A stretch of 64,000 bases of DNA from Escherichia coli (GTDB taxonomy: Bacteria; Pseudomonadota; Gammaproteobacteria; Enterobacterales; Enterobacteriaceae): assembly GCF_017348835.2 (NCBI RefSeq), contig NZ_CP072315.1; one strand, written 5' to 3'. Made by a program: the position numbers and the translations under genes. Under the pieces are notes generated by a model. The model had not been told where the DNA came from. It saw nothing but the letters and a program-made list of their open reading frames with translations, and did not search any database. Positions within the stretch are counted from its first letter, which is position 1, and each line of letters opens with the position of its first letter. Positions 1 through 64,000 of the stretch are shown one piece after another.

Positions 1-1362
1 GTTGAATCTTCTACAAATGCCTGTGTTGGCATGATCCCATGTTCTGGAGGAACATGCGAAACTGGGCCAAAGGAAGAGAACAACGATTTTGGAAAAGTTG
101 CGGCTTATTCAAACATGGTTCAGTACATGCAGGGCGAAGCCAAATGCGAAGACCCTAACGATGCCAATTCCTGTTCTGTCTTTGAAGGAAAACCTGAATG
201 GTGTGGTCGTTCAGTAGGCTTTGTAAATGGCCTGGCAAAGACGGACTGCTGCGAAGCACCGCAGGGAACCGCAGGAGCACTTGAAGGTATCATGCTTGCC
301 GGATCTATGATCAGAAACACTAACTGGACCAGAGTTAATGCTCAGCTAATAAAATGGACCGGCGGTGATACAGGTACATGGGCTTCTATGTCCAATGCGG
401 TCGGTGAGTGGACTGCATCAGCTGGTAAAACAGTAGGGCAAATGTGGAACAATGTCACGAGCTCCTTAACGAGCGTATATGAAAACGTCGCTGGTAATCT
501 AAGCAGGGCAGTTGGGTCTTCCGCAACTTCTGGAGGGGCAGGAGGTGCTGGCCAGTTGGCACAGGAAACAATGTCCAGCTTCGGTATAGGTCAGCTTAAG
601 CAGATGGCAATGAAGAAAGCCTACGAATTGCTACCAGATACAGTTCGAGACTTTGTCTTTAAGAACGTTGCTACTACCGGAGGAGAGGTTGTCTTCTCGG
701 CTGCGGTTCAAAACTTTATGCTTGCATTAAACGTGATCGGTTGGATTTATACAGCCTATCAGGTCACTAAAATGCTTTTAGAAATGTTGGTAGCATGCGA
801 CCAGAAAGAGATGGAAGCTTCTATTCATAAGAATCAAAAATCCTGTTTTACATTAGATACGGAACGATGCGTCAAATATCTGAATGTTGGTTTCACAAAG
901 AAATGCGTTAAAAAAGCAACAGACATGTGCTGTTATAATTCCATGTTGTCACGCGTTATTATGCAACAAGCTTATCCGCAATTAGGAATAGACCCTGTCG
1001 CCTCTAATTGCGTGGGGCTATCAATAAAGCAAATACAGCAACTGGATTTCGATAAAATTGATCTGACGGAGTGGATTAATGATGCAGTTCAGGTAGGAGA
1101 AGTTCCTGATCAATATTCAAAATTCTCCGAAGAATCAATTGTGGAAAACTTACCATTCCAGAATGAGAACTATCAACTTCCATCAGAACGTACCAAGGAA
1201 GCAATGGGCGGTGAAGAAAATATGATAAAGGCCAGACAAGAAAATGCTCAGGCTATAAAAGAGGAAAATGTAGATTGTAGCTATTTACCTCGACCGGCCA
1301 TATGTGAGGTAGGTTCAACTACGCTGGATCCGGTTACGGGCAAGCAGTTGCCGAAATATTGA
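1..1362 (+). CDS. Cysteine-rich conjugative transfer protein, TraN-like (C-terminal part; frame open to window start)
   Basis: No stop codon between position 1 and the track ORF at 31; many spaced Cys (CETG, TDCCE, CVKYL, KKCVKK, DMCCYN) as in TraN-type outer-membrane mating-pair proteins; family assignment from memory. Confidence 0.4.
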   Translation, partial: VESSTNACVGMIPCSGGTCETGPKEENNDFGKVAAYSNMVQYMQGEAKCEDPNDANSCSVFEGKPEWCGRSVGFVNGLAKTDCCEAPQGTAGALEGIMLAGSMIRNTNWTRVNAQLIKWTGGDTGTWASMSNAVGEWTASAGKTVGQMWNNVTSSLTSVYENVAGNLSRAVGSSATSGGAGGAGQLAQETMSSFGIGQLKQMAMKKAYELLPDTVRDFVFKNVATTGGEVVFSAAVQNFMLALNVIGWIYTAYQVTKMLLEMLVACDQKEMEASIHKNQKSCFTLDTERCVKYLNVGFTKKCVKKATDMCCYNSMLSRVIMQQAYPQLGIDPVASNCVGLSIKQIQQLDFDKIDLTEWINDAVQVGEVPDQYSKFSEESIVENLPFQNENYQLPSERTKEAMGGEENMIKARQENAQAIKEENVDCSYLPRPAICEVGSTTLDPVTGKQLPKY

Positions 1363-1366
1363 AGAA

Positions 1367-1388
1367 GGGGCCGTTAGGCCCCTTTTTT
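1367..1388. terminator. Bidirectional intrinsic terminator between convergent genes
   Basis: GGGGCC-gtta-GGCCCC stem followed by TTTTTT, between the 1362 stop (+) and 1391 stop (-). Confidence 0.6.
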
Positions 1389-1390
1389 AA

Positions 1391-2263
1391 TTACTTGGCT
1401 TTCAATGTTTTTTCTGGGAAGCCTTTTTTACCGTATTCACCGGTAAAGAGGTAATAATCTTTTCCGTTGATGGAGGCTGCAACACCCCCTGGAGTTGTTG
1501 TATTTGGGCTATCAGAACGGAAAATGATACCCGAAAAATCAGCGCTTGTTTCGTTTCCTTTAAATGGGATGAACACATAACGAATTACAGCGTAATCACC
1601 AGCGGGAAGGTTTAGCTGAGGAATTTCGGTTCCTGTTGCGGGGCGAATCGCCTGAAAGCTGTACATTGAATCTGTAGGGAAAACATCAGCATCAGGCTTA
1701 GAGGGCAGATCACAGGTACTCCATTTATTGACGACTGCCATATCAATTTTACATGTGGCCAGAGCTGCTTTCTGTTTTTCAGGGTTGTATCCAAATGAGG
1801 CCTGAGTTGCTTTTGTATGCTCAAAAACATACTTAGCTCCTTCACGTACCAAACTTTCATCATTGTAAGGCAATTTTTTTGGATTGGGGACGAACACTAG
1901 GTATTGATTGACCTGGATGTATTCGGCGTCAGAAGAACTGTACAAAGAGCCGAGGCTCATGATCCCAAAACCTTTTAGACCGCCTGTTACGTAGCCCATC
2001 GAACTATTGATGAGATACTTAGAAAGAAAGTTGTCGGCATCCCCTCCAGGAGTAACCTCTTGCTCCTTAAAATTAACGTCGAAACCAGCAAACGAATAGG
2101 CATTCTTGGCGACAGAATCATTTGCTTTAGCATGCCAGTACTGGCCGTGACTGTACGCATTCAGAGCGGTGCCTGGCGTAGTGCCGGTGTCACCGGCACA
2201 ACCCGATAGGGAAAAACCAATGACGACAGAAGAGACCAGAGATACTAAACGTAAAAGTTTCAT
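1391..2263 (-). CDS. Lipoprotein of unknown function
   Basis: N-terminal signal peptide MKLLRLVSLVSSVVIGFSLSGC with lipobox LSGC; no recognisable catalytic motif. Confidence 0.6.
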   Translation of the reverse strand: MKLLRLVSLVSSVVIGFSLSGCAGDTGTTPGTALNAYSHGQYWHAKANDSVAKNAYSFAGFDVNFKEQEVTPGGDADNFLSKYLINSSMGYVTGGLKGFGIMSLGSLYSSSDAEYIQVNQYLVFVPNPKKLPYNDESLVREGAKYVFEHTKATQASFGYNPEKQKAALATCKIDMAVVNKWSTCDLPSKPDADVFPTDSMYSFQAIRPATGTEIPQLNLPAGDYAVIRYVFIPFKGNETSADFSGIIFRSDSPNTTTPGGVAASINGKDYYLFTGEYGKKGFPEKTLKAK

Positions 2264-2442
2264 TTAAAGCCCTTTTTGTAATGTCTTTTGGAGATGGAAC
2301 CATTATTCCATAGTCACGCGTTTCACAAACAACCTGATTGCATAAAAAAGGAAAAAAAGTGATTTCCAGTAGAACCAGCAGTACACAAGAAAAGCGCTTT
2401 TATAAAAATGTATAATTATTAAAACGAAGTAATGAGGTTGAA

Positions 2443-4227
2443 ATGGGTAAGCCAACAGAAGAGCAAAGACCTGTTATCGAGAATGCTAGCGCAAACAATA
2501 TGGTGATAGCAGCGCCTGGATCAGGCAAATCATTCACCATGATAGAAGCGGTTATATCGATTCTCAAAAAGTATCCATATGCAAGAATCGGGATGGTGAC
2601 CTTTACTCGCGCTGCAACAAACGCACTTGCAGCAAAGTTACAAAAGCGATTGAGCAAGAAGGATCTTGACCGGGTGCTGGTGGATACTTTTCACGGACTC
2701 GTTAAGAAGCAACTGGACATGATTCGCTGGCCGGGAAAGATGTTGATAGGGCCAGCACAGAGATCTGTCATTCACCGGGCTTTGAAAGAATCCGGTGTAA
2801 CGATGAAGTTTGCTGAAGCTGAATTCGTTATTGATGCTATCGGCAGAGAAATGGATACGGATGTGATTTCAGTTCGGCATAACAGACAACAGATCCATTT
2901 ATTTAATACCTATCAGGCGTTATGCCAGAAAGACCATGTGGCGGACCTCAATGCTCTTTCAAAATTTGTTGTCGGTCAAATGCATTCGGGAAAAATGCGC
3001 ACGTTAGATTTGACACATTTGATAGTAGACGAAGTTCAGGATACTGACTCTATACAATTCTCATGGATAGCATTGCATACAAGAGCTGGAGTCTATACGA
3101 GTATAGTTGGAGACGATGATCAGGCCATCTACTCCTTCAGATCCTCAGGAGGAGTCAAAATATTTCAACAGTTTGAAAAACACTTCAGACCTAACATATT
3201 TTACTTAAACACATGCTTTAGGTGTGAACCTGAAATTTTAGAGGTGGCCGGAGCACTGATAGGAAAGAATGTTTACCGTTATGCCAAAGAGTTACGCTCG
3301 GCAAAAAAGGGAGGAGGAAAGGTCACTTTTCGTTCATATGTAGATATGGAGGAACAGATACAGGGTATTTTAAGCCTTATAAATCAGGATCCACATGGAT
3401 GGGCAATTCTAAGCCGCAATAATGCTCACTTGGATGAGCTAGAAAGTTTGATCGAACAGCCAGTAATTCGTTACGGAGGTAAATCATTCTGGGATGAAAA
3501 AGAAACAAGCGATGTGTTAAGCCTTATGGCCTTTTTCCGACAATCAAATGATCCTCGCTTAATGAAGAGAGTATTGGCATTGTTTGGAGAACAGGAATCA
3601 GTTTTGGATGATGTGGCATTGAGTATGAGAGGAAGAAAAGTTACTTTTGGCGACCTTGCCATCCCGGAGGACAGTTCTCTCGAAACAAAAACATTACATT
3701 CAAACTTCGTGCGCTTTACCCAGGAAAGTACTGATAAAGTTGAGATAGCAAAACGTTTCGCCAACCTTACGAAATGGATGGAATCGTCGTCAATCAAGAT
3801 GAGGAGTAATAAAGGTACAGCAACCTTAACAAAAATTGCTTTAGACACTTGTAAACAGTGGGCAGAAAAGACTGGTTGGATGAATATGATCAATCGTGCT
3901 GCTGCAATGTCATTAGGCCCTAGGAAGAAGGACGAGGAATACAGCCCAGAGAAAGTAGTCCTATCAACCTTGCATGGTTCAAAGGGTCTTGAGTGGAATA
4001 AAGTAATAATAATGAGTTGTAATGCGGATCAGATACCAAGTAAAAGATCAGTTGGGGAGGAGGCAATAGAAGAAGAAAGACGTTTGCTTTATGTTGGATT
4101 TACGCGTGCAGAAAAGCAACTTTTTGTAATGTGGTATGGTGACCCTTCTTTCTTTTTAAGAGAATGCAGTGAAGAAAAGATAAAAGAAGCAGCTAATATT
4201 CGAATTTCTCCAGTTTATACAGAATAA
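2443..4227 (+). CDS. UvrD/Rep-type superfamily-1 DNA helicase
   Basis: Walker A AAPGSGKS, DEVQDTD (motif II), VGDDDQAIYSFR, C-terminal LHGSKGLEW and LLYVGFTRA. Confidence 0.85.
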   Translation: MGKPTEEQRPVIENASANNMVIAAPGSGKSFTMIEAVISILKKYPYARIGMVTFTRAATNALAAKLQKRLSKKDLDRVLVDTFHGLVKKQLDMIRWPGKMLIGPAQRSVIHRALKESGVTMKFAEAEFVIDAIGREMDTDVISVRHNRQQIHLFNTYQALCQKDHVADLNALSKFVVGQMHSGKMRTLDLTHLIVDEVQDTDSIQFSWIALHTRAGVYTSIVGDDDQAIYSFRSSGGVKIFQQFEKHFRPNIFYLNTCFRCEPEILEVAGALIGKNVYRYAKELRSAKKGGGKVTFRSYVDMEEQIQGILSLINQDPHGWAILSRNNAHLDELESLIEQPVIRYGGKSFWDEKETSDVLSLMAFFRQSNDPRLMKRVLALFGEQESVLDDVALSMRGRKVTFGDLAIPEDSSLETKTLHSNFVRFTQESTDKVEIAKRFANLTKWMESSSIKMRSNKGTATLTKIALDTCKQWAEKTGWMNMINRAAAMSLGPRKKDEEYSPEKVVLSTLHGSKGLEWNKVIIMSCNADQIPSKRSVGEEAIEEERRLLYVGFTRAEKQLFVMWYGDPSFFLRECSEEKIKEAANIRISPVYTE

Positions 4228-4621
4228 TTCGATATGGGCATTTACTTATGCTTAAAGCTATAGTATAAAAACAATGAGCTTAAATATCAGCTCCCAAATT
4301 TGAGTAACTTTGCTTAAAGTTACTTTCGCGTTAAGCGTTGATTTAGCCGTGAAAAGCGGCCAGCTTAAACAAGCTGTAAGACACCACCGGCAAAATGTCA
4401 CCTTTGTCGCTGGTGCACTTCCCATGCCTGAAAAAGGCAATCTGAATTTACCAAACCGTAACTAATTTAGCTCCTCCTGGAGCTATTTTTGTTGCGTACT
4501 TCTAATGCCAGATAGTATAAATCAGGCGGTTCATAGCTTACGGGAGATGAATGACAGGCTTTGCCTTCGTGTTGAAACAAAAAATTGTTTCTTCCTTCTT
4601 ACTATATATAGGTGACCCCAA

Positions 4622-5494
4622 ATGTCTAAAAATAAAGCTCGCAGTAAAGCCCTTCATCAAACCTTTAGTGAAATTATTCCAGAGATGGATAAGGCGCTAA
4701 ACAAACAGCTCTTAGAAGTTCTGATGAAATATACAGAACGTGATAATGAACTGATTGTTATTTTGAATGAGGACGGCCCAAATATCATTGAACTTAAGTC
4801 TCTTAAGCCTGTGTCTTTGTTGGCCGAAAAGCTTTCTGCTTATTCAAGCTATTATCATGTGGATGTTGTGGAGCTCGTGGTCAAGAAAATTGATTTCGAA
4901 GGAGCTTATAAGCTTCTTAAAGCTTCCCCAGATGTACCACTTTTTAAAAGCTTAACTGAACTGGATAAATATCTTGTTGAGGAGTTTGAAAAATACGGAT
5001 TAAATTCATTTCTTGACGTGGATAATCTGGATTACTCACTTGAAAAAGCCAGTGAACTCAAAAATGAGCAGTTAATAAATTGGGTTTCGGACATCATTTG
5101 CAAACGTGAAAAATTAACTTTACGTAAGCGTTTTGATGTCGCAGTAAAGGCCCACTACGAAAATGTAGAAAAAATGTATGATACCATTCGTCCGTTAATG
5201 AAAAAACTGGGTTTCCCAGAAGATCTCATGACGCACACCTTTAGTGAGTTAAGCGTTTTTGAAACTAAAGGATGGGACCATGCAATAAAATCGAAAATTG
5301 AGACTCTCGCTAAGCGTGAAACTCAATATTTAGATGATGCGGCTAAAGCAGAGAATCGACGTCTTGTAACAGAGAAGTTGGAGAACTCTTTAGCGATTGC
5401 ACCAACTAAACCAACAAGAAATTGGTTACATATTGCCGGAATTGCCTGTTTGGTAGTCTGCACGTTCATGTATGTAACTAATAAATTTATTTAA
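4622..5494 (+). CDS. Hypothetical protein, helical with C-terminal membrane anchor
   Basis: 290-aa ORF; hydrophobic C-terminus IAGIACLVVCTFMYV; upstream RBS-like stretch. Confidence 0.5.
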   Translation: MSKNKARSKALHQTFSEIIPEMDKALNKQLLEVLMKYTERDNELIVILNEDGPNIIELKSLKPVSLLAEKLSAYSSYYHVDVVELVVKKIDFEGAYKLLKASPDVPLFKSLTELDKYLVEEFEKYGLNSFLDVDNLDYSLEKASELKNEQLINWVSDIICKREKLTLRKRFDVAVKAHYENVEKMYDTIRPLMKKLGFPEDLMTHTFSELSVFETKGWDHAIKSKIETLAKRETQYLDDAAKAENRRLVTEKLENSLAIAPTKPTRNWLHIAGIACLVVCTFMYVTNKFI

Positions 5495-5551
5495 TCCTGT
5501 TAAGGGGGAACCCTAACGGGGCTTCTCTTTGAACAAATCGAGGAGCGGAAA

Positions 5552-5929
5552 ATGTCATATCTTGAATATATCAATGAAGTAAAAGTGTCCGGGATAGTTA
5601 TCAGTGCTGTGGAGAAAAAAATGACTGACCAGAGTATAGGTTTGTTAATAAAGCTCAAAAATAGGATGAAGACAGAAGTTGATGGTGAAATCACTGAGAG
5701 AGAATTTTCAGTTCAAATCAAGGTGTCGCCTGAAATGTATTCAACCTGTTTCACTGGTATAAATCAGGGTGATGAGTTGATGGTCTCCGGTTATATTGTT
5801 GTCGATACTATTATGATTGAAGGGAGAGAACATCCTCTTGACTACATGAGAGTGGTAGCAACAAGTAAGTTGGCTCACATACCTAAACCTCTAAAAGGTT
5901 TTGGACAAAGTAGCTTTAATCAGATCTGA
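5552..5929 (+). CDS. Hypothetical protein (125 aa)
   Basis: ORF with GGAG-type RBS upstream; no motif recognised. Confidence 0.45.
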   Translation: MSYLEYINEVKVSGIVISAVEKKMTDQSIGLLIKLKNRMKTEVDGEITEREFSVQIKVSPEMYSTCFTGINQGDELMVSGYIVVDTIMIEGREHPLDYMRVVATSKLAHIPKPLKGFGQSSFNQI

Positions 5930-5949
5930 CATTAAACCCACCCTAAAGG

Positions 5950-5980
5950 GGAGAAATCCCTTCATGGGATTTCTCCTTTT
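5950..5980 (+). terminator. Intergenic hairpin + U-tract (terminator/attenuator-like)
   Basis: GGAGAAATCCC-ttcat-GGGATTTCTCC then TTTT, immediately followed by GGAG and the ATG at 5990. Confidence 0.55.
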
Positions 5981-5989
5981 GGAGTCCCC

Positions 5990-6967
5990 ATGAAACAAAA
6001 ATTTAGGGCTACTGCAATAAGTAGTAATCAACTTAGTTTTTTTTCTATACTCGATATAGATGAAGATGAAATAACGCAAATAGTTGATTCACCCAAAGAG
6101 CATTTAAATGATGCTTACACGTCCGGATTAAACTTTAAATCAGAAGAAAGTAACATTTCTGAGATAAATTATGATTCTGAAAGGCGTGAAAATCACCTTT
6201 ATGAAAAATCCAAATTACTTAAAAATCAGATTTTGCATACAATTAATTTTGCAGCAGAAACAGATTATCTATATACGGTTGAAGAATATAACCCAGATTT
6301 GGGTGGTCTGGTAATAGAATGGACCCCTGAGGATGTGTATGTTGTTTTTCTATCCGCTATGGAAGAGTCTTTGGAAATCATTAAAGAACTAGTGTTGAGG
6401 AGAAAGTTATTCTTCAAAGATGACAATGGTAATATCACAGTGAATCCACTTTTAGAAGCTGAAACACGGTGGTATATGTCAAAATCATTTGAATACACTT
6501 GTTTATGTCATGGACTTGATGCATGTGAATTTAGAGCGGAATTAAAATCATGGCTCTATTATCATTCGCATCGTTCGATTAGTGAAAACACGAAATTAGC
6601 TGAATGCAGGAATGATGATGAAATCATTTTGCATGATTGCAATGACGATATGGGCTGGGACATCTTCTTTGATCAGGATTATTTAATGTCAGAAAAAAAA
6701 CTGGCTGTTAAATGGACTGACAGGGAAATTATGGATGTTTACATAAAAGCTTTTAAATCCACATTAGAGTTGTTTGACGAGCTTGTTTCATGTGATCTGT
6801 TAACTAAACGAAACGCTTTTGGCAAGTTAGAAATCAATCCAATATTCGAAAATCATTTTGAATGGATCATGTCTGAAGCTTTTGAAATAGTGGGAAATCA
6901 TCTTGGTTATAATGTGCCTCAAATCAGGAAACTGATGGCAACTATTTGCCAAATGAATCTCAAATAA
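5990..6967 (+). CDS. Hypothetical protein (325 aa)
   Basis: Long AT-rich ORF with RBS; no motif recognised. Confidence 0.5.
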   Translation: MKQKFRATAISSNQLSFFSILDIDEDEITQIVDSPKEHLNDAYTSGLNFKSEESNISEINYDSERRENHLYEKSKLLKNQILHTINFAAETDYLYTVEEYNPDLGGLVIEWTPEDVYVVFLSAMEESLEIIKELVLRRKLFFKDDNGNITVNPLLEAETRWYMSKSFEYTCLCHGLDACEFRAELKSWLYYHSHRSISENTKLAECRNDDEIILHDCNDDMGWDIFFDQDYLMSEKKLAVKWTDREIMDVYIKAFKSTLELFDELVSCDLLTKRNAFGKLEINPIFENHFEWIMSEAFEIVGNHLGYNVPQIRKLMATICQMNLK

Positions 6968-7024
6968 AATGCCACTGGCAAACATCTGCCAGAGGGCGGT
7001 GTTTGCATTTTACCGGAGTTAAAA

Positions 7025-8083
7025 ATGTCTAATGCCGCTATGAAGTTAAATGAAACATCTTCTGATGCTTATGAAAAATTAGAAGCTCTTCTTTCCCCGG
7101 ATGTTATAAAGTTAAAACATTATGTGGATAAAGGTGAGTATCTTTTAGTTCTAGCAAAGGACCTTTTTGGTATTCCAGAAATGGATCCAAAGATGGCTGT
7201 GCCTGTTTTCAAAACTAAAACCTCGTATCGAGCTCCGCTGAACAAAGACTACATACCAAATCCCCGAATACTTGAACAAGTGGTTAAACTGCTTATCAGT
7301 CCGGATATAGATTTAAGTGTGTGTCTTAAAGGTGAGTCCGGTTCTGGCAAGACTGAAATGGTAATGTACATTAGCCACATGATGAATTGGCCGCTGACAA
7401 TTAAGCAGATCAACAGCAATATTCGAGTTGATGAGCTTGAAGGTGAGCGCAGTCTTAATGGTGGTAATACAGGTTTTGTACACAGCGATTTGGTAACGGG
7501 ATTTCGTAATGGTCACCTCATTCTTCTGGATGAAGTGGACAAAATCGATCCTGATACGGCAGCAAAACTTCACATGCCCATTGAACGTAAGCCCTGGTCA
7601 CTCAGTGCTAATGGTGGTGAGGTTATAACTGCTAATGGCTACACGCGATTTATTGGTACTGCAAACACAAACATGAGTGGAGGCGCTCGCCGGTTCGTTT
7701 CTTCTCAACGTCAAGATGCAGCTTTTATAAAGCGGTTCTTGATAGTTGAAATGGAGAAGCCCGACAAAGTTGCTTTAACCAATGTGCTTACTAAACGATA
7801 TAGCTCTTTGCCTTTTCAGGTCATTGAGAAGTTCGTAAGAGTAGCGATTGCAGTAAATGACTCTGGTACAGAAGACAGTGTGATGGATATTCGTCAATTA
7901 GTAGCTTGGGTTGGCACGTCGATGACGTTAAAAACCTTTAGTCTTCTTGACACTTTCAAAATAGCTTTTGCTTCTGCTTTACCTTTACATGTGGTCGATC
8001 TTGTTCTTCAAGCTATAGATCTTTCTCTTGGCGAAGACAAGGATAAATCGCTGGAGTATTTCACAGCAAAAAAGTCGAGTTAG
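7025..8083 (+). CDS. AAA+ ATPase, MoxR/CobS-like
   Basis: Walker A GESGSGKT, Walker B HLILLDEVDK; size (~350 aa) matches CobS/MoxR-type ATPases. Confidence 0.75.
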   Translation: MSNAAMKLNETSSDAYEKLEALLSPDVIKLKHYVDKGEYLLVLAKDLFGIPEMDPKMAVPVFKTKTSYRAPLNKDYIPNPRILEQVVKLLISPDIDLSVCLKGESGSGKTEMVMYISHMMNWPLTIKQINSNIRVDELEGERSLNGGNTGFVHSDLVTGFRNGHLILLDEVDKIDPDTAAKLHMPIERKPWSLSANGGEVITANGYTRFIGTANTNMSGGARRFVSSQRQDAAFIKRFLIVEMEKPDKVALTNVLTKRYSSLPFQVIEKFVRVAIAVNDSGTEDSVMDIRQLVAWVGTSMTLKTFSLLDTFKIAFASALPLHVVDLVLQAIDLSLGEDKDKSLEYFTAKKSS

Positions 8084-8418
8084 ATGGGATTTGTTATGAA
8101 ACCTCTGATATTTGTATCTCAGAGTTATCCCATCTTGAATTTAGTGCGTTTTTAAGTACGGATGGTGCTGCTACCATTGCTATAGCAAAAAACGGAACTA
8201 ATTTTACTGGACTTATGCAACTGAATAACGACTATTCTTTATTGTTTTATCATGATGGTAAAATAAATATGGAAGGTCTGATTAAACAAATGGAATTAAA
8301 AGGTTATATGTATCAGGGAGCAATGGGCAATGATGATGTTGTTGCTGAGTTTCCCGGTATTCTTTTAATTTCACCAGAGAAGCTTTAATATCAACCCTAT
8401 CGGGAAATCTTTCCCGTT

Positions 8419-8441
8419 GGGGAGGGTTTCCCCTTTTTTTT
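8419..8441 (+). terminator. Intergenic hairpin + U-tract directly upstream of an RBS
   Basis: GGGGA-gggtt-TCCCC followed by an 8-T run, then GGAG and ATG at 8452; an additional CGGGAAA/TTTCCCG hairpin at 8401-8416. Confidence 0.5.
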
Positions 8442-8451
8442 GGAGAAACCC

Positions 8452-9579
8452 ATGACTTTAAATACTTCAATGCTTAACAAAGTATCTGCAAAACAAATCT
8501 CTGAGAATTTTGCAAAATCATATCCAGATTTACTGGAAGGTGCAGTTATAACAAAAATTGAAATAAGTGGCTGTCAAGGATCGCGTCGAACCGATAAAAT
8601 CGATTTGTCTTATGATGGAGATGATATTACGGATCAAAAAAGCGTATCTAAAAGCGAAGTACGCTGGATTGACATAAAAGCCCTTAGCTTCAAAAGTACG
8701 ATTACCAGCAGAATATCAACTCTTTGCTCACGCTTGTGCATCCGCTATAGCAATATGTGGATTTTACCAGTATCCAGTATGGAAGAGTTTCTGGAAGGGG
8801 CCCAAGAGATTGAACGAGAGTTTCAGGCAGGTATTCAAAACGTTGTAGACAATTATGAGATGCATATTGAGGCTGAAAAAAATAGAAGCCCAAGAATGTC
8901 TTCTTTGATTGATCAGTTGAAATTAACTAAAGATGATTTCATAAAATCCTTTAGATTTAATATTGCTCACTTTATTCCTTTTACGCCTATTAGCGTTGAA
9001 GGTGATGAAACCCAGGACTACTATCAGGAACAATTGATAACAGATCTGGCAGAAGAAGCAATGAAGGTTTATGAAAAAATTAGCAAAAATAACAATTTGC
9101 GCTCAAGTACTATTGACCGACTGAAGCAAATGCAAAATAAGATCATTAGCTTCATGTTTATACATAAAGAGGCGGCAGTACTTGCAGAAGCTATAAAACA
9201 CATAATGAATAATTTACCTAAAGGTGCCATTTCTGAACCTCGCGACGTTGCGGTGTTACAGCAGTGGTTTTATTTCATGAGTGATGCTTCAATGTTAAAG
9301 CGTATTATTTCAGGAGAGCAAAAGGTTACTGACTGGTTGGAATCTATTACCAGATCATTTAATCAAAGCTCACAAACAGAACCGAACGCGCTACAGAACA
9401 CAGGTATTGAAGCTATTTTAGATTCAACAAATGTGTTCCAGGTTGAACCTGTCGTAGAGAACGATATAAATAACAGCACGTTTTCAAACACTGATCCTGT
9501 AGCTGAACCTGAGAAATCAGTTTCGCAACAGGAAGACAATGTTGAAAATGGTTTTGATATCGAGCTCAAAGGCTGGTAA
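8452..9579 (+). CDS. Hypothetical protein (375 aa)
   Basis: Track ORF starts at TTG 8440; ATG at 8452 has a GGAG RBS. No motif recognised. Confidence 0.5.
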   Translation: MTLNTSMLNKVSAKQISENFAKSYPDLLEGAVITKIEISGCQGSRRTDKIDLSYDGDDITDQKSVSKSEVRWIDIKALSFKSTITSRISTLCSRLCIRYSNMWILPVSSMEEFLEGAQEIEREFQAGIQNVVDNYEMHIEAEKNRSPRMSSLIDQLKLTKDDFIKSFRFNIAHFIPFTPISVEGDETQDYYQEQLITDLAEEAMKVYEKISKNNNLRSSTIDRLKQMQNKIISFMFIHKEAAVLAEAIKHIMNNLPKGAISEPRDVAVLQQWFYFMSDASMLKRIISGEQKVTDWLESITRSFNQSSQTEPNALQNTGIEAILDSTNVFQVEPVVENDINNSTFSNTDPVAEPEKSVSQQEDNVENGFDIELKGW

Positions 9580-9599
9580 CTGTTTGCTTTATTAAAAAC

Positions 9600-9641
9600 C
9601 CCAGATGGGTACTTCACCATCTGGGTGAGTACCCCTTTTTT
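9600..9641 (+). terminator. Intergenic hairpin + U-tract
   Basis: CCCAGATGG-(8 nt)-CCATCTGGG stem, then ACCCC and TTTTTT, 16 nt before the ATG at 9657. Confidence 0.55.
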
Positions 9642-9656
9642 ATAAAGAGGTATTCT

Positions 9657-11669
9657 ATGAAATTAGATCTTAAATCATCACCGCGCCATATTAAGCGTTT
9701 ACAGAATATAGCAAAAGTCATTAGCGGCTTAGGCGATGTAAGAGTTGTAATAGACGACAATACCAAAGGACCGTATTTTGATCCTGTAAATAAAGTTTGT
9801 GTTTTACCAAACGGCGATTATAGCGATGATGACTTTGTCAGTCTGATTGAAGGTTTTACCTGTCATGAAGCTGGTCATGGTCGCTATACCGACAGCGAGG
9901 TTTACAGTGACGCCTTTAATAGTGTTCTCAAGTCATCTGAAGGGTTTACACGCTTCGATGACGGAATGAATGCAGAGTTTGAGAGCCTCGCTGAGAAACG
10001 TAAAGCTTATAGCAGGGCAAAACGTCTTACCGGGCTTATAAATCTGTTCGATGATGTACAGATGGAAGAGAAGGTTGGTAACGATTATCCGGATGCAAAG
10101 CGGCGGCTTGCAGCCACTTACGCACTGATGGTTAAAGCCGGAAGGATGACTCCTGATATATCTTCTCGTCCGGAAAATCCTGTCCTATTTATTGAGTGGT
10201 ATCTGCTTAACTCATTGCGAGTAAAAGTCCTTCAGCAGGCAGGTCACAAAGAAACACTCGATCCGTTTTTTGACTATGCCCAAAAGATACTTTCTCCAGT
10301 AATTTCTGATGTTGAGGAAATTTTTCATGATGCTCTTGGTTGTGAAAATACTCAGGGCTGTGAATCCCTTGCTCGTAAGACCCTGGCTCTTTTAGAGAGA
10401 CTGCGGGATGAGGCAAGGGAACAACAGCAGCAGACAGAGCAGGAGGAGCAGGAGGCATATGATGAATCCGAGACCGATACCGATACCGATACCGAATCAG
10501 AAGATAAATCGCTTGAGTCGACTGATAGTCGTGAGGATGATTCTGAGGACGATAGTGAAGGTCAGGCAGATACTTCCGATAACTCTGATCTTGCTCAAGA
10601 GGGATGTTCTGAGCCTTCAGAACTTGCTGAAGATAACGAGGGAAATAATGAACCCACCGGTGGCAATCCCACAGGTGATAACATTATTGAAGACGATACT
10701 GATGCGATTAACCCTTCCGAGAGTGAATCAGATGAAGCCAGTTCGACTAACGTTGAAGATGAAAGTAACTTTTCATCGGCTCAATGGGAGATACTGGCAG
10801 ATTTGTTGGATGCCTTTCTTGGCAGTGATGAGGATAGCGAAGATTATCACGATGCTTTGGCTAAAGAGATTGAAGGTATTGCATCAAAAGTATCCGATGA
10901 CGTGAAAGCCGAATTCGGTGCTTCTGAATGGGATATCCCTGATCTCCTTATCGATTTGAATGTTTACAATGAGGCTTTGTCTCTGAGTCATTCAATCGGT
11001 AGCGACTTGTCTGTTTTACAGCAGGTTAAAATGCGTGGCCGAAACAAAACTCATGAGCGTGGAATTACCTTCGATGGAAATCGATTAATTCTGTCACCAA
11101 TGGGAGTTCGTGATGTCTTCAGAGCTCAAAGCGAATCTAAAAATAGAGGGCATGTTGGCCTCGTATTAGTTCGTGATATTTCAGCGTCAATGGCTAATGA
11201 TGAAAGATATATTCATGCCATTAAGTCAGATCTTGCTTTATCGATGGCCGCTGAAAGTTTGTCAAAAATGCATGTCTCCAATATAGTCTTTCCCTTCAAG
11301 GAAAGTGAATTTGAGATTATCAAAACGTTTGATCAAAGCGTTGAGGAATCTCTATCGAAATTCACTCTTGGATGTAAGGGTTATTATACCCCTACGGGAT
11401 CGGCTTTAATGGCAGCTGTTGATCTGTTACTTGACAGCCAATTCGATAGGAAAATAATTTTTCTTATAACTGATGGTTATCCGAATAAATCGGAATTTAC
11501 TATCGGCGAAGTTATGGAAAAGGCTAAATGTAATGGAATAGAAATCGTTGGTGTTGGTATTAAGACTGATGAAATAATTGGTTTTGAAACGGACACTTTC
11601 GTAACAGTTGATGATACTTCTTTATTGTCTATTGAAGTCAGTAAGCTAGTTCATCAAATACTTTCTTAA
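9657..11669 (+). CDS. vWA-domain protein, CobT-like, with acidic linker and N-terminal HExxH motif
   Basis: C-terminal vWA with MIDAS DISAS and ITDG; central highly acidic D/E/S/T-rich segment; HEAGH at residues 70-74. Architecture resembles CobT, the usual partner of CobS-like ATPases. Confidence 0.7.
   Translation: MKLDLKSSPRHIKRLQNIAKVISGLGDVRVVIDDNTKGPYFDPVNKVCVLPNGDYSDDDFVSLIEGFTCHEAGHGRYTDSEVYSDAFNSVLKSSEGFTRFDDGMNAEFESLAEKRKAYSRAKRLTGLINLFDDVQMEEKVGNDYPDAKRRLAATYALMVKAGRMTPDISSRPENPVLFIEWYLLNSLRVKVLQQAGHKETLDPFFDYAQKILSPVISDVEEIFHDALGCENTQGCESLARKTLALLERLRDEAREQQQQTEQEEQEAYDESETDTDTDTESEDKSLESTDSREDDSEDDSEGQADTSDNSDLAQEGCSEPSELAEDNEGNNEPTGGNPTGDNIIEDDTDAINPSESESDEASSTNVEDESNFSSAQWEILADLLDAFLGSDEDSEDYHDALAKEIEGIASKVSDDVKAEFGASEWDIPDLLIDLNVYNEALSLSHSIGSDLSVLQQVKMRGRNKTHERGITFDGNRLILSPMGVRDVFRAQSESKNRGHVGLVLVRDISASMANDERYIHAIKSDLALSMAAESLSKMHVSNIVFPFKESEFEIIKTFDQSVEESLSKFTLGCKGYYTPTGSALMAAVDLLLDSQFDRKIIFLITDGYPNKSEFTIGEVMEKAKCNGIEIVGVGIKTDEIIGFETDTFVTVDDTSLLSIEVSKLVHQILS
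10473..10493 (+). repeat. In-frame hexanucleotide tandem repeat (ACCGAT) x3.5 encoding TDTDTDT
   Basis: accgataccgataccgatacc read directly in the acidic linker of the vWA gene. Confidence 0.6.
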
Positions 11670-11685
11670 TAAACTCTACCCAATC

Positions 11686-11712
11686 GGGGCAAAAGGCCCC
11701 GGTGGGTCTTTT
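11686..11712 (+). terminator. Intergenic hairpin + U-tract
   Basis: GGGGC-aaaag-GCCCC then GGTGGGTCTTTTT, downstream of the 11669 stop. Confidence 0.5.
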
Positions 11713-11740
11713 TGCTCCATGAAGGAATAAGGAGCAAAAT

Positions 11741-11962
11741 ATGACTCAGATAAAAACTTACCGTGTAGAACATGAAAAAGTCGGTGCGATGCATAAAGTC
11801 CGTATTTTCGGACGTGTTGGTGAAGTTATAAGCAATGATAGCCCTCAGGAAAGAATCTTCCGCGAAGTCACTATAGCGGAGGGTAATAGCCAGCAGGCTG
11901 CGTTACTTGTAGATAACTACATACAGTGTCTTGAGAATAATGGCTTCACGACTGAAGCATAA
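11741..11962 (+). CDS. Hypothetical small protein (73 aa)
   Basis: ORF with AAGGAG-like RBS (aataaggagcaaaatATG) and its own downstream terminator. Confidence 0.45.
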   Translation: MTQIKTYRVEHEKVGAMHKVRIFGRVGEVISNDSPQERIFREVTIAEGNSQQAALLVDNYIQCLENNGFTTEA

Positions 11963-11967
11963 ATGTT

Positions 11968-11991
11968 GAGGGCCCCCGGGCCCTCTTTCTT
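11968..11991 (+). terminator. Intrinsic terminator
   Basis: GAGGGCCC-cc-GGGCCCTC perfect stem followed by TTTCTT. Confidence 0.55.
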
Positions 11992-12075
11992 AAATTCTGC
12001 GTTGTGGGTTTCTCCCTGTCTTCTGCACCGCAGAAGGCATTGAGAAACTCACAATGCCAGATAAGAGAGATCATC

Positions 12076-13308
12076 ATGACTTATGCATCCCCGGCTCTTC
12101 GTCGTAATCCACAGGAAGTATCTGAACACTTTATTAAACTCGTTCATGCTCGAATTGCTGAAGTGTCTGGCTGGAAGTATATATTCGAAAGAATACCTGC
12201 TTTCAAAGACGCTTGTGCAAAAGCCCCGAGCCAGGTTCCTTGCCCGTTTACTGGCGCAGGGAAATCGAAGTTTCGTTTCCGACAAAAAGACCTTTATACC
12301 GGATGTGCGATCCATAATGACTTTCCGGTAAATGAGTTTTGCGACGGAATTGATGTTCTGGCGAAATATTATGAATTAAGTAAAACGCAGACTTGCAAAA
12401 AGATTCTCTCAGATTTTTTCGGGATGGATCTGCATGCTCCGTTAACTGACGCCGACATTGAAAATGAACGACGCTATAAATCAGCAGTTCGTGCCACAGA
12501 AACTCTTGACCGAGAGGAAGTGGCAAAGCGAATGCGAAAACTTGATGTGATGTATCACTATACCGGTGAAATCAAGCCTAATACTCCTGTTGCTTTGTAC
12601 CTCCGTAATCGTGGGATCTCCCGCTTACTGAGTCACTTACCAAAGGATTTAGGCTTTAATAACCGGATCTACTATTGGGATAAAGATAAGCAGAAATCGA
12701 TTATCTATCCGGGAATGATTGCGATCTATCGTGACACCCGAGGTCGGCCTCTGACTATTCATAGAACATACGTAGACAAAAATGGTGATAAGGCACCTGT
12801 AGAAAATCCAAAGCTGATGATGAAGCCTCCTGCCGATATGACAGGTGGCTCAATTCAGTTGTTTGACCCTCACTATGATTCAGGTAGTTCGACCTGGACA
12901 CTGGGAGTGGCTGAAGGGATCGAGAACGCGCTTTCTGTTGTAGAAGCGACTTCAACACCATGCTGGGCAGCCAGCTCCGCATGGTGCCTTGAAAACGTTA
13001 CTGTTCCTGATTTTTTACTGCCTCCGCCGGATGTAAAATCTATAAACTTTTATATCTGGGCGGATAAGGATATTGCTAACTCACAAGGCACTCGTGCCGG
13101 TATTGAAGCTGCTCAGCGACTTCAAAGCCGCATGGTTGAGTTTTTGGCTAAACGATATCCCGCATCAAAGCTGACAATTGAAGTCTTCGAACCAGCACAA
13201 GATATTCCTGATGGGAAAAAGGGTATCGACTGGAACGATGTTCTCCAGTTAACAGGGCAGGATGGATTCCCGATTCACTGGGCTCCTGAATGTCTTAATC
13301 AGCTGTAA
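12076..13308 (+). CDS. Toprim-domain DNA primase-like protein
   Basis: Toprim signature (conserved Glu in LGVAEGIENALS, DxD in YIWADKD), N-terminal Cys cluster (VPCPFTG, CAIHNDF) suggesting a zinc-binding region. ATG at 12076 has an AAGAGAGA RBS; track start 12004 is GTG without RBS. Confidence 0.55.
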   Translation: MTYASPALRRNPQEVSEHFIKLVHARIAEVSGWKYIFERIPAFKDACAKAPSQVPCPFTGAGKSKFRFRQKDLYTGCAIHNDFPVNEFCDGIDVLAKYYELSKTQTCKKILSDFFGMDLHAPLTDADIENERRYKSAVRATETLDREEVAKRMRKLDVMYHYTGEIKPNTPVALYLRNRGISRLLSHLPKDLGFNNRIYYWDKDKQKSIIYPGMIAIYRDTRGRPLTIHRTYVDKNGDKAPVENPKLMMKPPADMTGGSIQLFDPHYDSGSSTWTLGVAEGIENALSVVEATSTPCWAASSAWCLENVTVPDFLLPPPDVKSINFYIWADKDIANSQGTRAGIEAAQRLQSRMVEFLAKRYPASKLTIEVFEPAQDIPDGKKGIDWNDVLQLTGQDGFPIHWAPECLNQL

Positions 13309-13339
13309 CAACGATAACTCCCCCGCTTTTTGCGGGGGG

Positions 13340-13387
13340 GGTTATCTTATCAATATTATATTTTAAAATTGTATTGATAAGATAACC
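13340..13387. repeat. Perfect 16-bp inverted repeat with 16-nt AT-only spacer
   Basis: GGTTATCTTATCAATA - ttatattttaaaattg - TATTGATAAGATAACC, directly after a CCCCCGC/GCGGGGG hairpin (13320-13338) downstream of the primase-like gene. Confidence 0.75.
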
Positions 13388-13578
13388 GCTTTCCTTCGTG
13401 ATAATTACCTGCCTTTAAGGTCTTTTCACGGCTGAGATGCTTGCTCAGTTAAATAAATGTGCGGTACTACTGGCTATGGTCGGTTGTATGACATGGTTAT
13501 TCCATAAACTATTAAAACCCATAACGGGAGTATTACCGTTATGGTGATGCTCGTCGTTTTACATCGGAGAGCATTTTA

Positions 13579-14100
13579 ATGAATTTTCAAATTAACGAAG
13601 TTTTTAATAAATTTGCTGCTGTTATAAAATCGCGCATCGTCAATGAACCATCGTCATGCTATTTGCTGCATGATAATGAGATAGATATAACGATTTTGAA
13701 ACATAGCATATTAGAAAATGACAGAAACCTGTTGTACGTAGTTCGTCCTTCAGGAACGTGTTTGTTGCGTTGTGACAAATATTTCTATCCGAAATATTAT
13801 CTTCGTTGCCGTGGAGATTATAAGTCATTCATATATGTCCATCTTGATCTACATAGTGGTGAAGCTAAAGAAATCACATGGGAGCAAGCAGACGATATGC
13901 TGTCTAGTCCAGGAAAACCCCCATTAAAAGGGAATCTTGGACGATTTGAGTATATAAAAGTTGTGGTTGAGGACCTTCGTATTCGAGGTTACGCTGATTA
14001 TCTTCCTGCGTATAATCTTGATGACCTTCGCCGTTTTGCCTTACAGGACGACCGCCCATCCCTTGTCAGATACATTGACAATGTCATGGCAACGGTCTGA
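13579..14100 (+). CDS. Hypothetical protein (173 aa)
   Basis: ORF with RBS (cggagagcattttaATG); no motif recognised. Confidence 0.45.
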   Translation: MNFQINEVFNKFAAVIKSRIVNEPSSCYLLHDNEIDITILKHSILENDRNLLYVVRPSGTCLLRCDKYFYPKYYLRCRGDYKSFIYVHLDLHSGEAKEITWEQADDMLSSPGKPPLKGNLGRFEYIKVVVEDLRIRGYADYLPAYNLDDLRRFALQDDRPSLVRYIDNVMATV

Positions 14101-14178
14101 TTGATTGCTAATTGATTTACATATTTTCCCTGATGGCCAACCTGCATCAGGGAGGCCTCAATAACGAATGGAGGCTGT

Positions 14179-15057
14179 ATGAAGTTAGCTACGGACCTGG
14201 TAAAAGCTATTTTGATTAGAAATGGCGTTGAACCAGTAAATATAAGCGAATCATCTAAGTTATCTTTGAAACAACCACTGACAGAACTTAAATTCAGTTT
14301 ATATTTGCGAACTGAGCATTTATCTCACTTCCTACCCGGTTATGTTTATTCTATAAAAGAATGTCCACTGTCATATGACATCGGGATCGAAATTCAGAAA
14401 ATCTTCGAAAGTTTACATTTGTTAAACGAAGAATTTGAATCCCTCGGTTTTGTTTCTGTATGGATAGAAATGCATCAAAGCATTTTTGAACAAAGTCGGT
14501 TTAAGAAAAGTAACTTTACTTTTCGGGAGGAAGAGGTCGAGCTTGCTAAAGGGCTTGTTTGTTCTCACAATTCACAAATAAGTAATGCGGCTTATTTCTG
14601 GCTTCAGCACTTTGAGGAGTTTATGATTTATGTTCGTAATAAGCTTATCGACCTCTTTCGAGAGGCCTATGACCTGATCCTTGGAATGCAGCAAGTATTT
14701 TTCATTCGGGAAAAGGAAGAGCTGTTGAAAACTATAAGTTATGGCGATGAGCTGTATGAGGTGAAATTCATGGCGGCTGAGCTTTACTCTATCGAACAGA
14801 ACTTAAAGTGTTCTGAATCGATAAGTACAAAATCTCAAGCTTCGGCATATATTAACCGCATCCGTGAGTTTGTGCGTTCGGGGTGGAGGCAGGGCTATAT
14901 AGTCTGCCATCATAAGCGAAGTAATCAAATTTCATCATTGTCATTACCGATGTACTTGAAAGATACGTCAGGCCGAAGTGCTCGAAAGCGAGTAAAACGT
15001 CTTATATCTTCTACAGTTTGTGGTAGAAATAAAGATTTAGGTCTTACAGATTTTTAA
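14179..15057 (+). CDS. Hypothetical protein, member 1 of a tandem array of ~300-aa genes
   Basis: 292 aa; same size class and N-terminal pattern as the next four genes; own RBS (ggaggctgtATG). Confidence 0.5.
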   Translation: MKLATDLVKAILIRNGVEPVNISESSKLSLKQPLTELKFSLYLRTEHLSHFLPGYVYSIKECPLSYDIGIEIQKIFESLHLLNEEFESLGFVSVWIEMHQSIFEQSRFKKSNFTFREEEVELAKGLVCSHNSQISNAAYFWLQHFEEFMIYVRNKLIDLFREAYDLILGMQQVFFIREKEELLKTISYGDELYEVKFMAAELYSIEQNLKCSESISTKSQASAYINRIREFVRSGWRQGYIVCHHKRSNQISSLSLPMYLKDTSGRSARKRVKRLISSTVCGRNKDLGLTDF

Positions 15058-15075
15058 TTAAATTATACCCATGTG

Positions 15076-15111
15076 GGGATCACACCCCATATGGGAGTGA
15101 TCCCTTTTTTT
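15076..15111 (+). terminator. Intrinsic terminator between array genes 1 and 2
   Basis: GGGATCAC-(13 nt)-GTGATCCC stem followed by a 7-T run, then GAGAGG RBS and ATG at 15128. Confidence 0.6.
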
Positions 15112-15127
15112 ATTGAGAGAGGATCAC

Positions 15128-16063
15128 ATGAAAATTATCGAAAAAATCATTAATGCCTTTTTGGTTGTTCAACATAAAAAAATACAGGTTAAAAACATTA
15201 CATTTTTAGACAATGGGCAGGGCATGTTCTCTGGTATGTCTTTTGATGCTGATGTTTCACTGGAGTTTATGTATGAATCAGCAAAAGCATATAGTTCTTG
15301 TTTCTGTGATATTCCCTTTCCAGGTTTTGAAGATGCAAATCTGGAGGAAATTACGAAATTTCAATTAGATGCTTTGAAGCAAAGAAAGAATCATTCTTTC
15401 TTTGTTAACCATTTGAGGTTTCCTATAGTTTTAAGGGAAGGGTGCAAAATCGAAAGAGGAGAAGTCTATTCAATTTCGAATTGCACTTATAATAAAGAAA
15501 GATTGCAGTATCTTTTTTCTCAGGATATTTACGGTAAGTTGTATAATTCCTTAGAGAAAGAATTAAGCTCGTTTTTCTCATTTATCAATGTTGAGGTGCA
15601 CGAGTTGTTAAAAGATGCTGTATGCTTTGCATTAAAAATCCTGAATAAGATATCTTTGGATACACCTGAAAGACTTATTAAAGCTTTTAATTATCGTGAC
15701 TGGTATTGTAGTTACGATGTTGAGCTTTTTAGGAAAGGCTTACCTGGTCATATTCTGGAAGAGCTCATTGCTCCAGATATCTTACTTTCAGACCTTAACG
15801 GTTGTAGAAAAATACTTAGAAATGCAAAACGAGTTCTAAATGGACATACACAAACCAATTGTGTTTATATTAAATATGAATGGTGGTTGGGGCCTGTTGA
15901 TACCTCACACTCAGCTAAGTTGATGTCTGACAAAGAAATTAATAACCGAAGTGACTTGAAGAATTTTTCAAAGGTCTTTTTCAAAGAGTGTTTAAGTTCT
16001 GGTAAGTCGGAATATGAAAACCATCTTAGTGAAAAAGAACATGCGCTTCGCTATAATTATTAA
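15128..16063 (+). CDS. Hypothetical protein, array member 2
   Basis: Track start 15113 is TTG; ATG at 15128 has a GAGAGG RBS. 311 aa. Confidence 0.5.
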   Translation: MKIIEKIINAFLVVQHKKIQVKNITFLDNGQGMFSGMSFDADVSLEFMYESAKAYSSCFCDIPFPGFEDANLEEITKFQLDALKQRKNHSFFVNHLRFPIVLREGCKIERGEVYSISNCTYNKERLQYLFSQDIYGKLYNSLEKELSSFFSFINVEVHELLKDAVCFALKILNKISLDTPERLIKAFNYRDWYCSYDVELFRKGLPGHILEELIAPDILLSDLNGCRKILRNAKRVLNGHTQTNCVYIKYEWWLGPVDTSHSAKLMSDKEINNRSDLKNFSKVFFKECLSSGKSEYENHLSEKEHALRYNY

Positions 16064-16084
16064 TTAAAATTATTTTCTCCCATA

Positions 16085-16111
16085 GGGATTTCTCCCTATG
16101 GGAGAAATCCC
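16085..16111 (+). other. Perfect 12-bp stem hairpin between array genes 2 and 3
   Basis: GGGATTTCTCCC-tat-GGGAGAAATCCC; no clear U-tract after it. Confidence 0.6.
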
Positions 16112-16131
16112 TCTATTAAGAGGGTATTGAA

Positions 16132-17052
16132 ATGAATGCTATACAAAAGTTAGTTGAATCTATTCTTGTTAAAATGGGTTTTGTTGGCGCTGTAGTGGAA
16201 AATATATATTTGGATTCAAAACCATTTCGGCATATTCGATTTGTGGCTGATATTCCAGTAATATCTTTTCTACCTCATTTGGTGAAATATCTTAAGGGTG
16301 CAGACCATCTTTACAGTGGTAACGATGATTTGCATCCTCTTTTCATTTATTTTTCCGAAGCGGCTACATTAAAAGCAGGTCCTGTAAATCTCGCGAACTT
16401 TCGTTTTGAAGTTTCTATAGCTTCAACTCATTTACGACTGGTCTCAGAGCAGCCTGATTTGCTTTTCAAAGGATTTAACCGGGATAATCTAGAATACGTT
16501 TATTACCGCTCAGATTTGGCCTCTAAGGATCTTATACTAGGCCTTGTTGAACACGGTTCTCCTTTCATAAAACATCTACATGGACTTATACAAAAGCGAA
16601 TTTTAAACGAGTTCTCTCTGATTTTTTCTGTTCTTGAAAAGATTTTAGAAAGCGCGAAGCCACAAATTCTTGCTTGCTTCCATAGTGTTGATTATGAAAT
16701 GAACGTAAAAATAATAGCCGAAGCTATACCTGAAACTGTATCTAATCAGATAGTCACATCTGATTATATAGTTAATTCTATATCAGATGCGGACAAGTTT
16801 ATAAATCATGTTCGTCGCTATTTAGCAGGCAGGGTAATGAAGAGGCGGATATACGCTGAATTAGATGTTTGTGAAGAAACATCAAGTATTTCACTAGTGA
16901 ACTTAGGATGCTTTACGTCTCCTCTGCTCGTTACGGAATATCAAATGTTTAAGCCACACTCTTCAGGGTTATATCGAAAAGCTATAAACAACTCCTTAAA
17001 ACAGTTCAAACCAGAAATGCATGTACCTTCTGAAGAACTCTTTTATAATTAA
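16132..17052 (+). CDS. Hypothetical protein, array member 3
   Basis: 306 aa ORF; RBS agagggtattgaaATG. Confidence 0.5.
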   Translation: MNAIQKLVESILVKMGFVGAVVENIYLDSKPFRHIRFVADIPVISFLPHLVKYLKGADHLYSGNDDLHPLFIYFSEAATLKAGPVNLANFRFEVSIASTHLRLVSEQPDLLFKGFNRDNLEYVYYRSDLASKDLILGLVEHGSPFIKHLHGLIQKRILNEFSLIFSVLEKILESAKPQILACFHSVDYEMNVKIIAEAIPETVSNQIVTSDYIVNSISDADKFINHVRRYLAGRVMKRRIYAELDVCEETSSISLVNLGCFTSPLLVTEYQMFKPHSSGLYRKAINNSLKQFKPEMHVPSEELFYN

Positions 17053-17062
17053 TCTAACCCAT

Positions 17063-17100
17063 CCGGGAACCTGCTTCCCGGTGGGAAGCACTTCCTTTTT
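17063..17100 (+). terminator. Double hairpin + U-tract between array genes 3 and 4
   Basis: CCGGGAA-cctgc-TTCCCGG followed by GGAAG-ca-CTTCC and TTTTT; then GAGGTAGTGTA RBS region and ATG at 17119. Confidence 0.55.
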
Positions 17101-17118
17101 AGTCATGAGGTAGTGTAA

Positions 17119-18057
17119 ATGTTTAAAGAATCTGACCACGTGGAATTTGTTAGTGCCTTTCTTTATCAAAATTTAGGCCTTAATGTTTCCGCTGACGATA
17201 TAACCGTTCAATTATCTGATACTTCGTTCGACAAAGTAACCTTTGATTACGATGTAGATATCGATAATTTAAATTGTATGTTGGATCTCTACATATCTGA
17301 GCTAATAAAGCACAACGCATCTTACTCCGATTCTATTCTTTTGAAACAAAAAATAATTTATTTTCTTGGAGTATTTAAGAATTTCGGATTTTTTACGTTT
17401 GATATTCGCGGATATAGTAATACTTTAAGCCCAGTTAAAGTTATTGATATTGTTTCAATGATTATTAATGACTGTGAAGAGTTATCTAAAGCTAATTCTT
17501 CTACTGATGCTATAAGAAATCTTTATCTCGATAAAATGAAGGTGGATGGGAAAGTGTTAGTTGCGAAATTTGCACTTAAACAGTTTTTTCATTCCGACTT
17601 TGGTGACTTTATCTCATTTGTCGAGAAAAGAATTACAGATTGTCTTAATGAAACTTTAAGGATTATCAAAGCTGTTGAACATGGCTTTGTACGTGTAGGG
17701 CAGCATAAGATTAATCGCCGTATTAATGATGACTTAAAGTTATGCATTGATTTCAATACTGATGATTATCCGGCAAATATGCCAGATATATATATTAAGT
17801 TTAACGATACATTTGATGGGAACGGGGCGTTATATTGTGACAATGATGCCCTCATATCCCTCTATACCGATGTTGCTTCAATTATCAATGTGCCGGTGAT
17901 GATGGAAGTAAGATTGATCAATAAAAGAGGGCGTGTTGTCTGTGATTCTTCGCATTCAACTTACGTATCTCTCGAAAGTAATGACCGATACAGAGTAACT
18001 GATCGCACATTACTAATAACTGAAGCTTTTGACGATTTTCGTAACGCGTCTCAATGA
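17119..18057 (+). CDS. Hypothetical protein, array member 4 (clear paralogue of member 5)
   Basis: Blocks shared with the next gene: KMKVDGKVLVAKFALKQFFHSDFGDFISFVEKRIT vs LMQVDGQVMIARFALQQFWDTHFIGLITFVSESIT, and HSTYVSLESNDRYRVTDR vs HTVYVSELTGGRIKIHDR. Confidence 0.6.
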   Translation: MFKESDHVEFVSAFLYQNLGLNVSADDITVQLSDTSFDKVTFDYDVDIDNLNCMLDLYISELIKHNASYSDSILLKQKIIYFLGVFKNFGFFTFDIRGYSNTLSPVKVIDIVSMIINDCEELSKANSSTDAIRNLYLDKMKVDGKVLVAKFALKQFFHSDFGDFISFVEKRITDCLNETLRIIKAVEHGFVRVGQHKINRRINDDLKLCIDFNTDDYPANMPDIYIKFNDTFDGNGALYCDNDALISLYTDVASIINVPVMMEVRLINKRGRVVCDSSHSTYVSLESNDRYRVTDRTLLITEAFDDFRNASQ

Positions 18058-18176
18058 TCCTTTTGCTTCAGTCCAAAAAAGTAACTTTGGTTGGCTGAAG
18101 ACACTTGTCTATGACAATGTAAAATCTGTCGCTGGCATCTTCTTTTAGCTTAACCAAATTTTTATCTAACCCAGTG

Positions 18177-18191
18177 GGGAAGTCGCTTCCC
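18177..18191 (+). other. Hairpin in 5' region of array gene 5 (copy of the gene-4 upstream element)
   Basis: GGGAAG-tcg-CTTCCC; followed by the same GAGGTAGTGTA-N-ATG leader seen upstream of gene 4. Confidence 0.5.
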
Positions 18192-18228
18192 TTCTGGGGC
18201 ACTTCCTCTCAAATTCGAGGTAGTGTAT

Positions 18229-19185
18229 ATGACACATTCATCTGATGATAAAAACTATGTCCGAGCAGTTCTGAGTTATCTTGGCATAGATTTTGATGAG
18301 GCGGATATAGTATTAAGTGTTTGCCATTGTCAAAGTGACGAGCTTTCTTTTACCTGTAATATCAAAGCTATTGAACTCAAGAATGTTGTTGATTTATATG
18401 TCGATAGTATCTCTGAGAATGAAATAGAAGCTTTAAACAGAGAATCTTTAAAATCGCGACTCTGTTACTTTCTTGAGGTGTTTGACGCAGTCTCTGGTCA
18501 GTACCTTGAAATTTCAGGAAAACACTTTGCAACTAGTCGTTTTGAATATGATGATGTTTGTAGTGAAGTTCTTAGCATGTCTAATGATGTTTCTCAGTCG
18601 AAAGGTTATGACCGGGATGAATATAACAGACTGATGCAGGTTGATGGTCAGGTTATGATTGCCCGTTTTGCTTTGCAACAGTTCTGGGATACTCATTTTA
18701 TTGGACTAATAACATTTGTATCTGAGTCTATAACATCGAGCCTCTATAAAGCTTATGAAACTTTTAGTGATATTAGTTTGGCTTGCTATAAACTGAGTGA
18801 ATATTCTTATTCACGCTCTATCAACAGTGAATTGACCCTTAATATTTCACTTAAAGAAAATGACTTCTGTGAGGACCTATCTGATTGCTATATGGAAGAT
18901 GAGGCTTTACCTTCTGGTAGGGTAATTTCTCGACGCAACAATGACTCCATAATAAGTATTTATGAGAGCTATGCTGCGGCTTCTTATATTCCGATGATTG
19001 CATCTTTGGAAGTCGTTGATGAATACGGCGAAGTGGTTACTGACCTCTGCCATACCGTTTATGTTTCAGAGTTAACCGGTGGGCGGATTAAAATCCACGA
19101 CCGTAATGACTTAGTATCTGAAGTTTTCGATAACCTAAGAAATTTAAATCTTGCAGTTGGAGATTCAGTTTCACAAGCTGCTTGA
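18229..19185 (+). CDS. Hypothetical protein, array member 5
   Basis: Track start 18223 is GTG; ATG at 18229 has a GAGGT RBS. Paralogue of 17119-18057. Confidence 0.6.
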   Translation: MTHSSDDKNYVRAVLSYLGIDFDEADIVLSVCHCQSDELSFTCNIKAIELKNVVDLYVDSISENEIEALNRESLKSRLCYFLEVFDAVSGQYLEISGKHFATSRFEYDDVCSEVLSMSNDVSQSKGYDRDEYNRLMQVDGQVMIARFALQQFWDTHFIGLITFVSESITSSLYKAYETFSDISLACYKLSEYSYSRSINSELTLNISLKENDFCEDLSDCYMEDEALPSGRVISRRNNDSIISIYESYAAASYIPMIASLEVVDEYGEVVTDLCHTVYVSELTGGRIKIHDRNDLVSEVFDNLRNLNLAVGDSVSQAA

Positions 19186-19224
19186 TTCTTTCCCTGATTT
19201 TGATTTTTTCTCACATACTCTTAT

Positions 19225-19249
19225 GGCACGGTTTCCGTGCCTTTTTTTT
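19225..19249 (+). terminator. Intrinsic terminator closing the paralogue array
   Basis: GGCACGG-ttt-CCGTGCC followed by an 8-T run. Confidence 0.7.
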
Positions 19250-19448
19250 GCCTCGCTTACAAGCGTCTACTCCTCTTCTACCTATCCCACCTTACATCAC
19301 CACTTAAAATCTATCTTTCTAATTCCATTATCCTTTTCGTAGCCTCTAATGCTCTGGTATGAACATACTCTTTAAACTCAAAAAAGTGCTATTAACGAAA
19401 AAAAATCCCTAAAGAGATTTGTATACTGTTCTCAACCAAGGAGAGCTC

Positions 19449-19724
19449 ATGAATGAACTAAAATCCAAAAACGAGAACAGTACCAAAAGCAACTTTCCCC
19501 CGGTTGATAATCAGTTTTGCTTTTACCATGTTGATTTCAGCATAGAACGACTACTTTCTACGGCCGAGGATCTCCAGCTTGAGTACATCTTCCAGAAACC
19601 TGGAAGTGAAGTAAGAAAGGATTTGGTTGAGCGATTCGAACGTGGAGAGCGCTTTGTTACAGCTTCACACTGTGACAATTTCTGTGAAATCCTTGGTTGT
19701 CAAGGCCATCAGGAAAATGCATAA
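19449..19724 (+). CDS. Hypothetical protein (first gene of an eight-gene operon)
   Basis: Track start 19419 is TTG; ATG at 19449 is preceded by AAGGAGAG. Confidence 0.45.
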   Translation: MNELKSKNENSTKSNFPPVDNQFCFYHVDFSIERLLSTAEDLQLEYIFQKPGSEVRKDLVERFERGERFVTASHCDNFCEILGCQGHQENA

Positions 19725-19768
19725 ACCCATAAACCTACATTTCCACTTTTAAGGATGTTCACTAAAGA

Positions 19769-20359
19769 ATGATTGGAGAAAGTATTTTTGACTGGGTAAT
19801 TTACGGAATATCCATTTTGATATTTGCCTCAGCACTAATTGAAGGAAAGACAACTCGCTACCCAGCACTTTTTTTCTATGGGAGTTTAATTTTAATGTTA
19901 ATCCTGATAGTTGCTGGAGGCCTTAACTGGTGGTTCTACAGGTCAAAATATGGCGCAGTAATCGTTATCTTCACAGTGGTTTCTTTACTGATGACTCGAT
20001 TCCGCCTGGTCATATATAAATTAAGATTAAGAAAGTTAGTTTCAGAGATCAGATTTCGTATAAAAACGGGTTTTCGTATAATTCTTGTTTTGTCGGATAA
20101 TGAGGATGAGCGTAATGTTCTGCTGTCTATGCTTAGCAACGTATTGCCAGAGCAAACGCTTATTCACACGCGTGATGCTCTCGGACCTCATTCAGGGCCT
20201 ATCCTAAAAGCTCTTGAGCTACATCATCAACAGGGAACAGGTTACATACTCGTCTGTGAACAACAAATCTCAGCGCGTACGTGGTTGAGTATCGTAGAAA
20301 ATGGGAAACCTGATACATCTATAGCTGTTAATTTTCATTCGATCCCAGAAATGGAGTGA
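19769..20359 (+). CDS. Membrane protein (three N-terminal TM helices + cytoplasmic domain)
   Basis: Hydrophobic segments WVIYGISILIFASALI, LFFYGSLILMLILIVAGGL, AVIVIFTVVSLLM; tightly spaced after the previous gene. Confidence 0.5.
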   Translation: MIGESIFDWVIYGISILIFASALIEGKTTRYPALFFYGSLILMLILIVAGGLNWWFYRSKYGAVIVIFTVVSLLMTRFRLVIYKLRLRKLVSEIRFRIKTGFRIILVLSDNEDERNVLLSMLSNVLPEQTLIHTRDALGPHSGPILKALELHHQQGTGYILVCEQQISARTWLSIVENGKPDTSIAVNFHSIPEME

Positions 20360-20366
20360 TTTTTCA

Positions 20367-20624
20367 ATGAGTAGAACCGTTTCACAAAGTGTCACAGAAG
20401 ATTGTCTTTTTGATACCCGCACACAAGTCAGATTACAACTAAGTCGAAGCGTTCATAAAACGCTGGCATCTGCTAAAGAAATTTTACAGGGAAGGGGGGT
20501 TGATTCGGTCTCTATTGAAGATCTTGTGCGAGCCTGTCTTGAAGAGAACCAGCCAATTGATCTCGCCTCACTTTACCTTGAAAATCTCTTAAAACAGAAA
20601 GGTACCAGCATTTGCGATTTTTAG
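20367..20624 (+). CDS. Hypothetical small protein (85 aa), possibly DNA-binding
   Basis: 8-nt gap from upstream gene; weak ribbon-helix-helix-like impression only. Confidence 0.4.
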   Translation: MSRTVSQSVTEDCLFDTRTQVRLQLSRSVHKTLASAKEILQGRGVDSVSIEDLVRACLEENQPIDLASLYLENLLKQKGTSICDF

Positions 20625-20697
20625 TGTTTTCAAACCTATTAGATAAAATGCCGGTTGTGTTTATATAACATCAATAATTTCATGCAACAGGTAAAAC

Positions 20698-21234
20698 ATG
20701 AGTACTCAAAAGCAACTTTCCAGAACAACCGGCACTGAACGTATGTTTAAGGAAGAGCTGGCGTTATCCTTAATTTGTTGGGTTTTCACCAGTCCATTTA
20801 CCAACTGGACCGATAAAGTCTTCAGTGGTATTGAAGTTCCGTCTGAAGGACCGTCAACATTACTGGGTGAGGCTGAAAAATTCTTTCGTTTTGTCGTTAA
20901 TGAAGAAGGCTACGACGCAGGAAGGGCTGCTCTTGGTCTTGACCTATGTTGTTTTTCACTTCCGTCGTGTTTGTTCCCGGACGCTGCCCTGTCTGAGGAA
21001 GAGGTTATGAGTAAGTTAACCGGAGAAGTTATCCATGGGATTCTTCTTTCCTTACCTGAATTTATTGATATGCCAGAAGTGCTCGCTTACCAGGTCAGGG
21101 ATGAAATTCTTGCTTTTAACACTCGCTGTGGAGACGGGATCTTTCATGGTTGGAACACGGCTTCAGAATTGTGGAAGTTTGAAATCTTTCCCCGCACCAC
21201 CATCATGATGCAGCATACTTCGGCAATACATTAA
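20698..21234 (+). CDS. Hypothetical protein (178 aa)
   Basis: ORF in the same operon; no motif recognised. Confidence 0.45.
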   Translation: MSTQKQLSRTTGTERMFKEELALSLICWVFTSPFTNWTDKVFSGIEVPSEGPSTLLGEAEKFFRFVVNEEGYDAGRAALGLDLCCFSLPSCLFPDAALSEEEVMSKLTGEVIHGILLSLPEFIDMPEVLAYQVRDEILAFNTRCGDGIFHGWNTASELWKFEIFPRTTIMMQHTSAIH

Positions 21235-21250
21235 AATTAGGCGGGGCAGA

Positions 21251-21697
21251 ATGCATAAAAAACTTTTTCTTCTCGAATGGAAACCCTGTCAGAGCCGCGT
21301 ATGGGCCGGTTGGATGGCCCTGTGGTTGACTATCAGTTTTCTGATGTTATCTGCCTTGCTTATGACAGATCATCTCCTGAACAAAGTCATCCTGCCGCCA
21401 ACATGGTTGTTGATCTGGTTTTCGCCAATGCTGGGGTTTTTGATAAAAGTTCGCGTCGTCGAAACTCAACATTTCCTGGAGCATGACCTCTGTGTTGCAG
21501 GTTTCTCTTTTTACCGCTGGAAGAGGTTAGTTTCTCCCGGGCTTTGGTCAGTTGACTGTATAAATGGTCGTTTTCGCCTCAATCGGATCACCCAGGTGGG
21601 TAAGACTATCCACTATCCATGGCGTCTCCATTATCATCCTTTGTTCATGAGCCCTATCGAACATAAATCGCATGCTGTGAAAGCTGTTTCAAAATGA
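21251..21697 (+). CDS. Hypothetical membrane protein (148 aa)
   Basis: Hydrophobic segments (WMALWLTISFLMLSALLM; LPPTWLLIWFSPMLGFLI). Confidence 0.45.
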   Translation: MHKKLFLLEWKPCQSRVWAGWMALWLTISFLMLSALLMTDHLLNKVILPPTWLLIWFSPMLGFLIKVRVVETQHFLEHDLCVAGFSFYRWKRLVSPGLWSVDCINGRFRLNRITQVGKTIHYPWRLHYHPLFMSPIEHKSHAVKAVSK

Positions 21698-21769
21698 CTT
21701 CTTTAGAGGTTTACATGACATTTATGTTCTGCAAGGTCAGCCAGGGCAGCAAAATTGATTTGAAATAAC

Positions 21770-22750
21770 ATGAGCCTGGAGAAACGTATGAGTTATGACG
21801 ATTTGCCCTATTTTCGTGACCAGATTCTGGAACGTATCGACTCGCTTAAGTGTTTTCTTTCGAACACCCCCCCGCTGATGGCAAACCTGATGACTGTCTC
21901 CACCGTATCTCGAACAGAAGAGCGACTGAAGCAGGTTAAACCCATCAGGGTTAGTGTTAAAGACGATGCTTCGGTTGAGGAAATTATTCAGGCACTTACT
22001 GACATCTGTGTGGATGACATAGAGTCATTAAGTCATGATTCCACCAAAGTGACCACTAAATACCCGGGTCTTATCATTGTCCCAGAAAGAGCAGATCTTC
22101 TCGAAAGCTTGATCACATCTATAAATGAAGCAAAAAATGATTTTGCTGCGGCAATGAGGCGTATCGATAATAAAAAGAATGTCCGTTTTGATAAAGTGCA
22201 CAAGAAGCTCCCGGGCCTTGTCGCTATGCACTCAACAAGAAATGTCCTTTTCATCAAGTCCCAGCTTAAAAAAGTTACTTTTTCATGGCGGCTAAACCGA
22301 AACCAGGAAGTTAAAACAGCAGAGCAACTTGTGAGTTTGTTGGAGCGCAGGAGAGCCTCAGAAGTAAAAAATGTAGCAACTACCAATTTGAATGTCGTGT
22401 CTAATATCGATAAGGCTTTACACCGTCTTGAATTTCACCCACTGAAGCAGGGCGAATCTTATCGCCTTTGTCGAACTAACTCTTTCCCTGTTCCGATTGC
22501 TCACATTTTTGCATTTAGGCCTGAAGGGCAGGAACGAAACGGGAATAAATATGCTGAGACTGATTATTCAGTAGTAAAAGCATCCTTGCCCATTTTCGCA
22601 GCAGGCAACATACCTCAATTAAAAACGCTCTCTGACTGGGCTCCTGAAAACAGCCAGGGCCCGTCCAACCAACGGAAGCTGAGCCTGAAATATACAGAAC
22701 TCGTGCCGGGGGCTGAGCTGGGCATTTTCATTGTCAGCCCCGAAAATTAA
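21770..22750 (+). CDS. Tus-like protein (replication terminus-binding family), tentative
   Basis: VHKKLPGLVAMHSTRNVLF...VTFSWRLNRNQEVKTAEQLVSLLERR resembles my recollection of E. coli Tus [52 protein letters not shown]; similar length. Not verified by alignment. Confidence 0.45.
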   Translation: MSLEKRMSYDDLPYFRDQILERIDSLKCFLSNTPPLMANLMTVSTVSRTEERLKQVKPIRVSVKDDASVEEIIQALTDICVDDIESLSHDSTKVTTKYPGLIIVPERADLLESLITSINEAKNDFAAAMRRIDNKKNVRFDKVHKKLPGLVAMHSTRNVLFIKSQLKKVTFSWRLNRNQEVKTAEQLVSLLERRRASEVKNVATTNLNVVSNIDKALHRLEFHPLKQGESYRLCRTNSFPVPIAHIFAFRPEGQERNGNKYAETDYSVVKASLPIFAAGNIPQLKTLSDWAPENSQGPSNQRKLSLKYTELVPGAELGIFIVSPEN

Positions 22751-22759
22751 GGAACAACA

Positions 22760-23665
22760 ATGCAATGGATTTCCACAGCCAGCCAGAAAATCGATGAGCG
22801 TCTCTATCGTGTCTGCGTCTGGGTAAAAAAATATCACGCTGATGCGATTAACCGCGTTGTGCTTACCGTTGATCTAAGTAAAGCCCGACATGACCCTGAC
22901 GAGGACCAGGTAAGAGCAGAGCTGCTGTGCGGCCATTATTTTTTGCTTCGTAAGGAAAACGCTTCGAACTCTGCGCCTGACGATCAAAAGTTTGCTTTCC
23001 TGCCTGACGGGCGCAATCTGTGTTGGCAGACCGCAACCCCGGTGCTTCAGCATCTCCTGCTCAATAAAAACGTTCCTGAGTCGCTGAGGTTGCTTACGGA
23101 CTACATACATATGCGTCTGGCCAGGCTGACAATGGTACCAATGTCCGGAACCATCATGAACGAGGCTCTGCTGGACAGCATCAGCTGGGTTAAGGTGGAT
23201 TTGACCTACTTCTGGCAGTACGAACAGCTCAGCTCTCATCTGGGACCCATCCAGATAACCCACAAGGCACTAGTACGCTTCGGGCATCTGGCAAAGAATG
23301 ATGAAAACTCCAGTGCCATAAGAATCCTGCGTCAGCGTCTGTCTTCAGAATTCTTACAAGAATTTCAGATGGCTGAGGATGAGCTAAAGCGCAAACAGTC
23401 GTTGATGGGCACCATGGACGTGAAAATGCTGTTTCATGCTCATTACCCCAGCCAGAAGATGCTGGTGGCTCGATATAAAAATGGTTGGGTAATGGTGGAT
23501 TGTTTTCTGTTTCATCATACCAAACCTAAGAAAAAAGCAAAAAACAAAACTACTGTGGCTAAGCCTCAACTTAAAGAGACTAAAAGAGAAGGGAGTGAAA
23601 ATGGAACTGGGCATTATGGTGTGCATCGTGTTGTTACTCTCCGTGGCGGCGGCGTGGATCAGTAA
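22760..23665 (+). CDS. Hypothetical protein (301 aa)
   Basis: ORF 10 nt after the previous stop; no motif recognised. Confidence 0.45.
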   Translation: MQWISTASQKIDERLYRVCVWVKKYHADAINRVVLTVDLSKARHDPDEDQVRAELLCGHYFLLRKENASNSAPDDQKFAFLPDGRNLCWQTATPVLQHLLLNKNVPESLRLLTDYIHMRLARLTMVPMSGTIMNEALLDSISWVKVDLTYFWQYEQLSSHLGPIQITHKALVRFGHLAKNDENSSAIRILRQRLSSEFLQEFQMAEDELKRKQSLMGTMDVKMLFHAHYPSQKMLVARYKNGWVMVDCFLFHHTKPKKKAKNKTTVAKPQLKETKREGSENGTGHYGVHRVVTLRGGGVDQ

Positions 23666-23945
23666 TAAGACAGTTGATTTGCTCGAAAGATTCTATTTCA
23701 AGCGTCCGCTGAGCATGGAGTACGCGGCATGGCTACGTGTAATGTGTGCAGGCTTGTTATTGGTTTTTATTCAGGTTGCTCCACAATTTACACTTCTGTA
23801 TACCCTTAAACTTGTCACGCTTATTAATCTTGGAATCCAGACAATGAAATTAAATGGCGTGTACAAATATAAAAGAACGGGAATTTTGCCTCCGGGAGGG
23901 GCACTCTCTAATCTCACCAGACTTAACCCGTTCAAGAAAAAATAA
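23601..23945 (+). CDS. Small membrane protein (114 aa)
   Basis: ATG at 23601 with AAGGGAG RBS; overlaps the previous gene by 65 nt in another frame; two hydrophobic helices. Confidence 0.45.
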   Translation: MELGIMVCIVLLLSVAAAWISNKTVDLLERFYFKRPLSMEYAAWLRVMCAGLLLVFIQVAPQFTLLYTLKLVTLINLGIQTMKLNGVYKYKRTGILPPGGALSNLTRLNPFKKK

Positions 23946-23951
23946 AGTTAT

Positions 23952-23967
23952 GCGCCCGTGAGGGCGC
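23952..23967. terminator. Bidirectional hairpin between convergent genes
   Basis: GCGCCC-gtga-GGGCGC between the 23945 stop (+) and the 23967 stop (-). Confidence 0.5.
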
Positions 23968-25151
23968 TATTCATCAAAGGCATTTCGCATAAGCTTGATC
24001 ATTGCTTTTTTACCAGCTTCAATATTACGAATGTAGCGCATAACCATTTCTTCATTCGACCAGTTCCCCATTTCCATAATCTGTGGTAGCGAGTAACCTT
24101 CAATATTTAGCTGTATCGCTCCGCCTACACGAACGCTGTGCCCTGTCCAGTAACGAGTTTTAGTCTCATTTGGATAAAGCTCATTCCACATCTCTTTAAA
24201 TGCTCGTAAAAGGGAATTTTTGCTGAGCATACCGGCATCGTCCACAGTGTCTTCTTCATCTTCATCGTTCAGAAGACTTTGCTTAGCACGATAGGGTAGG
24301 TTATGCCTTTTAAGAAGTTCAGATAGCTCATTCCCCTTACTCCGAAGCTTCCAGCCGGGTGGCATATAGCCTGTATCATGGAAATTTACGGCCTGGAAAA
24401 GGAATTCATCCGGATGACTGTGCTGATCCATTTTCACGAGGTTCATCAATCTCAAGAGGCAGTTAGTTAACTGACGTGTCAGCCGGTAGGTAAGAAGTGT
24501 ACTAATGTTCGTTTTTGTACGGTATACCGTCAGGTTAAATTCACCGGTCATACTATCCAGAGACAGATCTTTCAGACGTATACGTCGAATTTCGGATGAA
24601 CGGAGCAGTGTTTCAAAGCCTGTCCAGATCAGGCACAGGTCACGAAGTTTACGAACTGAGTTTGTAGTACTGCGTAACTTTATCAGAGCCTTGAGATCGC
24701 CAATAAGAAAGGGAGTTGCCTGTTTAGTCGTCTTTCGCTTCCGGGCTTCCGATTGTTTTAAGGCTTCCAGCATGTACCATGCTTCAGACGTAATAATCCC
24801 GGGCAGGTTAAGCCCTTTTTTATGGATACTATTTAAGGCCTGAAGACAGCTGTTTATGCTGCTTCGTGACAATTTGCCTTCAAGATGCCCCATAAACGCA
24901 AGCAGAGCGTCCTCAGACACGGGGAGCGAACTTACTGGCCAGTCTGTATGCAACCGGGCATTCGCCAGATACCATTCGTTCCATACTCGTAGCCAGTGCA
25001 GATAGGTTTTAGCAGTGTTGTATCTCAGATGGGAAAAGTAACGGATCAAGCGTGAAAGCTGTTTATCATGGTTGCCGAACGTTTCCAGCTGCTGATGCAA
25101 TTCGCTTTCCGAAAACTGTCTGATCACTGATTGATTCTTCATCCTGCTCAC
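23967..25151 (-). CDS. Tyrosine site-specific recombinase (phage-integrase family)
   Basis: C-terminal catalytic signature HSVRVGGA (H-x-x-R) and the Tyr in MVMRYIRN; upstream Arg in LRSSEIRRIRLKDL. Confidence 0.8.
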   Translation of the reverse strand: MSRMKNQSVIRQFSESELHQQLETFGNHDKQLSRLIRYFSHLRYNTAKTYLHWLRVWNEWYLANARLHTDWPVSSLPVSEDALLAFMGHLEGKLSRSSINSCLQALNSIHKKGLNLPGIITSEAWYMLEALKQSEARKRKTTKQATPFLIGDLKALIKLRSTTNSVRKLRDLCLIWTGFETLLRSSEIRRIRLKDLSLDSMTGEFNLTVYRTKTNISTLLTYRLTRQLTNCLLRLMNLVKMDQHSHPDEFLFQAVNFHDTGYMPPGWKLRSKGNELSELLKRHNLPYRAKQSLLNDEDEEDTVDDAGMLSKNSLLRAFKEMWNELYPNETKTRYWTGHSVRVGGAIQLNIEGYSLPQIMEMGNWSNEEMVMRYIRNIEAGKKAMIKLMRNAFDE

Positions 25152-25312
25152 CGGGATACACTGGTTTTAATTACAGGTCATTTTAGCACTCATGTACCTG
25201 GTTATGAACAGGGTGGAAACAACGAAAAAGGTTGTGAAATCGTTAGGCTTAAGTGAAAAATGATATTAAGATTATCCCTGGCCAGTTGAGGCCTGTCTAA
25301 AGAAGGTTGATT

Positions 25313-25525
25313 ATGTCTGACACAAAGCAGTCTTATTTAATGAAATTCCGTAAGTGTAGTTCGTTCGAAACGCTCGAAAAAGTATTTGAAAGGTTATGTG
25401 AAAAAAACTCGGGTGTCGCCTCTCTTGAAATTTCTGGTGCTTATGATCATCGTAAAGCCGAACTGACAATGAAAAAGTTATATGACAAAGTTCCTGCGAG
25501 TGTGTGGACCTTTGTTCGCGAGTAA
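25313..25525 (+). CDS. hha: Hha/YmoA-family modulator (H-NS co-regulator)
   Basis: YLMKFRKCSSFETLEKVFE...YDHRKAELTMKKLYDKVPASVWTFVRE aligns by eye with E. coli Hha (YLMRLRRCQTIDTLERVIE...[26 protein letters not shown]). ATG at 25313 with GAAGG RBS. Confidence 0.8.
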   Translation: MSDTKQSYLMKFRKCSSFETLEKVFERLCEKNSGVASLEISGAYDHRKAELTMKKLYDKVPASVWTFVRE

Positions 25526-25885
25526 TTATTAATATTGGCACAACAAAAAGACTGTGCCTAGATTTGAAAATAGTTTATGCCCCTTTCGGGGCTAAAGGCA
25601 TTGTAATAGCCTGTCTTTTAAAGTTGTTTATTAAGTTCGGAGAAAAACTTTAATCATAAGCCAAGCCCACTGCTAAATACATCCGATATTCTCCTTCATT
25701 TTATTAGAAGTGATAAAAGTTACTTTACCTAAACTTCTCTCTCAATATTTGTAAGGCTCTCATTTGATTTTTGTCAAACATTAATCTGGAAGACGGAAAA
25801 ATCATTTCTTTTAATACGTTTTACAGAAATCCTCCTCCGTTATTTCGGATATAGTTTGAATCATTATCAAAAACGGGGTGCAGCC

Positions 25886-26968
25886 ATGCGTAAGAGTTAT
25901 ACATTTGGTATTCCATTTGGACTCCAGCGAGAATCAGGACTCTTTTTAGATATTACAGAGGTCAGCCGGGGTATTGACTGTAACTGCATCTGCCCCGCTT
26001 GCAAAACTGATCTGTTAGCAAAGCAGGGGGAGGTCAAGCTTTGGCATTTCTCACACAGTACAGCTGTAGCCGGTGACTGTGATGGTCTGATGGAAGCCAT
26101 CCGGGGAAAGATTATTGAAGTCATCAACGAGCACCAGGTTCTTGGTTTCCCAAATCTTCTCGCTGGCGACGATGGTGGGCCGGTTTCACTGAATGAGGTT
26201 AGTGGAAGCGGCAGTATGTTCGGAGGCACAGCTGATCTGTTCGTAAAGGTTAATGATTTATGTGTGGCCGTCTTTCTGGACAGGGATCGCAGCATTTCAG
26301 AGAAGTTAACCTTTGACCATCTTCATCCTTCCGAAAGAGTTGCCGCATTGCGTATCGATCTTCCTGATATTGAATATGAAATCAGTCAGGTGCAGCTCGG
26401 GCGACGTAAAACAACATACAGTGAGTGCATTGAAAGCCTGATCATTGATGAGACCAGTTCCCGGGAATGGCTATATCATCCATTAATGCATGAACTTGAA
26501 TCTGAACCTCTTCAGGAGTATCGGGGACGGGAGCCTTCAGAGGAAGGGCCTCTTCTTCAGCGCCTTGCTGACTGTAAGATGAAATTGCCTGATATCCTTC
26601 CGGGCAGTCATAACGCGCTAGTCAGGTTACAGCAGGATACGATTGTATGTCTGTGTCGGTTAACGGTTCGGGCTTATGACATCGCTCAGACCGATGAATT
26701 TCCTTTGTTCCTTCGCTATTTCAGGTTGCACTGCCTGGAAAACAGCGAACATGTCAGTTACGAAAGACTGATCTGCTGGCAGGAAATGATTTCAAAAACC
26801 CAGGAAGGCCAGTCCTTGACACAAAACGAACTTGAATATCTTCATGAGATTGTCCGCATCGCCTTTTACAATCACCGGCTTAACAATGTCAGTATTTCAG
26901 ATGTTAAAAACCATGACACTGGAAAGAAGAGCGGCAGGGTAGAGTCACAAAATTATTCACTTTTATAA
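25886..26968 (+). CDS. Zinc-finger protein, possibly CoiA-like nuclease family
   Basis: N-terminal CNCICPACKTDL...KLWHFSH (Cys cluster + HF[AS]H) recalls competence protein CoiA; otherwise unassigned. Track start 25856 is TTG; ATG at 25886. Confidence 0.4.
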   Translation: MRKSYTFGIPFGLQRESGLFLDITEVSRGIDCNCICPACKTDLLAKQGEVKLWHFSHSTAVAGDCDGLMEAIRGKIIEVINEHQVLGFPNLLAGDDGGPVSLNEVSGSGSMFGGTADLFVKVNDLCVAVFLDRDRSISEKLTFDHLHPSERVAALRIDLPDIEYEISQVQLGRRKTTYSECIESLIIDETSSREWLYHPLMHELESEPLQEYRGREPSEEGPLLQRLADCKMKLPDILPGSHNALVRLQQDTIVCLCRLTVRAYDIAQTDEFPLFLRYFRLHCLENSEHVSYERLICWQEMISKTQEGQSLTQNELEYLHEIVRIAFYNHRLNNVSISDVKNHDTGKKSGRVESQNYSLL

Positions 26969-27134
26969 ATAACTTGGGCTTTGCGCATTAAACCCTTGCC
27001 GCAGGCGGTGTACCGCATATCCGGCACAGACAGTCAGTTTTTTCTGGCAGCTTAAATTTGACACTGCTTAATATAGTGATTCATTAAACAGGTTCAGTAT
27101 GCTGCCAGAACGTTTTAGTCGTAATGGGCGTCCG

Positions 27135-28688
27135 TTAGTTTTCAACTAACTGAACGACGACCAGCCTGCCGCCTTCCTCCTTTGACAGAACAAACTGAGC
27201 GTTATTCGTCAGTTCAATTTTTTCCCCAATGGCAATCTGTCGTTTATCCGGTAATGACATAAGCCCATTTATGCCTTCATTTACTAACCACCACTGATCG
27301 TTATGGAAAACAAAATACCCAACTCGTTTCCTTTGTGCATCGGTTGTGCGCTCATTTGGCGCAATGAGGCGATTCACATGCCACGCATAGATTGACTGCC
27401 CGCTCCACACCATCAACCGGTGGTCGTCAGGACGATAACTGCCTTCCTTTCGGGATGAATATAAATTTAGAACCGGTAATTTACCCTTGTATGGCGTACC
27501 GCAGTAGGGACAAACCGGCTTTGTCTTACCTGAGAAAACGTACCATTTCTGTTCACACGCCTTGTTCTGGCAGGGCTGTATCAGATCGACTGTTTTAACC
27601 AGGGCACTTTCCCACTCATCGGCGGTCGGGCGTTTATTGGCATCGTGTAAGCCATCAATAAAGGCGCGTTCAAACAAAGGCGTCAAATAAGGGCCCATGA
27701 TGGTGTAAGGAATTTTCTCCGGGTCAGCCCAGGGCAGTGAAAAGGAGGATAGCTGACTGACTTTGACTGCATTGCTTTTGTCTGTCGGATGTTCAATGAA
27801 GAGTGCCTTCTCACCCATAGATAAGGTCTCATCACGTACTTCATCCGACATGTCATGTATTTTTCCGCCACGTAGCGGATGACGGAAGAACAGATACATG
27901 TAGATAAGCACCGACAGCGCATGACGGTCAGTAGAAATGCTTGGCAATACGCGGTTCGGATCCTCTTTGGAAAGATGGCTGGTTTTCACCACTTCCGGAG
28001 CGATAAAATCCGGGGTGCCCACGACGTCGGGAGGATACTTTCCAGGGACAACCAGGCCGTCTACGTCAATGATGCAGGCATGTCCCATTTCTGGATCGAT
28101 AAGCACGTTTTTATAGCTTAGATCGCTGTGACAGAGACCTGCCGCATGCATCCTTCTGACGGCTCTTGTTAGCAGCAGACAGACCTTGAGATAGGTAAGC
28201 GTATTGCCTCGTTCACGTGGGTCGAGAAATTTATTCTGGTTGCTGGCGCTGGCAAACCATTTGCCTTCCTTTTCACGGCCTTTTATGCCAAGAAAATCAT
28301 CGTTTTTAGAGCCGTATTTAAAGAAAAAGTAGCTTTTGTAGGTTGGAACCACGATGCCGATTTTATCCCCATGCTCAACAACGTGGGTCGGCCAGCAAAA
28401 CAGGTCCTTCCAGTATTCACCTCCGGACTGGCCAAAAATGTTTTGCCTGTAGCGTCCGGTGATCATATCAATCCGATCCCGGGCCTGCTCGTTCTGCGGT
28501 TTATGATAAAAAGCGACGACGTATGATTTATCAGGCGAGAAGTAAACATCCTTCATCGAGCCCGAACCAATTACCTCGTCAACATACTGGACTGTTTCGC
28601 CGTCCTTTGTTTTGCACGTAACAATATTTGCCATATTGATCACCGAAGAAGCGTATCCCTTACCACAACACCGCAATAGTGCGGTCAT
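27135..28688 (-). CDS. Ser/Thr protein kinase of the TerY-associated triad, with C-terminal zinc ribbon
   Basis: Catalytic loop CHSDLSYKNVLID, DFG-equivalent IIDVDG, later CQNKACEQ...CPYCGT; last gene of the TerY operon. Confidence 0.8.
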   Translation of the reverse strand: MTALLRCCGKGYASSVINMANIVTCKTKDGETVQYVDEVIGSGSMKDVYFSPDKSYVVAFYHKPQNEQARDRIDMITGRYRQNIFGQSGGEYWKDLFCWPTHVVEHGDKIGIVVPTYKSYFFFKYGSKNDDFLGIKGREKEGKWFASASNQNKFLDPRERGNTLTYLKVCLLLTRAVRRMHAAGLCHSDLSYKNVLIDPEMGHACIIDVDGLVVPGKYPPDVVGTPDFIAPEVVKTSHLSKEDPNRVLPSISTDRHALSVLIYMYLFFRHPLRGGKIHDMSDEVRDETLSMGEKALFIEHPTDKSNAVKVSQLSSFSLPWADPEKIPYTIMGPYLTPLFERAFIDGLHDANKRPTADEWESALVKTVDLIQPCQNKACEQKWYVFSGKTKPVCPYCGTPYKGKLPVLNLYSSRKEGSYRPDDHRLMVWSGQSIYAWHVNRLIAPNERTTDAQRKRVGYFVFHNDQWWLVNEGINGLMSLPDKRQIAIGEKIELTNNAQFVLSKEEGGRLVVVQLVEN

Positions 28689-30300
28689 CGTGGTTCCCTG
28701 TGGAGAAAAAGTTAAGCCAGTCGCCTAACCTCTCAGGCGCAATACTGGCGTCTGTAAGGACAGGGATGAGCTCATCAAGGAGACGGGTCCATTTTTCGTC
28801 ACTGCGAAGCCCGTTATCTGTCTCAAACAGAGGGTCTGATACGCCATCTGTCATGAGGATCAAGTGAGATACATCATTCCATTTACCCACGCTGATGCGG
28901 CCGCTAAACGAGGGGTCTGCGATAATGCTCTGGTCAAGAAAGCGGGTTTGTCCTGCGTATTCTCCGCTATCGGGATTTCCCAGTATCCTGACTTTACCGG
29001 AAGGGCTGTATGCACCTATCGCACCATCACCAAGCCAGAATGCAGCCGCAAACAGCTCGTTATCAGTTCGTAGCGCTACAGTTGCCAGTAGGGTTGTTGA
29101 ATAGGATTTCACAGGTTGTTCTGCACAAATGGCTTCGTTCTGGATACTGTTGACCGCGAGCGTAGCTGCCTGTTTAAAATGATGAAGCATGGCGTTTATG
29201 GTTGCCTGCTGATCGCTCCCTTCCCACGCCGTGATGTGCTGCTTTAGATGGACGCCTTTCAAACCACTGAGCTGATTGAAAAGGTAATCGCCAGCCGTTT
29301 GGACTGCAATCCGGGAGCCTTCCCGGGAATTTACCGCACTACCGGCCCCGTCTGCGACCAGCATGACAGACCATCCTGTTTCCTGGCAGTGGTTGATATA
29401 GAAGTCGTCATCTCTGAAGCTCCCGGCATGCTCATGAGATCGTCCCCGGCGACTGGCGGCAGCAATACGTATGTCACCCCTGACCAGGCCAGCAGCGTCC
29501 AGATGGGACTTAGGGTAGGAAGCGTCTGCTGGTGGCTCTACCACCTTCCACAGGCTTCTCGGATCGGGATTGACTATAAAAAGCTGTTTTGTTTCGCATT
29601 CGTCGTGCGAAGCGCATGACCAGAGTACTGAAAGCTCTATATCGCCGCTTTCGGTGGGTGTACCTGTCAGCAACTTATGCTCTTTGTCAAAGGTCAGGCC
29701 AATGTTCCTGGGAAAGACAACGTCCCTGACAGTAGCCTGCTGGCCCTCATCCAGAACTATAGCAACCGGCGAAGAGAAACGTTCGCCTGCGCGGGCGTTG
29801 GGAATAACTATTTTAGCTCTCGGGGGAACGGCAGGTGGCACAGCTAATCCGGCCCGCTGCTGGCCTGTCGGTATCTGCCCGGGTTTTAATACCAGGGAAG
29901 ACAGGTTTTCGTCTTCCCTCTGTGCTGGTTTATCAAATTCGTAATAAGGCATCAGCTTCCAGAACGGAGGATGAGGTTCATTTTCTGGCAGGGGTTGCAG
30001 TAATGGTGTATCGGTAGCGTCAATGCCCGGGTTATCAGCATCACTTACGACCGTTTGTTGCTGATCGGAAAGGCTGGATGCTGACGAGGGGGCGATCTCT
30101 GCGTCGTTATAACCTTCGCTAACCCGCGCAGATAAACCCTGTGCAAGGCTCTCAATCCGCTCTTTAAGCCGCATAATCTCTTCAGTAAGGGAAGGGTCGT
30201 GCGATAGAAGAAAAAGCCGCTCACCTTCTACAGGGTGGCCCAGCTCAGACAGCACTAAGCGGATAATCTTCTCTTCAAGTAAAACATTTTGCGACATCAA
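28660..30300 (-). CDS. PP2C-family Ser/Thr phosphatase of the TerY-associated triad
   Basis: Metal-binding motifs LVADGAGS and LILMTDGVSD; start ATG overlaps the upstream stop (ATGA). Confidence 0.8.
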   Translation of the reverse strand: MMSQNVLLEEKIIRLVLSELGHPVEGERLFLLSHDPSLTEEIMRLKERIESLAQGLSARVSEGYNDAEIAPSSASSLSDQQQTVVSDADNPGIDATDTPLLQPLPENEPHPPFWKLMPYYEFDKPAQREDENLSSLVLKPGQIPTGQQRAGLAVPPAVPPRAKIVIPNARAGERFSSPVAIVLDEGQQATVRDVVFPRNIGLTFDKEHKLLTGTPTESGDIELSVLWSCASHDECETKQLFIVNPDPRSLWKVVEPPADASYPKSHLDAAGLVRGDIRIAAASRRGRSHEHAGSFRDDDFYINHCQETGWSVMLVADGAGSAVNSREGSRIAVQTAGDYLFNQLSGLKGVHLKQHITAWEGSDQQATINAMLHHFKQAATLAVNSIQNEAICAEQPVKSYSTTLLATVALRTDNELFAAAFWLGDGAIGAYSPSGKVRILGNPDSGEYAGQTRFLDQSIIADPSFSGRISVGKWNDVSHLILMTDGVSDPLFETDNGLRSDEKWTRLLDELIPVLTDASIAPERLGDWLNFFSTGNHDDRTIAVLW

Positions 30301-31337
30301 CCTCTCCCTCTGTTTACGTCGAAGTTAGTGTTTCCGCCATCATTGCTGAATGACAGACCTGTTTCACACCACGGGCAGATCACGTCATCCGGGCCGTCAA
30401 TGCACAGCAATTTTCCGCATGAGCACAGGGCAAACGCACTGGCATTACCGCAGTGAGGGCAACCCGGTACGCCATGCAGTTCGCTGGTGTTTACCTGCAA
30501 ACCGGTAGCGGTGGCATCTGACCATGCAAAATAGTCTTCATCGATGGGATAGCATCCGGCAATATTAAAGCTGTTCAGGTTCAGGCTGAAATCGAGCCCG
30601 GAAATCCTTGCTGGTGGCCGTTCATACTTCATCAGATACGGACGACGGGTCTTGCTGCAACGGCCGGTAAGCGTAACGCAGTTTTCGTCGTACGCTTTTA
30701 CTGGCTCGTCCTTGGCCAGCCGGACTATGTATTCAGTCTGGCTGAGCTCAGGTTGTTTGTCGTCTCCGACGCTGCGGCTGTGCGCCGTAACCGAGGCTGT
30801 GATCCATTTGATGAAGCGGGTAAAGTCCCCTTCCTGAGACTCGGTGAACAGCATGACATTCTCTGTCAGTTGCCGCAGGGTATTCAGGTCCGCTGACGGC
30901 CCCAGGCCAACGGCAATGAGATTCACTTTACTCGCGTAGTGATCCTTCCAGCGCTTCACTTCTGCGGTTGTGTCGTCAGTCGGACGTCCGTCGGTAAGGA
31001 GATACACGACGGGTTTCCAGTCGCCTTTAGCCTCATGAGTGGTTTTTCTGACCTGGGTATCAATTTGTACGGTCAGCTCACGCAATGCGGCCCCAAGGCT
31101 CGTACCGCCGCCAACGGGAAGGCGGGGAGGGTAGAACGAGGCAATTTCGTGAAGAGGTACAATCGTACGGGCTACACCGGCAAATGCGATTACCGAAACC
31201 CAGGCTGTTTCAAGTGCGTGTGGATCCTTTCTTAAATCTCCGATGATCATTTGCAGACCATCAGTCATTTTTTTCAGGTTTTCACCAATCATGGACTCTG
31301 AACAGTCCAGGACAAAAAACACGGGAAGGCGTCTCAT
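30297..31337 (-). CDS. TerY-like vWA protein with C-terminal Cys-rich zinc-ribbon region
   Basis: MRRLPVFFVLDCSESM (MIDAS DxSxS), YLLTDGRPTDD; C-terminal CPHCG...CSCGKLLC...CPWCE. ATG at 31337 with GAGGAAAA RBS; the track's upstream extension lacks an RBS. Confidence 0.75.
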   Translation of the reverse strand: MRRLPVFFVLDCSESMIGENLKKMTDGLQMIIGDLRKDPHALETAWVSVIAFAGVARTIVPLHEIASFYPPRLPVGGGTSLGAALRELTVQIDTQVRKTTHEAKGDWKPVVYLLTDGRPTDDTTAEVKRWKDHYASKVNLIAVGLGPSADLNTLRQLTENVMLFTESQEGDFTRFIKWITASVTAHSRSVGDDKQPELSQTEYIVRLAKDEPVKAYDENCVTLTGRCSKTRRPYLMKYERPPARISGLDFSLNLNSFNIAGCYPIDEDYFAWSDATATGLQVNTSELHGVPGCPHCGNASAFALCSCGKLLCIDGPDDVICPWCETGLSFSNDGGNTNFDVNRGRG

Positions 31338-31422
31338 AATTTTCCTCGTACGGCTGGTACGGCCAGCAGAAAACGTTGCTGTACAGAAAGGTGCTGCCCG
31401 GAAAGCAGCACCTTTCTGTCTG

Positions 31423-32064
31423 TCAGAGCACCAGCTGGATTTCTGGTGGAGGAGGGGGAAGGGTATCAGTTCCGTTATTGATCCCCGCGCTTGTGCTGCC
31501 GGAAGACACGCTGGCCGATACCCATTTAAAGAAACCTGCAAACGCGGTTGAATCTAGCGTCTCCAAAGACACAACCTTATCGGTGAGCTGTTTTAAGTGC
31601 TCATGGCCTGCTTTAGGACCAACGGCGCAGGCAATGATGGATCCGAATCCCCGGCCGCGAATCGCTTTTACCGCTTCACCGTACGCCAGGGCATCAGAAG
31701 GGGTTCCATCAGTCATCAGGAATACCAGAGGACGCCAGTCTCCTTTTGTATCACCATCTGAGCGACGTACATCCCGTTCAACACACTGCATCAGACATTC
31801 AAGGGCAGCACCGGTGAACGTCCCGCCTGCGCTTGGCACAACGATGTCAGAAAAGTGGAAGTCTTCCAGCGGCGTGAGAGGAATGAACTCACGCGCCTCA
31901 TTGTCATAGGTGATAATGGAGATATGAACGCTTTCGAGGGCGTAGGGATCCTGGCGAAGAGCGCTAAGCATCGCCTGAATTCCAACGTTAACGGAATGGA
32001 TGGACTCACCGCGCATCGAGCCGGATGTGTCGATAACAAGGTAAACAGGCAGGCGGCGCATCAC
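31423..32064 (-). CDS. TerY-like vWA protein
   Basis: MMRRLPVYLVIDTSGSM and FLMTDGTPSD MIDAS motifs; ATGA overlap with terX stop. Confidence 0.8.
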   Translation of the reverse strand: MMRRLPVYLVIDTSGSMRGESIHSVNVGIQAMLSALRQDPYALESVHISIITYDNEAREFIPLTPLEDFHFSDIVVPSAGGTFTGAALECLMQCVERDVRRSDGDTKGDWRPLVFLMTDGTPSDALAYGEAVKAIRGRGFGSIIACAVGPKAGHEHLKQLTDKVVSLETLDSTAFAGFFKWVSASVSSGSTSAGINNGTDTLPPPPPEIQLVL

Positions 32065-32702
32065 ATGTAATTCCTCAGGTGCGAGACAAACGAATCTGAT
32101 TCTGAAGGCTCACCAATTGCCCTGAGTTTCCAGCCTGTAGCCTCGCGTATCAGCTCGGCAAAAACCATGGAGCGCTGGCTGGCGAAGGCGGGTCCGCCAG
32201 AAAGATCGAATCGTGCCATTTCAATATTACGGGCATCTACTGCCCGGATGAAGGCATTCTGAACTTTACCAAAGTGCTGCTGGAGCTTTTCACCATTGTA
32301 GATCTGAACGATGAACACAATTTTCTCGTACTGAGCGTCAAGGGAATTCAGGCGCACAATAATTTGCTCATCGTCACCATCACCGGCTCCGGTTCGGTTA
32401 TCGCCCGTCAGCCAGATATTTCCTGACTTATGGCGAAGGCTGTTGAAAAAGATGATATCGCCATTCACAAGCGTTGGTTTACCATTTTCCACATTGCCGA
32501 GATCGGTCACCTTTCCGGCTGAATTACACAGGAAAGCGATCACATCAAGGTCGTATTCTTCTTCTTTTTTACCAAAGATCCCGCCGAGGAAACCTTTCTT
32601 TTCCTCATTAATATCCCAACCCAGGCCGATAGTAACGGACGAGAGATCGTATTCATTTTTTTTCAGGCTTACGCCCTGGCCTTTGCTCAGACTGACAGAC
32701 AT
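32061..32702 (-). CDS. terX: TerD-family protein TerX
   Basis: TerD-domain hallmarks: N-terminal SLSKGQGVSL, GLGWD, GDNRTGAGDGDDEQI; sits between TerY paralogues as in known ter loci. Confidence 0.75.
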   Translation of the reverse strand: MSVSLSKGQGVSLKKNEYDLSSVTIGLGWDINEEKKGFLGGIFGKKEEEYDLDVIAFLCNSAGKVTDLGNVENGKPTLVNGDIIFFNSLRHKSGNIWLTGDNRTGAGDGDDEQIIVRLNSLDAQYEKIVFIVQIYNGEKLQQHFGKVQNAFIRAVDARNIEMARFDLSGGPAFASQRSMVFAELIREATGWKLRAIGEPSESDSFVSHLRNYM

Positions 32703-32724
32703 GACATCCCCTTAATTAATAAAA

Positions 32725-33363
32725 TTATAAGACCACGTTTACTTCTGGCGGCGGCGGTGGCAGGTCTTCAAGACCGATCACTTCTTTTTTGCTGGACTCC
32801 ACTTTCTGACTGCCTACCGAAATGCTCGCACTGACCCATTTAAAGAAAGCTTTAATCGTCGAACTGTCAGCTGTATCGAGCTGAACCACGATTTCAGTGA
32901 TTTCTTTGAGGACGCTGGTATCGGCATCATGCCCGGCTGCACATGCCACAACAACGCCGGTTCTGGCCGCTTTAAAGTCATTCAGGCCTTTACGCCAGTC
33001 ATCATTCGGACTTCCATCCGTCATCAGGAATACAAGGGGACGCCAGTCACCTTTAGTGTCAGCCGTCGTTTTCTGTACTTCTTTGGCAATGGAGCTGGCC
33101 GTCAGGGTAAGCGCTTCGCCAAGAGAGGTGGTGCCGCTGGCTGTTAGTGCTGGCATCTGGAAACTCAGGAGGTCTGTCAGGGGGACTGCCTGTCGGGCTG
33201 AAGAATCAAAGGTGATCACTGACACGTAAGCCGTTTCGAGTGCATACGGATCCTGTTTCAGCGTGGTAAGCAGCGTCTGAACGCCATTCTTAACCGCTTC
33301 GATAGGCTCTCCGTGCATAGAGCCGGACGTGTCGAGTAGCAGATATACGGGTAAGCGTCTCAA
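32725..33363 (-). CDS. terY: TerY vWA protein (first gene of the TerY operon), TTG start
   Basis: RRLPVYLLLDTSGSM, FLMTDGSPNDD. Homology begins at a TTG (revcomp of caa 33361-33363) preceded by AAGAAGGAA RBS; the track's longer N-terminal extension is not supported. Confidence 0.75.
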   Translation of the reverse strand: MRRLPVYLLLDTSGSMHGEPIEAVKNGVQTLLTTLKQDPYALETAYVSVITFDSSARQAVPLTDLLSFQMPALTASGTTSLGEALTLTASSIAKEVQKTTADTKGDWRPLVFLMTDGSPNDDWRKGLNDFKAARTGVVVACAAGHDADTSVLKEITEIVVQLDTADSSTIKAFFKWVSASISVGSQKVESSKKEVIGLEDLPPPPPEVNVVL

Positions 33364-33825
33364 ATGTAATTCCTTCTTAAGAGATCGGAAGAGGAGAGTA
33401 GTTTCAGGAAGAGGCCAGAGTTTGTAGATTTGATAAAACGGCACGACATCTGTCGGGTGGAGATTAAATACTCAGAAGCGGCATTAAAGAAATAAGTTAA
33501 CCACCATTGAATTACCGACATGTGAATGGCCTCTTATCAGAGAAAAAAATTCAGACCGTACTGGAATATAAATTTCTGAAAAAAACTCCGGCAAAAATAA
33601 ACTTTCTTATGTATGAAAATCATCATACATCACAGATCTGCATGAATGGAGTGTAAATCGCCCAAAGATTGATGTGTAGCACAAGAGGATGTCAAGACAC
33701 CAGGTTTTGTAGGCAGAAAGGCGCTGCTGACATTGCGGGAGGAGAATAGATCAAAACTCCGTCACGCAGATACAGAGGTGAAATATGACAAAACCGGGGT
33801 TTTCACCCCGGTCTGAGATTTAGCG

Positions 33826-34293
33826 TCAGGACTTTTTAGCGCTGTATTCTTTTATCAGTTCATCAACGGAGTGCAGAGCCAGCTTCTCTACCGCTTCACT
33901 TCGGGTCGAGCCACTCAGCGCAGCCAGACGGTCAATTTTTCTTAAAATCCGCATGCGTAGCGATAATGACACGGCTGTTTTTTTATCCTTATCGAGTACG
34001 ACCTTCCCTGTGGACTCACCGGTTTTCAGTTCAGCATTCTGTGCGAGCGCTTCATTCATCCGGCGAAGGGTCTTTTTATCCAGCTGGCCCGGATTAACGA
34101 GATGGTAGGAATGACCTGCCTTGCTGTATTTGATCTCCGCAGAATATGACTCGCGTAGCTCTTTGAGTGCCCGGGTTAATGTCGGCTCTGAGCATTCCAG
34201 ACTGGTTATAATGTCGGCAGCGGAAACGGGCTTGCCGGTGCCCAGTAAGTTGGCAAGCTTAAAAATCCGGGCCTGTCTGGTATTTAATTGCAT
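33826..34293 (-). CDS. terW: TerW, winged-helix DNA-binding protein of ter loci
   Basis: 155 aa, HTH-like N-terminus (ARIFKLANLLGTGKPVSAADIITSLECSEPTLTRALKELRE); position upstream of terY matches the known terW location. Confidence 0.65.
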   Translation of the reverse strand: MQLNTRQARIFKLANLLGTGKPVSAADIITSLECSEPTLTRALKELRESYSAEIKYSKAGHSYHLVNPGQLDKKTLRRMNEALAQNAELKTGESTGKVVLDKDKKTAVSLSLRMRILRKIDRLAALSGSTRSEAVEKLALHSVDELIKEYSAKKS

Positions 34294-34310
34294 CGTAAGA
34301 TTTAGCCTGC

Positions 34311-35519
34311 TTAAAGGGTTAGTGGTTCAATAGGCTGAAAAATGAAGGTACTGCTCATCTTTCGAATAACCGGGTGATCGCCTAACGCTTCAACCGGATC
34401 AATGTGTTCTAAGCCTGCAAAATTTACTGACGACATCTGGCTGCGACTGCATTTGCAGGACAGGATATACTCATCCTCCAGATAGCCGGTCCGCTTACTG
34501 ACCCGTTGCGTAAAGCCTGACACAATCACGTTGTCGAACGGTAGCGTATGTAAAACGATACCGACCAGGCGGAACAAGCAGCCATGGACGTGGCGGGCAT
34601 AGTTTTCGCGTACGGCTTTTTGCGTCATGGCTTTTTCCGTCAGCTCCGTGCCCCGGGCATTAACGCCGTAAATCTTATCAGGGAAATCTTCAATCTCAGC
34701 TAAATCAACATCCAGCAGGACTGCTGATAGCTCCGGCTTTACTTCAAATGCAACAAGCGTTTCACGCGGCCATTCAGTTTCTGCCAGCACACCCGCCAGG
34801 TATGATTCGAAAAACGCGGCGTCTGTCCGGAACTGCTGCCGGGCATCTGCCTGAGCCGTGGCGAGCCGTTTTTCATGTTCTTCAGCCTCAAACTTCCAGT
34901 TTGCATACTGTTCGGCCCAGGCCGTCCGTTGTTGCTGGTACCGGTGCTGTCGAAGGGTATTCTCACGCTCCACATCAATCAGCTCCTGCTGCCACCGGCG
35001 AAGATTTTCGGCGTGGCGCTCAGCTTTAGCTGATTCCGATTCAAACCATTTACCCAGAAAACTAATGCCTTCGCTCTCGGCAGGCTTTTCCGGCAATGCA
35101 AGATAGTCTGGCTTTTCTGGACGCACCGGTGCCGGAACCTGAAAAGGCGACGTTCTGTTATGCAGGTATACTGCTTCCAGCTCTGCCCAGCTGATGCCTG
35201 TTTTAGGATCCGGCGTCAGCTCGTGAATATTACGGATTGCGGTCACCGCTGACATGAGATCAGCGGCTTCCTCCTCAAGCGCCTGTCTGAGCCCCGGGTC
35301 GGTAGCCGTCCGGTTCCCACCTCCGGAACGCGCGGCCCGATCAAGCCGGGTACGGTAACTCAGCCCGGTACCGGGCAAGCCCAGATTGGCATAGGTCCCC
35401 CGGCTTCCAAAAGAAACGGAAGCACCTCTCGGCCCGACACTCAGGCTCGGTGCACCGTTACTCAGGTTGAGGCGAACACCAGGAATAATGTTGATCGACT
35501 TTCTGAATCTGAACCCCAT
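34311..35519 (-). CDS. Hypothetical protein with DUF4236-like N-terminus
   Basis: N-terminal MGFRFRKSINIIPGVRLNLS typical of that uncharacterised family (recalled); coiled-coil middle; last gene of the biosynthetic operon. Confidence 0.5.
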   Translation of the reverse strand: MGFRFRKSINIIPGVRLNLSNGAPSLSVGPRGASVSFGSRGTYANLGLPGTGLSYRTRLDRAARSGGGNRTATDPGLRQALEEEAADLMSAVTAIRNIHELTPDPKTGISWAELEAVYLHNRTSPFQVPAPVRPEKPDYLALPEKPAESEGISFLGKWFESESAKAERHAENLRRWQQELIDVERENTLRQHRYQQQRTAWAEQYANWKFEAEEHEKRLATAQADARQQFRTDAAFFESYLAGVLAETEWPRETLVAFEVKPELSAVLLDVDLAEIEDFPDKIYGVNARGTELTEKAMTQKAVRENYARHVHGCLFRLVGIVLHTLPFDNVIVSGFTQRVSKRTGYLEDEYILSCKCSRSQMSSVNFAGLEHIDPVEALGDHPVIRKMSSTFIFQPIEPLTL

Positions 35520-35529
35520 TATGATTTCC

Positions 35530-36489
35530 TTAATGATGCTGGGTCACGGTAAGTAATCTGATTCCATCAGCGCTTTGCTCGTTCTGTAACCCATAAAAAC
35601 GAGCTCTGTCCAGAATGCCAGCCGCCCAGCGGCGATGTGTGGCGGGTTCACACATTGCTCCCTGCGACTTAAACACGGCCTGGGTAGAGTTCAGGATCCG
35701 CAGAGCGTCAGAATGCTCACCCTGAGTGACCATCAGCGCGTTTTGAATGACCTCTATCTGACCCGGGTGAATGGCCGTTTTCCCAACAAGCCCATGTGCC
35801 ATATCAAGAGCCAGCTCTCTGGCCATTACGGCATGATCGTCAATATGCTCACATACGGGCGCGGTCAGGGCAAAATCACGCGGGCCGAAGACCGAAACGA
35901 GCATTTTGATGACGTAGCCCATCGGGCTGTCATACAGCGTCAGGTCCCGGGGACGGCGAAGCGACACAACGTTCATAAGATCGTTGCCGCCGATTCGAAG
36001 CGCAATAATGCGGTCGTGGCAGGGATGTTCCACCAGACGGGTGGCCAGCTCCCGCATCTGAACCACGTCAAAGACGTCTTCTGTTTCCAGCGTTGGCATC
36101 ATGCACAGGTGAGTCCCGCCCATGATATCCCACCATTCAGCTAACGAACTGAGGGTAAATTTCGGCAACACAAACCCGTCGACAGCGGAAAGATCATAAT
36201 GCGCTTTTAACCATCTGCCCATTTCGGCATGCCGGGGGCGAATGAACACCAGAGGCCAGTCATTTTTACCCAGGCTATGCATGCTGTTACTGAGCTCGTG
36301 CAGCAGGTGCTCCAGATTTTTGAGGGCGACGGGGATGTCTGCTTCACTGACAGCATCCTCCAGGCAAATCACCAGAGAGCGCAAACCCGGGATTTTCCCG
36401 TGCAGGACGGCATCAGCAATATCTTCCCGTGTTGCAGGCATGTATAGCGTGGCTCCCAGATTCCAGGGAGAAAGACGATTTTTCATCAA
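35530..36489 (-). CDS. HpcH/HpaI aldolase / citrate-lyase beta (CitE)-like enzyme
   Basis: TIM-barrel lyase-like motifs (LRIGGNDL, GKTAIHPGQIEV); stop/start overlap with upstream gene. Confidence 0.7.
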   Translation of the reverse strand: MMKNRLSPWNLGATLYMPATREDIADAVLHGKIPGLRSLVICLEDAVSEADIPVALKNLEHLLHELSNSMHSLGKNDWPLVFIRPRHAEMGRWLKAHYDLSAVDGFVLPKFTLSSLAEWWDIMGGTHLCMMPTLETEDVFDVVQMRELATRLVEHPCHDRIIALRIGGNDLMNVVSLRRPRDLTLYDSPMGYVIKMLVSVFGPRDFALTAPVCEHIDDHAVMARELALDMAHGLVGKTAIHPGQIEVIQNALMVTQGEHSDALRILNSTQAVFKSQGAMCEPATHRRWAAGILDRARFYGLQNEQSADGIRLLTVTQHH

Positions 36490-37565
36490 AGTACCTTCTT
36501 GATAATGGTTACAGCCCGATACTGGCCGAGGGTTCCCCCCATTTCTGTAACAACTATTCCCTTTTCACGAGCAAGCCCTACAAGCAAGGCAACGTCCGAG
36601 TCGTCAATAGAACGCACAAATACATGGTCCGGTACCCGACGTAATACAGCCCGGGTTGCTTCAGCAATACCGGGTTTTATACGATTGACGCTGTCCACTT
36701 TAAATTCATCGGCCAGGAACGCGATAACGTCGCGACTTGTCTGCCATAAGACCCGGGCTGACTCCGTATTCCAGCTCAGGGGAGCGAGGGATGACGGGGT
36801 TAACTTCTTACGGAAATGAGCGACGGTATCGACAAGCATCCGGCTGCATTCGAATTCACTGAGATGCTCGCAAACCATGCACCCGTGTAATCCTTCAGAG
36901 GACCACACTGACCGGGAGATCAGGCCTGACACCGGCGCACCCATGATGCCAAAAGGAATGAGCCAGTCATCATCACTGGCTGCAAGCCAGGAGCAGCCAC
37001 AGGGATCGGCCAGGACAACCAGTCGCGGCTGCTCAGGATAGCCCGGGCGATCTTTCAGTGCGCGTACAAGCTCTCCGGTAATTGCGCCTTTACCTGTCCA
37101 TCCGTCAACAAAGACAATACCGCTGGTACCATGCCGCTCTTCAATGACGTCGAGGGCTGCACCGTCAATTCCACGATCCCGGATAATGCTGATACCGTAA
37201 TGCCATGAGGTTTTCCCCATGTCACGCAGGGCCTGGTGCAGCATAACGCCGAGCGGCACGCCAGCCCTGACAAGACTGGCCAGTACAATGGGCTCATCAC
37301 CAAAGCGTTTGGCCAGAGCAATAGCGAGCTGTGTGACTTCTTTTGCAAGTCTCTCTGCGCCCCGATCCAGCGCCCGGTGAAACAAATCAAGATGCCATTG
37401 TGTTGGCGCTGGCTCCTGACTGAGCATGTCCGAATAATGTTTCTTCCCTGACTGAATCAGCTCTTCTTTTTGCTCAACCGGCGTCATCTCAATGACAACC
37501 GGCTTTAGCAGAAATTCCACGTCACCGGGCTGGTATGAGCCGGTAAATGTGTCATGTGGCTGCAT
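36486..37565 (-). CDS. Ter-associated protein, phosphoribosyltransferase-like (annotated in databases, as I recall, as cysteine protease StiP family)
   Basis: VFVDGWTGKGAITG and DPCGCSWLAASDD; ATG at 37565 follows GGAG RBS and abuts the upstream stop. Family name from memory. Confidence 0.5.
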   Translation of the reverse strand: MQPHDTFTGSYQPGDVEFLLKPVVIEMTPVEQKEELIQSGKKHYSDMLSQEPAPTQWHLDLFHRALDRGAERLAKEVTQLAIALAKRFGDEPIVLASLVRAGVPLGVMLHQALRDMGKTSWHYGISIIRDRGIDGAALDVIEERHGTSGIVFVDGWTGKGAITGELVRALKDRPGYPEQPRLVVLADPCGCSWLAASDDDWLIPFGIMGAPVSGLISRSVWSSEGLHGCMVCEHLSEFECSRMLVDTVAHFRKKLTPSSLAPLSWNTESARVLWQTSRDVIAFLADEFKVDSVNRIKPGIAEATRAVLRRVPDHVFVRSIDDSDVALLVGLAREKGIVVTEMGGTLGQYRAVTIIKKVL

Positions 37566-37566
37566 T

Positions 37567-38340
37567 TTAATTTTCTCCAAAAATTCGCTGTGAAATGGCA
37601 TCTGCAAACTGACTCTGACGCGGGATGCCAAACCAGCTGCACAGTTTCATAAAACGATGATCGCTCAGGCTGTCGCCCAGGCCAATTACGGGGAAGACTC
37701 CGCGTTCAGCCCGAAGTTTTTCAAGCAGCCATCTGACTGCCAGCCCTTTCTCAACCGGGGTGGGAAGCCAGGCCACGTTATTACTGTTGCGGTGGATGTA
37801 GAAGCCCTCGGTCGGAAACACCGTTTCTATCTCATCTGCAATGGCATTAAGCTCGTCAAGGCGGGTGCTGTCGCGGTGCTTCATCACCATATAAACCGCC
37901 GTTTCACCGTATTCGAAGTTCAGCCTTGCCCAGGCATTGATCCCTTTTGCGTCCATCATTTCAGTGATCAGACGCTGCATCGATGTCAGCTTTTCCTGGT
38001 AGGGAGCCAGCTGGCCAAGCATATGGGCCTTCCACTCCTCGTCGGGTTTGCCTTCAGGCGTGAGAATGACGGCCCCGTGCGTGGTGATTGCCCAGGAGTG
38101 GAAAGGGATCCGGACGCGGCTGATTTCTTCAGTTCCCCGGGCGGTAACAGGTATGAGTTCAGCCTGCTCCAGGAGCCAGTCCACCAACATGGACTGTTCT
38201 TCCGTCATAAAGCTTCGTGGATTCAGGGTGCGATCAACGGCACCGGTACGGAATGGCTCCAGGGCCAGCTCGTCCACCATTTTACGACGGGTCTGAAAGA
38301 GCGTGTCGTCAAGGTCGCTCAGAACAACGGGTTTATTCAT
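37567..38340 (-). CDS. HAD-superfamily hydrolase
   Basis: Motif I VVLSDLDDTLF (DxD), C-terminal VIGLGDSLSD. ATG at 38340 overlaps upstream stop in the sequence ATGAATAAA. Confidence 0.7.
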   Translation of the reverse strand: MNKPVVLSDLDDTLFQTRRKMVDELALEPFRTGAVDRTLNPRSFMTEEQSMLVDWLLEQAELIPVTARGTEEISRVRIPFHSWAITTHGAVILTPEGKPDEEWKAHMLGQLAPYQEKLTSMQRLITEMMDAKGINAWARLNFEYGETAVYMVMKHRDSTRLDELNAIADEIETVFPTEGFYIHRNSNNVAWLPTPVEKGLAVRWLLEKLRAERGVFPVIGLGDSLSDHRFMKLCSWFGIPRQSQFADAISQRIFGEN

Positions 38341-39481
38341 AGGTAACAATCTCCACGACGGGCGCAACCTCAGCCAGGGCTTTAAGAAGCTGCGTGTCAA
38401 TACTTTCTGCGGGTGTCTCAGTACACACAAGAATACGGTCAAACTGCTGGTGGGCGACGTTATAGACAAAATTGGGGATGCCCAGCCCGTAGTTATCCGT
38501 AAAGGAAATGGCGGACTCAATGGCATAACCAACGGCGATAGGGGAGCGGGTGGTCGAACCATAAAGTGCCTGTGCTCCGGCAGCTTCGAGCCGTTCAGCA
38601 AGCAGGAACGGCTCCCAGACGAATTCCCCGGTCCCGAGAACCAGAATACGTTCCCCCTTGCGGACGGAGACCTCATGGCCGAGATCGGCCGCAGGTGCGA
38701 GCATCCCCAGTCGACCCCAGGACTGTTTTCCCAGGATGTCCCATTCTCCGCGTGAAGTTACGTTGACTTTCGGCATGTCCGGGACAGGTGCATCAGGTAA
38801 TGGGGTCCATCCCCACTGACCGCTTACAAGCGAAACCGAAGTGACGGGCAAGGATGTGCGCTCCGACAGGGCGTTGCTACTCCAGTCGGTAAGCGTAACG
38901 GCGATAACCTGTTCAATATGTTGAAGCTTGCCGGTATTACGCAGGGCAGAAAGCAGGTTAATAAAGGTATTACCGGTGGTTGCCTCGTCATCAATCAAAA
39001 CCAGCGTTCGTGCGTTGGTAACACGACGTCTTTTCTCTTCATCATCTGGCAGATAGATCAGATGATCGGTGGCGTGGCTGTGTTCTTCCTTGAACTCGCA
39101 AAGTAACGTGCCATCAACCGGGTGACGGGTAGAGGTCAGATAGACAGATTCACGATGCTGGTGGCGCACTTCATCAAACACACCGGCCCCTAGCCCAACG
39201 GCGGTTTCAGCCATACCGATAAAAAGTACGGGCCCTGTCAGCGTTGCGGGGAACTGGCTGGCAAGCTGTCTGTAGGCCTGCCGCATGACTGAGGGTGGCA
39301 CGGGAATGTGCCTGCCGAGTACTTTGCTGACAAACAGAAAGGCGCGTTTCGGGTTACGTCTTTCAGCGATATCAAACAGGTCATCGAGCGAAACATCACC
39401 CTGGTCGCGGGTTACCTGTATCGTACCGCATGAGAGGGTACGGCGATAAATCATATCTTCGAGGGTATCAGACATAAACAC
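38333..39481 (-). CDS. Phosphoribosyltransferase (PRTase)
   Basis: PRPP-binding loop TLVLIDDEATTGNTF. Confidence 0.75.
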   Translation of the reverse strand: MFMSDTLEDMIYRRTLSCGTIQVTRDQGDVSLDDLFDIAERRNPKRAFLFVSKVLGRHIPVPPSVMRQAYRQLASQFPATLTGPVLFIGMAETAVGLGAGVFDEVRHQHRESVYLTSTRHPVDGTLLCEFKEEHSHATDHLIYLPDDEEKRRRVTNARTLVLIDDEATTGNTFINLLSALRNTGKLQHIEQVIAVTLTDWSSNALSERTSLPVTSVSLVSGQWGWTPLPDAPVPDMPKVNVTSRGEWDILGKQSWGRLGMLAPAADLGHEVSVRKGERILVLGTGEFVWEPFLLAERLEAAGAQALYGSTTRSPIAVGYAIESAISFTDNYGLGIPNFVYNVAHQQFDRILVCTETPAESIDTQLLKALAEVAPVVEIVTYE

Positions 39482-39484
39482 GCC

Positions 39485-40543
39485 TTAATTCAGATGGTTA
39501 GAGAGTGATTCCGGGTAAACGATGACATCTGTGATGGATCTCACTGCAACCGGAGAAAAGGTATTTCTGGCGCTCTGGATCACCGCATCTTCAGACATCA
39601 GACCGAGCTTAAAGGCAGCAAACAACCCGGGAAGGTTCACCCCGCTGTGAAGGGTATAACCCACCCCGCCTGACGGACGCATGTTGGTTTCAAGCAGCAC
39701 CGGGTTGCCATTCACATCGTTTCGCGTCTGAACATTCACCAGCCCGTCGGCCTTCATAACCCGGGCGCAGTCACAAGCCAGTTCCCAGGCGCTTCCTTCG
39801 TTTACCAGATACTGGATAGCCCCTTCCTTACGGCGTCCCACGGCTGCGAGTATTTCGCCCTTATCCGCGAGGATATCGACGGAAAATTCCGGGCCTGGCA
39901 GGTACGGCATCAAAACAAGGGGTTTAAACGACTCAGAAGCCGATGCTGCTGCAATATACTGTTGCGGACTGACCAGACGATGTTCGGGATGATTAAAGAC
40001 GGCCATGGGCGAAGCACTGTCATCAAAGCGCCAGAATCCCATGCCATAGATACCCGTCACCGGCTTCACGCATACCGGGCTGTCCGAGAACGGCGGGGCC
40101 GCGAGGTGCGTCTTTAATTCTGCCAGCGTATTCACCCGCCAGGACGGTACGACCGGGAGCCCGTTTTGCTCCATAAACTGAGCAAAAGTAACTTTTTCGT
40201 CAGCCAGAGTTAACCAGTCGACGCCTGTTGCACCGGTAGTAAGGGTGGCTCCGGTCGATTCAATGGCTGAACGGTGTTCTTCAAACCACTGGCTGTTACG
40301 GCCAGTATGAATATGGTGGATGCCGTAGGTCTGAATGGTTTCCTGAATAAACTGAAGACGTTTTTGAGGATCTTCAGGTTCAGTCAAAGAATAATCGGCA
40401 ACGGAAAGAATTTCATGTCTTTCGTTACGGTGGGAGGCAAATACGGTAATAGCAAAATTATTTTTTTGTGCAAATGATTTTACCCCCTGAATAATATCTC
40501 GCTGGGAGGACAAACCTTCCATAAACCAAATTTTCTTGTTCAT
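39485..40543 (-). CDS. ATP-grasp enzyme
   Basis: ATP-grasp-like C-terminal motifs (VLLETNMRPSGG); first gene of the operon divergent from terZ. Confidence 0.7.
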   Translation of the reverse strand: MNKKIWFMEGLSSQRDIIQGVKSFAQKNNFAITVFASHRNERHEILSVADYSLTEPEDPQKRLQFIQETIQTYGIHHIHTGRNSQWFEEHRSAIESTGATLTTGATGVDWLTLADEKVTFAQFMEQNGLPVVPSWRVNTLAELKTHLAAPPFSDSPVCVKPVTGIYGMGFWRFDDSASPMAVFNHPEHRLVSPQQYIAAASASESFKPLVLMPYLPGPEFSVDILADKGEILAAVGRRKEGAIQYLVNEGSAWELACDCARVMKADGLVNVQTRNDVNGNPVLLETNMRPSGGVGYTLHSGVNLPGLFAAFKLGLMSEDAVIQSARNTFSPVAVRSITDVIVYPESLSNHLN

Positions 40544-40865
40544 TTTTTTTAATTATCCGGAACGCCATGCAAATTTATGATTGAGAAGTGAGTCTATGAG
40601 TGTCTACGCTACATGTCAATCATAATATGATTAATAACTTCAGTGGTTATGGAGTGCGTCAGTGTTTTTTTAGTGCCTTATAACGTATTGATATTTAAAT
40701 TAAAAATAGAAAAATGAACACCATGAAAAGGATTTATTTTTGTGTTTTTGAAGAAAACTACCAAAATTTCCCTTGTCAGAGAACTTCATCATGATATGAT
40801 TTTCTTCGTCAGTTACTAAATATACCTTTGATTGTCTCGGTCATTACCATTTTAAGGAATAAAAC

Positions 40866-41447
40866 ATGGTTTCATTAAGTAAGAACCAGACGGTATCACT
40901 CAGCAAAGAATCTTCAGCATTAAGCCAGCTTCAATTCGGTCTCGGTTGGGATCCGGTTAAGAAAAAAGGTCTTCTTGGAGGATTGTTTGGAGGCAACGAC
41001 TCAATCGATCTCGATGCTGGCTGCGTATTAATGGACAGCACCGGTAAAACAATTGACACCATCTGGTTCCGCAAACTGGAATCCACCTGCGGCGCTGTTG
41101 TGCACAGTGGCGATAACCTGACCGGTGAGGGTGACGGTGACGATGAGGTGATTAAGGTCAACCTCTCCCGACTGCCTGCAAACGTTGAATACCTGGCGTT
41201 TACGGTAAACAGCTTCCGTGGTCAGTCGTTCAATGACGTCGAAAACGCGTTCTGCCGCGTTGTCGATCAAACCGGCAAAGAGCTGGCTCGCTACAAGCTG
41301 ACTGAGCAGGGCTCACATACCGGGATCGTTATTTCTTCGCTGCGCCGTAATAACGGCAACTGGGACTTTACCGCCCTTGGCCATGCCTGTCGCGGCCGCA
41401 CAATTGACGATATGCACTCCGATATCGTTTCAGCGGTTATTCGCTAA
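40866..41447 (+). CDS. terZ: Tellurite resistance protein TerZ (TerD family)
   Basis: MVSLSKNQTVSLSK..., [20 protein letters not shown]; first gene of terZABCDEF. Confidence 0.85.
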   Translation: MVSLSKNQTVSLSKESSALSQLQFGLGWDPVKKKGLLGGLFGGNDSIDLDAGCVLMDSTGKTIDTIWFRKLESTCGAVVHSGDNLTGEGDGDDEVIKVNLSRLPANVEYLAFTVNSFRGQSFNDVENAFCRVVDQTGKELARYKLTEQGSHTGIVISSLRRNNGNWDFTALGHACRGRTIDDMHSDIVSAVIR

Positions 41448-42604
41448 TGAACCTGACGCCGGGGGGCAATGCCCCCGTTCCAGCCCAGGAGTTGCGGGTC
41501 CGGATCACCTCGGGCGGCCAGGTGGATGCTTCGGCGTTTCGCCTGTATGCCGACGGGAAGGTGCAGGGTGATGCGGACATGGTGTTTTATGGTCAGCCAC
41601 GTAACGATGATGGTACCGTCAGCCTGGTCAGTGAAGGCCAGTACTCAACCTTTACTGTCGCGCTCAACCGGCTGAAACCTGATGTCCAGAAAATTGCGTT
41701 CACCGTGACCTGTGACGGTGGGCAGACGGTGTCCGGTCTTCGTAATCTTTCCATCGACGTGGAGCAAGGGGCTACCGGCCTGGTTAGCGGCAGTGTCGAA
41801 CTGAGCGGCCGTCAGGAAGCAGCCTTAATTCTGGGTGAATTTTACCGTCGTAATAATGACTGGAAATTCCGCTTCGTTGCGCAGGGGTTCAACGGTGGAC
41901 TTAAACCGCTGGCAGAGCATTTCGGCGTAAATATTGCCGACGAACCGGCTCCCGCAGCCCCGACTCCTCCGGTTGTAACCCCTCCGCCAGTTGAGACAAA
42001 AATCAGCCTGAGCAAGGTATCGCTGACAAAAGAGAAGCCTGCAATCAGCCTGACCAAACGGGATAACTTCGGTGAAATCCGGATCAACCTGAACTGGCAC
42101 CGGGGCAGCGGCAAATCAGGCTTTGCAGGCATGTTCGGCTCCAAAGGAATCGACCTGGATCTGGGGGCCTTTGTTGAGCTTCAGGACGGGTATAAATCGG
42201 TCATTCAGGCGCTCGGTAATGCATTCGGTAATTATCGCGATGAACCGTATGTTCAGCTCAAGGGCGATGACCGGACGGGTGATGTATCAGACGGCGAGTG
42301 GCTGCATATCAATGGACGTGAATGGAAGCATATCCGCGAAGTGCTGATTTACGCCTTTATTTATGAAGGTGTTCCCAGCTGGGACAAGACTGATGGTGTG
42401 GTCACCATTCATGTGCCGGATCAACCGCCCATTGAGACCCGCCTGACCGAAGGTGAAAACCGTCGCACATTGTGCGCCATTGCCAGACTCGTAAACGAAA
42501 ACGGCGCAATTAAAGTCGAGCGAATTAACCAGTACTTCAAAGGCCAGGACGAAATGGACCGGGCATTTGGCTGGGGATTTCGCTGGAGCGCCGGTTCTAA
42601 ATAA
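41447..42604 (+). CDS. terA: Tellurite resistance protein TerA (TerD-domain containing)
   Basis: 385 aa, start overlapping terZ stop (TAATG); proline-rich linker PAAPTPPVVTPPPVE between TerD-like halves. Confidence 0.85.
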   Translation: MNLTPGGNAPVPAQELRVRITSGGQVDASAFRLYADGKVQGDADMVFYGQPRNDDGTVSLVSEGQYSTFTVALNRLKPDVQKIAFTVTCDGGQTVSGLRNLSIDVEQGATGLVSGSVELSGRQEAALILGEFYRRNNDWKFRFVAQGFNGGLKPLAEHFGVNIADEPAPAAPTPPVVTPPPVETKISLSKVSLTKEKPAISLTKRDNFGEIRINLNWHRGSGKSGFAGMFGSKGIDLDLGAFVELQDGYKSVIQALGNAFGNYRDEPYVQLKGDDRTGDVSDGEWLHINGREWKHIREVLIYAFIYEGVPSWDKTDGVVTIHVPDQPPIETRLTEGENRRTLCAIARLVNENGAIKVERINQYFKGQDEMDRAFGWGFRWSAGSK

Positions 42605-42626
42605 CACAGCAACAAAGGAAACAGGT

Positions 42627-43082
42627 ATGAGCTTTTTCGACAAGGTAAAAGGTGCCATTAACTCTGGCCGGGACGAACTGACCCGCCAGGTTGGTCGTTT
42701 CAAAAACAAAAAATTTATGCACGGCACCGTTGCTGTATGTGCCCGTATTGCCGTATCGAGTGACGGCGTGAGTTCGGAAGAAAAGCAGAAAATGATGGGC
42801 TTTCTTCGCTCTTCAGAAGAGCTGAAGGTCTTCGATACCAATGAGGTGATCGAGTTCTTCAATAAACTGGTTTCAAGCTTCGATTTCGATGTTGAAATCG
42901 GCAAGGGCGAAACCATGAAATACATCCTGGCGCTGAAAGATCAGCCTGAGGCCGCTCAGCTGGCCTTACGTGTTGGTATTGCCGTTGCGAAAAGTGACGG
43001 TAACTTCGATCAGGACGAGAAACTGGCCTCCCGCGAGATCGCTATCGCGTTGGGCTTCGACCCGGCTGAATTTGGCCTCTGA
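42627..43082 (+). CDS. terB: Tellurite resistance protein TerB
   Basis: 151 aa from ATG 42627 (RBS AAAGGAAACAGG); MSFFDKVKGAINSG N-terminus; track start is an RBS-less upstream extension. Confidence 0.85.
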   Translation: MSFFDKVKGAINSGRDELTRQVGRFKNKKFMHGTVAVCARIAVSSDGVSSEEKQKMMGFLRSSEELKVFDTNEVIEFFNKLVSSFDFDVEIGKGETMKYILALKDQPEAAQLALRVGIAVAKSDGNFDQDEKLASREIAIALGFDPAEFGL

Positions 43083-43104
43083 TCCACATCCCTAAGGGTA
43101 AAAT

Positions 43105-44145
43105 ATGGTTTCCACACACATCGGCTTCCCGACTGAAACGGTCATTGTTTTCATTGCGCTTTCAGTCGGTGCCATCTTTATTGACCTGTTTATGCACCGT
43201 GATGACAAGCCCATTTCCCTGAAGAGTGCGGCGCTCTGGTCCGTATTCTGGGTTGTGGTTGCGATGGCATTTGCCGGTTTCCTCTACATCCACCACGGTG
43301 CTGAGGTTGCCAGCCTGTTTGTAACGGGTTATGCGCTGGAGAAAGTGCTGTCGGTCGACAACCTGTTTGTCATGATGGCCATCTTCTCCTGGTTCGCCGT
43401 TCCTGATCGTTACCGCCACCGTGTTCTCTACTGGGGGATCATTGGTGCCATCGTCTTCAGGGGCATCTTTGTCGCCATCGGTACGAGCCTGCTGAGTCTG
43501 GGGCCGTATGTTGAAGTTGTCTTCGCTATCATCGTCGCCTGGACGGCGGTCATGATGCTTAAAAGCGGTGATGACGATGATGAAATTGAGGATTATTCCC
43601 AGCATCTGGCTTACCGCATGGTTAAACGCTTCTTCCCTATCTGGCCGAAGCTCAGAGGTCATGCTTTCCTGCTTAACCAGAAGGAAGTGGATGCCGAACT
43701 GGCGAAACCAGAAAACAGCGATGTCACCATTGGCCGTGGTAAAAAGGCGGCGCTGTATGCGACCCCTCTGTTCCTGTGTGTGGCCGTGGTTGAACTCTCG
43801 GATGTTATGTTTGCGTTTGACTCGGTACCGGCAATCATTGCCGTCAGTCGTGAACCGCTTATCGTCTATAGTGCCATGATGTTTGCTATCCTGGGCCTGC
43901 GTACTCTGTACTTTGTCCTTGAAGCACTGAAACAGTACCTGGTTCATCTGGAGAAGGCCGTTATCGTGCTGCTGTTCTTCATCGCGGCAAAACTGGGCCT
44001 GAATGCGACCGATCACATTTGGCATCATGGTTACAGCATCGCGGCGACAACCAGCCTGTATGTTGTACTGGGTGTTTTGGCGCTGGGCATTCTCGCAAGC
44101 GTCATATTCCCGGGCAAACCTGAATCTGAGGAAAAGGGGAGCTGA
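43105..44145 (+). CDS. terC: Integral membrane protein TerC
   Basis: Multi-pass membrane protein (~9 hydrophobic helices) in the canonical position. Confidence 0.9.
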   Translation: MVSTHIGFPTETVIVFIALSVGAIFIDLFMHRDDKPISLKSAALWSVFWVVVAMAFAGFLYIHHGAEVASLFVTGYALEKVLSVDNLFVMMAIFSWFAVPDRYRHRVLYWGIIGAIVFRGIFVAIGTSLLSLGPYVEVVFAIIVAWTAVMMLKSGDDDDEIEDYSQHLAYRMVKRFFPIWPKLRGHAFLLNQKEVDAELAKPENSDVTIGRGKKAALYATPLFLCVAVVELSDVMFAFDSVPAIIAVSREPLIVYSAMMFAILGLRTLYFVLEALKQYLVHLEKAVIVLLFFIAAKLGLNATDHIWHHGYSIAATTSLYVVLGVLALGILASVIFPGKPESEEKGS

Positions 44146-44193
44146 TCCCCTGAAGTGTTAACCTGAACAATTACTAATCGAAGAGGTTATTTT

Positions 44194-44772
44194 ATGAGTG
44201 TTTCTCTTTCCAAAGGCGGGAACGTCTCCCTGAGTAAAGCAGCTCCGTCAATGAAAAACGTCCTGGTGGGCCTTGGCTGGGATGCGCGTTCAACAGACGG
44301 TCAGGACTTTGACCTGGATGCTTCAGCATTCCTGCTGGCCGCAAATGGCAAAGTGCGCGGCGATTCAGATTTCATCTTCTATAACAACCTGACGTCATCT
44401 GACGGTTCCGTAACCCATACCGGTGATAACCGTACCGGTGAAGGTGATGGTGATGATGAATCGCTGAAAATTAAACTGGACGCCGTCCCGTCTGATGTTG
44501 ACAAGATCATCTTCGTTGTCACTATCCATGATGCTCAGGCTCGTCGCCAGAGCTTTGGTCAGGTATCCGGTGCGTTTATTCGCCTGGTCAATGACGATAA
44601 CCAGACTGAAGTCGCTCGCTACGATCTGACCGAAGATGCGTCCACTGAGACTGCCATGCTGTTCGGCGAGCTGTATCGCCACAATGGTGAGTGGAAATTC
44701 CGCGCAGTGGGCCAGGGTTATGCTGGTGGTCTGGCATCTGTATGTGCTCAGTACGGCATTAACGCGTCCTGA
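44194..44772 (+). CDS. terD: Tellurite resistance protein TerD
   Basis: 192 aa, [35 protein letters not shown]. Confidence 0.9.
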
Positions 44773-44839
44773 TCGAAAAGTAACTTTTCACCCGGGGCTG
44801 TTAATGCAGCCCTCATTCAACTGTTTGCAGGAGCTAAAA

Positions 44840-45415
44840 ATGGCAGTTTCTCTCGTAAAAGGCGGCAACGTATCTCTGACCAAAGAAGCACCAACCATGA
44901 ATATCGCTATGGTTGGCCTCGGCTGGGATGCCCGTGTAACTGACGGTCAGGCTTTTGACCTGGACGCTTCCGTGTTCGCAGTAGGCGAAGACGGTAAAGT
45001 GCTGTCAGATGCGCATTTCATTTTCTTCAATAACAAAACCAGCCCTGATGGCGCGGTAGAGCACCAGGGCGACAACCGTACCGGTGAAGGCGACGGTGAC
45101 GATGAGCAGGTCAAAATCGATCTGACCAAAGTCTCAGCAGATATCAAAAAACTGGTGTTTGCCGTTACCATCTATGATGCAGAAGCGCGTAAACAAAACT
45201 TCGGCATGGTGAGCAACAGCTTCATGCGCGTTTACAACAACGACAACGGCACGGAAATTGCCCGTTTCGATCTGTCTGAAGATGCCTCAACCGAAACCGC
45301 TATGGTCTTCGGTGAACTGTATCGTCATGGCGCTGAGTGGAAGTTTAAAGCTGTCGGTCAGGGCTTTGCCGGTGGCCTGGCGGCTCTTGCCTCCCAGCAC
45401 GGCGTTAACATCTAA
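44840..45415 (+). CDS. terE: Tellurite resistance protein TerE (TerD paralogue)
   Basis: 191 aa from ATG 44840 (RBS GCAGGAGC); [30 protein letters not shown]. Confidence 0.9.
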
Positions 45416-45432
45416 AACAACGCTGAATCATA

Positions 45433-45457
45433 CCCCGGCAATGCCGGGGTTTTTTTT
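45433..45457 (+). terminator. Intrinsic terminator after terE
   Basis: CCCCGGC-aat-GCCGGGG followed by an 8-T run. Confidence 0.75.
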
Positions 45458-45843
45458 GGTTGCGATCCGCTTTCAGGAGGGAGTAGTAGAAAGGGGACTG
45501 GAAATTTCAGAAAGCAGGTCATGTTAATTCAGACCTGAGCCTTTTAAAGGCAGGAAACGGATTTATCTCTGGTTGCTGGTTAAAGCCGGTATTCCGTGCC
45601 TTTTATCAACAGAATGCCCCTCTGATATATGTTACTTTTGCGGTTTATGAAGGAACGGGATCTGGAACATAAGATACCCGGTCAATCAAAATTCCAGTTC
45701 AACAGGTATAGAAACTTCAGCGTGATGAAATATGGTGTCACACCATATATACGCCTCACCAGAAATCCAGCGTCCTGAACTAAGCCTGGGGAACATATAT
45801 AAGCGCTGCGCTTTAAAAATAATCAAAAATCAGGAGAGTTAAT

Positions 45844-47085
45844 GTGAATCTACAATCCGGACAAAACATACCGCTTCAGCAATCTGCGATCAGGCTGAAT
45901 CTTCAGTACCCTGCCAAATCCGGCTTTAAAGGCGAACCCGATACCTGCCTCTTCCTGCTTAATGCTCAGGGAAAGGTAACCGGCGATTCTGACTTTATCT
46001 TTTATAATAATCTGTCTTCTCCTGAAGGGGCAGTAAAGCTCGTTACCGGTTCTCAGCAGTCCAGCATTGAGATAGCACTGGATCGTGTTCCGGCGAACGT
46101 CAGTAAGATTGCGATCACCGTTGTCATTGATGGTGAAGATACTATCAGTGGGCTCAGTTTATTGAGCATTCAGGCTCCTGGTATCGCTGATTTTCAGGCT
46201 GAGACTCAGGGCCGCAGTGAGAAAGCAATCATCCTGGGTGAAGTATATCGGCACAATGGCGCCTGGAAGCTTCGTGCGCTCGGGCAGGGTTTCAACGGTG
46301 GTCTTGAGCCTCTGGCCATTAGCTTTGGCGTTGATGTCGCACAGCCAGCTCCGCAGCCAGCAAAGCCTGCTCGTATCAGTCTGGAAAAGAAACTTGAAAC
46401 CAGATCTCCGCGCCTCGTAAGCCTCGCTAAAAAAGCCTCGGTCAGTCTCACTAAAAATAAACTGGACACCCTTGAGGCAGCGGTTGCATTTGTACTTGAC
46501 GCATCCGGCTCAATGAGTGGCCAGTTCAGTAAGGGCAACGTTCAGTCTGTGCTGGACCGCATCGCCGTTCTTGCCGCCCAGTTCGACGACGACGGTGAAA
46601 TGGATGTCTGGGGATTTGGAGAGAAGCACAAGAAGTATCCAAACGTCACACTGGACAACCTGGACACATATATTCAGTCCATTCGCGGGTCTGGAAAGCG
46701 TTCAGCCTGGGAGAACCTGCCGGGACTTGGTGGGACAAACAATGAGCCCCCTGTGATGGAAGAAATTGTCGACTACTTTAAGGACTCGAAAATCCCGGTA
46801 TATGTTGTATTTATTACCGATGGCGGGATCAGCAAGACCCGGGCGATTAAAGATGCAATCCGGCGTTCTGCCAACTACCCCATCTTCTGGAAGTTTGTCG
46901 GCCTGGGTGGTTCAAGCTACGGTATCCTCAAAAATCTGGATGACTTTACTGACCGCCGGGTTGATAACACCCACTTCTTTGCCATGGATGATTTCGGTTC
47001 GATCAGCGATGAAAAGTTATATGATAATTTACTGGAAGAATTCAGACCGTGGATCGATGAAACAAAAAGGTTAGGCATCCTGTAA
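45844..47085 (+). CDS. terF: TerF: TerD-domain + C-terminal vWA-like domain, GTG start
   Basis: N-terminal TerD-like region, C-terminal VLDASGSM and FITDGG; GTG at 45844 preceded by AGGAGA RBS; own promoter region after the terE terminator. Confidence 0.8.
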
Positions 47086-47113
47086 TACGCACAGTTTTCG
47101 CATGGTTAAAGGA

Positions 47114-47147
47114 GCTCTACAGCAGCTTAATACTGTAGAGCCTTTGT
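47114..47147 (+). terminator. Hairpin downstream of terF
   Basis: GCTCTACAG-(10 nt)-CTGTAGAGC then CTTTGTT; U-tract weak. Confidence 0.4.
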
Positions 47148-47175
47148 TCACTGGAAATCGTACAGGGAGGAGCAT

Positions 47176-47307
47176 ATGGACCGCATCAAGTACCTGAAAT
47201 GGATAGCTGAAGAATCACCAACTGATGATGAAATCGACAACTACGATAGTATCATTAGTCGGGGCGCAGAAAGGGCCGAGAAGGTTCAGTTGTCTTTAAG
47301 ACGTTAA
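47176..47307 (+). CDS. Possible small protein (43 aa)
   Basis: ATG preceded by GGGAGGAG at ideal spacing; below the 60-aa track cut-off; no homology recognised. Confidence 0.3.
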   Translation: MDRIKYLKWIAEESPTDDEIDNYDSIISRGAERAEKVQLSLRR

Positions 47308-47647
47308 TATACGGGAGTTTAAATGTTCGCAGAAATCAAAGATAATTATTCGTTAGGTGGATAAAGAAAGGTTGCCATTACCAGCTTTCGACGAGTCGAA
47401 AATAAAAACCTTATTTATAGTGACAGGGAGTATGAGCTGACGCTTGCCAATGGAACAATAATTAAAAATGTACTTAGAAAAGAAGAGTGGGAACTGTTAG
47501 AAAGCAATTCAATTAAGGTTATATTATAACGAAAATATATTTACAGTTTTGGATAGGTTTCAAACGAGTCCGGACATTTGTACCTGAAGTATCTGACATT
47601 ACAGTTAAGTGACGATTATGCCAGCACGTCTGTTGCTGGCAGCTTAG

Positions 47648-47929
47648 CTATCGGTCTAAAAGCTGATCCATTAATAATTCTTCGTAAAGCCCAGAGGTAT
47701 CGGGCTTTATTACAATATCCGTTATTTCGAAGCGTTCAAGTACAAATTGCAGATATTCCGGAGTAACGTAGTAGGGATCAGGTTCAGCCAGATTAGTATA
47801 GAGTGGGTCTTCTGCTGCATTAATGTCATAATCAATGCACATATGAAACCACTGCAAAGGTGGATCCCAGCCTAACATCACCTGAACAATTCCCTGATTG
47901 CTTTTCACCTCATACCAGTGCTGGCTCAT
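47648..47929 (-). CDS. Hypothetical protein (93 aa)
   Basis: ORF only; no motif recognised. Confidence 0.4.
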   Translation of the reverse strand: MSQHWYEVKSNQGIVQVMLGWDPPLQWFHMCIDYDINAAEDPLYTNLAEPDPYYVTPEYLQFVLERFEITDIVIKPDTSGLYEELLMDQLLDR

Positions 47930-47978
47930 ACTTAGTCCTTAAGAAAATTTGTCATCGGAAAATAACACGAAGCCTGCA

Positions 47979-48170
47979 TCATCGAGGCGCATAACCTTCT
48001 TCCCTTAACGCCTGTTGTAATTTATCAACTGCGCTTTTCATTACCCAGGCTTCTTCGTCACTCACAGCACAACCACGTAGATCGCTCCAGCTCAGACGTT
48101 TAACAAATTGAGCAAGGGCCATAGTTTCGTTCTCATCAAGCCGCAAACTCAGTGTCTCAATACCTTCCAC
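47979..48170 (-). CDS. Hypothetical small protein (63 aa)
   Basis: ORF with RBS (aaggaggttagattgtgg on the minus strand); no motif recognised. Confidence 0.35.
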   Translation of the reverse strand: MEGIETLSLRLDENETMALAQFVKRLSWSDLRGCAVSDEEAWVMKSAVDKLQQALREEGYAPR

Positions 48171-48261
48171 AATCTAACCTCCCTTATAATGAAAAATGGC
48201 GCTTTACTTCTGACCAGATGCCGAAGCCTTGAATGCAGCCGGAACTGTCGTTGTTTCTACT

Positions 48262-48633
48262 TTACAGAAATGGAATTAAAAAGTGGTGATGCTGGGCACG
48301 TTTCTTTTCCAGCCGGGGTTTAAGCCAGAGCTGAAACTCATTCAACTTCTCAGCAGCCAAAACCGCTTCAACGGGGAAAACTTTATATTTACCCTGTTGC
48401 TGAGGTTCACCCAGCCATCGCCTGATGGCTCCGTCAGTCCATAAACGAGTCTCTTTTAGCCTAGTTACAGTGACCCATTTTCTGGACCATTCATCAAATT
48501 GTCGCTGGCGATCCCGATAACGTTGTTCTTCCTGCTGCCGAAGCCACTCGCGATCAACAGCAAATTTTCGGTATCCAACAAAGAGCCCTTGTACTTTGGC
48601 CATGTCATATTCCGGTTGCTTAGAGTTACTCAT
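48262..48633 (-). CDS. Hypothetical protein (123 aa), basic/Arg-rich
   Basis: ORF only; Arg/Gln-rich helical central region. Confidence 0.4.
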   Translation of the reverse strand: MSNSKQPEYDMAKVQGLFVGYRKFAVDREWLRQQEEQRYRDRQRQFDEWSRKWVTVTRLKETRLWTDGAIRRWLGEPQQQGKYKVFPVEAVLAAEKLNEFQLWLKPRLEKKRAQHHHFLIPFL

Positions 48634-48975
48634 TCAACCAAAACCTAAACGTCGATACAAACTCTGTTTCATAACCAGGGTTTTATCCTTACCGCGACAG
48701 TAAGTAACAGGGGCTGCATAAACCGGTCATTTAGTCCGTTATGCAAAAATTATTGAGGATCCGGGCTGTTAAACTGTTCTTCCTCTTTCGCTTCCGGTGA
48801 AAAGGGGAGGTGTCACCCTGCGAGCCCGTGTAGTGAAAGGGATTCGTCGTAATACAGGCCAAAGGCTAACATGACCGCAAAGGACGCCCGGGCGACCGGA
48901 TACCTGCCGGGTTGTGCGATGTAAAATCCGGAAGCAGTGATAACACAAACAGGCCCCTACAGCGTAAGGATTGTG

Positions 48976-49368
48976 ATGGACGATAAAGAGCAGTTTACGA
49001 ATCTTGTGGCAAAGCATGCCTCCGGACTCACCGAAGAGCAGCTGGCCGGGTACGATGCCTGTTCCCTGGATGGTGAATGCGTCACGCCTTCATACGAGGT
49101 TTTCCGGGGGTATCGTACCCGCCACACACTGGATGAATTTCTGGAGATGGCCATATCGCTGAATGCCATCCACCCGGATGAATATTTAACGGATATGCTG
49201 CTGAAGCCTCATGAGGTGATCGGCGCTCTGGCCGATGAAGGCGACCAGCTGAACAACGCCACCCCGGTTTATTTCTTTCCGGATACCGGCGTCTATGCAG
49301 CGGCCGTTAGTGAAACCCGGGTGCTCGATGCCTGGCTTTGCTGGCCATGCTACCCGGCGAACTGGTAA
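48976..49368 (+). CDS. Hypothetical protein (130 aa)
   Basis: ATG at 48976 with AAGGA RBS; track start 48937 is GTG. Confidence 0.45.
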   Translation: MDDKEQFTNLVAKHASGLTEEQLAGYDACSLDGECVTPSYEVFRGYRTRHTLDEFLEMAISLNAIHPDEYLTDMLLKPHEVIGALADEGDQLNNATPVYFFPDTGVYAAAVSETRVLDAWLCWPCYPANW

Positions 49369-49436
49369 CGCGGCCGTTGGAATTGCACCGGCCGGATACG
49401 AATTTAACCGATCCCGTGGCGGGAAGGCTATCAGAG

Positions 49437-49689
49437 TTGCATGTCCTCATCCCTCAAGCCCCCTGCCAGGCCCCAACGTGCTGTCAGGCTTCGCCTGATT
49501 CCCGATCTGCGCCGATACTTCAGCCGATAACTTTTTGTTTTCTTTTTATTTTCTTCCCATTTCCTCAAAAATCGCGGGCGGCGTGGACAGGGCACCATTG
49601 CCGCATGTGGGGTCTTAATAAGGGCAGGGTGGTCAGTTTTGCTCGATGCCATGGGTAGGCCCTCCCCTTCATGGGATGAGGACATGCAA
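49437..49689. repeat. Element bounded by perfect 17-bp terminal inverted repeats (MITE-like or large stem-loop)
   Basis: TTGCATGTCCTCATCCC at 49437-49453 and its exact reverse complement at 49673-49689, ~220 bp apart, with no convincing ORF inside. Confidence 0.5.
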
Positions 49690-49842
49690 GTAAGCTAACT
49701 ATCTGAAATGACGAAGGTTCATTTGGTGAATGTCGCTTCATATTAATGTTGTGTCACTTATGATCGTATGTAGCTGGTTGCAAAGAGGAGCGATGAGACA
49801 ATAAAGTTGTATCGCTAACAAGATTTATGCTGCCACATAGTA

Positions 49843-49941
49843 ACAGCCTAAAAGTTGTACGCCCTATTTAACAGCTTTTAGGCTGTTAATTTGATATTAC
49901 AGCTTTTAGGGTGTATGTTTAGGAAACAGCCTGCAAGGTGT
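49843..49941 (+). promoter_or_regulatory. Four evenly spaced operator-like repeats upstream of hipB
   Basis: ACAGC-N6-GTTGT (49843), ACAGC-ttttag-GCTGT (49871, perfect palindrome), ACAGC-ttttag-GGTGT (49899), ACAGC-ctgcaa-GGTGT (49926); spacing 27-28 bp, ending 28 nt before the hipB ATG. Confidence 0.6.
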
Positions 49942-49968
49942 ATCAGAGGAAACTACTGAGGCCAGCTT

Positions 49969-50265
49969 ATGATCAATAATGATTACCCGTTAAACACGCT
50001 CAACCAGCTGCGTCCCTTGCTCATTGGTTTTCGCAAGGCGAATGGCCTGACGCAAAAAGACCTGTCCGAAAGGTTAGGCGTCACTCAACAGACATACTCA
50101 CGTCTGGAAGCCAACCCTGCCAGTGCGAGCATTGAACGGCTATTCAAGGTGTTTTCCATCCTGGGCGTAAAAATCAGCTTCTCCTCGGCAACCACCTCTT
50201 CAGAGAGGAAGCAGACGGAAGAAATGCTTAAATCAAACTCACCTGCACGACAGGAGGATTGGTAA
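49969..50265 (+). CDS. hipB: HipB antitoxin (XRE-family HTH repressor)
   Basis: 98 aa; LIGFRKANGLTQKDLSERLGVTQQTYSRLEANP matches HipB helix-turn-helix; 4 nt upstream of hipA. Confidence 0.85.
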   Translation: MINNDYPLNTLNQLRPLLIGFRKANGLTQKDLSERLGVTQQTYSRLEANPASASIERLFKVFSILGVKISFSSATTSSERKQTEEMLKSNSPARQEDW

Positions 50266-50269
50266 CGAT

Positions 50270-51595
50270 ATGAGCCGGAAACAGCAACGTCTGGTAATTT
50301 GGATGAACGGCATCAAAGTCGGGTACTGGGAAAAAAGCAAAGGGGTAGACAGCTTAGAATACCTTCCTGAATGGGTTGCTGACGAACAGGGAAGGCCGCT
50401 GTCATTGTCCCTTCCTTTTACTCCCGGGAACCAGGTCTGGCGTGGAAATGTGGTACGTGACTATTTTGATAATTTACTGCCGGACAGCGAAGGCATACGC
50501 AGACGTCTGGCAATGCGTTACAAGGCCGATAGCCTGGAGCCTTTTGATCTGCTGACGGAGCTGGGAAAAGACTGCGTGGGCGCGATACAGCTGCTTCATG
50601 ACGGAGATGAACCCACTGATTTATATTCCGTGAAGTATCACCCGCTTACTGAATCAGAAATTGCGGCAACTTTGCGTAATACCACGGAGACATTGCTACC
50701 GGGCAGGCCAGAAGATAACGACGACTTACGTTTATCTATTGCCGGTGCTCAGGAGAAAACAGCCCTACTGTGGCATGAAGATCGGTGGTGTATGCCGGAG
50801 GGTAATACACCAACGACGCATATATTCAAGCTACCGCTCGGACTTGTGGGGAACATGAAAGCCGACATGAGCTCGTCGGTTGAAAATGAATGGCTCTGCT
50901 CGGTACTTCTCGGCCAGTACGGGCTCCCCGTGGCAAGAACGCAGATTGCTCACTTTGAAGATCAGAAAGCGCTGGTGGTAGAACGTTTTGACCGAAAATG
51001 GTCAGGAGACGGACAATGGATCATTCGTTTACCCCAGGAGGATATGTGTCAGGCCCTGGGCGTTTCGCCATTACGAAAATATCAGGCGGACGGCGGGCCA
51101 GGTATATCGGAAATTATGGAGGTTCTGAGTAATTCAGACCGTGCTGAGCGTGACAAAGCGCAGTTTTTTATGACGCAGATAATTTTCTGGATGATGGCCG
51201 CAACAGATGGCCACGCTAAAAATTTCAGTATTTCTATTGGGCCACAGGGACGTTATCACCTTACACCAAACTATGATGTGTTGTCGGCATGGCCGGTGAT
51301 CGGTCATGGGAACAATCAGATATCCTGGCAGAAGTGCAAACTGGCGATGGCCGTACGTGGCAGTAGCAACTATTACCAGATATATCGAATACAACGACGC
51401 CACTGGATCAGGCATGGTGAGATAACCGGCCTGAGTAAACAGCAGACAGAGGCGATGATAGAGGAAATCATCGCCAGAACCCCGGGTGTCATTGAACGTG
51501 TTAGCGGGCTTCTTCCGGACCAGTTCCCCCAGCAGCTTGCGGAAAGTATTTTTGATGGAATGAGGCAGCAATGCAGGCGCCTGGCTGAGAAATGA
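50270..51595 (+). CDS. hipA: HipA-family Ser/Thr kinase toxin
   Basis: 441 aa; blocks shared with E. coli HipA (PLSLSLP, FDNLLPDS, SIAGAQEKTALL, ATDGHAKNFS, RLPQEDMCQ). Confidence 0.9.
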   Translation: MSRKQQRLVIWMNGIKVGYWEKSKGVDSLEYLPEWVADEQGRPLSLSLPFTPGNQVWRGNVVRDYFDNLLPDSEGIRRRLAMRYKADSLEPFDLLTELGKDCVGAIQLLHDGDEPTDLYSVKYHPLTESEIAATLRNTTETLLPGRPEDNDDLRLSIAGAQEKTALLWHEDRWCMPEGNTPTTHIFKLPLGLVGNMKADMSSSVENEWLCSVLLGQYGLPVARTQIAHFEDQKALVVERFDRKWSGDGQWIIRLPQEDMCQALGVSPLRKYQADGGPGISEIMEVLSNSDRAERDKAQFFMTQIIFWMMAATDGHAKNFSISIGPQGRYHLTPNYDVLSAWPVIGHGNNQISWQKCKLAMAVRGSSNYYQIYRIQRRHWIRHGEITGLSKQQTEAMIEEIIARTPGVIERVSGLLPDQFPQQLAESIFDGMRQQCRRLAEK

Positions 51596-51655
51596 CAGCC
51601 GCAATTTATAGTGTGCATGTTTTCAGAATAGCTGATGTAAGCGTGAGGATTCAGT

Positions 51656-51862
51656 ATGACTGAAGAACAAAAAAGAATAGAGCGGGCTATTGAGTTGGCT
51701 TGTCGTTACGGCGGAACCGATGAAATGCATCATCTGCAATGGGTCGTGGATCAGATGGTAAGAGAACTTGCTGGAGAACGTTATGCACAGATTGTAGCTG
51801 ATGCCACCAGCGGAGAAGATGGGCCTGATACTTACAAATGGAGTGTTGGGATCGCGCCTTAA
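51656..51862 (+). CDS. Hypothetical small protein (68 aa)
   Basis: ORF only. Confidence 0.35.
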   Translation: MTEEQKRIERAIELACRYGGTDEMHHLQWVVDQMVRELAGERYAQIVADATSGEDGPDTYKWSVGIAP

Positions 51863-51963
51863 CAGCTGTCGGTCTGGGGGTGAAAACGTATTCTTCATTC
51901 AGCGAATTCCCAGGCTTCACATTAAGACTAAAGCGGCGGCCGCAGTAACGTAAGAGAAAATAA

Positions 51964-52374
51964 ATGGCTATTTTAGCAATCATTGCAGTTATCGCCCTGG
52001 GTGGGTACGCCTACGGATTTATTAAAACCCGTGAGCTGAGCGCTTTGCGTAAAGAAATGAAACTATACGTGGATCGCATGGAAGCGGCGGAGCTGGACTT
52101 ACACGCAATCAGAAGTGTAGCGGAGCACCGGTTGCACGGTGCAGGTAAACAGTTTGCCGACCTTTACAGCCGTATCGACGGTGCAACTGTGACGCTGACA
52201 CCCGAAGATCAGCTGTTACTGGCAACGATGCCATTTAATATTCAGGATGTAGAAGACATCGTAAACGAGCGCGGTCCAAAGACAATTAGCGGCCGTCCAT
52301 TCTGGGAAGTTGAGCCAGGCCCGCATGATTATGAATATGGCCCGCAATATCCGTATTTCCCAGACCAGCGCTAG
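51964..52374 (+). CDS. Hypothetical protein with N-terminal TM anchor
   Basis: MAILAIIAVIALGGYAYGFI hydrophobic N-terminus; 12 nt upstream of the HNH gene. Confidence 0.45.
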   Translation: MAILAIIAVIALGGYAYGFIKTRELSALRKEMKLYVDRMEAAELDLHAIRSVAEHRLHGAGKQFADLYSRIDGATVTLTPEDQLLLATMPFNIQDVEDIVNERGPKTISGRPFWEVEPGPHDYEYGPQYPYFPDQR

Positions 52375-52386
52375 GAAGAGATCAAG

Positions 52387-53202
52387 ATGAGAGAGCCAAG
52401 ACCACGCCATACCTTGCAGGTCATTCGTGTACCTTCTCTGGAGGTTCAGGACCTGGGGCTGACCAGCTTTGATAGCTGGCTTGACGAGCACGGGTATGAC
52501 AAAACGAATGCCAGAAATAACCGTACCATCTGGGCGAGAGAAGGCGGATGGCATCTGAAACGTTGCAGAAATCTTGAAACTGGCACGGACGATTTCTGGT
52601 TTATCGCTTTCGATGGTAAAGGCGGGAAGATTTACCCGCTGAAAACCCAAAGAGACTACCGGGCTGCATATCGTAAGCTGGAAGCAGAAGGTTATGCGCC
52701 TGCGGTCATCGAGCAAATGACCACAGGCGCAGCATATAACCTGGCCTATCCACGTTCCATCCTAAAACAAGCTGAGACGGCCACCAGCGAGCCAATTCGG
52801 AAACCTGACGTAGATATCCAGGGTGAGCACTGCGAGCGCGTAGTGACGCAACGTAGTGGCGTGGCACAGGGTAAATTCAAAGCTCTGCTCATCGAGAATT
52901 TCGCAGGCCGTTGTGCGGTAACCGGTTGGGTTAATGGAGGTGTCCTGGATGCGGCACACATTGAACATGGAACCCGGTACAATCCGTCTAATGGCATCCT
53001 GATGACTCCAACAATGCATGCGCTGTTTGATGCCGATCTTATGGGCATAGATCCGGCCACCCTGACCGTTCATTTTAAGCCAGGCATTGAGGTGGGCGAG
53101 CTGTTTGAAGGCCGTAAAATCACACCGCTGGTGTACGATCTGGACTTAGAGCGGCTGGCCGTACGCTGGGCAGAATACCAGGGCCTTGCTCAGGACCAAT
53201 GA
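52387..53202 (+). CDS. HNH-nuclease-domain protein
   Basis: C-terminal HNH-like signature GRCAVTGWVNGGVLDAAHIEHGTRYNPSNGILMTPTMHALFD; N-terminal ~150 aa unassigned. Confidence 0.6.
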   Translation: MREPRPRHTLQVIRVPSLEVQDLGLTSFDSWLDEHGYDKTNARNNRTIWAREGGWHLKRCRNLETGTDDFWFIAFDGKGGKIYPLKTQRDYRAAYRKLEAEGYAPAVIEQMTTGAAYNLAYPRSILKQAETATSEPIRKPDVDIQGEHCERVVTQRSGVAQGKFKALLIENFAGRCAVTGWVNGGVLDAAHIEHGTRYNPSNGILMTPTMHALFDADLMGIDPATLTVHFKPGIEVGELFEGRKITPLVYDLDLERLAVRWAEYQGLAQDQ

Positions 53203-53485
53203 AGGGTGACAGCCAGGTTGTGCCTAAACCTGGCAGTAAAACCTGCATGCCACAAACCTTTAAATTCTGACTCAAGAGCCTGGCACAAGATAAAAGCGAA
53301 ATGAAAAGGTTAAAACCGGTGCACCAGACCTCTTAGGTTTAATACCTGAGCCAGTATACTGGCAGTCTCAGGTAAGTGGGTATCATACACTTCAGAAATA
53401 TCCACACCGAGATAACCGCAACAGTTAAAGGGTGATGCTGCCAACTTACTGATTTAGTGTATGATGGTGTTTTTGAGGTGCTCCA

Positions 53486-53761
53486 GTGGCTTCTGTTTCT
53501 ATCAGCTGTCCCTCCTGTTCAGCTACTGACGGGGTGGTGCGTAACGGCAAAAGCACCGCCGGACATCAGCGCTATCTCTGCTCTCACTGCCGTAAAACAT
53601 GGCAACTGCAGTTCACTTACACCGCTTCTCAACCCGGTACGCACCAGAAAATCATTGATATGGCCATGAATGGCGTTGGATGCCGGGCAACCGCCCGCAT
53701 TATGGGCGTTGGCCTCAACACGATTTTCCGCCATTTAAAAAACTCAGGCCGCAGTCGGTAA
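53486..53761 (+). CDS. insA: IS1 InsA
   Basis: [42 protein letters not shown]..., canonical InsA. Confidence 0.9.
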
Positions 53762-54183
53762 CCTCGCGCATACAGCCGGGCAGTGACGTCATCGTCTGCG
53801 CGGAAATGGACGAACAGTGGGGATACGTCGGGGCTAAATCGCGCCAGCGCTGGCTGTTTTACGCGTATGACAGGCTCCGGAAGACGGTTGTTGCGCACGT
53901 ATTCGGTGAACGCACTATGGCGACGCTGGGGCGTCTTATGAGCCTGCTGTCACCCTTTGACGTGGTGATATGGATGACGGATGGCTGGCCGCTGTATGAA
54001 TCCCGCCTGAAGGGAAAGCTGCACGTAATCAGCAAGCGATATACGCAGCGAATTGAGCGGCATAACCTGAATCTGAGGCAGCACCTGGCACGGCTGGGAC
54101 GGAAGTCGCTGTCGTTCTCAAAATCGGTGGAGCTGCATGACAAAGTCATCGGGCATTATCTGAACATAAAACACTATCAATAA
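53680..54183 (+). CDS. insB: IS1 InsB reading frame (expressed as InsAB' transposase by -1 frameshift)
   Basis: Canonical InsB sequence (...[36 protein letters not shown]...). Confidence 0.9.
53737..53743 (+). other. IS1 programmed -1 ribosomal frameshift motif A6C
   Basis: AAAAAAC inside the insA/insB overlap. Confidence 0.7.
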
Positions 54184-54226
54184 GTTGGAGTCATTACCGG
54201 AGAATTGTATCATTAACAGTCTAGTT

Positions 54227-54892
54227 CTAACGACTACCACTTTTAAGTATGTATTGAGCCAGTTTTATATTCAGGCACACCATATTGCACTCTAGCTCTT
54301 TCATCATTCTTGAAGAACTCTTAATTAAGTATTCTTCAAGTGGGCCAGCATATGCCCCTGATGTCACGATCGTTAGTTGCGTAAGAGGATGAGTCAAACT
54401 CTCAATGCCCTTCAGGATGTCATTCTGGACAGCAGCAATATAAACAGGCGAAGCCGCAATCAAATATTCATCATTCGGGCTGGACTGCATTAACTGGCTT
54501 ATAGTTGCGCAACGGTTATGCTTACCTAGTGATTTTGTGATGGCTTTCCACCAGAGATCATGCCTGAATGGTACTTGATGAAATGTCGCCTCGTAAGAGG
54601 GCACCCGATCTCGACTATTTAAAAACCCCATCCCGGCAGAGATTATCCACAACTCCAGATTTCTGGTTGAGTTTAAAATTTCCTTTGCCGTAGACCAGTG
54701 ATTACCTGAATACAAGGACAATGCCGGTACCGCCTGATTACTTCTGGCGTCGTCTACAATGTTACTCCAGGCATATGCTGCGTCGTCCGGGGTTTGTTTT
54801 GGATCTATGTCCAATGTCGGCCAGACGTGGCCCTGATGATTCTTGCCCTTTGTACAGGAAGTGATTAAGTGTACTGAGCGTTCAGAGAACAT
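54227..54892 (-). CDS. Hypothetical protein (221 aa)
   Basis: ORF only; no motif recognised. Confidence 0.45.
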   Translation of the reverse strand: MFSERSVHLITSCTKGKNHQGHVWPTLDIDPKQTPDDAAYAWSNIVDDARSNQAVPALSLYSGNHWSTAKEILNSTRNLELWIISAGMGFLNSRDRVPSYEATFHQVPFRHDLWWKAITKSLGKHNRCATISQLMQSSPNDEYLIAASPVYIAAVQNDILKGIESLTHPLTQLTIVTSGAYAGPLEEYLIKSSSRMMKELECNMVCLNIKLAQYILKSGSR

Positions 54893-54949
54893 TATCTTCC
54901 TTACATACCCATAGAACAGCTTTCTAAGAACGGTGGGCTCGCCTGAAAA

Positions 54950-55330
54950 TTACAAATCAGCCCCTTTCACGGCATCATTTTGATTCTTCGCGTCTGCCCC
55001 CAGTAAGATGACCGGTTTTCTGCATGACAGTGTTATTCCTAACAAACGCAACACAAAACCACGCCAGCCAGAGCAAATTTTTTCATTTGCTGCGTAAAGC
55101 CTATTGTTTTCTCTTTTAAGCTTCGCCCACTCGTTACAGAGGGTAACATCATCAAGCGCTGTTATATGCTTCGCCTCACCTTCGACGATAACGGTATGGA
55201 TACCGTATGCTGTAAATCTCATACTATTTTCCAGAACCCAGTTGCGGTATTCGTCGAGTCCACCTTCGGAACCGGTAGCTCTGCGCCACATTTCAATTTG
55301 CTTGTGTGATGGGTCAAGTGTACTTGTCAT
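54950..55330 (-). CDS. Hypothetical protein (126 aa)
   Basis: ORF only. Confidence 0.4.
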   Translation of the reverse strand: MTSTLDPSHKQIEMWRRATGSEGGLDEYRNWVLENSMRFTAYGIHTVIVEGEAKHITALDDVTLCNEWAKLKRENNRLYAANEKICSGWRGFVLRLLGITLSCRKPVILLGADAKNQNDAVKGADL

Positions 55331-55960
55331 TGAAGCCTCGTCTCAGCGATAACGCTTGAAATAGCCCGCTTTGGTCATCATGAAATTAGCCATCTGACTG
55401 GCGATTTGATTGTATCTTACTCATAGTGCCCTACCTATAGGTTAAAAAGGGGCATTTTCGCTTTATAGCGTGTTCAGCAGCATCAATCCTCCCAAGAAAG
55501 GCTGGCTTATTAAGCCGGTCCATCATTTTCTGTATATCTCTCATCAATTTTTATATCCGCCCTGGAGTGCACCGTTCAAGCACACCGATTAGGCAGATAG
55601 TCACTAGTTAACTCTTTACTAGTGACTAAATTCCATTGATATACGTGACAACGTCACGTCATGAAAGCTTATAAATGCCTATTTTTCATACAATGGGATT
55701 TAATTAGGAGTAAATCCCATAGGCTTACATAAGGATGACAATTAAAAGCGTTAAATATCAACCAGATAGAATGATTACCCCCAATTAATGGGCTCATCAC
55801 ATTATTTCACTGGCTGGGGTTATTGCTGGCATATCTGAAAGTGCTAATATGTTAGTCATTAGTAATTAGTAAAGCCTTTACTAAACGCGTTTCTACGTAA
55901 ATTCTATAGGTTTTATAGTGTCCTACCTTTGCTCAAATCAAAATGTTCTGACATACCAAA

Positions 55961-56791
55961 ATGGAGTGTAAAATGACTCAAAACCAGGGTTCTGAGCCAG
56001 TACCGGCGAGCCGGACAGGGCAGCTCATCAGCGCCCGGGATATGGCCATGCAGAAATTCGAAGAAGGGATGCGGTTAATCTCGGAAGCGTCGGAACTGTG
56101 CGGTCTCTCTCTCTTCACCAGCAGAATTATGCAGCCCAACGCATTTGGTCTTCCGTCGTCACTGGATCGCACCATCGAGGAGGGGCGTAAGGAAATTGAC
56201 CGTAAAACGTGGAAAAGGCTCTTTGAAGAAACAGGTATGGACCGGTACTGGAACCATAAGCAAAAAGAAGCCTTTAACGAATCCCTTCGTACGGATCCGC
56301 CCGTCGCTTCCCTGGAGATTGTTAAGGGAACATTACAGCATGCACTGGCTAACAGACGAGACACCCTTGCAGAAGGTTTCGTTGATGTTCTCAACAAGCT
56401 TGACCGAAGTTTCAAAAGCAATGCCAGGCAATATACAATGCCAAAAAAGCTTGTTCTTCGGGGGATTTTTCCTGGTGTGAACGTGCTGAGGTACAACGGT
56501 TTCTCGCAGGACAATCACTTTTGTTTACGCGACTTTGAGAATATTGTATGCATCTGTTCTGATACTCCAACACCTGCAACCGGCGGTGGGCTGAGTATGG
56601 TCGACAGGCTGACGGCCATGAGAAATACAGAATTCACAGGCGAGGTCAGTGATGAGAATGGCTGGCGGTGTCGCCTGTTTGAGAATGGAAACGTTCATAT
56701 TTGCATCGACAGTATCTCGCTTCTGAATGCTCTGAACGATCTTATCAGCATATATTTTGCAAACCAGCTTCCGGCCGCAGGAAAAAAATGA
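55961..56791 (+). CDS. Hypothetical protein (276 aa)
   Basis: ORF whose stop overlaps the start of the next gene (ATGA); no motif recognised. Confidence 0.5.
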   Translation: MECKMTQNQGSEPVPASRTGQLISARDMAMQKFEEGMRLISEASELCGLSLFTSRIMQPNAFGLPSSLDRTIEEGRKEIDRKTWKRLFEETGMDRYWNHKQKEAFNESLRTDPPVASLEIVKGTLQHALANRRDTLAEGFVDVLNKLDRSFKSNARQYTMPKKLVLRGIFPGVNVLRYNGFSQDNHFCLRDFENIVCICSDTPTPATGGGLSMVDRLTAMRNTEFTGEVSDENGWRCRLFENGNVHICIDSISLLNALNDLISIYFANQLPAAGKK

Positions 56792-57993
56792 TGATTGAAA
56801 ATGATAAAGAAAAAAGCCTGAACGATGCTACCCCGCCAGAGGTGCAGAATGACATCCGCAGCGAATCCACTGAAAAATCAAAGGAAATGGGTCGTTCAAG
56901 GTACTCATCTATCGCGATGATCGATTACTTCAATGCAATCGAACGTCTGTGCAAAGAGAAAGAAATTAACCCGGAAAATATCGATCTGAGCTTCAAAGTT
57001 CACTGGCTCAGAAACGCTGTTGGCGGCTCGTTTGCAAGGTCACAGGAGATGTTCGCGGAGTACCAGAAGTATGTTAAAGAGGTTCCTGAAGAGGCCCGTT
57101 ACCTGGATATACCCGATGAGGTAAAGGTTGCACTCGGCGATATTATCTCGTACATCACCTGGCACTACCGTAGAAGCTATACCGCAATACAGAATGATAG
57201 TGTTAAAAAAGCTGAAGCACGTAGCATGCAGCTGGAGGAGGAGGTAACGCAGCTGTTACAGCGGCTTGAGCAAAGCGCTACCGATATGGATGAGCTGAAA
57301 CTTGAGAATCAGGCACTACAGGGTCGATTAGAGATCCGGGACAGTACCGTCAAGGAGTTAGAAACAAGGCTGAATGTTGCCGAAGCAGAACTCGAAACCT
57401 GCCATCACCAGTTAGATAGCACACGGCATGAATTGAGCCTCGCACAGCAGTCAAATGACTCACTCTCCCAGCAACTGGCTGAACGTAAAACAGAGATCGC
57501 TGGTCACCTTGAATATCAAAAAAAGCTGAACGAAGAGATCAACACGCAGCGTTCTGATAACGCCGGTCTTTCCAGACAATGCGACCAGTTAAGTCAGACT
57601 GTGTCAGATACAAAGGCAGAGAGGGACAGGTTTGAACAGGAATTGATTGCTGCACAGAACCTTTGTACTGAGCTGAAAAGTGCACTGTCCGGGAAAGAGG
57701 GTGACCTGGTGGCGGTGAATGCCGAGCTTACTGAACTCCATAAACTAAACGAGTCGCTGAGCGCCGACCTGAATAAAGTAACTTTGGTCAGCCAGGGCTA
57801 TGAAGCGGAAGTGGCTGAACAAAGCAATGAACTCAAAACGCTCCAGGCCAAAGTAATGAAGCTGGAAGCTACCCTGGAGGCGGAGAAAACAATCTCAGAA
57901 TCCCTAAAAGGCACCATTGATACATTAACTGGTGCAATGGCAGGGGGAGGTACTGGAAAGTCAAAACAGCCGCGTAGCAGAAAAACATCATGA
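56788..57993 (+). CDS. Coiled-coil protein, KfrA-like (tentative)
   Basis: N-terminal globular region followed by ~250 aa of heptad-like Q/E/L-rich sequence and a basic tail (GKSKQPRSRKTS); resemblance to KfrA is architectural only. Confidence 0.4.
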   Translation: MMIENDKEKSLNDATPPEVQNDIRSESTEKSKEMGRSRYSSIAMIDYFNAIERLCKEKEINPENIDLSFKVHWLRNAVGGSFARSQEMFAEYQKYVKEVPEEARYLDIPDEVKVALGDIISYITWHYRRSYTAIQNDSVKKAEARSMQLEEEVTQLLQRLEQSATDMDELKLENQALQGRLEIRDSTVKELETRLNVAEAELETCHHQLDSTRHELSLAQQSNDSLSQQLAERKTEIAGHLEYQKKLNEEINTQRSDNAGLSRQCDQLSQTVSDTKAERDRFEQELIAAQNLCTELKSALSGKEGDLVAVNAELTELHKLNESLSADLNKVTLVSQGYEAEVAEQSNELKTLQAKVMKLEATLEAEKTISESLKGTIDTLTGAMAGGGTGKSKQPRSRKTS

Positions 57994-58056
57994 TAAATGA
58001 AGCCAGGTTGATACACTTCTCTGCATCCCCTGGCACATAAGAACTTCTGCGGACAT

Positions 58057-58260
58057 TCAGCCCGTCCGCAGGAGTTTTCGTCCTTCAGTCAACAAATGCA
58101 CTACCTTTTTTGAGTCTCCACTTTCCAGAGCAGAAAACACGTTACCGATTCTACCAACAGCTTGTATCTGAGTGATAACCCCAGTCTTGTAATCATCTAG
58201 GATCCCTGACAGGAAAGCGTTCAGTTTTGTCTGTTCGCTTAGCGAAAGCATGTAGGACAT
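58057..58260 (-). CDS. Hypothetical small protein (67 aa)
   Basis: ORF only. Confidence 0.3.
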   Translation of the reverse strand: MSYMLSLSEQTKLNAFLSGILDDYKTGVITQIQAVGRIGNVFSALESGDSKKVVHLLTEGRKLLRTG

Positions 58261-58272
58261 TTTTTCTCCATT

Positions 58273-59592
58273 TTAAGCAGGTGTGTCAGTTGAAAGAGGT
58301 TTGCGTGATTCTGGAAAATGAGGCAGCACCATAGTTTCAGATGCTGTGGTCGCATCCCAGTGCCACCATCCATAAGGCCCATATTCACGGTTGTAATAAT
58401 CTTTTTTGAGTTGCTTTCGGGCCAGATAAGCAGGAGTGGCCATACCAAATACTTCCATCGGGAACGGCTTATCGCTTTTTGTGTCGAGCAGGTAGAAGTC
58501 AGGGAACACCTCACTAATACTCGCATCATAACGCATGGGCTTAACGTACTGCCGGTGCTCTGCATCCAGCTTTTCTGCAACAACCGCCTCATAGGAGGAG
58601 TCCAGAGGTATCCAGTTCTCGCTAACGTGCATCAGCACAATTTGATGAGCTCTTACAGAAGGGCCTCTGCCGGTTACCACAGCTGGTGACGTCAACGCAA
58701 AGACAACTATTTTCGCCCCGGATTTCCATGCTGCGTACTCCGATGAAAATCGTTTCTTTACGCTATCCCAATGGACTTCTGAATTGAAAAAAATCAGCGG
58801 TAGCCCCCCAAAATTCCGCAGGGGTAAAAATTTAAGTGGCTTCTCATGCTTTTCAGCATCGTAGCGAGGTAAAACTGACAGGAGCATGAGACGTTTATCA
58901 CTCATCGCCTGTGATGAAAGACGCTGAATTTGCGACTGAGCGACAGGTTGTTTCGGGTCAGGTACACCAATGAATAAATGGTCACCTATGCAGGCTCTGC
59001 CGGTACGAATTTGTTTAGCGGTTTCAAGCAGACGATACCGTACCAGTGAATCGTTACGTTTCCCTGCCATTTTCGGGTACCAGACATTCAGACCAGACTC
59101 TGTCCACAAAAGACTAAGCAAGCCCAGGAGGGTCATTGAGGCCTGACCTCCTTCTGGTCGCTGAACATGGGGCAGGGGAGGCACTTCTGATTTTTCAGGA
59201 GGATCTTTCTCTGTCATACCGATACCGAGCCTTACAGCCATATCACCTTCGGTTGTAATCCGGACCACACCACTCGCATATCCTTTCAGGCCGGTATGCC
59301 GGGCATCAAGGGAGAAGAATACACAGGAAGGATCATGCTCAATGCCCGTGTTAGCGGCTTTGACGAGAATAAAGGCATCACCGTTCGGTAAAGCACGAAC
59401 ATAAAGTCGCTTTTCTCCTTTTCCACGACATCCGCAGGTGATGACTGATTTTTGACCTGAGGTGTGGTGTGCCTTTTTAAGAGCCGACTGCCACCCTTTA
59501 GCAAACTCATCCTGCGTTTGAAAGTCAGGTGAATACCTTTTGACGTTTGGATCGTCGTCGTAAGCAATCATCACTGCGAATTTTTGGCTCAT
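58273..59592 (-). CDS. Hypothetical protein (439 aa), downstream of dcm on the same strand
   Basis: Large ORF with good start context; no catalytic motif recognised. Confidence 0.5.
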   Translation of the reverse strand: MSQKFAVMIAYDDDPNVKRYSPDFQTQDEFAKGWQSALKKAHHTSGQKSVITCGCRGKGEKRLYVRALPNGDAFILVKAANTGIEHDPSCVFFSLDARHTGLKGYASGVVRITTEGDMAVRLGIGMTEKDPPEKSEVPPLPHVQRPEGGQASMTLLGLLSLLWTESGLNVWYPKMAGKRNDSLVRYRLLETAKQIRTGRACIGDHLFIGVPDPKQPVAQSQIQRLSSQAMSDKRLMLLSVLPRYDAEKHEKPLKFLPLRNFGGLPLIFFNSEVHWDSVKKRFSSEYAAWKSGAKIVVFALTSPAVVTGRGPSVRAHQIVLMHVSENWIPLDSSYEAVVAEKLDAEHRQYVKPMRYDASISEVFPDFYLLDTKSDKPFPMEVFGMATPAYLARKQLKKDYYNREYGPYGWWHWDATTASETMVLPHFPESRKPLSTDTPA

Positions 59593-59614
59593 AGTAGTCT
59601 CCTAAACAGGAAGT

Positions 59615-59782
59615 TTAATATCCCAACCAGAGCAACACTTCCTGAGCGTCATACTGTTCCTTTACGCCCATGTCGCTAAAGAATTCTTCGAAATCTGTTT
59701 CGGGAACGCAATGCCTGGACAGTTCTTGTAATGCTCGTTCTTTAGATACCGTCTCACCTTCAGCTGATTCGAAATACGTCAT
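59615..59782 (-). CDS. Possible small acidic protein (55 aa) between dcm and the 439-aa gene
   Basis: Translation MTYFESAEGETVSKERALQELSRHCVPETDFEEFFSDMGVKEQYDAQEVLLWLGY; acidic; not in the track (<60 aa). Confidence 0.3.
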   Translation of the reverse strand: MTYFESAEGETVSKERALQELSRHCVPETDFEEFFSDMGVKEQYDAQEVLLWLGY

Positions 59783-59842
59783 GGTTGACCTCTGACATTA
59801 TTACAACAATCTTAAGCATTTAAATTGATGAAGGAGCTCAGG

Positions 59843-61312
59843 TCAGCTGACTTCGTCGTAAAACTGCCGCAAGCGCTGGGAGGCTGCAAATTCAATTCGT
59901 GACTTCAGCAGTTTGGCGACGGCCGCAAAGACATCAACGACCACGGAGTTCCCAAACTGTCTGTAAGCCTGTGTATTGGACACAGGGATACGGAAAACAC
60001 TTTCCCCGGGTTTATCGAAGCCCATTAGCCTGCTGCATTCACGTGGCGTTAGCATGCGTGGCCGACGGTCCATGTTGTATGTGTTATGGAAATCAGTTTC
60101 TCCCAGTTCATGAGACCAGCCCCGATCAATAAGAATTTCAGATCCGTCTTTCATATAGCGGCTTGAGAGGGTTCTGGTGACACTATTAACATTGGAAGGA
60201 TCTACTAGTCCAAAACCAAAACCATTGCCTTTTGCCGCATGTTTCTTTGCATAGTTGTATAAGTACTCCCAGAGTTTAGGGGAGAGGATGTATTTACTAT
60301 CTACGCTCGGATCCAGTAAATCTGAGAGAGAAGGGCGCTTGTCCGGATAAAAGTCTTTAATGTCTCTCAGAGTAAAACCGTCTTTCAGACGTAGGTCGCG
60401 GCGAAAACCAATAAGGACGATACGTTCACGGTGCTGGGGTCGGAAATGACGGCCATCGATGACTTTAGGATCATCCGCGCCCGTGCTTTCGCTGTTTGCG
60501 ACGTCGTAGCCAAGCTCATCGAGCGTTTTCATGATGATGTTAAAGGTATTACCCTTATCGTGACTCTTCAGATTTTTTACGTTTTCCAGAACAAAAATTG
60601 CAGGTTGTTTTGCCCGGATGATCCTGGCCACATCAAAGAAGAGCGTACCCTGAGTGTCGCACTCGAAACCGTGTTTGCGACCCATAGAGTTCTTTTTACT
60701 GACACCGGCGATGCTGAATGGCTGGCATGGAAATCCCGCAAGAAGAACATCATGATCCGGGATAGAGGCATCGATAAATTTGTATGCCTCGTCATCAGTA
60801 ACCTCGGGCCGGTTGCTAAGAGTGATGTCACGGATGTCTGAATTGAAGCGGTGCTCGTTCTCATCGCAATACCAGTTCGCCCGGTAAGTACGGCTGGAAT
60901 AAGTATTCCATTCGCTCGTGAAAAGACATTTACCACCGATGGCATCAAATCCGCTTCGCAGTCCACCTATCCCTGCAAACAGATCGATAAAGCTAAAGTG
61001 CCTGTCCTCATAATCAGCAGGTCGTGAAGGTATTAAAGTCTGTAGATAGCGTCCATCTGCGATACTCAGCTCACAATGCTCAGGTATGCATGTAACCTGA
61101 CGTTTAAGGGATGCACGGGACCAATTACTGCCATTTTCATCATTTAATACCTGAGCCAGATATTTCAGGTCATAAATGGTCGAAGCTGTTAACAAAGTTT
61201 TGTGGATCAGAGATGGTGTTTTATCCACATCATTCAGGTCTGTCTCAAGATCATGAGTGTAACGTTTCATCCAAACTCTCTCAGGAATAATATCTTTGAG
61301 ATAGATTAACAC
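59843..61312 (-). CDS. dcm: DNA cytosine-5 methyltransferase, Dcm orthologue
   Basis: Motif [11 protein letters not shown], motif [10 protein letters not shown], motif VI ENVKNL; long stretches near-identical to E. coli Dcm (recalled) including C-terminal RLMGF...QFGNSVVV. Confidence 0.9.
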
Positions 61313-61481
61313 GCTTAATTTGGATTATTTTTTGGTTCAGGTTCTAAATTTATTGTGATTATTCTGCCTTTAAGTTGCAAAAAGATTGGTTTTAAGCCCG
61401 CCCATGAAATAATGACTTGTTAAAATACTGCCTGTAAATAGGCTTGTGGATACATGTCTGTACTCAACAAATCAAGGTGAA

Positions 61482-62000
61482 ATGATGTTTTTTTTAACAA
61501 AGTTACTTTTGCCCATCATGATTGTTGTATTCCCAGTGGCGTCCTGGGGGAACTCAACAACTTTTGAGGCAAAGGTGGTTAAGATTGTTGACGGTGACAC
61601 CATAACTGCGTTGGATGCTCAAAACACAACCATCAAAATACGGATGTATGGTATAGACGCTCCTGAATCTAAACAGGCTTTTGGCCAAAAAGCAAAACAG
61701 GCCTTAACCACAGCTATAGCAACTAAAATCGTTACCGTGATAGACCATGGTACGGATATCTATGGCCGTATGTTAGGTACCATCTGGTTAGATGGATATG
61801 ATATCAATGCCTCTATGGTGGACAGTGGATATGCGTGGGTTTATCGGTTCGAAGATAACGCCATTGTCCCTGGCTATATCAAATATGAATCCGCAGCACA
61901 AAAGGAGGCAAAAGGGTTATGGGCAGACACCAACCCTGTCCCACCATGGCAGTGGAGACAGGCAAACGAAAAGCCCAGAAAGGTGAAAGAGAAGAAATAA
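61482..62000 (+). CDS. Secreted thermonuclease (SNase-like) homologue
   Basis: Signal peptide MMFFLTKLLLPIMIVVFPVASWG; SNase core VDGDTI...RMYGIDAPE. ATG at 61482 with AAGGTGA RBS; track start 61446 is GTG. Confidence 0.75.
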   Translation: MMFFLTKLLLPIMIVVFPVASWGNSTTFEAKVVKIVDGDTITALDAQNTTIKIRMYGIDAPESKQAFGQKAKQALTTAIATKIVTVIDHGTDIYGRMLGTIWLDGYDINASMVDSGYAWVYRFEDNAIVPGYIKYESAAQKEAKGLWADTNPVPPWQWRQANEKPRKVKEKK

Positions 62001-62002
62001 CC

Positions 62003-62899
62003 ATGATGAAAGAGCCTCATCCGTTACTTCAGTTGGTACTAAACGATTCCGGTCGTCTAACCATGCCTGTTTATTATAGAGATCAACAGTATTGCCCGAC
62101 TTGCCTTACAAAGGTGTTGAAGAGTGAGGATGGAAGTTTGGCGCACCTCGGGGAAATAAATCAAAATACATGTAGACCTTCTATTTCAGTAGTTGTGACA
62201 AAAGCAATTATTGAAATGTTATGTGACGGGGAAAAAATATATGTAAATCCAATACGACACCGAGGCCGGGTGCTGGCACCCTCAGTAATTTTTTCTCCCG
62301 ACACTCACACTTTCAAACCGTTTATAAATACAGACTATCAGCCTGTGGGAGCAAACTGGAAAAGTGAAAAGGGATATAAACTCGGTCTGTTTTATCTCAA
62401 AGATCGAGCCAACTCTATCAATAAAGAGGAATTTGATTTCATTGCCGTTATAGACCCTGAGGCAATGCAGAAAGAATTTATTTCGGCCTGGTCTGAGGTT
62501 GATGAAAAAAATCCATTGGAAACGCTGAAGCAGATCTTACGATCTAAAAACAACTCTTCTTTATGGGTAAAATGGCCTGGCAAAATTGAGCATGCGCAAA
62601 AAGGAAATTACAACGAAAATTACTGGTTCGATTATCAATCTGATAATCAGGAAGTGAACTGTACGGTCTCTGTTGTAGGTATCGAAGGTAACAGTTCCGG
62701 TGAGACAATTTATAGATTGCAAACTTTGCTAAAGCGTAAGCTCAATGAATATCAACTGGTTCGGTCTTTAGGGACTATTATGCTTCTTGATAATACCGGG
62801 AATATGATTCCATCAAACCATCCTTATTTTGAAGTCATCTCAAAAGCATGTATAAATGGAGTGCGTGACTTTGTTCGTCAAAACCCGTGGGTAGTCTGA
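62003..62899 (+). CDS. Hypothetical protein (298 aa)
   Basis: ATG 62003 immediately after the nuclease stop; no motif recognised. Confidence 0.5.
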   Translation: MMKEPHPLLQLVLNDSGRLTMPVYYRDQQYCPTCLTKVLKSEDGSLAHLGEINQNTCRPSISVVVTKAIIEMLCDGEKIYVNPIRHRGRVLAPSVIFSPDTHTFKPFINTDYQPVGANWKSEKGYKLGLFYLKDRANSINKEEFDFIAVIDPEAMQKEFISAWSEVDEKNPLETLKQILRSKNNSSLWVKWPGKIEHAQKGNYNENYWFDYQSDNQEVNCTVSVVGIEGNSSGETIYRLQTLLKRKLNEYQLVRSLGTIMLLDNTGNMIPSNHPYFEVISKACINGVRDFVRQNPWVV

Positions 62900-62946
62900 C
62901 GGTCAACTATAAAGCATAATATAATTAGTAATAACAAGGAACAGAC

Positions 62947-63354
62947 ATGAATGAAAACTCAGTAATCTTAATAAGTTTATTTTGGTTTTTTTTGGGATCG
63001 AGTGTTGTAGCTGGTTTTATGGATGCATCATTATATTGCTGGATTTTTGCAGCCATAAGCGCATTGTTTCTTCTTTCGGTGATACAAACACCAAAGGAGT
63101 TAACGGTATCTATTAGTCATATGACAAGCAAAACGCTGATCTCAAAGACAGATGATGGATACACATTTAGCATTTCACCTTACGGAGACGGGTACCGCTT
63201 ATCAGTCTCGCCTGAAAATCGTCACAATGGTACCCAAAGCTTTGACGGCTGGTTCCCACGTTTTTTTTCCGAACCACAGTATGCCAAATCATCTTTAACT
63301 AAATTTCTCGGTGAGTCCTTAGTATGGGAAGAAGATTCAAGTAATGCTCTATGA
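62947..63354 (+). CDS. Hypothetical membrane protein (135 aa)
   Basis: Two N-terminal hydrophobic helices. Confidence 0.45.
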   Translation: MNENSVILISLFWFFLGSSVVAGFMDASLYCWIFAAISALFLLSVIQTPKELTVSISHMTSKTLISKTDDGYTFSISPYGDGYRLSVSPENRHNGTQSFDGWFPRFFSEPQYAKSSLTKFLGESLVWEEDSSNAL

Positions 63355-63399
63355 GATTACTTATTATAAATTTTTCTATTAATCTCCATGGAGTGATAT

Positions 63400-63654
63400 A
63401 TGAATTTGGCCTATTTTTTATTTTTGTCTATAACTGTTATGCTTACGAGCTTTATTATTAAATCACTTGTCGTATTGGTAAAGTTCAAATTACTTCGTGA
63501 TGAACGTCTCGAATATACCAGCAATAAAAATATTGATGAGATGTACGATTTAATGAATGCGAAGGAAGAAATCCTCATAAGGCATCATAAGCAGATGTTG
63601 GCATTGCATCTTTCACTATTAATATTCGTTCTATTTATTGCTTACATTTACTAA
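63400..63654 (+). CDS. Small membrane protein (84 aa)
   Basis: Hydrophobic N- and C-terminal helices. Confidence 0.4.
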   Translation: MNLAYFLFLSITVMLTSFIIKSLVVLVKFKLLRDERLEYTSNKNIDEMYDLMNAKEEILIRHHKQMLALHLSLLIFVLFIAYIY

Positions 63655-63691
63655 AAATAATTTTATTCAACATTTCAACAAAGGGTTTTCA

Positions 63692-63979
63692 ATGGAAAGC
63701 TTCGAAACTGAACAAATGATTCAATATGCTTTCTACATAAATATCGTAATAACGACTGGTTTGGCATGGTTTTGCTTGCGGTCAGGATTGCATTACAATT
63801 TTTTCAGAAAAGCAGAGAGTGCCAGAACAAAAGGGCTGAGTAGTACCTCTACTGAACACGGTCCAGCAATAGTGAGACTAAAGAAGCTACAAGCATTAGT
63901 AGATTTTATTAGTAACTGTGCTTTTCTAATCCTTTCAATTGGCACAGCTTATATTTTGTATGTTTGGAGCCACAGTTAA
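63692..63979 (+). CDS. Small membrane protein (95 aa)
   Basis: ATG 63692 with AAGGG RBS; the track's upstream extension overlaps the previous gene. Confidence 0.4.
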   Translation: MESFETEQMIQYAFYINIVITTGLAWFCLRSGLHYNFFRKAESARTKGLSSTSTEHGPAIVRLKKLQALVDFISNCAFLILSIGTAYILYVWSHS

Positions 63980-64000
63980 CTCATACGAGGTAACTTCGGC

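Follow-up and report, generated by a model that had tools for sequence, protein, structure and literature searches.

The long inverted repeat behind the toprim gene of IncHI2 plasmids may be a sense-strand RNA hairpin of a compound terminator

Compound or leaky intrinsic terminators place a GC-rich stem-loop right after a stop codon, followed by a U-rich tract, and cause a partial drop in downstream expression with regulated read-through. At lambda tI/sib, only the read-through RNA forms the cleavable structure, and related RNase III stems are found in the rpsO-pnp leader and at the T7 R sites. Single-strand initiation (ssi) signals, such as the G4-, phiX-, and ABC-primosome-type hairpins, ssiA/ssiB of RSF1010, and Frpo of F, are stable hairpins of one strand. 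The inverted repeat described here, which lies behind a GC-rich hairpin (T1) on an IncHI2 plasmid, resembles each of these systems in part. T1 and the interrupted U-rich tract after it resemble the layout of a leaky intrinsic terminator; unlike a terminator, the repeat is an AU-rich second helix made of the terminator tail and its downstream complement, without a good U tract behind it. As in lambda sib/tI and the RNase III stems, a terminator overlaps a longer duplex that can form only upon read-through, the helix of ~20 bp corresponds to roughly two turns, and the internal mismatches conserved in the IncHI1 versions recall T7-type sites. However, read-through extends the terminator stem in lambda sib, whereas here a separate adjacent helix shortens the T1 stem, and the likeness to sib and the RNase III stems is one of predicted structure with no sequence relationship. 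The resemblance to ssi signals consists in a stable one-strand hairpin on a conjugative plasmid beside a primase-like gene. In contrast to them, the sequence of the repeat is unconserved, contains no known recognition motif, and is embedded among RNA-only elements; its hairpin is also too short to hold the -35 and -10 elements of Frpo.

The window analyzed here, a stretch of 64,000 nt from an E. coli contig (NZ_CP072315.1), belongs to an IncHI2 (R478-like) plasmid. Over the 2.2 kb around the repeat, more than 1,100 IncHI2 plasmids from hosts including Salmonella, E. coli, and Enterobacter match the window at 99-100% identity, and a separate segment matches R478 itself at 100%. A 270-nt non-coding gap, flanked by a toprim/DUF7146 gene and a gene for a 173-aa protein (Table 1), holds the repeat. 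This part of the plasmid follows Tra2, the transfer region with trhN and trhI, and precedes a tus-like gene; every gene from trhI to past the tus-like one has the same orientation. The neighbourhood of the repeat comprises toprim, VWA, AAA ATPase, and DUF3150 genes as well as uncharacterised ones. The description of the upstream gene as primase-like is plausible from its Toprim_3 and DUF7146 domains but unproven, with no match to its protein in searches of NCBIfam and of PDB sequences.

The 173-aa gene is followed at 14179-19185 by five tandem genes of similar size (292, 316, 306, 312, and 320 aa), which look like a paralogous array; the 292-aa gene, the one of the five that was scanned, has no Pfam or NCBIfam match. 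Two plasmids carry insertions near the repeat. In the IncHI2 plasmid NZ_CP085727.1, IS903B is located directly behind GATAATTAC, 21 nt past the repeat at the position equivalent to 13408, and the following genes are lost; this plasmid is nonetheless typed as conjugative. CP122839.1 has an IS3-family insertion inside the 12000-14200 stretch. It follows that plasmid maintenance does not require the genes downstream of the repeat.

Table 1. Positions of the genes and predicted structures around the inverted repeat, numbered from the first letter of the window.
Feature	Position	Strand	Description
Hairpins upstream of the toprim gene	gap 11963-12075		GC hairpin and T tract at ~11969-11988; ~70-nt hairpin at 11999-12069
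toprim/DUF7146 gene, 410 aa	12076-13308	+	Pfam Toprim_3 and DUF7146; annotated in RefSeq records of identical plasmids; final gene ahead of the structured gap
T1, extended form	13313-13346	+	GAUAACUCCCCCGC / loop UUUUU / GC-G-GGGGGGGUUAUC; 14 bp, -23 kcal/mol; followed by UUAUCAAUAUUAUAUUUU
T1, short form	13318-13340	+	9 bp (8 GC), 5-nt loop, -19 kcal/mol
Inverted repeat / RNA stem-loop P2	13340-13387	+	5′ arm 13340-13359, U-rich; loop 13360-13367; 3′ arm 13368-13387, A-rich
Linker TTTCCTTCGTGA	13390-13401	+	invariant in all 7 variants; UUUCCUU single-stranded between P2 and P3; CGUGA opens P3
Structured block	13397-13517	+	P3 13397-13430, P4 13431-13449, then P5 and P6
Two-hairpin module	13519-13575	+	hairpin 13519-13544; hairpin 13546-13575 sequesters the Shine-Dalgarno sequence of the 173-aa gene
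173-aa gene, function unassigned	13579-14100	+	start codon at 13579

The two 16-nt arms of the repeat, GGTTATCTTATCAATA (13340-13355) and TATTGATAAGATAACC (13372-13387), are exactly complementary, as the initial annotation had reported, and are separated by 16 nt. The spacer between them had been described as A/T only; it reads TTATATTTTAAAATTG and has a G at 13371. The complementarity runs on inward to give 23-nt arms that are 87% complementary and 2 nt apart. Folded as RNA, the repeat forms 17 pairs (one U.G), one mismatch, 2 further pairs, and an 8-nt loop, with a free energy of -20 kcal/mol. It is the longest perfect inverted repeat in the window among those with loops of up to 40 nt, and since the arms never exceeded 13 nt in 100 windows simulated with a first-order Markov model, the view that such a palindrome is unlikely to arise by chance was borne out. 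The suggested search for other copies on the replicon returned none: no second copy was found in the window within 3 mismatches, bar one chance-level match, and none elsewhere on the plasmids, the repeat being a single locus per plasmid in ~1,130 IncHI2 plasmids. The IncHI2 arms contain a TTATC-TTATC duplication.

The GC stem of T1 is formed by CCCCCGC (13320-13326) and GCGGGGG (13332-13338), and it is extended by pairing of GATAAC (13313-13318) with GTTATC (13341-13346). Both of the latter motifs are invariant in all lineages; T1 itself is kept in all of them, while its loop and inner stem vary. A terminator scan flagged the GC hairpin as terminator-like on both strands, and T1 has the GC-rich stem of 5-14 bp and the short loop by which terminators are recognised, whereas the AU-rich repeat does not. 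The repeat had been placed immediately after the GC hairpin. The two do adjoin, but the hairpin also overlaps the first 7 nt of the repeat. The tract past the extended T1 stem is U-rich but interrupted, with 7 U in 12 nt in IncHI2 (UUAUCAAUAUUA) and 8 U in 12 nt in IncHI1 (UCUUUAGUGUUU); with 4-5 U in the first 8 nt, it is an imperfect U tract. Both clades keep a U-rich 5′ arm in the repeat, with 11 U in 18 nt. The sequence after the repeat, CCGCUUUCCUUC, is a poor U tract.

Stepwise folding reproduced this overlap as a switch of partners. When the RNA was extended from 13295 up to 13364, the minimum-energy structure was the extended 14-bp T1 (-23 to -24.5 kcal/mol) followed by UUAUCAAUAUUAUAUUUU. 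Once the RNA reached past 13387, GUUAUC exchanged its partner, leaving the 9-bp GC hairpin next to a repeat helix of ~20 bp at -38.3 kcal/mol. As the 5′ arm is both the tail of T1 and part of its stem base, the repeat hairpin can form only in read-through transcripts. The initial annotation had named as its refuting alternative that the palindrome is merely the terminator of the primase-like gene. This is correct insofar as the 5′ arm constitutes the U-rich tail of T1, but the repeat is not the terminator hairpin itself.

We compared the same gap in four further lineages, namely IncHI1A/R27-like plasmids, plasmids typed as IncHI1B+IncP, one species genome of Pseudocitrobacter vendiensis, and ten metagenome contigs that include one new variant. 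The DNA of the toprim gene is ~76-77% identical between IncHI2 and two of the lineages (L004 and L006). Within the region, conservation is lowest in the repeat, with 61-65% identity between IncHI2 and IncHI1. In contrast, the rest of the gap is 84-85% identical (84% for the ~130-nt stretch 13388-13517 comprising P3-P6), above the 74-77% of the flanking genes. No lineage departs from the outer motifs TTATCT and AGATAA, which lie 42-45 nt apart, and the inner 10-14 nt of each arm differ between lineages. Between the clades the inner arms are swapped from CTTATCAATAT/GTATTGATA in IncHI2 to CTCTTTAGTGTTTA/TAAAYNCTAAAC, with complementarity kept. The loop is free in sequence and length (6 to ~16 nt), and the helix of the IncHI1 types has 18-20 bp with 1-2 mismatches, including a C.C mismatch that the IncHI1 lineages share along with G.U pairs. 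As the IncHI2 plasmids are at least 99% alike, conservation among them is uninformative on selection.

Covariation was assessed on an ungapped alignment of 7 distinct variants (two of IncHI2, three of IncHI1A, one of the IncHI1B type, and one metagenome lineage). In the 20-pair helix, 92.9% of the cells are paired, against 44-51% with 0-1 covarying pairs in controls shifted in register by 1-3 columns. Eight pairs never vary, five show one-sided changes, and five show compensatory double changes, the last of which stem from one deep split (IncHI2 versus IncHI1-type) and hence represent few independent events. The RNAalifold consensus recovered the same helix unprompted. All one-sided changes proceed via G.U on the + strand, with 14 G.U cells versus no A.C cell. 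Folding favours the + over the - strand in every lineage: the advantage is 1.1-4.5 kcal/mol when the repeat is taken alone, and for the whole gap the values are -100 to -106 versus -75 to -86 kcal/mol, a difference of 18-27 kcal/mol. Because the structure is kept while the sequence diverges, and the G.U changes are those of one strand, the repeat is best described as a hairpin of single-stranded + (sense) nucleic acid. Judged from these alignments, it is non-random and under constraint, although sequence alone cannot separate a + strand RNA from + strand ssDNA.

In the IncHI5/pNDM-MAR-type plasmids of Klebsiella, whose toprim protein is 45% identical, the gap is only 68 nt long and contains neither the GC hairpin nor the repeat nor the block that follows. 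No analogous hairpin pairs were found behind the distant toprim genes of Pseudomonas, Aeromonas, and IncC plasmids. A mobile element as the origin of the ~200-nt block missing in the HI5-type plasmids was considered and rejected, as the block has no terminal repeats and no copies elsewhere. One IncHI2 record, NZ_CP026642.1 (pFORC82_1), was the only one seen with a disrupted repeat. Its GC hairpin also contains indels, the record lacks an annotated toprim gene, and misassembly of a hairpin-rich AT stretch seems a likelier cause than natural variation.

These features suggest that the repeat is a sense-strand RNA hairpin belonging to a compound terminator/attenuator, a reading to which we assign about an even chance. 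This element would close a transcription unit that extends from behind trhI as far as the toprim gene. Upon leaving the toprim gene, RNA polymerase would produce the GC-rich hairpin and the U-rich 5′ arm, and part of the transcription would terminate there. If the polymerase reads through, the A-rich 3′ arm would emerge, capture the U-rich tail, and strip the GUUAUC base from the T1 stem, so that a short terminator hairpin would be stacked beside an AU-rich helix of ~20 bp. We infer both termination at T1 and an effect of the helix on the read-through RNA. The helix would mark this RNA and most likely lower or shape expression of the downstream array. It might be a processing or stability element for a double-strand-specific (RNase III-type) nuclease, or it might mask an AU-rich tail prone to RNase E and Hfq in a long untranslated spacer. 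An RNase III-type role possibly accounts for roughly half of the chance given to the terminator/attenuator reading; RNase III stems are near-continuous over ~20 bp, and the IncHI2 helix has 17 bp, a mismatch, and 2 bp. The repeat would then be a conventional, if uncatalogued, piece of RNA punctuation, which is absent from Rfam and of which we found no description.

The initial annotation had likened the palindrome to an operator, resolution, or partition site, that is, a DNA duplex bound by a dimeric or tetrameric protein. The palindrome is indeed long and perfect, its outer motifs are invariant, it precedes a long gene array, and the IncHI2 right arm has TTGATA 19 bp upstream of GATAAT. However, operators, parS, and res sites have a conserved half-site with fixed spacing and an adjacent binding-protein gene or multiple copies. 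Here the inner half-site sequence is replaced between IncHI2 and IncHI1, where the repeat falls to the identity given above against 76% for the neighbouring gene, the spacing of the outer motifs is not fixed, there is one copy per replicon, and no regulator, ParB-type, or recombinase gene adjoins. The IncHI1 versions moreover have conserved mismatches, and one-sided changes that obey G.U rules on one strand would be meaningless for duplex recognition. Nor is there a conserved sigma-70 promoter: at the repeat, TTGATA-19-GATAAT occurs only in IncHI2, GATAAT inside the right arm occurs only in IncHI1, and nothing is conserved. Resemblances to IHF, Fur, DnaA-box, XerCD/dif, and Tus/Ter sites, judged by eye against consensus sequences, were neither convincing nor conserved between lineages. 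A duplex protein-binding site is thus very improbable, and to regard the repeat as an operator, partition site, or origin is tempting but probably wrong.

Covariation and the strand bias, as G.T, would suit a + strand ssDNA hairpin as well as an RNA. Such a hairpin could serve in priming (single-strand initiation) or as another ssDNA site in conjugative transfer or lagging-strand synthesis, possibly used by the toprim protein, and the repeat does adjoin a gene with a toprim domain. An almost invariant 70-nt hairpin also lies in the gap upstream of the toprim gene, and the hairpin neighbouring the repeat partly matches the ssNA-helicase motif of Rfam, which is suspected to act as ssDNA. On the other hand, the locus is situated behind the Tra2 region, and oriT presumably lies in Tra1, a separate region; the remainder of the gap has features that are sensible only in RNA, namely anti-SD/SD hairpins and a terminator hairpin with its U tail; and more distant plasmids with homologous toprim genes lack the repeat. 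Sequence-specific priming sites normally keep their sequence, whereas no part of the gap is less conserved than the repeat, and inspection of the sequence revealed no DnaA box or known ssi signature conserved between lineages. The sequence TTATCAATA shares only 7 of the 9 positions of the DnaA box TTATCCACA, and IncHI1 does not conserve it. We therefore regard an ssDNA site as unlikely. The wider proposal that the repeat, the 70-nt hairpin, and the ssNA-helicase-like hairpins are all + strand ssDNA signals, at which the toprim/DUF7146 protein primes the complementary strand after transfer, would give IncHI plasmids an encoded primase with its own dedicated hairpin start sites, but it is highly unlikely. 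The repeat might instead be a functionless by-product, a quasi-palindrome beside a terminator that is kept perfect by template-switch (hairpin-templated) mutation. AT-rich quasi-palindromes are substrates for template-switch correction, the IncHI2 arms are exactly perfect and carry the TTATC-TTATC duplication, and the IncHI2 plasmids (at least 99% similar) are too alike for conservation to reveal selection. Yet the pairing outlasts divergence to 61-65% identity, the IncHI1 lineages retain the C.C mismatch and G.U pairs instead of homogenising them, a wobble bias of 14 to 0 is not expected from correction at the DNA level, and the RNA-type constraint extends over the whole gap. This explanation is accordingly unlikely, while the 16/16 perfection of the IncHI2 arms could owe something to template-switch correction.

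The terminator/attenuator reading can be compared with the microarrays of all R27 genes (Gibert et al., 2020; PMC7366339). In that study, a nine-gene cluster, R0002-R0204, was strongly induced at 25 °C and derepressed in the htdA mutant. At 25 °C the signal fell from 403 for R0204 to 49 for R0203 in the wild type and from 15984 to 5679 in the htdA mutant, these figures being per-gene microarray intensities rather than mapped RNA ends. R0203-R0198 were derepressed 38- to 115-fold, at about one-third of the upstream level (PMC7366339), which points to read-through past R0204. We assigned the R numbers by counting genes in the RefSeq annotation and in our own list of R27 ORFs. Most likely, R0204 is the toprim gene and R0203 the 174-aa gene, if R0197 is insC and R0196 represents an additional ORF within IS2; on the arrays R0197 behaves like insD, which fits this assumption. 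In the alternative numbering, with the toprim gene as R0203, the large drop would lie one gap upstream, and a change of ~2-fold (5679 to 2740) would remain here; the gap upstream of the toprim gene also holds a GC hairpin with a T tract. Depending on the numbering, the signal drop across the repeat-bearing gap is 2.1- to 8-fold. Under either numbering, the data agree with a putative leaky stop in the region and read-through that would feed the downstream genes. Plasmids of the IncHI1 and IncHI2 types are major vehicles of resistance to multiple drugs, colistin, and heavy metals, and their temperature-dependent expression is only partly understood. Our result would set a regulated leak-through boundary at the end of the thermo-induced, HtdA-controlled cluster behind Tra2.

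The long gaps of this cluster hold RNA structures that are better conserved than the genes. In the repeat-bearing gap, the linker behind P2 served as the anchor for scans of the sequence collections. The two-hairpin module is the sole part of the gap kept in the HI5-type relatives, and in its first hairpin the lineages differ by one compensatory pair and one G.U change. No sigma-70 promoter conserved between lineages was found anywhere in the gap, the sole -10-like hexamer being the 5′ arm of the conserved RNA hairpin P3, and the downstream genes consequently depend on read-through, in keeping with the RNA-type constraint over the gap as a whole. A small ORF at 13457-13507 (16 codons, MCGTTGYGRLYDMVIP) is partly conserved but was rejected, as it has no Shine-Dalgarno sequence, has lost its stop codon in one lineage, and shows no third-position bias. 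An antisense RNA ending at the hairpin 13544-13519 on the - strand was likewise rejected because the wobble pairs of that hairpin favour the + strand.

A search of the gap against 4227 Rfam models yielded no hit at the gathering threshold, and sub-threshold microRNA models fit the hairpin shape by chance. The hairpin 13519-13544 scored 23.4 bits against RF03070 (ssNA-helicase; gathering threshold 41.5) over model positions 3-29 of 49. Its alignment with the model's first hairpin is close and takes in the loop AGUAUUAC; this partial, sub-threshold match concerns the neighbouring hairpin and not the repeat reported here.

The surroundings of the repeat are arguably of more interest than the repeat itself, in particular the two-hairpin modules and the near-invariant hairpin that precedes the toprim gene. 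The 70-nt hairpin pairs a T tract with the Shine-Dalgarno region of the toprim gene and includes several G.U pairs on the + strand. It is near-invariant even in the IncHI5/pNDM-MAR-type plasmids of Klebsiella, despite the divergence of their toprim protein, and occurs once per plasmid in 1,969 plasmids; it has no match in Rfam. In the + strand gene array at 5495-18228, nearly every intergenic gap carries the same two-hairpin module (for example, 8383-8451, 9580-9656, 11670-11740, 13518-13578, 15058-15127, and 17053-17118). The module consists of an ACCCAnnnGGG...CCCnnnTGGG hairpin and then a hairpin of an anti-SD sequence, a T-rich loop, and a Shine-Dalgarno sequence just before the ATG. This sharing suggests a common translational or termination control of the whole array.

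Further inverted repeats were observed in the window. The stretch 16064-16131 contains overlapping perfect inverted repeats at 16074-16107 (15-nt arms) and 16084-16112 (13-nt arms), whose hairpins are mutually exclusive around a Shine-Dalgarno-like GGGAGAAA; a related GGAGAAATCCC/GGGATTTCTCC hairpin is located at 5950-5976. A perfect inverted repeat at 31383-31419, ACAGAAAGGTGCTGC/GCAGCACCTTTCTGT, has 15-nt arms and a 7-nt loop and is terminator-like, and another at 49841-49888, TAACAGCCTAAAAG/CTTTTAGGCTGTTA, has 14-nt arms and a 20-nt spacer.

Follow-up and report, generated by a model that had tools for sequence, protein, structure and literature searches.

Introduction

Translational coupling by RNA unfolding has been described for rpmI-rplT of E. 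coli, where the spacing is +52 nt, for genes VII-IX of phage f1, and for coat-lysis/replicase of MS2 (PMC12548453). We analyzed a 64,000-nt stretch of Escherichia coli plasmid DNA (NZ_CP072315.1; the window), in which five tandem genes, M1 to M5, occupy the distal part of an operon whose cistrons are mostly preceded by a two-hairpin leader module. As in the described coupling cases, the array modules bury the downstream Shine-Dalgarno sequence (SD) and start codon in local structure, the upstream stop codon usually falls within the ribosome footprint of that structure, and the stop-to-start spacing in the operon resembles that of rpmI-rplT at about 57-78 nt. Unlike these cases, a single stereotyped cassette of two hairpins recurs in front of about a dozen successive cistrons, and its anti-SD lies in the spacer rather than in the upstream ORF, so opening would need an indirect three-way strand exchange via an SD mimic in hairpin 1.

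Other structured intergenic elements also bear comparison. The modules resemble REP/BIME palindromes in placing stable GC-rich hairpins between the cistrons of a polycistronic unit, but they lack the REP sequence consensus, are confined to one plasmid operon, and always carry an SD-masking second hairpin in fixed register to the start codon. Because transfer of IncHI plasmids is thermosensitive, RNA thermometers (ROSE, fourU) were considered as well. Like the modules, these sequester the SD in a 5' leader hairpin; the module stems, however, are long and stable, and thermodynamic prediction gave a flat probability of an unpaired SD from 20 to 50 C in all ten modules.

At the protein level, MoxR-type AAA+/VWA pairs (RavA-ViaA, CbbQ-CbbO, NorQ-NorD) usually remodel a specific co-encoded client. 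The array operon likewise encodes an AAA_5 ATPase and a VWA protein, but the unit additionally contains a DUF3150 protein and a primase-like Toprim protein. Islands of anti-defence genes in the leading regions of plasmids (Samuel et al. 2024, PMC11541004) are similar to the array in being uncharacterised same-strand gene clusters that are confined to mobile elements, carried on conjugative plasmids, and interspersed with structured DNA. Relative to such islands, the array genes differ in being about 300 aa long, mutually homologous, without variation in IncHI2, and subject to ordinary purifying selection, and their hairpins are short, mRNA-sense, SD-masking stems rather than long single-stranded DNA promoter hairpins.

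Results

The array closes a conserved operon of IncHI plasmids

A preliminary description of this DNA, made from the sequence alone, had reported five consecutive same-strand genes of similar length, and five plus-strand ORFs of 292-318 aa indeed occupy 14179-19185. These are M1 (14179..15057, 292 aa, pI 8.2; RefSeq WP_000762004), M2 (15128..16063, 311 aa, pI 7.1), M3 (16132..17052, 306 aa, pI 6.6), M4 (17119..18057, 312 aa, pI 4.8), and M5 (18229..19185, 318 aa, pI 4.3, net charge -30), with spacers of 70, 68, 66, and 171 nt between them. The region has a low GC content (0.33-0.38), and RefSeq calls all five products "hypothetical protein". The longest ORFs of M2 and M5 start at TTG 15113 and GTG 18223, respectively, but these are probably wrong as starts; ATG 15128 and ATG 18229 were preferred because RefSeq annotation and SD geometry favour them.

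The array sits on the conserved backbone of IncHI2, and IncHI plasmids are multidrug-resistance plasmids. M1-M5 make up the distal portion of a backbone operon of ~15 kb, all on one strand, that belongs to IncHI-type plasmids (MOBH, MPF-F). The operon starts with the gene at 4622 and small genes, continues through an AAA_5/MoxR-like ATPase, DUF3150, a VWA protein, and a 73-aa gene, and ends with a DUF7146-Toprim primase-like protein, M0, and M1-M5. Its fifteen genes are conserved as one unit closed by a strong canonical intrinsic terminator (19225..19249, +; GGCACGG-TTT-CCGTGCC then T8), which in IncHI1A, IncHI1B, and the lineage L005 likewise follows the final gene of the array. M0 (13579..14100, +; 173 aa) lies immediately 5' of M1 behind the same leader module and is kept in all lineages, but it is not a member of the M1-M5 family. 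Between the toprim gene and M0 lie three boundary elements: a terminator-like hairpin (13318-13340, +), a covarying palindrome (13340-13387, +), and a conserved non-coding block of ~110 nt (about 13395-13505, +). The operon neighbours a maintenance region with Tra2, Tus-like, and integrase genes.

M1-M5 form one protein family with two subtypes

M4 and M5 had been described as unmistakable paralogues, and blastp agrees (27% identity over 309 residues, E=3e-36); the peptide similarities quoted for them are real. M1-M3 had been credited with only size, spacing, and a loosely similar N-terminus in common. This was wrong: in pairwise and profile alignments, the three are homologous to each other and to M4 and M5. 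M2 and M3 aligned with an hhalign probability of 95% (E=2e-8), collinear over residues 1-252 and 1-246, while M1 was tied to M3 through two bridging sequences, one matching the HMMs of M1 (5e-21) and M3 (2e-6) (L8_271) and the other matching those of M3, M1 (3e-8), and M2 (9e-8) (L11_306). The comparison of M1-M3 with M4-M5, where a lack of homology would have left only a single duplication, gave an hhalign probability of 81% (P=1.2e-5) and was collinear over 234 columns. Its score of 46.2 compares with a maximum of 27.1 in the shuffle null (60 shuffles, all lower) and with 12-17 for unrelated operon proteins used as a negative control. Confident AlphaFold (AF2) models of M3 and M5 have an identical order of secondary-structure elements, and structure searches of AFDB50 returned paralogue matches at TM 0.56-0.70 and 13-17% identity. 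Taken together, profile, bridging-sequence, and structure evidence uphold a tandem paralogue family on a mobile element and show that every one of the five genes belongs to it. M1-M5 arose by ancient tandem duplication within a single protein family, which has two subtypes, the near-neutral type A (M1-M3) and the acidic type B (M4-M5).

The family is confined to IncHI-type elements and under purifying selection

No NCBIfam or PADLOC family matched any of M1-M5, PHROG profiles gave partial matches only (E>=0.005), and the precomputed Pfam entry was "-" for every homologue of comparable length, in agreement with the earlier statement that no motif could be assigned. A place in a characterised housekeeping family had been raised as a possibility; the profile searches gave no housekeeping homologue. 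The PDB yielded no solved structure similar to M1-M5 by sequence profile or fold. A tyrosine-recombinase core-binding (SAM-like helical) domain, a four-helix domain that usually precedes a catalytic domain bearing the RHRY tetrad, was also considered, but the array proteins were not found to belong to it. The family is spread over 15-18 clusters among 5.8 billion proteins, has 41 matches among 1.84 billion representative proteins, and matches only uncharacterised plasmid proteins in AFDB50. It is thus restricted to IncHI-type plasmids and is without a detectable relative of known fold.

The preliminary description had pictured a rapidly diversifying family, which our results do not bear out. 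The dN/dS of the five genes was 0.14-0.24 (0.15-0.20 for M1, whose orthologues are 42-86% identical), compared with 0.09-0.27 for most flanking backbone genes. The region is present at >=99% identity in 1,112 plasmids, and IncHI2, IncHI1A, and IncHI1B carry a five-gene array with the same order, lengths, and layout. Over ten deep lineages, the array has five, four, or two genes or is a decayed remnant, as in Photorhabdus; every intact array has at least one type A and at least one type B gene, with A always before B, although these ten lineages are not independent. Natural IS insertions interrupt M3 and M4 in some plasmids, and since such plasmids persist, any function is non-essential or redundant. 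The family evolves as members are gained and lost, with purifying selection of the ordinary kind acting on them. On balance, the evidence speaks mildly against a part for the array in an arms race. Lineage-specific gain and loss, together with natural IS knock-outs, would suit accessory, partly redundant genes.

These data bear on two other readings of the genes. The first, that M1-M5 are not functional genes but remnants in decay or ORFs that arose by chance in AT-rich DNA, could appeal to the uniform "hypothetical protein" annotation, the low GC, and the decayed array of Photorhabdus. Its probability is negligible, however, as ORF lengths are kept between plasmid groups at 45-64% amino-acid identity with a dN/dS of about 0.2 and the AF2 models are confident, which effectively refutes it; in addition, every one of the genes comes with an SD and a conserved leader. 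The second is an anti-defence or host-interaction arsenal, the kind of role (anti-defence, exclusion, immunity) suggested in the preliminary description. Here each paralogue would counter a separate defence or exclusion factor of the host, an arms race would lie behind duplication and loss, and the acidic type B proteins might be nucleic-acid mimics, perhaps in the manner of the DNA-mimic anti-restriction proteins ArdA and Ocr. Confinement to conjugative elements, lineage-dependent membership, individually dispensable members, the strong acidity of M4 and M5, the lack of housekeeping homologues in profile searches, and the known clustering of anti-defence genes on plasmids (PMC11541004) are all consistent with an arsenal. 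We nevertheless consider it unlikely, given that dN/dS does not exceed that of neighbouring backbone genes, that the array is invariant over more than 1,100 IncHI2 plasmids and keeps its layout in IncHI1A and IncHI1B, and that the ~300-aa proteins are co-transcribed with AAA+/VWA/primase-like genes beside the maintenance region. In addition, neither an oriT nor a Tra1 gene that would place the array in a leading region was found within the 64-kb window, and known anti-restriction and anti-CRISPR folds gave no structural match to the array proteins above noise.

A two-hairpin module masks the SD throughout the operon

A GC-rich hairpin had been noted in the spacers and is present in every one. 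It is hairpin 1 of a module in which a second hairpin follows directly; the anti-SD arm of hairpin 2 pairs with the SD, and the hairpin ends 0-10 nt 5' of the ATG, its 3' arm always including the SD in fixed register with the start codon. The SD is paired in the minimum free energy structure of all module instances across seven lineages, and the probability that the SD arm is unpaired averages 0.09 over modules. Hairpin 1 has a stability of -13 to -25 kcal/mol, and the SD-sequestering stems of -7.6 to -13.8 kcal/mol. On the plus strand, modules precede M0 (13519..13581, z -6.6), M1 (14127..14181, z -3.6), M2 (15068..15130, z -7.1), M3 (16074..16134, z -5.9), M4 (17058..17121, z -4.4), and M5 (18170..18231, z -5.8). 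Equal stability was reached in 0/200 dinucleotide shuffles, whereas the three spacers 3' of the array have folding z values of only -0.7 to +0.4.

The idea that each array gene has its own hairpin and leader needs revision, since the module is not specific to the array: it also precedes M0 and at least four genes in the upstream part of the operon, namely hyp125 (5496-5554, +), DUF3150 (8395-8454, +), VWA (9600-9659, +), and hyp73 (11678-11743, +), with looser variants before the genes at 5990 and 7025. Between 5552 and 18229 most genes have the module before them; the rest of the 64 kb lacks it. The leader shared by M4 and M5 is real (GAGGTAGTGTAAATG versus GAGGTAGTGTATATG) and is accompanied upstream by a 31-nt repeat (77% identity). 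The proposal that whole expression units were duplicated finds partial support only, given that the module also precedes non-paralogous genes. Type-B leaders are 70-82% identical in paralogous and orthologous comparisons alike, which indicates selection on the leader or concerted evolution rather than recent duplication.

Covariation supports both hairpins. Over 140 pairs, 90% were paired versus 44-55% when slid, and the hairpins contain 15 compensatory pairs versus 1-6, a number matched by 0/500 shuffles; the M2 module in IncHI1, for example, has changed from GTGATCC/GGATCAC to GTAATCC/GGATTAC. Of the two strands, the sense strand gives the better fold, and it carries the G.U pairs. An Rfam covariance scan of window positions 1-26000 gave two chance-level matches (11062-11111 and 20036-20067), neither on a module. 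The module is an operon-wide device masking the SD.

The operon is 2.4- to 3-fold enriched in terminator-like sites, which coincide with modules, for example at 8402-8432, followed by T8, and 11683-11703. Many modules, across many lineages, have a U-run 3' of the anti-SD arm; since the U-tract does not follow hairpin 1, the modules are terminator-like only in an alternative fold, and 19225-19249 is the only canonical intrinsic terminator. The hairpins might be transcriptional attenuators or leaky terminators that grade operon expression, an alternative stem of the hairpin-1 apex and the anti-SD arm acting with the U-tract as terminator and hairpin 1 as antiterminator. This reading appears improbable. 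Hairpin 1 is transcribed first and is far more stable, so the terminator fold would rarely form. Furthermore, the fixed register of the SD with the ATG points to translation, the M3 and M5 modules of IncHI2 lack a U-tract, and the fifteen conserved genes share one strong terminator at their end.

Upstream translation may open the module

If the module masks the SD, translation of the upstream cistron could be what opens it. Consistent with such coupling, 19/36 junctions have the upstream stop codon at a distance of 1-13 nt from hairpin 1. The anti-SD arm can also pair with the hairpin-1 apex (mean -10.5 kcal/mol, z -3.2), and across lineages the alternative pairing is kept in 97.7% of cells versus 51-61% when slid. 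Its covariation is weak (3 compensatory pairs, reached by 61/500 shuffles) because most of its columns are invariant. Simulated loss of the outer 5' arm raised mean SD accessibility from 0.09 to 0.29, with clear opening, up to 0.5-0.9, confined to a subset of modules.

We infer that each ribosome-binding site would be closed by default through the module and that translation of each cistron would depend on that of the preceding one. A terminating ribosome would melt hairpin 1 at its base, whereupon the SD mimic of the apex could capture the anti-SD arm, and this capture would free the SD of the next cistron. Closed binding sites and coupled translation would therefore yield low, proportionate levels of the operon products. 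Coupling cannot account for modules distant from an upstream stop, namely those of M0 (210 nt) and M5 (112 nt) and, in all, 9/36 junctions at >=74 nt. U-tracts after the anti-SD arm are also compatible with a terminator or attenuator reading.

These distant modules would suit a design without switching, in which hairpin 1 is an intercistronic mRNA stabiliser or processing signal (a REP-like 3' barrier) and hairpin 2 a constitutive translational damper that holds expression of costly AT-rich plasmid genes down. Two further points would fit this design: the stability of both hairpins, for which prediction gave no response to temperature from 20 to 50 C, and covariation, which is stronger for them than for the alternative pairing. 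We regard it as doubtful, however, since it leaves unexplained both the complementarity, kept in all lineages, of the hairpin-1 apex and loop to the anti-SD arm and the usual position of the stop codon within ribosome reach of hairpin 1.

Discussion

The interpretation that we tentatively favour is that the distal operon genes are old A/B paralogues, SD-masked by coupling modules, whose products act jointly with the operon enzymes. Our best guess is that A and B proteins, translated together, form a complex and operate with the products of the upstream AAA+/VWA/primase-like genes; the array proteins are tied to the ATPase/VWA pair by co-transcription and co-conservation. Type A and type B proteins may act together, probably as a hetero-oligomer, and could be accessory, individually dispensable factors beside the co-transcribed AAA+, VWA, DUF3150, and primase-like proteins, perhaps in plasmid DNA processing or establishment.

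A bolder combination, which we think has only a slim chance of being right, would join a ribosome-actuated three-way RNA switch to a stoichiometric A/B hetero-oligomer of new fold, active in plasmid establishment together with the MoxR-like ATPase, the VWA protein, and the primase-like protein. If true, the three-way switch would link about a dozen cistrons in series and keep their translation strictly proportional.

M1 to M5 form one family with two subtypes

All five open reading frames of the tandem array, M1 to M5 (14179-15057, 15128-16063, 16132-17052, 17119-18057 and 18229-19185, plus strand), were found where the preliminary description had placed them, with likely starts at ATG 15128 for M2 and ATG 18229 for M5 according to annotation and ribosome-binding-site geometry. 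The proposed paralogy of M4 and M5 was borne out over their full length (27% identity, E=3e-36), this being the only pair among the five proteins that BLAST linked. At 45-64% amino-acid identity, plasmids of the IncHI1A (L002) and IncHI1B (L003/L004) groups retained the array gene for gene and length for length, and public assemblies supplied further, more divergent contigs.

Using hhalign with five orthologues per member, M2 and M3 were collinear over ~245 residues (95% probability, E=2e-8), as were M1 and M2 over 1-242 vs 1-258 (P=7e-4), and M1 and M2 each matched M4/M5 weakly but on the diagonal (P about 1e-3). The three weak pairings (M1 with M2, M1 with M4/M5 and M2 with M4/M5) all scored above 28 of 28 block-shuffled nulls. 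Two proteins from related lineages bridged the groups: a 271-aa protein of L008 matched the M1 profile at 5e-21 and the M3 profile at 2e-6, and a 306-aa protein of L011 matched M3 at 2e-83, M1 at 3e-8 and M2 at 9e-8. When enriched profiles of type A (M1-M3, 18 sequences) and type B (M4/M5, 17 sequences) were compared, they were collinear over 234 columns (81% probability, P=1.2e-5) with a score of 46.2; the best of 60 shuffles reached 27.1, and other operon proteins, used as a control, scored 12-17. M1-M3 had been thought alike only in size, spacing and N-terminus; the profiles and bridging proteins instead show homology among them and to M4/M5. Judged by these alignments, M1-M5 are one family with two old subtypes. 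Profile scores ruled out as further members the ~300-aa operon proteins encoded at 4622-5494 and 5990-6967 and M0, the 173-aa product of the gene directly upstream of M1 (13579-14100, plus strand).

NCBIfam, PHROGs and PADLOC yielded nothing usable for the five proteins and their neighbours, save for a match of the Toprim protein to phage primases, and a PDB sequence-profile search with the array proteins gave no match. The type-B profile found no match in a genome collection; its species-representative genomes lack these plasmids. P0069, a 2,078-aa protein with eight weak type-B profile matches, is a Gram-positive antigen I/II LPXTG adhesin, and the match was dismissed as spurious. Our literature search turned up no functional work on the array ORFs, on plasmid-borne DUF3150 or on the intergenic cassette described below. 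The family is real, previously undescribed and of no known fold.

Array membership varies under purifying selection

Array membership varied between deep lineages. All five members were present in order in IncHI2, L007, IncHI1A, IncHI1B and L015; L005 carried M1-M2-M3-M5, L012 and L014 carried M1-M3-M4-M5, L011 carried M2-M3 followed by two type-B genes, and L008 had one gene of each type. Only fragments were present in a contig of Photorhabdus tasmaniensis (GCA_053578495.1, L006 7130-10150), which keeps the syntenic backbone around ORFs of 198, 92 and 183 aa and is an example of array decay. Type A preceded type B in every array, and all intact arrays had at least one of each. Among natural IncHI2 plasmids (L016, NZ_CP043034; L017, NZ_CP098184; L018, NZ_OU015329), M3 was cut by IS903B and M4 by IS21 or IS3; single members are therefore dispensable for persistence. 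Further matching records had IS1, IS2 or IS26 inside the same 6 kb.

The array had been described as rapidly diversifying, but dN/dS gave no sign of this. Values were 0.16-0.22 between IncHI2 and a variant 81-89% identical in array proteins, and 0.14-0.24 between IncHI1A and IncHI1B, which indicates ordinary purifying selection in the same range as the flanking genes (mostly 0.09-0.27). A 73-aa ORF reached 0.81 in one comparison, where dS was very low. Array dN was only modestly above that of the operon enzymes.

A two-hairpin cassette recurs throughout the operon

Each array spacer did contain a GC-rich hairpin, and the reported leader repeat and upstream repeat were real. That every gene has its own hairpin and duplicated leader was correct, although this is a feature of the whole operon rather than of the array. 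One spacer architecture was present in 7/7 lineages examined: a GC-rich hairpin 1 of 9-15 bp, often CCC....GGG / CCC....GGG, followed after 0-4 nt by a hairpin 2 whose 5' arm is an anti-Shine-Dalgarno (anti-SD) sequence and whose 3' arm has GAGG/GGAG and ends 0-10 nt before the ATG. The cassette stood at the gene starts 5552, 8452, 9657, 11741, 13579, 14179, 15128, 16132, 17119 and 18229 (5496-18231, plus strand), and less strict versions of it preceded 5990 and 7025. When both strands of the whole window were scanned objectively, the cassette was recovered at nine gene starts only, all in this operon, and genes past the canonical terminator that follows M5 (19225-19249) had no cassette. Module sequences folded more stably than dinucleotide shuffles (z -3.6 to -7.1; 0/200 shuffles as stable) and better on the sense than on the antisense strand, while three spacers downstream of the terminator were no better than shuffles (z -0.7 to +0.4). 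Rfam had no match to the cassette. The toprim gene leader differs in having a conserved ~45-nt hairpin (12006-12050, plus strand; GGGTTTCTCCCTGTCTTCTGCACCGCAGAAGGCATTGAGAAACTC) with the SD region unpaired, in all lineages.

Covariation was assessed on concatenated orthologous modules not fitted to the structure, as a mixed-paralogue MAFFT alignment (RNAalifold) puts the stems out of register. Across 140 pairs, 90.3% of cells were paired, compared to 44-55% with partners slid, and compensatory double changes occurred at 15 pairs, compared to 1-6 when slid, a level reached by 0/500 shuffles. Since its G.U pairs lie on the sense strand and it keeps the SD register, the structure is placed in the mRNA. 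This SD-masking cassette is distinctive, stereotyped across 15 kb and supported by covariation.

Whether paralogues or orthologues were compared, type-B leaders were 70-82% identical, with type-B proteins at 27% identity; such likeness indicates that the leader is under selection or evolves in concert. Within one plasmid, the leaders of M4 and M5 (17050-17121 and 18162-18231 in the window; 7923-7996 and 9038-9108 in L002) share a lineage-specific state, GAGGTAGTGTA in IncHI2 and GAGGAAGTGAA in IncHI1; concerted evolution or a trans-acting partner common to both may lie behind this.

The cassette may couple translation of adjacent genes

Predictions put the SD arm in a paired state (mean unpaired probability 0.09) that was unchanged from 20 to 50 C, so we ruled out an RNA thermometer. 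CsrA sites were set aside on inspection, the GGA motifs lying mostly within stems rather than loops. A second complement of the anti-SD arm was the 5' arm and loop of hairpin 1, and the apex of hairpin 1 mimics the SD arm. The duplex of the anti-SD arm with hairpin 1 had a mean of -10.5 kcal/mol (z -3.2 vs shuffles), compared to -11.7 for anti-SD/SD. Defined from IncHI2 alone, the alternative pairing held in 97.7% of cells across five lineages (51-61% when slid), with three compensatory pairs only, a number that 61/500 shuffles reach, because most columns are invariant. The alternative fold gives terminator-like scores, and an attenuator is still a live reading of it. The cassette could also be a plain stabiliser and damper.

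The upstream stop codon lay 1-13 nt from hairpin 1 in 19/36 junctions. When the 5' arm of hairpin 1 lost its outer half in silico, predicted SD accessibility rose to a mean of 0.29 and to 0.5-0.9 in some modules; a terminating ribosome that takes away this half-arm would make the SD more accessible. Stop position and simulated SD opening fit translational coupling by RNA unfolding, a model of which rpmI-rplT, with its +52 nt spacing, is one known case (PMC12548453). Coupling leaves unexplained the M0 and M5 modules, which lie far from any stop codon.

A short candidate uORF of 7-34 codons stopped 3-12 nt ahead of hairpin 1 in the M0 module in each of the five lineages examined (about 13437-13547 in the window; equivalent places in L002, L005, L008 and L011). 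It could be a leader peptide standing in for an upstream cistron, or a coincidence. The gap between the toprim gene and M0 (13309-13578) also held a conserved terminator-like hairpin (13318-13340) with arms extended by GATAAC/GTTATC, a palindrome with 23-nt arms (13340-13387) that covaries between IncHI2 and IncHI1 and has GTTATC in common with the first hairpin, and a ~110-nt block (about 13395-13505) whose conservation across 7 lineages exceeds that of the flanking proteins. The gap showed no sigma-70 consensus promoter; sigma-70 scans gave fewer hits than shuffled sequence and were of little information.

The array belongs to the IncHI backbone

The whole window belongs to an IncHI2 plasmid backbone. 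Of the 1,125 PLSDB plasmids that matched positions 13500-19500, 1,112 did so at >=99% identity; Escherichia, Salmonella, Enterobacter and Klebsiella were their main sources, and most were typed conjugative, MOBH and MPF-F. The array region was present in 275 of 5,426 complete E. coli genomes. The ~5 kb conserved array backbone bears no annotation beyond "hypothetical protein". Genes of the identical record pEC22-CTX-M-15 run in the order trhN, trhI, three hypotheticals, an AAA family ATPase, a 57-aa gene, a DUF3150 protein, a VWA protein, a 73-aa gene, a toprim-domain protein, M0, M1-M5, several small genes, a Tus-like terminus-binding protein, an integrase, Hha and the ter cluster. Since neither oriT nor a Tra1 gene was found within the 64-kb window, we do not call the array a leading region.

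The operon (4600-19200) is AT-rich (GC 0.33-0.45), the ter and neighbouring regions (29000-46000) have GC 0.50-0.56, and the Hha gene lies ~6 kb downstream of the operon. H-NS/Hha silencing of the operon is plausible and could link it to IncHI thermoregulation.

Upstream, 7025-13308 (plus strand) is a conserved module encoding an AAA_5 (MoxR-like) ATPase, DUF3150, VWA and DUF7146-Toprim_3 proteins, the last primase-like (PHROG DNA primase match at 1e-27). All related elements examined have this module in co-linear form, and on plasmids it is itself uncharacterised. The array is co-transcribed and co-conserved with these genes, its two charge classes always occur together, and its proteins had no defence-related signature. 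Because of this co-conservation, the co-occurring classes, purifying selection, redundancy and the missing defence signature, we tentatively favor an accessory A/B complex that would act with those operon proteins in plasmid DNA processing or establishment, the coupling idea included. An anti-defence role ranks next and seems rather unlikely.

The array genes are now defined as one family with two subtypes, whose members are gained and lost by lineage. Should the cassette turn out to be a coupling switch, it would be a natural design of unusual regularity for expressing many cistrons in proportion. IncHI plasmids rank as major carriers of mcr-1, CTX-M, NDM and heavy-metal resistance in Escherichia, Salmonella, Enterobacter and Klebsiella; should the array proteins turn out to be important in establishment or host interaction, they would offer a backbone target that all IncHI plasmids share.

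What the first reader, a model, noticed from the sequence alone, without database searches (positions are those of the whole stretch)
19419..23945. Tightly packed eight-gene operon with membrane components and a Tus-like protein
Eight co-directional genes with gaps of 8-70 nt or overlaps sit between a strong terminator (19225-19249) and a bidirectional hairpin (23952-23967). Three products are predicted membrane proteins. The 326-aa product shows a block I recognise from E. coli Tus (VH+HLPGL...F(G/S)W). A terminus-binding homologue inside an operon with membrane proteins, convergent on a tyrosine recombinase, is unusual and could relate to replication-fork control or plasmid maintenance.
Basis: partly seen in the sequence, partly recalled or inferred. 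Interest (0 to 1): 0.6.

Follow-up and report, generated by a model that had tools for sequence, protein, structure and literature searches.

The report
IncHI plasmid Tus-homologue operon
The eight-gene cluster is real and its 326-aa product is a true but very divergent relative of the E. coli replication-terminator protein Tus. It is a conserved, already annotated backbone module of IncHI resistance plasmids rather than an oddity, and its DNA target is still unknown.

Summary
The window is IncHI2 (R478-type) plasmid backbone; 19300-24000 is ≥99% identical in about 1,100 sequenced plasmids.

**Observation:** confirmed. Eight co-directional ORFs, a terminator, a hairpin, and three products with transmembrane-like segments are all present.

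**Tus homology:** confirmed.
- Pfam Ter (PF05472) matches at E=6.5e-19.
- A confident AlphaFold model (pLDDT 92.8) matches only Tus-Ter crystal structures over its full length (TM 0.72-0.79).
- Residues aligned to the E. coli cytosine "lock" pocket (F140, H144, G149), E49 and R232 are conserved.

**How unusual it is:** not unusual.
- RefSeq already names the protein.
- 2,769 plasmid records encode a homologue.
- Published work notes tus on IncHI2 plasmids and plasmid-borne tus in general.
- The whole block, plus a convergent Cre-like recombinase and (in most lineages) hha, keeps its order down to about 25% Tus identity.

**Ter site:** no E. coli-type Ter site is in the window. R478 has one Ter-like core elsewhere that lacks the essential G6. 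R27 has none.

**Most likely function (inferred):** a plasmid-encoded polar fork barrier with a non-canonical Ter.

**By-product:** a 13-bp palindrome, AAAAGTNACTTTT, occurs about 50 times per IncHI plasmid (under 1 expected). One copy inside tus is held at synonymous sites.

The parts
19225..19249 (+). Intrinsic terminator closing the upstream paralogue array and isolating the operon
   Evidence: 7-bp GC-rich stem plus T8. Conserved in IncHI1. More distant lineages also have a terminator at this place.
19410..19430 (+). Conserved promoter-like element AGAGATTTGTATACTGTT (-10 = TATACT) just upstream of the first gene's ribosome-binding site
   Evidence: 18/19 nt are identical between IncHI2 and IncHI1 inside otherwise unalignable DNA. 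Distant lineages carry TATAAT-like boxes at the same place after a terminator. The promoter function is inferred.
19449..19724 (+). Gene 1: 91-aa acidic protein, no family
   Evidence: ORF and ribosome-binding site. RefSeq WP_001004201.1. No NCBIfam or PADLOC match and only a weak PHROG of unknown function.
19769..20359 (+). Gene 2: 196-aa protein with 3 N-terminal hydrophobic segments and a ~100-aa soluble C-terminal part
   Evidence: Hydropathy. Conserved in all lineages at ~191-197 aa. No family match.
20367..20624 (+). Gene 3: 85-aa acidic protein, no family
   Evidence: Pfam gives only TetR_N at E=0.16, which is not significant. A ribbon-helix-helix look by eye was not confirmed.
20698..21234 (+). 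Gene 4: 178-aa acidic protein, no family
21251..21697 (+). Gene 5: 148-aa basic protein with 2 hydrophobic segments
   Evidence: Hydropathy. No Pfam hit on record.
21770..22750 (+). Tus-family protein, 326 aa (320 aa from the RefSeq start at 21788)
   Evidence: Pfam PF05472 at E=6.5e-19. AlphaFold model pLDDT 92.8, pTM 0.88. Foldseek hits only Tus-Ter structures, TM 0.72-0.79. Lock-pocket residues conserved. RefSeq WP_000119427.1.
22270..22282 (.). Copy of the dispersed IncHI palindrome AAAAGTTACTTTT embedded in tus (codons K-V-T-F)
   Evidence: The same codons AAA GTT ACT TT(T/C) are kept in four lineages down to 37% protein identity. The copy sits in a 46-nt island of 93.5% HI1/HI2 identity inside a region that is 56% identical overall.
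22760..23665 (+). Gene 7: 301-aa basic protein, translationally coupled to tus (9-nt gap), with an N-terminal RNase H-like fold
23601..23945 (+). Gene 8: 114-aa basic membrane protein, overlapping gene 7 by 65 nt
   Evidence: Hydropathy. RefSeq WP_001805195.1. The overlap arises from a C-terminal extension of gene 7 that is absent in distant lineages.
23952..23967 (.). Shared hairpin terminator GCGCCC-GTGA-GGGCGC between the operon and the convergent recombinase
   Evidence: Sequence. Stem conserved with a different loop in IncHI1. The T-run is good only on the minus strand.
23967..25151 (-). Convergent Cre-like tyrosine recombinase (394 aa); probable plasmid multimer resolvase (inferred)
   Evidence: phmmer against PDB: Cre recombinase at E=2e-23. 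PHROG integrase at E=5e-21. Conserved position in every lineage examined.

Best explanation
**What it is.** The cluster is one conserved transcription unit (terminator, promoter, eight genes, terminator) of the IncHI plasmid backbone. Its sixth gene encodes a true but highly divergent member of the Tus family.

**Most likely mechanism.** The protein binds a plasmid-specific, non-E. coli-type Ter sequence as a monomer. It then acts as a polar barrier to the replicative helicase, using the same flipped-cytosine lock as E. coli Tus.

**Likely consequence for the plasmid.** The barrier would fix where, or in which direction, replication of this ~200-270 kb low-copy plasmid ends.
- The unit sits at the distal end of a ~58-kb array of genes. 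That array runs co-directionally from the RepHIA replicon through the Tra2 transfer genes.
- Just past the unit lies a convergent Cre-like recombinase that probably resolves plasmid multimers.
- The layout therefore resembles the chromosomal pairing of a fork trap with a dimer-resolution site.

**Shown versus inferred.**
- Shown: homology, fold, conserved pocket residues, synteny and operon boundaries.
- Inferred: DNA binding, fork arrest, the identity of Ter, and any role of the seven partner proteins (three membrane proteins and one with an RNase H-like fold).
For: **Family membership**
- Pfam Ter matches at E=6.5e-19 over residues 20-217.
- BLASTP to E. coli Tus aligns VHKKLPGL/FSW with [8 protein letters not shown]/FGW.
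- The AlphaFold model (pLDDT 92.8, pTM 0.88) matches only Tus-Ter crystal structures, over all 326 columns, with TM 0.72-0.79.

**Mechanism-relevant residues** (45-sequence alignment)
- E49 aligns to E51, I79 to V81, K89 to K93, and R232 to R235.
- R139, F140, H144, P148 and G149 are identical.
- The assignment of these residues to the cytosine-6 pocket and fork arrest is from established knowledge of E. coli Tus.

**A functional unit**
- The gene order is the same in IncHI1.
- It is also the same in lineages with 46%, 37%, 28%, 27% and 25% Tus identity.
- Each lineage examined has a promoter-like box before gene 1; a preceding terminator is seen in HI2, HI1, L016 and L018.

**Position on the plasmid**
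- In R478, 47 of 52 genes from RepHIA (position 1) to the end of the unit (57.8 kb) are on the + strand. The recombinase and the tellurite-resistance genes that follow are on the minus strand. R27 shows the mirror image.
- In three other lineages a replication-initiator gene lies 3.6-7.6 kb beyond the unit (R27 repE; L016 Rep3_N; Klebsiella RepB-family).
- This echoes Pseudoalteromonas, where tus sits next to the origin (PMC6549158).

**Recombinase:** most similar to Cre, E=2e-23.
Against: **No cognate Ter has been found.**
- The window has no E. coli-type Ter.
- The best site in R478 (188,981, TAAGTTGTAACTAAT) scores within the range of shuffled sequence. It has T instead of the invariant G at position 6.
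- R27 has no equivalent site.
- No asymmetric element is conserved within 17 kb of tus across four lineages.

**Divergence from chromosomal Tus.**
- NCBIfam equivalog models for Tus are far below cut-off: 53 vs 323 bits and 21 vs 178 bits. The protein is therefore not an equivalog of chromosomal Tus.
- R198, a base-contacting residue in E. coli Tus, aligns to V199.

**Position.** tus is not antipodal to the RepHI origins: it is 56 kb from the origin on the 275-kb R478.

**Skew.** Cumulative GC skew follows gene orientation and does not define a terminus.

**Experiments.** No experimental study of an IncHI Tus was found in the searchable literature.
Confidence: 0.55

Rival explanations
1. The Tus-like protein keeps the fold but no longer arrests forks. 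It acts instead as a site-specific DNA-binding regulator or roadblock, for example autoregulating its own operon as E. coli Tus does at TerB. Alternatively it is a plasmid chromatin-like factor that binds the dispersed AAAAGTNACTTTT palindrome.
For: - The palindrome occurs 54 times in R478, 46 times in R27 and 11 times in the window, against under 1 expected.
- It is enriched in every IncHI-type lineage examined but one.
- One copy lies inside tus with synonymous positions conserved in four lineages.
- It contains GTAAC/GTTAC, part of the Ter core.
- No canonical Ter was found.
Against: - The motif is a symmetric palindrome with equally conserved halves. That points to a dimeric binder, whereas Tus binds an asymmetric site as a monomer (established knowledge).
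- The motif is identical in plasmids whose Tus proteins share only 25-28% identity.
- Locus L021 keeps tus and the synteny but has no copy in 21 kb.
- The in-tus copy lies at a different place in the Klebsiella and L020 lineages.
- The conserved lock-pocket residues would not be needed for a simple regulator.
Confidence: 0.12
2. The barrier acts during conjugation or rolling-circle-type DNA synthesis rather than vegetative replication. It would stop a transfer-associated helicase, or run-on synthesis, at a defined point next to the Tra2 region.
For: - The unit directly follows the Tra2 block and the trhI helicase, toprim, VWA and AAA genes.
- IncHI2 carries an E. coli-like Ter core in the Tra1 intergenic region, about 2 kb from the oriT/mobI side. 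It is conserved in 960 IncHI2 plasmids.
- PMC5923156 lists oriT, a potential ter site and tus together.
Against: - The Tra1 Ter-like site lacks G6 and is absent from R27.
- Nothing ties expression of the operon to transfer.
- Adjacency to the tra genes is a feature of the whole backbone, not of this unit alone.
Confidence: 0.1
3. The eight genes are simply neighbouring backbone genes of unrelated function that share a transcript. Tus works alone, and the membrane proteins and gene 7 have nothing to do with replication.
For: - None of the seven partners has any family assignment.
- Extra genes are inserted within the block in some lineages: a 91-aa gene in IncHI1 and a 204-217-aa gene before tus in distant lineages.
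- E. coli Tus needs no partner (established knowledge).
Against: - The order and approximate sizes of the partners persist down to about 25% Tus identity.
- Gene 7 is coupled to tus by a 9-nt gap or an overlap in every lineage.
- Gene 7 is better conserved than Tus itself: 78% vs 59-65%, and 61-62% vs 46%.
- Gene 7 has a nucleic-acid-enzyme-type fold.
Confidence: 0.2

Closest known systems
E. coli Tus-Ter replication fork trap (Pfam PF05472; PDB 1ECR, 2EWJ, 4XR0-3)
   Same: - Same two-domain fold over the full length (TM 0.72-0.79).
- Same VH.xLPGL...F.W block.
- Conserved E49, K89, R139, F140, H144, P148, G149 and R232 equivalents.
   Different: - Only 16-18% identical, and far below the NCBIfam equivalog cut-offs.
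- Plasmid-borne and the sixth gene of an eight-gene operon, rather than a single gene with TerB just upstream of its start (TerB seen 11 nt upstream of E. coli tus in locus L002).
- No GTTGTAAC-type Ter next to it or in the window.
Plasmid-borne ('mobile') tus genes described by Galli et al. 2019 (PMC6549158), and the tus noted on IncHI2 plasmid pSTM6-275 (PMC5923156)
   Same: This is that gene. IncHI2 plasmids are reported to carry tus and a potential ter site. Plasmid-borne PF05472 genes are reported as frequent in gamma-proteobacteria.
   Different: Those papers give no operon context, structure, residue analysis or Ter identification for the IncHI protein. Here the conserved eight-gene context and the lack of a canonical Ter are documented.
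Ter sites of plasmids R6K and R1/R100, which use the host Tus
   Same: A plasmid uses a Tus-type barrier to control the direction or end point of its own replication. In several IncHI-type lineages tus lies a few kb from a replication-initiator gene.
   Different: R6K and R1 carry only Ter sites of E. coli type and borrow host Tus (established knowledge). IncHI plasmids carry their own divergent Tus. With one doubtful exception in IncHI2, they have no E. coli-type Ter.
Phage P1 Cre/lox plasmid-dimer resolution
   Same: The convergent recombinase is most similar to Cre (E=2e-23). It lies in a plasmid-maintenance neighbourhood.
   Different: No lox-like inverted-repeat site was found beside it. 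Its function was not tested.

Membership tests
Tus / Ter-binding protein family (Pfam PF05472) | Significant match to the family profile | tested here: met
   PF05472 at E=6.5e-19, residues 20-217 against model positions 10-208 of 296. All close homologues carry PF05472.
Tus / Ter-binding protein family (Pfam PF05472) | Tus two-domain fold with an inter-domain beta-sheet cleft | tested here: met
   The AlphaFold model (pLDDT 92.8) hits only Tus-Ter structures, at E about 1e-19 and TM 0.72-0.79, over 324-327 aligned columns.
Tus / Ter-binding protein family (Pfam PF05472) | Cytosine-6 lock-pocket residues (I79, F140, H144, G149) and E49 | tested here: met
   V81, F140, H144, G149 and E51 in alignment A1. 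The roles of these residues are from established knowledge of E. coli Tus, not tested here.
Chromosomal Tus equivalog (NCBIfam TIGR02648 / NF002810) | Score above the curated equivalog cut-off | tested here: not met
   53.1 bits against a cut-off of 323, and 20.9 against 178.3. It is a distant family member, not an equivalog.
Tus-Ter fork trap (system level) | Cognate Ter sites with a GTTGTAAC core and G/C at position 6 on the same replicon | tested here: not met
   - Window: one core hit against 1.5 expected, and no consensus match.
- R478: one core with T at position 6, with a PWM score within the shuffle range.
- R27: none.
- A divergent Ter cannot be excluded.
Tus-Ter fork trap (system level) | Polar arrest of the replisome at the bound site | not testable with these tools
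   Needs 2-D gels, marker-frequency analysis or in vitro helicase assays.
Operon (single transcription unit) | Shared promoter and terminator, short gaps, conserved order | tested here: inconclusive
   Terminator, promoter-like box, short gaps and a terminal hairpin are present and conserved. Co-transcription itself was not measured. A conserved 73-nt gap before gene 4 could hold an internal promoter.
RNase H-like superfamily (gene 7) | RNase H-like fold plus a catalytic acidic (DEDD-type) set | tested here: inconclusive

The most novel reading that the evidence does not exclude
IncHI plasmids carry a self-contained, ancient termination or fork-control module. In it a divergent Tus works with co-evolving partners: an RNase H-fold protein translationally coupled to it, and three small membrane proteins. 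It acts on a non-canonical DNA target. The 13-bp palindrome AAAAGTNACTTTT, present about 50 times per plasmid and embedded in tus itself under synonymous-site constraint, would be the binding site of this module or of one of its products. That would amount to a plasmid-wide DNA-organising or replication-pacing system not described before.
Probability: 0.1. Interest if true: 0.75.

Novelty: already known. Interest (0 to 1): 0.3.

Why it matters
IncHI1 and IncHI2 plasmids are major carriers of multidrug, colistin (mcr) and heavy-metal resistance in Salmonella, E. coli, Enterobacter and Klebsiella.

Their Tus homologue belongs to the plasmid-borne tus genes from which Galli et al. proposed the chromosomal tus was domesticated. 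Knowing its Ter site and partners would therefore inform the evolution of the bacterial fork trap. It would also inform how very large low-copy plasmids finish replication and stay monomeric.

As it stands, the finding confirms an existing annotation. The added value is threefold:
- a negative result for canonical Ter sites;
- the deep conservation of the eight-gene context;
- the unexplained dispersed palindrome.

Tried and rejected
1. **E. coli-type Ter scan.**
   - The window has one GTTGTAAC hit against 1.5 expected, and no match to the 16-nt consensus at up to 3 mismatches.
   - A position weight matrix built from the ten E. coli Ter sites was run on whole R478 and R27. Those site sequences were recalled from memory; only TerB was verified, in locus L002. 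The best scores, 17.7 and 17.5, lie inside the shuffle range of 16.7±2.1, against 21.7-29.7 for real Ter sites.
   - The R478 site at 188,981 has a 15-nt identity to TerJ and is conserved in IncHI2. It lacks G6 and has no R27 counterpart, so it was kept only as a weak lead.

2. **Conserved asymmetric element near tus.** A search across four lineages with 12- and 14-mers at up to 1 mismatch found no Ter candidate. It returned only:
   - coding-sequence matches;
   - the palindrome;
   - an upstream leader element at 13526-13552.

3. **Isolated short R478/R27 matches**. These were Rep iterons, partition repeats, a par operator, terminators, palindrome copies and an inverted-repeat element. None looked like a Ter site.

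4. **GC skew** follows gene orientation and does not locate a terminus.

5. **Family searches for the seven partner proteins** in NCBIfam, PHROGs, PADLOC and Pfam found nothing. My impression by eye that gene 3 is ribbon-helix-helix was not supported.

6. **lox-like inverted repeats** next to the recombinase: none found.

7. **Possible replacement motif in locus L021.** TCAGNCTGA occurs 5 times against 0.25 expected. It is also frequent in the window (8 copies), probably through CAG/CTG codon usage, so this idea was rejected.

8. **Literature.** The R27 genome paper could not be retrieved. The R478 record under accession BX664015 was not in the collection, so NC_005211.1 was used instead.

Full report
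**Source of the window**

The stretch 19300-24000 is 100% identical to hundreds of large conjugative plasmids of E. coli, Salmonella, Enterobacter and Klebsiella. In total 1,121 plasmid records match at ≥99% identity, and 275 of 5,426 complete E. coli genomes hold a place covering at least 80% of the stretch. These plasmids are typed IncHI2A.

In the reference plasmid R478 (NC_005211.1) the 326-aa gene lies at 55,875-56,855. Around the operon, window coordinates therefore equal R478 coordinates minus 34,105; further downstream the window stops being collinear with R478.

**Check of the observation**

All eight ORFs exist on the + strand.
- Gaps between them are 44, 7, 73, 16, 72 and 9 nt, followed by a 65-nt overlap.
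- The first gene most likely starts at the ATG at 19449, behind an AAGGAG ribosome-binding site. This is the RefSeq start.
- The terminator at 19225-19249 (7-bp stem, six G-C pairs, T8) is real.
- The hairpin GCGCCC-GTGA-GGGCGC at 23952-23967 is real.
- Both structures are conserved in IncHI1.
- The hairpin has a good T-run only on the minus strand, so it is first of all the recombinase terminator.
- Three products (196, 148 and 114 aa) have 2-3 hydrophobic 19-residue segments each.

**Is the 326-aa protein a Tus?**

Yes, but a distant one.

Direct sequence comparison with E. coli Tus is weak:
- phmmer against PDB gives E=0.084.
- BLASTP gives 26% identity over 88 residues.

Profile and structure evidence is decisive:
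- Pfam Ter (PF05472) matches at E=6.5e-19.
- An exhaustive search of 1.84 billion representative proteins found only 63 clusters at E ≤ 0.001. This fits the narrow Tus family.
- An AlphaFold model built on a 45-sequence alignment is confident, with pLDDT 92.8 and pTM 0.88.
- Against the PDB the model matches only the four Tus-Ter entries, over the whole length (E about 1e-19, TM 0.72-0.79). The next hit has E=0.38.

In the alignment, the residues that form the cytosine-6 lock pocket in E. coli Tus are conserved. F140, H144 and G149 are identical, and I79 becomes V. E49, K89, R139, P148 and R232 are also conserved, whereas R198 aligns to V. The functional roles of these residues come from the published E. 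coli work, not from any test here.

The protein scores far below the NCBIfam equivalog cut-offs for chromosomal Tus. It is therefore a family member but not an equivalog.

**Is it unusual?**

No.
- RefSeq already names it 'DNA replication terminus site-binding protein'.
- tblastn finds homologues in 2,769 of 72,556 plasmid records. They fall into three groups: IncHI2 at ≥99% identity, IncHI1 at 59%, and Klebsiella IncHI1B/FIB plasmids at 25%.
- A description of the IncHI2 plasmid pSTM6-275 mentions a tus gene and a potential ter site (PMC5923156).
- Galli et al. report that PF05472 genes are frequently plasmid-borne. They propose that chromosomal tus was domesticated from a plasmid gene (PMC6549158).

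**Context**

The block is syntenic across the IncHI superfamily. The shared order, with some elements missing in individual lineages, is:
1. DUF3150, VWA, a 72-aa gene, and a toprim-domain gene.
2. Tandem ~300-aa paralogous genes, two to five depending on lineage (absent from the Klebsiella plasmid).
3. Five or six small genes.
4. tus.
5. A ~265-300-aa gene, then a ~110-aa membrane-protein gene.
6. A tyrosine recombinase on the opposite strand, then hha (absent in L020), then a CoiA_N-domain gene.

This order was seen in:
- IncHI1 pHCM1 and R27;
- lineages with 46% and 37% Tus identity;
- lineages with 28% and 27% Tus identity;
- a Klebsiella plasmid with 25% Tus identity.

Variation is limited:
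- IncHI1 has one extra 91-aa gene before tus.
- The distant lineages have an extra 204-217-aa gene before tus, overlapping its start in two of them.

Each lineage has a -10-like box in front of gene 1, preceded in HI2, HI1, L016 and L018 by a terminator. The box is TATACT in HI2, HI1 and L015, and TATAAT-like elsewhere. This supports a discrete transcription unit.

None of the seven partners has a family assignment.

Gene 7 stands out among the partners:
- It is coupled to tus by 9 nt.
- It is better conserved than Tus itself.
- No canonical catalytic acidic set is evident in the alignment.

The convergent recombinase is Cre-like (E=2e-23).

**Position on the plasmid**

In R478 the RepHIA initiator gene is at 1-876 and RepHI2 is at 260,265-261,353.
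- From RepHIA to the end of the unit, 47 of 52 genes are on the + strand.
- Directly after the unit, the recombinase and the tellurite-resistance genes run the other way.
- R27 is the mirror image.

The unit therefore marks the end of a ~58-kb array that a fork leaving RepHIA would traverse co-directionally with transcription.

In R27, in L016 and in the Klebsiella plasmid, a replication-initiator gene lies 3.6-7.6 kb beyond the unit.

Cumulative GC skew follows gene orientation and does not by itself define a terminus.

**Ter sites**

The window has one GTTGTAAC hit at 41972, against 1.5 expected by chance. It has no match to AGNATGTTGTAACTAA at up to 3 mismatches.

I built a position weight matrix from the ten E. 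coli Ter sites. The sequences were recalled from memory. Only TerB was verified, upstream of tus in MG1655.

Whole-plasmid results were as follows.
- **R478.** The best hit is 188,981(+), GATATTTAAGTTGTAACTAATAT, with a score of 17.7. Shuffled sequence gives 16.7±2.1, and genuine Ter sites score 21.7-29.7.
- **That R478 site.** It shares 15 nt with TerJ but has T where all Ter sites have G6. It lies in an intergenic region of Tra1. It is conserved in 960 IncHI2 plasmids. This may be the 'potential ter site' of PMC5923156.
- **R27.** There is nothing comparable.
- **Neighbourhood of tus.** Across four lineages no asymmetric element is conserved within 17 kb of tus.

The cognate site, if there is one, is not of E. 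coli type. It remains unidentified.

**By-product: a dispersed palindrome**

The k-mer comparison of R478 and R27 exposed the palindrome AAAGTNACTTT. Its extended consensus is (G)AAAAGTNACTTTT(C), with random flanks.

| Sequence | Copies | Expected from dinucleotide shuffles |
|---|---|---|
| R478 | 54 | 0.6 |
| R27 | 46 | 0.1 |
| Window | 11 | 0.0 |

(All.)

- It is absent from the accessory resistance regions of R478.
- The Klebsiella IncHI1B backbone has 12 copies in 28 kb.
- L020 has 5 copies, while L021 has none.

One copy lies inside tus at the codons K-V-T-F. GTT and ACT are kept in four lineages down to 37% protein identity. It sits in a 46-nt island of 93.5% HI1/HI2 identity, in a region that is 56% identical overall.

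Two points argue against Tus as the binder:
- The symmetry of the motif suggests a dimeric binder.
- The motif is identical in plasmids whose Tus proteins share only 25-28% identity.

The link can be neither made nor excluded here. No paper in the searchable library mentions the motif in this context.

**Verdict**

- The homology is confirmed and strengthened by structure.
- The 'unusual' reading is not supported, because this is a known, annotated and widespread IncHI backbone gene in its standard context.
- The most likely function is a plasmid-encoded polar fork barrier with a non-canonical Ter, placed at the end of the co-directional Tra2 array beside a Cre-like multimer resolvase. This is inferred, at confidence about 0.55.
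- Open items are the identity of Ter, the roles of the conserved partners, and the dispersed palindrome.

Noticed in passing
Window, starts of the AAGTNACTT core: 3638, 4317, 10763, 14508, 15949, 18079, 22272, 25717, 40186, 44778, 57776, 61500. Also whole R478 (L004-L009) and R27 (L010-L013).: The palindrome AAAGTNACTTT (extended (G)AAAAGTNACTTTT(C)) is massively over-represented on IncHI backbones: 54 copies in R478, 46 in R27 and 11 in the window, against under 1 expected. It occurs in both coding and intergenic DNA, is absent from accessory regions, and some copies are positionally conserved. It is also enriched in Klebsiella IncHI1B-type plasmids. The binder is unknown, and no paper in the searchable library describes it in this context.
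   Followed up: partly
Window 49437-49689: A ~250-bp GC-rich imperfect long palindrome is bounded by perfect 17-nt inverted repeats GGGATGAGGACATGCAA. The same pair is present in R478 (88,245 / 88,481) and R27 (152,165 / 152,400). The predicted fold has z=-4.2, and there is no Rfam family. It could be a single-strand promoter or initiation element, or a MITE-like element.
   Followed up: partly
Window 14179-19185: Five tandem paralogous genes of ~290-320 aa lie directly upstream of the operon. They have no Pfam domain. Between two and five copies are conserved in every IncHI-type lineage examined, except that they are missing from the Klebsiella IncHI1B plasmid.
   Followed up: no
Window 13526-13577: The non-coding element GGGAGTATTACCGTTATGGTGATGCTC upstream of the 173-aa gene is conserved at 14-mer level across four lineages. 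Its ATGCTC segment is complementary to GAGCAT in the ribosome-binding-site region (GGAGAGCAT), which suggests a translational control hairpin.
   Followed up: no
R478 188,981-189,003 (L007 38981-39003); outside the window: An E. coli-type Ter-like sequence GATATTTAAGTTGTAACTAATAT lies in a Tra1 intergenic region of IncHI2 plasmids. It shares 15 nt with TerJ but has T at the invariant G6. It is conserved in 960 IncHI2 records and absent from R27.
   Followed up: partly
Window 23601-23665: Genes 7 and 8 overlap by 65 nt. The overlap comes from a C-terminal tail of gene 7 (…GHYGVHRVVTL..GGGVDQ) that is present in the IncHI1/HI2 and closer lineages but absent from the ~265-aa versions in distant plasmids.
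   Followed up: no
Window 20625-20697: The 73-nt gap between genes 3 and 4 contains two blocks, TGTTTTC.AACCTATT and TGTGTTTATATA, that are conserved between IncHI1 and IncHI2. It may be an internal promoter or a protein-binding site.
   Followed up: no
Loci L013 (R27 156,848-157,603), L016 14645-15727, L018 28547-29431: In three IncHI-type lineages a replication-initiator gene (RepE/FIA, Rep3_N, RepB-family) lies 3.6-7.6 kb beyond the tus-recombinase-hha block. R478 and the window have none there.
   Followed up: partly

Follow-up and report, generated by a model that had tools for sequence, protein, structure and literature searches.

Layout of the locus

The region under study belongs to a widespread IncHI2 resistance plasmid and lies in the first half of the window, by which we mean the whole 64,000-nucleotide stretch of DNA analysed. 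Its genes and features are listed below.

19225-19241: strong terminator
19449-23945, plus strand: eight closely spaced genes, from the annotation of an identical plasmid, convergent with the recombinase gene
21788-22750, plus strand: plasmid-encoded Tus-like (replication terminus-binding) protein, Pfam PF05472 Ter
23951-23966, no strand assigned: GC hairpin GCGCCC-GTGA-GGGCGC between the convergent genes, read directly from the sequence
23967-25142, minus strand: Cre-type tyrosine recombinase, 391 aa, from phmmer against PDB Cre, Pfam Phage_integrase and ortholog alignment
25159-25178, minus strand: predicted LexA (SOS) operator ACCTGTAATTAAAACCAGTG, from a LexA matrix and conservation
25180-25208, minus strand: predicted sigma-70 promoter of the recombinase gene, from a promoter scan
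25313-25525, plus strand: Hha/YmoA-family nucleoid-associated modulator, 70 aa, Pfam HHA, ortholog of R27 R0182
25531-25564, plus strand: imperfect dyad with three mismatches after the hha stop codon, the first of two hairpins in 25531-25592
25579-25592, plus strand: hairpin GCCCCTTTCGGGGC, after the hha stop codon
25886-26968, plus strand: CoiA_N-like protein, 360 aa from ATG, Pfam CoiA_N zinc ribbon

The three-gene arrangement described in an earlier note on this DNA, a recombinase, an Hha-family gene and a CoiA_N-like gene, is real, with every open reading frame where that note had placed it. The recombinase gene is, as the note also held, convergent with the eight tightly spaced plus-strand genes, which we infer would be transcribed as an operon. 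This run is bounded by the strong terminator on one side and by the hairpin at 23951-23966 on the other; the hairpin is common to the run and the recombinase gene, and its sequence suggests that it is probably a bidirectional terminator. The last three genes of the run encode the Tus-like protein, a 301-aa protein and a 114/116-aa membrane protein, the orthologs of R27 R0186, R0185 and R0184. The Tus-like protein matched Pfam PF05472 with E=4.6e-19 (69 bits, cut-off 22) and scored below the NCBIfam equivalog cut-offs. A solved-structure search returned no direct match to solved Tus for this protein and no match for its 301-aa neighbour, and E. coli-type Ter sites numbered 4 matches against 5.0 expected.

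The recombinase gene had been described as lying upstream of hha. The two genes do adjoin, but not in the sense of co-transcription: they are divergent and have a common 170-bp control region. The description of the backbone as AT-rich held, with 33-46% GC over positions 1-27 kb versus 49-56% over most of the adjacent ter region.

We compared 16 loci representing as many lineages; a contig scan for relatives returned only two Klebsiella loci, and diversity was sampled through a protein database and contig look-ups. The recombinase gene occupies the same place in the backbone of IncHI1, IncHI2, IncHI1B and related plasmids, beside Tus-like genes. The order Tus-like protein, protein of ~265-300 aa, protein of ~105-115 aa, recombinase is kept in most fetched lineages, with the exception of L013 and of the truncated L014. 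Of the 16 loci, 12 have an hha gene close to the recombinase; it is directly divergent in 11, a YeeR_C gene intervening in L012; beyond hha the content differs among lineages (IS1/mer, Tn3, Rep3 or YeeR_C). The best explanation of these observations is that the region belongs to the conserved maintenance backbone of IncHI plasmids. The 64-kb window holds no tRNA gene, PADLOC gave no match for five of the six proteins scanned, and PHROGs returned nothing beyond 'integrase'.

The recombinase is a Cre-type enzyme

The recombinase reading frame spans 23967-25151 on the minus strand (394 aa from GTG), and the ATG at 25142, giving 391 aa, is the start preferred by RefSeq and by ortholog alignment. 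Against PDB entries, Cre was the only solved-structure family matched (phmmer, E=2e-23), in two aligned stretches, residues 40-256 and 332-390, that cover both domains; the Pfam Phage_integrase score was 51 bits. The note's call of a tyrosine recombinase was confirmed at the level of the active site: R181, K210, H335, R338, W361 and Y370 align to Cre R173, K201, H289, R292, W315 and Y324, and the RTKT, GHSxRVG, GxW and RY motifs are retained. The hexad is invariant in four orthologs of 37-100% identity. Among phages, P1-type Cre alone matched the protein (26.6% identity over 81% of its length, tblastn), and its 391 residues fall within the 300-400 aa used as a length criterion for Cre-type enzymes. 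By these alignments the gene product is shown to be a Cre homologue with a complete catalytic hexad.

The divergent hha gene and the 360-aa protein

The Hha-family protein (72 aa from an alternative TTG start at 25307) matched Pfam PF05321 at 67.9 bits (cut-off 25) over profile positions 1-56 of 57, and the E. coli Hha structures 1JW2 and 4ICG over its full length with E=4e-16, in agreement with its earlier description as an Hha-family modulator. Its score of 75.6 bits against NCBIfam NF008191 (chromosomal Hha) is below the cut-off of 90, and we therefore classify it by profile score as a plasmid paralogue and not Hha proper. R27-encoded Hha acts with H-NS and represses conjugation at 37 °C (PMC2686267). 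The suggestion that Hha fits an H-NS-silenced, AT-rich backbone has a documented parallel in the Hha/H-NS link with the AT-rich backbone of R27 (PMC2686267); the product of the divergent hha gene may likewise be a standard Hha-family partner of H-NS that helps to silence the backbone. The two hairpins that follow its stop codon, at 25531-25564 and 25579-25592, are probably hha terminators.

The 360-aa protein (370 aa from an alternative TTG at 25856) comprises a CoiA_N-type zinc ribbon at about residues 30-60, a predicted restriction-endonuclease-like alpha/beta core at about 65-200 and a family-specific helical C-terminal half. The earlier label 'CoiA-like' was correct for a 27-residue stretch, residues 33-59 in the 360-aa numbering, which matched CoiA_N (PF25164) at 32.5 bits (cut-off 26.3); the same zinc ribbon was matched in 13 of 13 family members. 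It did not extend to the CoiA nuclease domain, since PF06054 matched none of the 13 members at E<=10 and none of 10 remote relatives at E<=0.01. No NCBIfam model matches the protein, and PADLOC gave one weak hit, CorA-like, E=0.0022, on the helical half. The canonical (D/E)xK motif is not conserved, D117 alone being near-invariant across the superfamily. Its predicted domains suggest that the protein probably binds or cuts DNA, and its gene is an accessory, not an obligate, part of the module.

A probable dimer-resolution role, by analogy with R27

The earlier note had proposed a multimer-resolution enzyme, and genetics in plasmid R27 now back this. A deletion of R27 R0183, the ortholog of the window gene, left the plasmid stable in wild type but easily lost once xerC, xerD or ftsK(ATPase) was mutated, from which its authors conclude that there are two redundant dimer-resolution systems (PMC11724359). 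Single and combined R0179-R0186 deletions in MG1655 gave no stability phenotype (PMC4853401), which agrees with that redundancy. The study of the R0183 deletion also reports an active xrs from the IncHI2 plasmid R478; it gives R0183 neither a target site nor a mode of regulation and does not mention LexA or SOS (PMC11724359). The published R27 xrs and the XerD arm TTATGTTAAAT were absent from the window and from all loci fetched. By analogy with R27, where alone function was tested, the window recombinase would resolve plasmid dimers, the transfer to IncHI2 resting on 63% identity and conserved synteny.

The note's other proposal was integration; on such a reading the enzyme would insert or excise the plasmid or a module at an att site, or fuse replicons, and would not resolve dimers. 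Names lean this way (Pfam 'Phage integrase', PHROG 1 'integrase' and the GO term 'DNA integration' attached by RefSeq), and Cre-type enzymes can integrate DNA as well as excise it. Differences in gene content beyond hha could be taken in the same sense, but IS elements and transposons explain them. The gene sits in the conserved IncHI backbone beside Tus-like genes and not at an island edge, there are no flanking direct or inverted repeats and no tRNA gene in the window, and the R27 phenotype, plasmid loss only with XerCD/FtsK disabled, fits dimer resolution. In this backbone we found nothing to favour integration, which we regard as very improbable.

A conserved predicted LexA operator at the recombinase promoter

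The predicted recombinase promoter has a -35 element TTCATA (25208-25203), a 17-nt spacer and an extended -10 TG-n-TAAAAT (25185-25180). One nucleotide beyond this -10 begins the predicted LexA operator, which ends 16 nt before the ATG, within the interval -200 to +40 of the start codon, and has its CTG-N10-CAG core at 25161-25176. The earlier note had missed this conserved element, the most informative feature of the locus.

Published LexA searches use the 20-bp consensus TACTG(TA)5CAGTA, the CTG-N10-CAG core and a heterology index <15 (PMC12211044, PMC8072944). The window box, which on the plus strand reads CTGGTTTTAATTACAG and fits CTGNNTNNNNNNNCAG, agrees with all of these; its approximate index is 9.0, against 6.7 in a sister IncHI2A lineage and 2.9-6.2 in three other lineages, within a functional range of 1.5-13 and under the cut-off of 15 (PMC8072944, PMC12211044). 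Our matrix was built from E. coli boxes and gives approximate scores and indices; it ranked an independently curated P1 LexA site first. At 15.3 bits the window box is the best match in the 64 kb (next 11.3). Shuffling the full 64 kb, however, yields maxima that average 13.3 and go up to 19.2, so that by this measure the box is not significant. The case rests on conservation across lineages.

In 15 of 16 lineages no other site in the entire 5-13 kb locus scores as high as the orthologous box, which lies 6-26 nt from the ATG and has 13.3-22.3 bits versus 5-12.6 for the next best. For the 80-nt upstream region, 15 of the 16 loci, as run, had scores that none of 500 shuffles attained; the exception, L009, is due solely to a miscalled start, which put its box beyond the stretch examined. 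Since the 16 loci share ancestry, counts such as 15/16 are not independent trials. The CTG and CAG triplets are conserved at 0.99 versus 0.46 for the flanks, the inner 10 bp are 89% A+T, and all 16 sequences are distinct. In an 11-lineage intergenic alignment the only conserved block is TGnTAnnAT, present in all 11, followed after 2 nt by CTG-N10-CAG. The Photorhabdus box (L007) is degenerate, with CTA for CTG and a score of 11.2. From this pattern of conservation, the recombinase promoter is probably under LexA/SOS control.

An ordinary, constitutively expressed resolvase would need no such control, the box being an irrelevant AT-rich dyad kept for promoter or 5'-UTR reasons. R27 microarrays gave R0183 a substantial signal of 1567-3694 arbitrary units without SOS induction (PMC7366339), which argues against tight repression, although array units are probe-dependent. 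The window box scores modestly, its Photorhabdus counterpart is degenerate, and Y-rec, as the R0183 product is called, suffices for R27 stability in xer and ftsK mutants. These mutants are themselves reportedly partly SOS-induced, however, and rescue under such conditions fits LexA control. A core conserved at 99% against 46% for the flanks, around 16 different inner sequences, is also hard to explain without a sequence-specific binder. We judge constitutive expression unlikely and favour LexA control.

The search for a recombination site

Lox-like sites are defined by inverted arms of 13-15 bp with at most two mismatches around an 8-bp spacer, within ~1 kb of the gene (PMC10250229). We scanned the surroundings of the gene in the window and the 16 loci for dyads with 13-15 bp arms, 6-10 bp spacers and up to three mismatches. 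Between 22900 and 27200 no lox-like dyad had two mismatches or fewer, and nine had three, versus 4.9 in shuffles. No recurrent lox-like site appeared at a consistent position across the 16 loci, and a relaxed search within 160 bp of the LexA box found nothing above shuffles. Inverted repeats around a 6-8 bp spacer, which the earlier note had proposed as a check, were thus not above chance near the gene in any of the 16 lineages. Because these searches presuppose dyad symmetry, a site that is asymmetric or far away would escape them. In 25100-25900, direct repeats or iterons amounted only to short chance pairs.

Two individual dyads were considered and rejected. The one at 25531-25564 has three mismatches, does no better than shuffled sequence and has no conserved counterpart in IncHI1. 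The other, a perfect 13-8-13 dyad, lies ~8 kb away at 16074-16107 and forms a nested GGGAGAAATCCC hairpin that precedes a start codon by 20 nt; a similar hairpin occurs at 5949-5977, and we read both as recurrent intergenic stem-loops.

The CTG-N10-CAG element is itself a dyad, and instead of a LexA box it might be a site for the recombinase itself (recombination core or autoregulatory operator) or for a different plasmid repressor. Cre-type targets usually adjoin the gene (PMC10250229), no other candidate was found, and in P1 no more than 30 bp separate loxP from a LexA site, so that the two functions can be closely linked. The conserved positions, however, are precisely those that LexA reads (CTG and CAG around 10 AT-rich bp, with TA flanks in many cases), and the core is fixed while the recombinases diverge to 37% identity, whereas a recombinase half-site should change along with its enzyme. 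Symmetry stops at 20 bp, too short for a 13-8-13 Cre-type site, and the best 13-bp arms match at 7-9 of 13 positions, equal to shuffles. Repressor operators typically sit right after the -10, as this element does, and the same matrix recovers a curated LexA site. We hold this reading to be quite improbable and retain the element as a predicted LexA operator.

A working model and its significance

We consider it likely that the locus encodes a Cre-type dimer resolvase in the IncHI backbone with a LexA-controlled promoter. The operator would cover the expected transcription start of the single recombinase promoter, so that in undamaged cells LexA would keep expression low. On RecA activation, by DNA damage, by unresolved dimers broken at division or possibly by incoming single-stranded DNA during conjugation, LexA would be cleaved and the recombinase made. 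The enzyme would then turn plasmid multimers into monomers independently of FtsK, as a plasmid-encoded pathway parallel to host XerCD/FtsK, which would act at a separate xrs elsewhere on the plasmid.

We further put forward, tentatively and at less than even odds, that this is SOS-gated backup dimer resolution: an enzyme held off by LexA, freed on XerCD/FtsK failure or DNA damage, acting on a target other than a lox palindrome and forming a conserved unit with the Tus-like protein, which would give the plasmid its own terminus region apart from xrs. RecA-driven multimerisation would peak when XerCD/FtsK fails or DNA is damaged, that is, when the recombinase would be released. If true, this would explain why an R0183 deletion is silent in wild type and plasmid-lethal in SOS-induced xer and ftsK mutants.

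In Salmonella, E. coli, Enterobacter and Klebsiella, plasmids of the IncHI1 and IncHI2 types are among the main vehicles of resistance to multiple drugs, colistin (mcr) and metals, and the exact sequence studied here is found in several hundred sequenced plasmids, so their stability is of practical interest. The 2025 study of R27 described two redundant dimer-resolution routes and left the plasmid-encoded one without a known site or regulation (PMC11724359). Were this route under LexA control, antibiotics that induce SOS, quinolones for instance, would actively turn on a function that stabilises the plasmid, and a maintenance function would join the SOS-tied activities of mobile elements beside integron integrases and prophage induction. 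Published tool-discovery pipelines would drop this Cre-type enzyme because it has no nearby palindromic site; once its target is found, the enzyme could serve as an additional orthogonal recombinase that uses an unusual site. The 360-aa protein points to a large family, with thousands of representatives, that combines a zinc ribbon with a predicted restriction-endonuclease-like fold and whose core has no Pfam model.

Comparison with known systems

The window Hha-family protein matches the Hha, YmoA and YdgT structures over its full length and conserves the DHR...AELTM...LYDK...P.SVW core. The 360-aa protein has the general layout of CoiA, a CoiA_N-type zinc ribbon followed by a domain with a predicted restriction-endonuclease-like fold, and NCBI labels some of its relatives 'CoiA family'. 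It differs in lacking a match to the CoiA nuclease model and a conserved (D/E)xK, in its unrelated helical C-terminal half and in its setting, a plasmid backbone, whereas CoiA serves competence.

In the IncHI1 plasmid R27 the ortholog of the recombinase is R0183 (Y-rec), at 63% identity. Its neighbours are the same on both sides (hha R0182; R0184-R0186, including the Tus-like gene), and promoter and LexA box are arranged alike, the box, AGCTGTAAATAAAAACAGTG, lying 16 nt from the ATG; it is in R27 that function was tested. XerCD, acting with FtsK at dif or plasmid xrs, performs the same task and is experimentally redundant with R27 Y-rec, but it is a host-encoded heterodimer that uses a 28-bp site and is activated by FtsK at the septum, unlike the plasmid-encoded recombinase.

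P1 Cre shares the identical catalytic hexad, including the Trp typical of Cre, and both enzymes serve a low-copy plasmid-form replicon, in which Cre resolves dimers. Cre is ~48 aa shorter, the stretch from the catalytic Lys to the HxxR motif being ~37 residues longer in the IncHI enzyme, and Cre has loxP whereas the IncHI recombinase has no 13-8-13 lox-like site within 1.5 kb. A curated LexA site is also present in the P1 cre/lox control region, but it is found ~370 bp upstream, where it is attributed to the leftward P2coi promoter, whereas the IncHI box is on the recombinase promoter itself; P1 cre is annotated as Dam-regulated.

The integron integrase IntI, also carried on mobile DNA, is reportedly a tyrosine recombinase with a LexA box across its promoter, which couples recombination to SOS. 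IntI belongs to another branch of tyrosine recombinases, acts on folded single-stranded attC and shuffles cassettes instead of resolving dimers; the IncHI recombinase would be, like IntI, a LexA-repressed tyrosine recombinase carried on mobile DNA.

Gene layout of the recombinase region

The window is IncHI2 plasmid backbone, and its segment 23500-27200 is 100% identical to several hundred PLSDB plasmids typed IncHI2A (Salmonella, E. coli, Enterobacter and others). The three open reading frames that an earlier note had singled out at 23967-26968 are all real and are already known backbone genes; the observation is confirmed and its interpretation partly supported. The features are as follows.

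19225-19241, strong terminator, one boundary of the eight-gene run
19449-23945, plus strand, eight tightly packed genes, convergent with the recombinase
21788-22750, plus strand, Tus-like protein, sixth of the eight genes (Pfam Ter, E=4.6e-19)
22760-23665, ortholog of R27 R0185, between the Tus-like gene and the recombinase
23601-23945, ortholog of R27 R0184, between the Tus-like gene and the recombinase
23951-23966, GC hairpin, other boundary of the eight-gene run
23967-25142, minus strand, recombinase, 391 aa when started at the ATG that RefSeq and orthologs favour (394 aa with an upstream GTG as start)
25178-25159, minus strand, predicted LexA box, ACCTGTAATTAAAACCAGTG
25313-25525, plus strand, Hha-family gene
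25886-26968, plus strand, CoiA_N-like gene, 360 aa

The proposed convergence of the recombinase with the eight-gene run holds, as does the AT-rich backbone (GC 33-46% over 1-27 kb). The recombinase is not upstream of hha as a co-transcribed gene would be, the two being divergent rather than tandem. Directly past the CoiA_N-like gene, at 27135-31541, the tellurite-resistance (ter) cluster opens with genes for a kinase-like protein (517 aa), a PP2C phosphatase (546 aa) and a VWA/TerY-C protein; its GC is markedly higher (49-56%).

A Cre-type recombinase in a conserved IncHI module

On sequence grounds, the recombinase is Cre-type. Among all solved structures it matches a single family, P1 Cre (E=2e-23), with both domains aligned and the LLRxxEI, RTKT, GHSxRVG, GxW and RY motifs kept. 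The catalytic hexad R181, K210, H335, R338, W361 and Y370 (391-aa numbering) aligns with Cre R173, K201, H289, R292, W315 and Y324, bearing out the tyrosine-recombinase call, and these residues are invariant across orthologs down to 37% identity. In the phage comparison, P1-type Cre was again the only match (26.6% identity over 81% of the recombinase). The Cre similarity of the R27 gene was already noted in the original R27 annotation (PMC4853401 supplement).

Relatives of the recombinase fall into three tiers: at least 95% identity (IncHI2), ~63% (IncHI1, pHCM1/R27) and ~37% (IncHI1B Klebsiella plasmids and others). We compared 16 loci, among them Photorhabdus, Citrobacter and a Rahnella-like contig, with recombinase identities of 37-100%. 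Most share the order Tus-like gene, 265-300-aa gene, 105-115-aa gene, convergent recombinase and divergent hha, which places the recombinase in a conserved IncHI module; the exceptions are L013, with phage-like neighbours, and L014, which is truncated. The L013 homolog (47% identity) adjoins genes for lysozyme, LysC and an rve fragment.

Within this order, the larger intervening gene (R0185 ortholog) travels with the Tus-like gene in most lineages, and the smaller (R0184 ortholog) is not the same protein across all of them. Neither matched anything in Pfam, NCBIfam, PHROGs, PADLOC or PDB. E. coli-type Ter sites are not above chance in the window, so any sites that the Tus-like protein does use must be unlike the chromosomal consensus.

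The Hha-family assignment is well supported (Pfam HHA, 67.9 bits; full-length alignment with Hha and YmoA structures, E=4e-16). The protein scores under the NCBIfam cut-off for chromosomal Hha and is therefore a plasmid paralogue. On R27, Hha (R0182) works together with H-NS in repressing conjugation at 37 °C (PMC2686267), and AT-rich DNA acquired horizontally is silenced by H-NS/Hha complexes (PMC2686267; PMC7366339).

The CoiA_N-like gene follows hha in 7 of the 16 loci, twice with one or two inserted genes between; elsewhere IS1/mer, Tn3, a Rep3 gene or a YeeR_C protein takes its place, marking it as an accessory gene. In the Raoultella plasmid L004, a highly repetitive stretch (3536-4309) lies between a RepB initiator gene and the CoiA_N-like gene; translated, this stretch yields PVYPPAMI / GRYRPRLPASGDTR units in tandem in two frames, so it probably represents iteron-like DNA and not a gene.

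The earlier "CoiA-like" label stood the HMM check for the CoiA_N zinc ribbon but not for the nuclease: the CoiA_N match is limited to residues 33-59 (32.5 bits against a cut-off of 26.3) and recurs in 13 of 13 members of the close family, whereas the CoiA nuclease domain was detected in none of the 13 at a limit as loose as E<=10. This family has few members, and these appear to occur only on contigs whose gene order is IncHI-like. Searching 1.84 billion representatives with a profile returned 4,805 relatives, many of them 270-320-aa proteins that share profile positions 8-210 and match only CoiA_N, DUF7828 and DUF7830. The protein therefore joins a zinc ribbon to a predicted restriction-endonuclease-like fold, an arrangement broadly like that of CoiA. 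Membership of the CoiA family is not established, and conservation of the canonical catalytic motif is lacking.

A probable role in dimer resolution

A role in dimer resolution has already been shown for the R27 ortholog R0183. The R0183 deletion plasmid is stable in wild-type E. coli but "readily lost" once xerC, xerD or ftsK(ATPase) is mutated, from which it was concluded that R27 has two redundant dimer-resolution systems, a self-encoded Y-recombinase and an FtsK-dependent XerCD site, xrs (PMC11724359, 2025). Because of this redundancy, single and combined deletions of R0179-R0186 showed no stability phenotype (PMC4853401). An xrs cloned from the IncHI2 plasmid R478 is also active (PMC11724359). 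The published xrs is absent from the window and from all loci searched, so the XerCD and Y-recombinase systems are physically separate.

We assign the window recombinase to dimer resolution by its orthology with R0183, whose genetics favour the multimer-resolution enzyme entertained in the earlier note. That note's other suggestion, an integration enzyme, is unsupported: the gene lies in the backbone, the window holds no tRNA gene and flanking repeats are lacking.

The 2025 R27 study reports no target site for the Y-recombinase (PMC11724359). Inverted repeats flanking a short spacer had been proposed as a check. By the criteria of published Cre-type pipelines (13-15 bp arms, <=2 mismatches, 8-bp spacer, within 1 kb; PMC10250229) there is no lox-like site near the recombinase, no dyad recurs at a consistent position across the 16 loci, and relaxed dyad searches around the recombinase promoter did not exceed shuffles. 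Two candidates, the local 25531-25564 dyad and a perfect 13-8-13 one at 16074-16107, fit a hairpin reading better.

The window backbone shows a strong enrichment of hairpin-forming sequences, with 20 dyads of the form 13-N(6-8)-13 (<=2 mismatches) in the whole window against 2.9 in shuffles. Nested perfect hairpins of inverted GGGAGAAATCCC motifs occur at 16074-16114 and 5949-5977. One contains the perfect dyad, TTTCTCCCATAGG-gatttctc-CCTATGGGAGAAA, which sits between genes, 20 nt ahead of a start codon, inside an array of paralogous ~300-aa hypothetical genes.

A predicted LexA operator at the recombinase promoter

Sequences upstream of the recombinase gene were aligned, first for four IncHI types and afterwards for eleven lineages. 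The sole conserved block comprises an extended -10 (TGnTAnnAT), 2 nt, and CTG-N10-CAG with an AT-rich interior. Predicted boxes and the LexA consensus are as follows.

IncHI1, AGCTGTAAATAAAAACAGTG
IncHI1B, TACTGGTTATAAAAACAGTA
Raoultella, TACTGTTTATAAAACCAGTA
LexA consensus (PMC8072944), TACTGTATATATATACAGTA

Scores are approximate, coming from an approximate weight matrix of 21 E. coli SOS boxes. The window box is the top match in 64 kb (15.3 bits; next best 11.3), a score that alone is not beyond shuffles of the window (maxima averaging 13.3 and reaching 19.2). Across the comparison set, 15 of 16 loci have the best match of the whole 5-13 kb locus 6-26 nt before the recombinase ATG (13.3-22.3 bits; next best 5-12.6), a count that includes L009 after correction of a miscalled start and, the loci being related by descent, does not represent independent trials. 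The Photorhabdus box is degenerate. For the 80-nt upstream region, 15 of 16 loci as run had no shuffle out of 500 that reached the observed score; L009 was the exception, only since its miscalled start left the box beyond the stretch under test. The 16 boxes all have different sequences, with CTG/CAG 0.99 conserved against 0.46 for the flanks and an inner 10 bp that is 89% A+T. At L013 170-215, the motif occurs in two overlapping copies, TGTAATAAATTACAGG twice, upstream of the recombinase-homolog start.

The window box also fits the pattern used in published searches, CTGNNTNNNNNNNCAG located between -200 and +40 relative to a start codon and with a heterology index <15 (PMC12211044); its index is 9.0 (approximate, from our own matrix). 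For functional Salmonella LexA boxes the index spans 1.5-13, and overlap with the transcription start is frequent (PMC8072944). In a sister IncHI2A lineage (L019 232-422, against window 25130-25320), the 190-bp recombinase-hha intergenic region carries two differences, both at the predicted operator, giving GACTGTAAATAAAACCAGTG (16.8 bits, index 6.7); this box is nearer consensus and may tune repression. We found no literature linking LexA or SOS to the recombinase gene. What is new, and testable, is the conserved predicted LexA operator.

Proposed SOS gating and comparison with phage P1

From the conserved predicted operator we propose a Cre-type dimer resolvase under SOS gating, with a target that is not lox-like. 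LexA would occupy the start of transcription at the one recombinase promoter, activation of RecA would lift repression, and the enzyme would then resolve plasmid multimers without FtsK. Hendricks et al. in 2000 reportedly found xer and dif mutants to be partly SOS-induced; this would account for the Y-recombinase sufficing in precisely such backgrounds. As a caveat to LexA repression, R27 arrays show appreciable R0183 signal without induction (PMC7366339).

Phage P1 served as an independent control: its curated LexA site, absent from the training list, ranked first in its region (18.4 bits). The site (NC_005856.1, 46-65) lies in the cre control region, ~30 bp from loxP, and is attributed in the P1 annotation to the leftward P2coi promoter. 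The first half of this P1 site is similar to the IncHI2 box (ACCTGTAAAT versus ACCTGTAATT).
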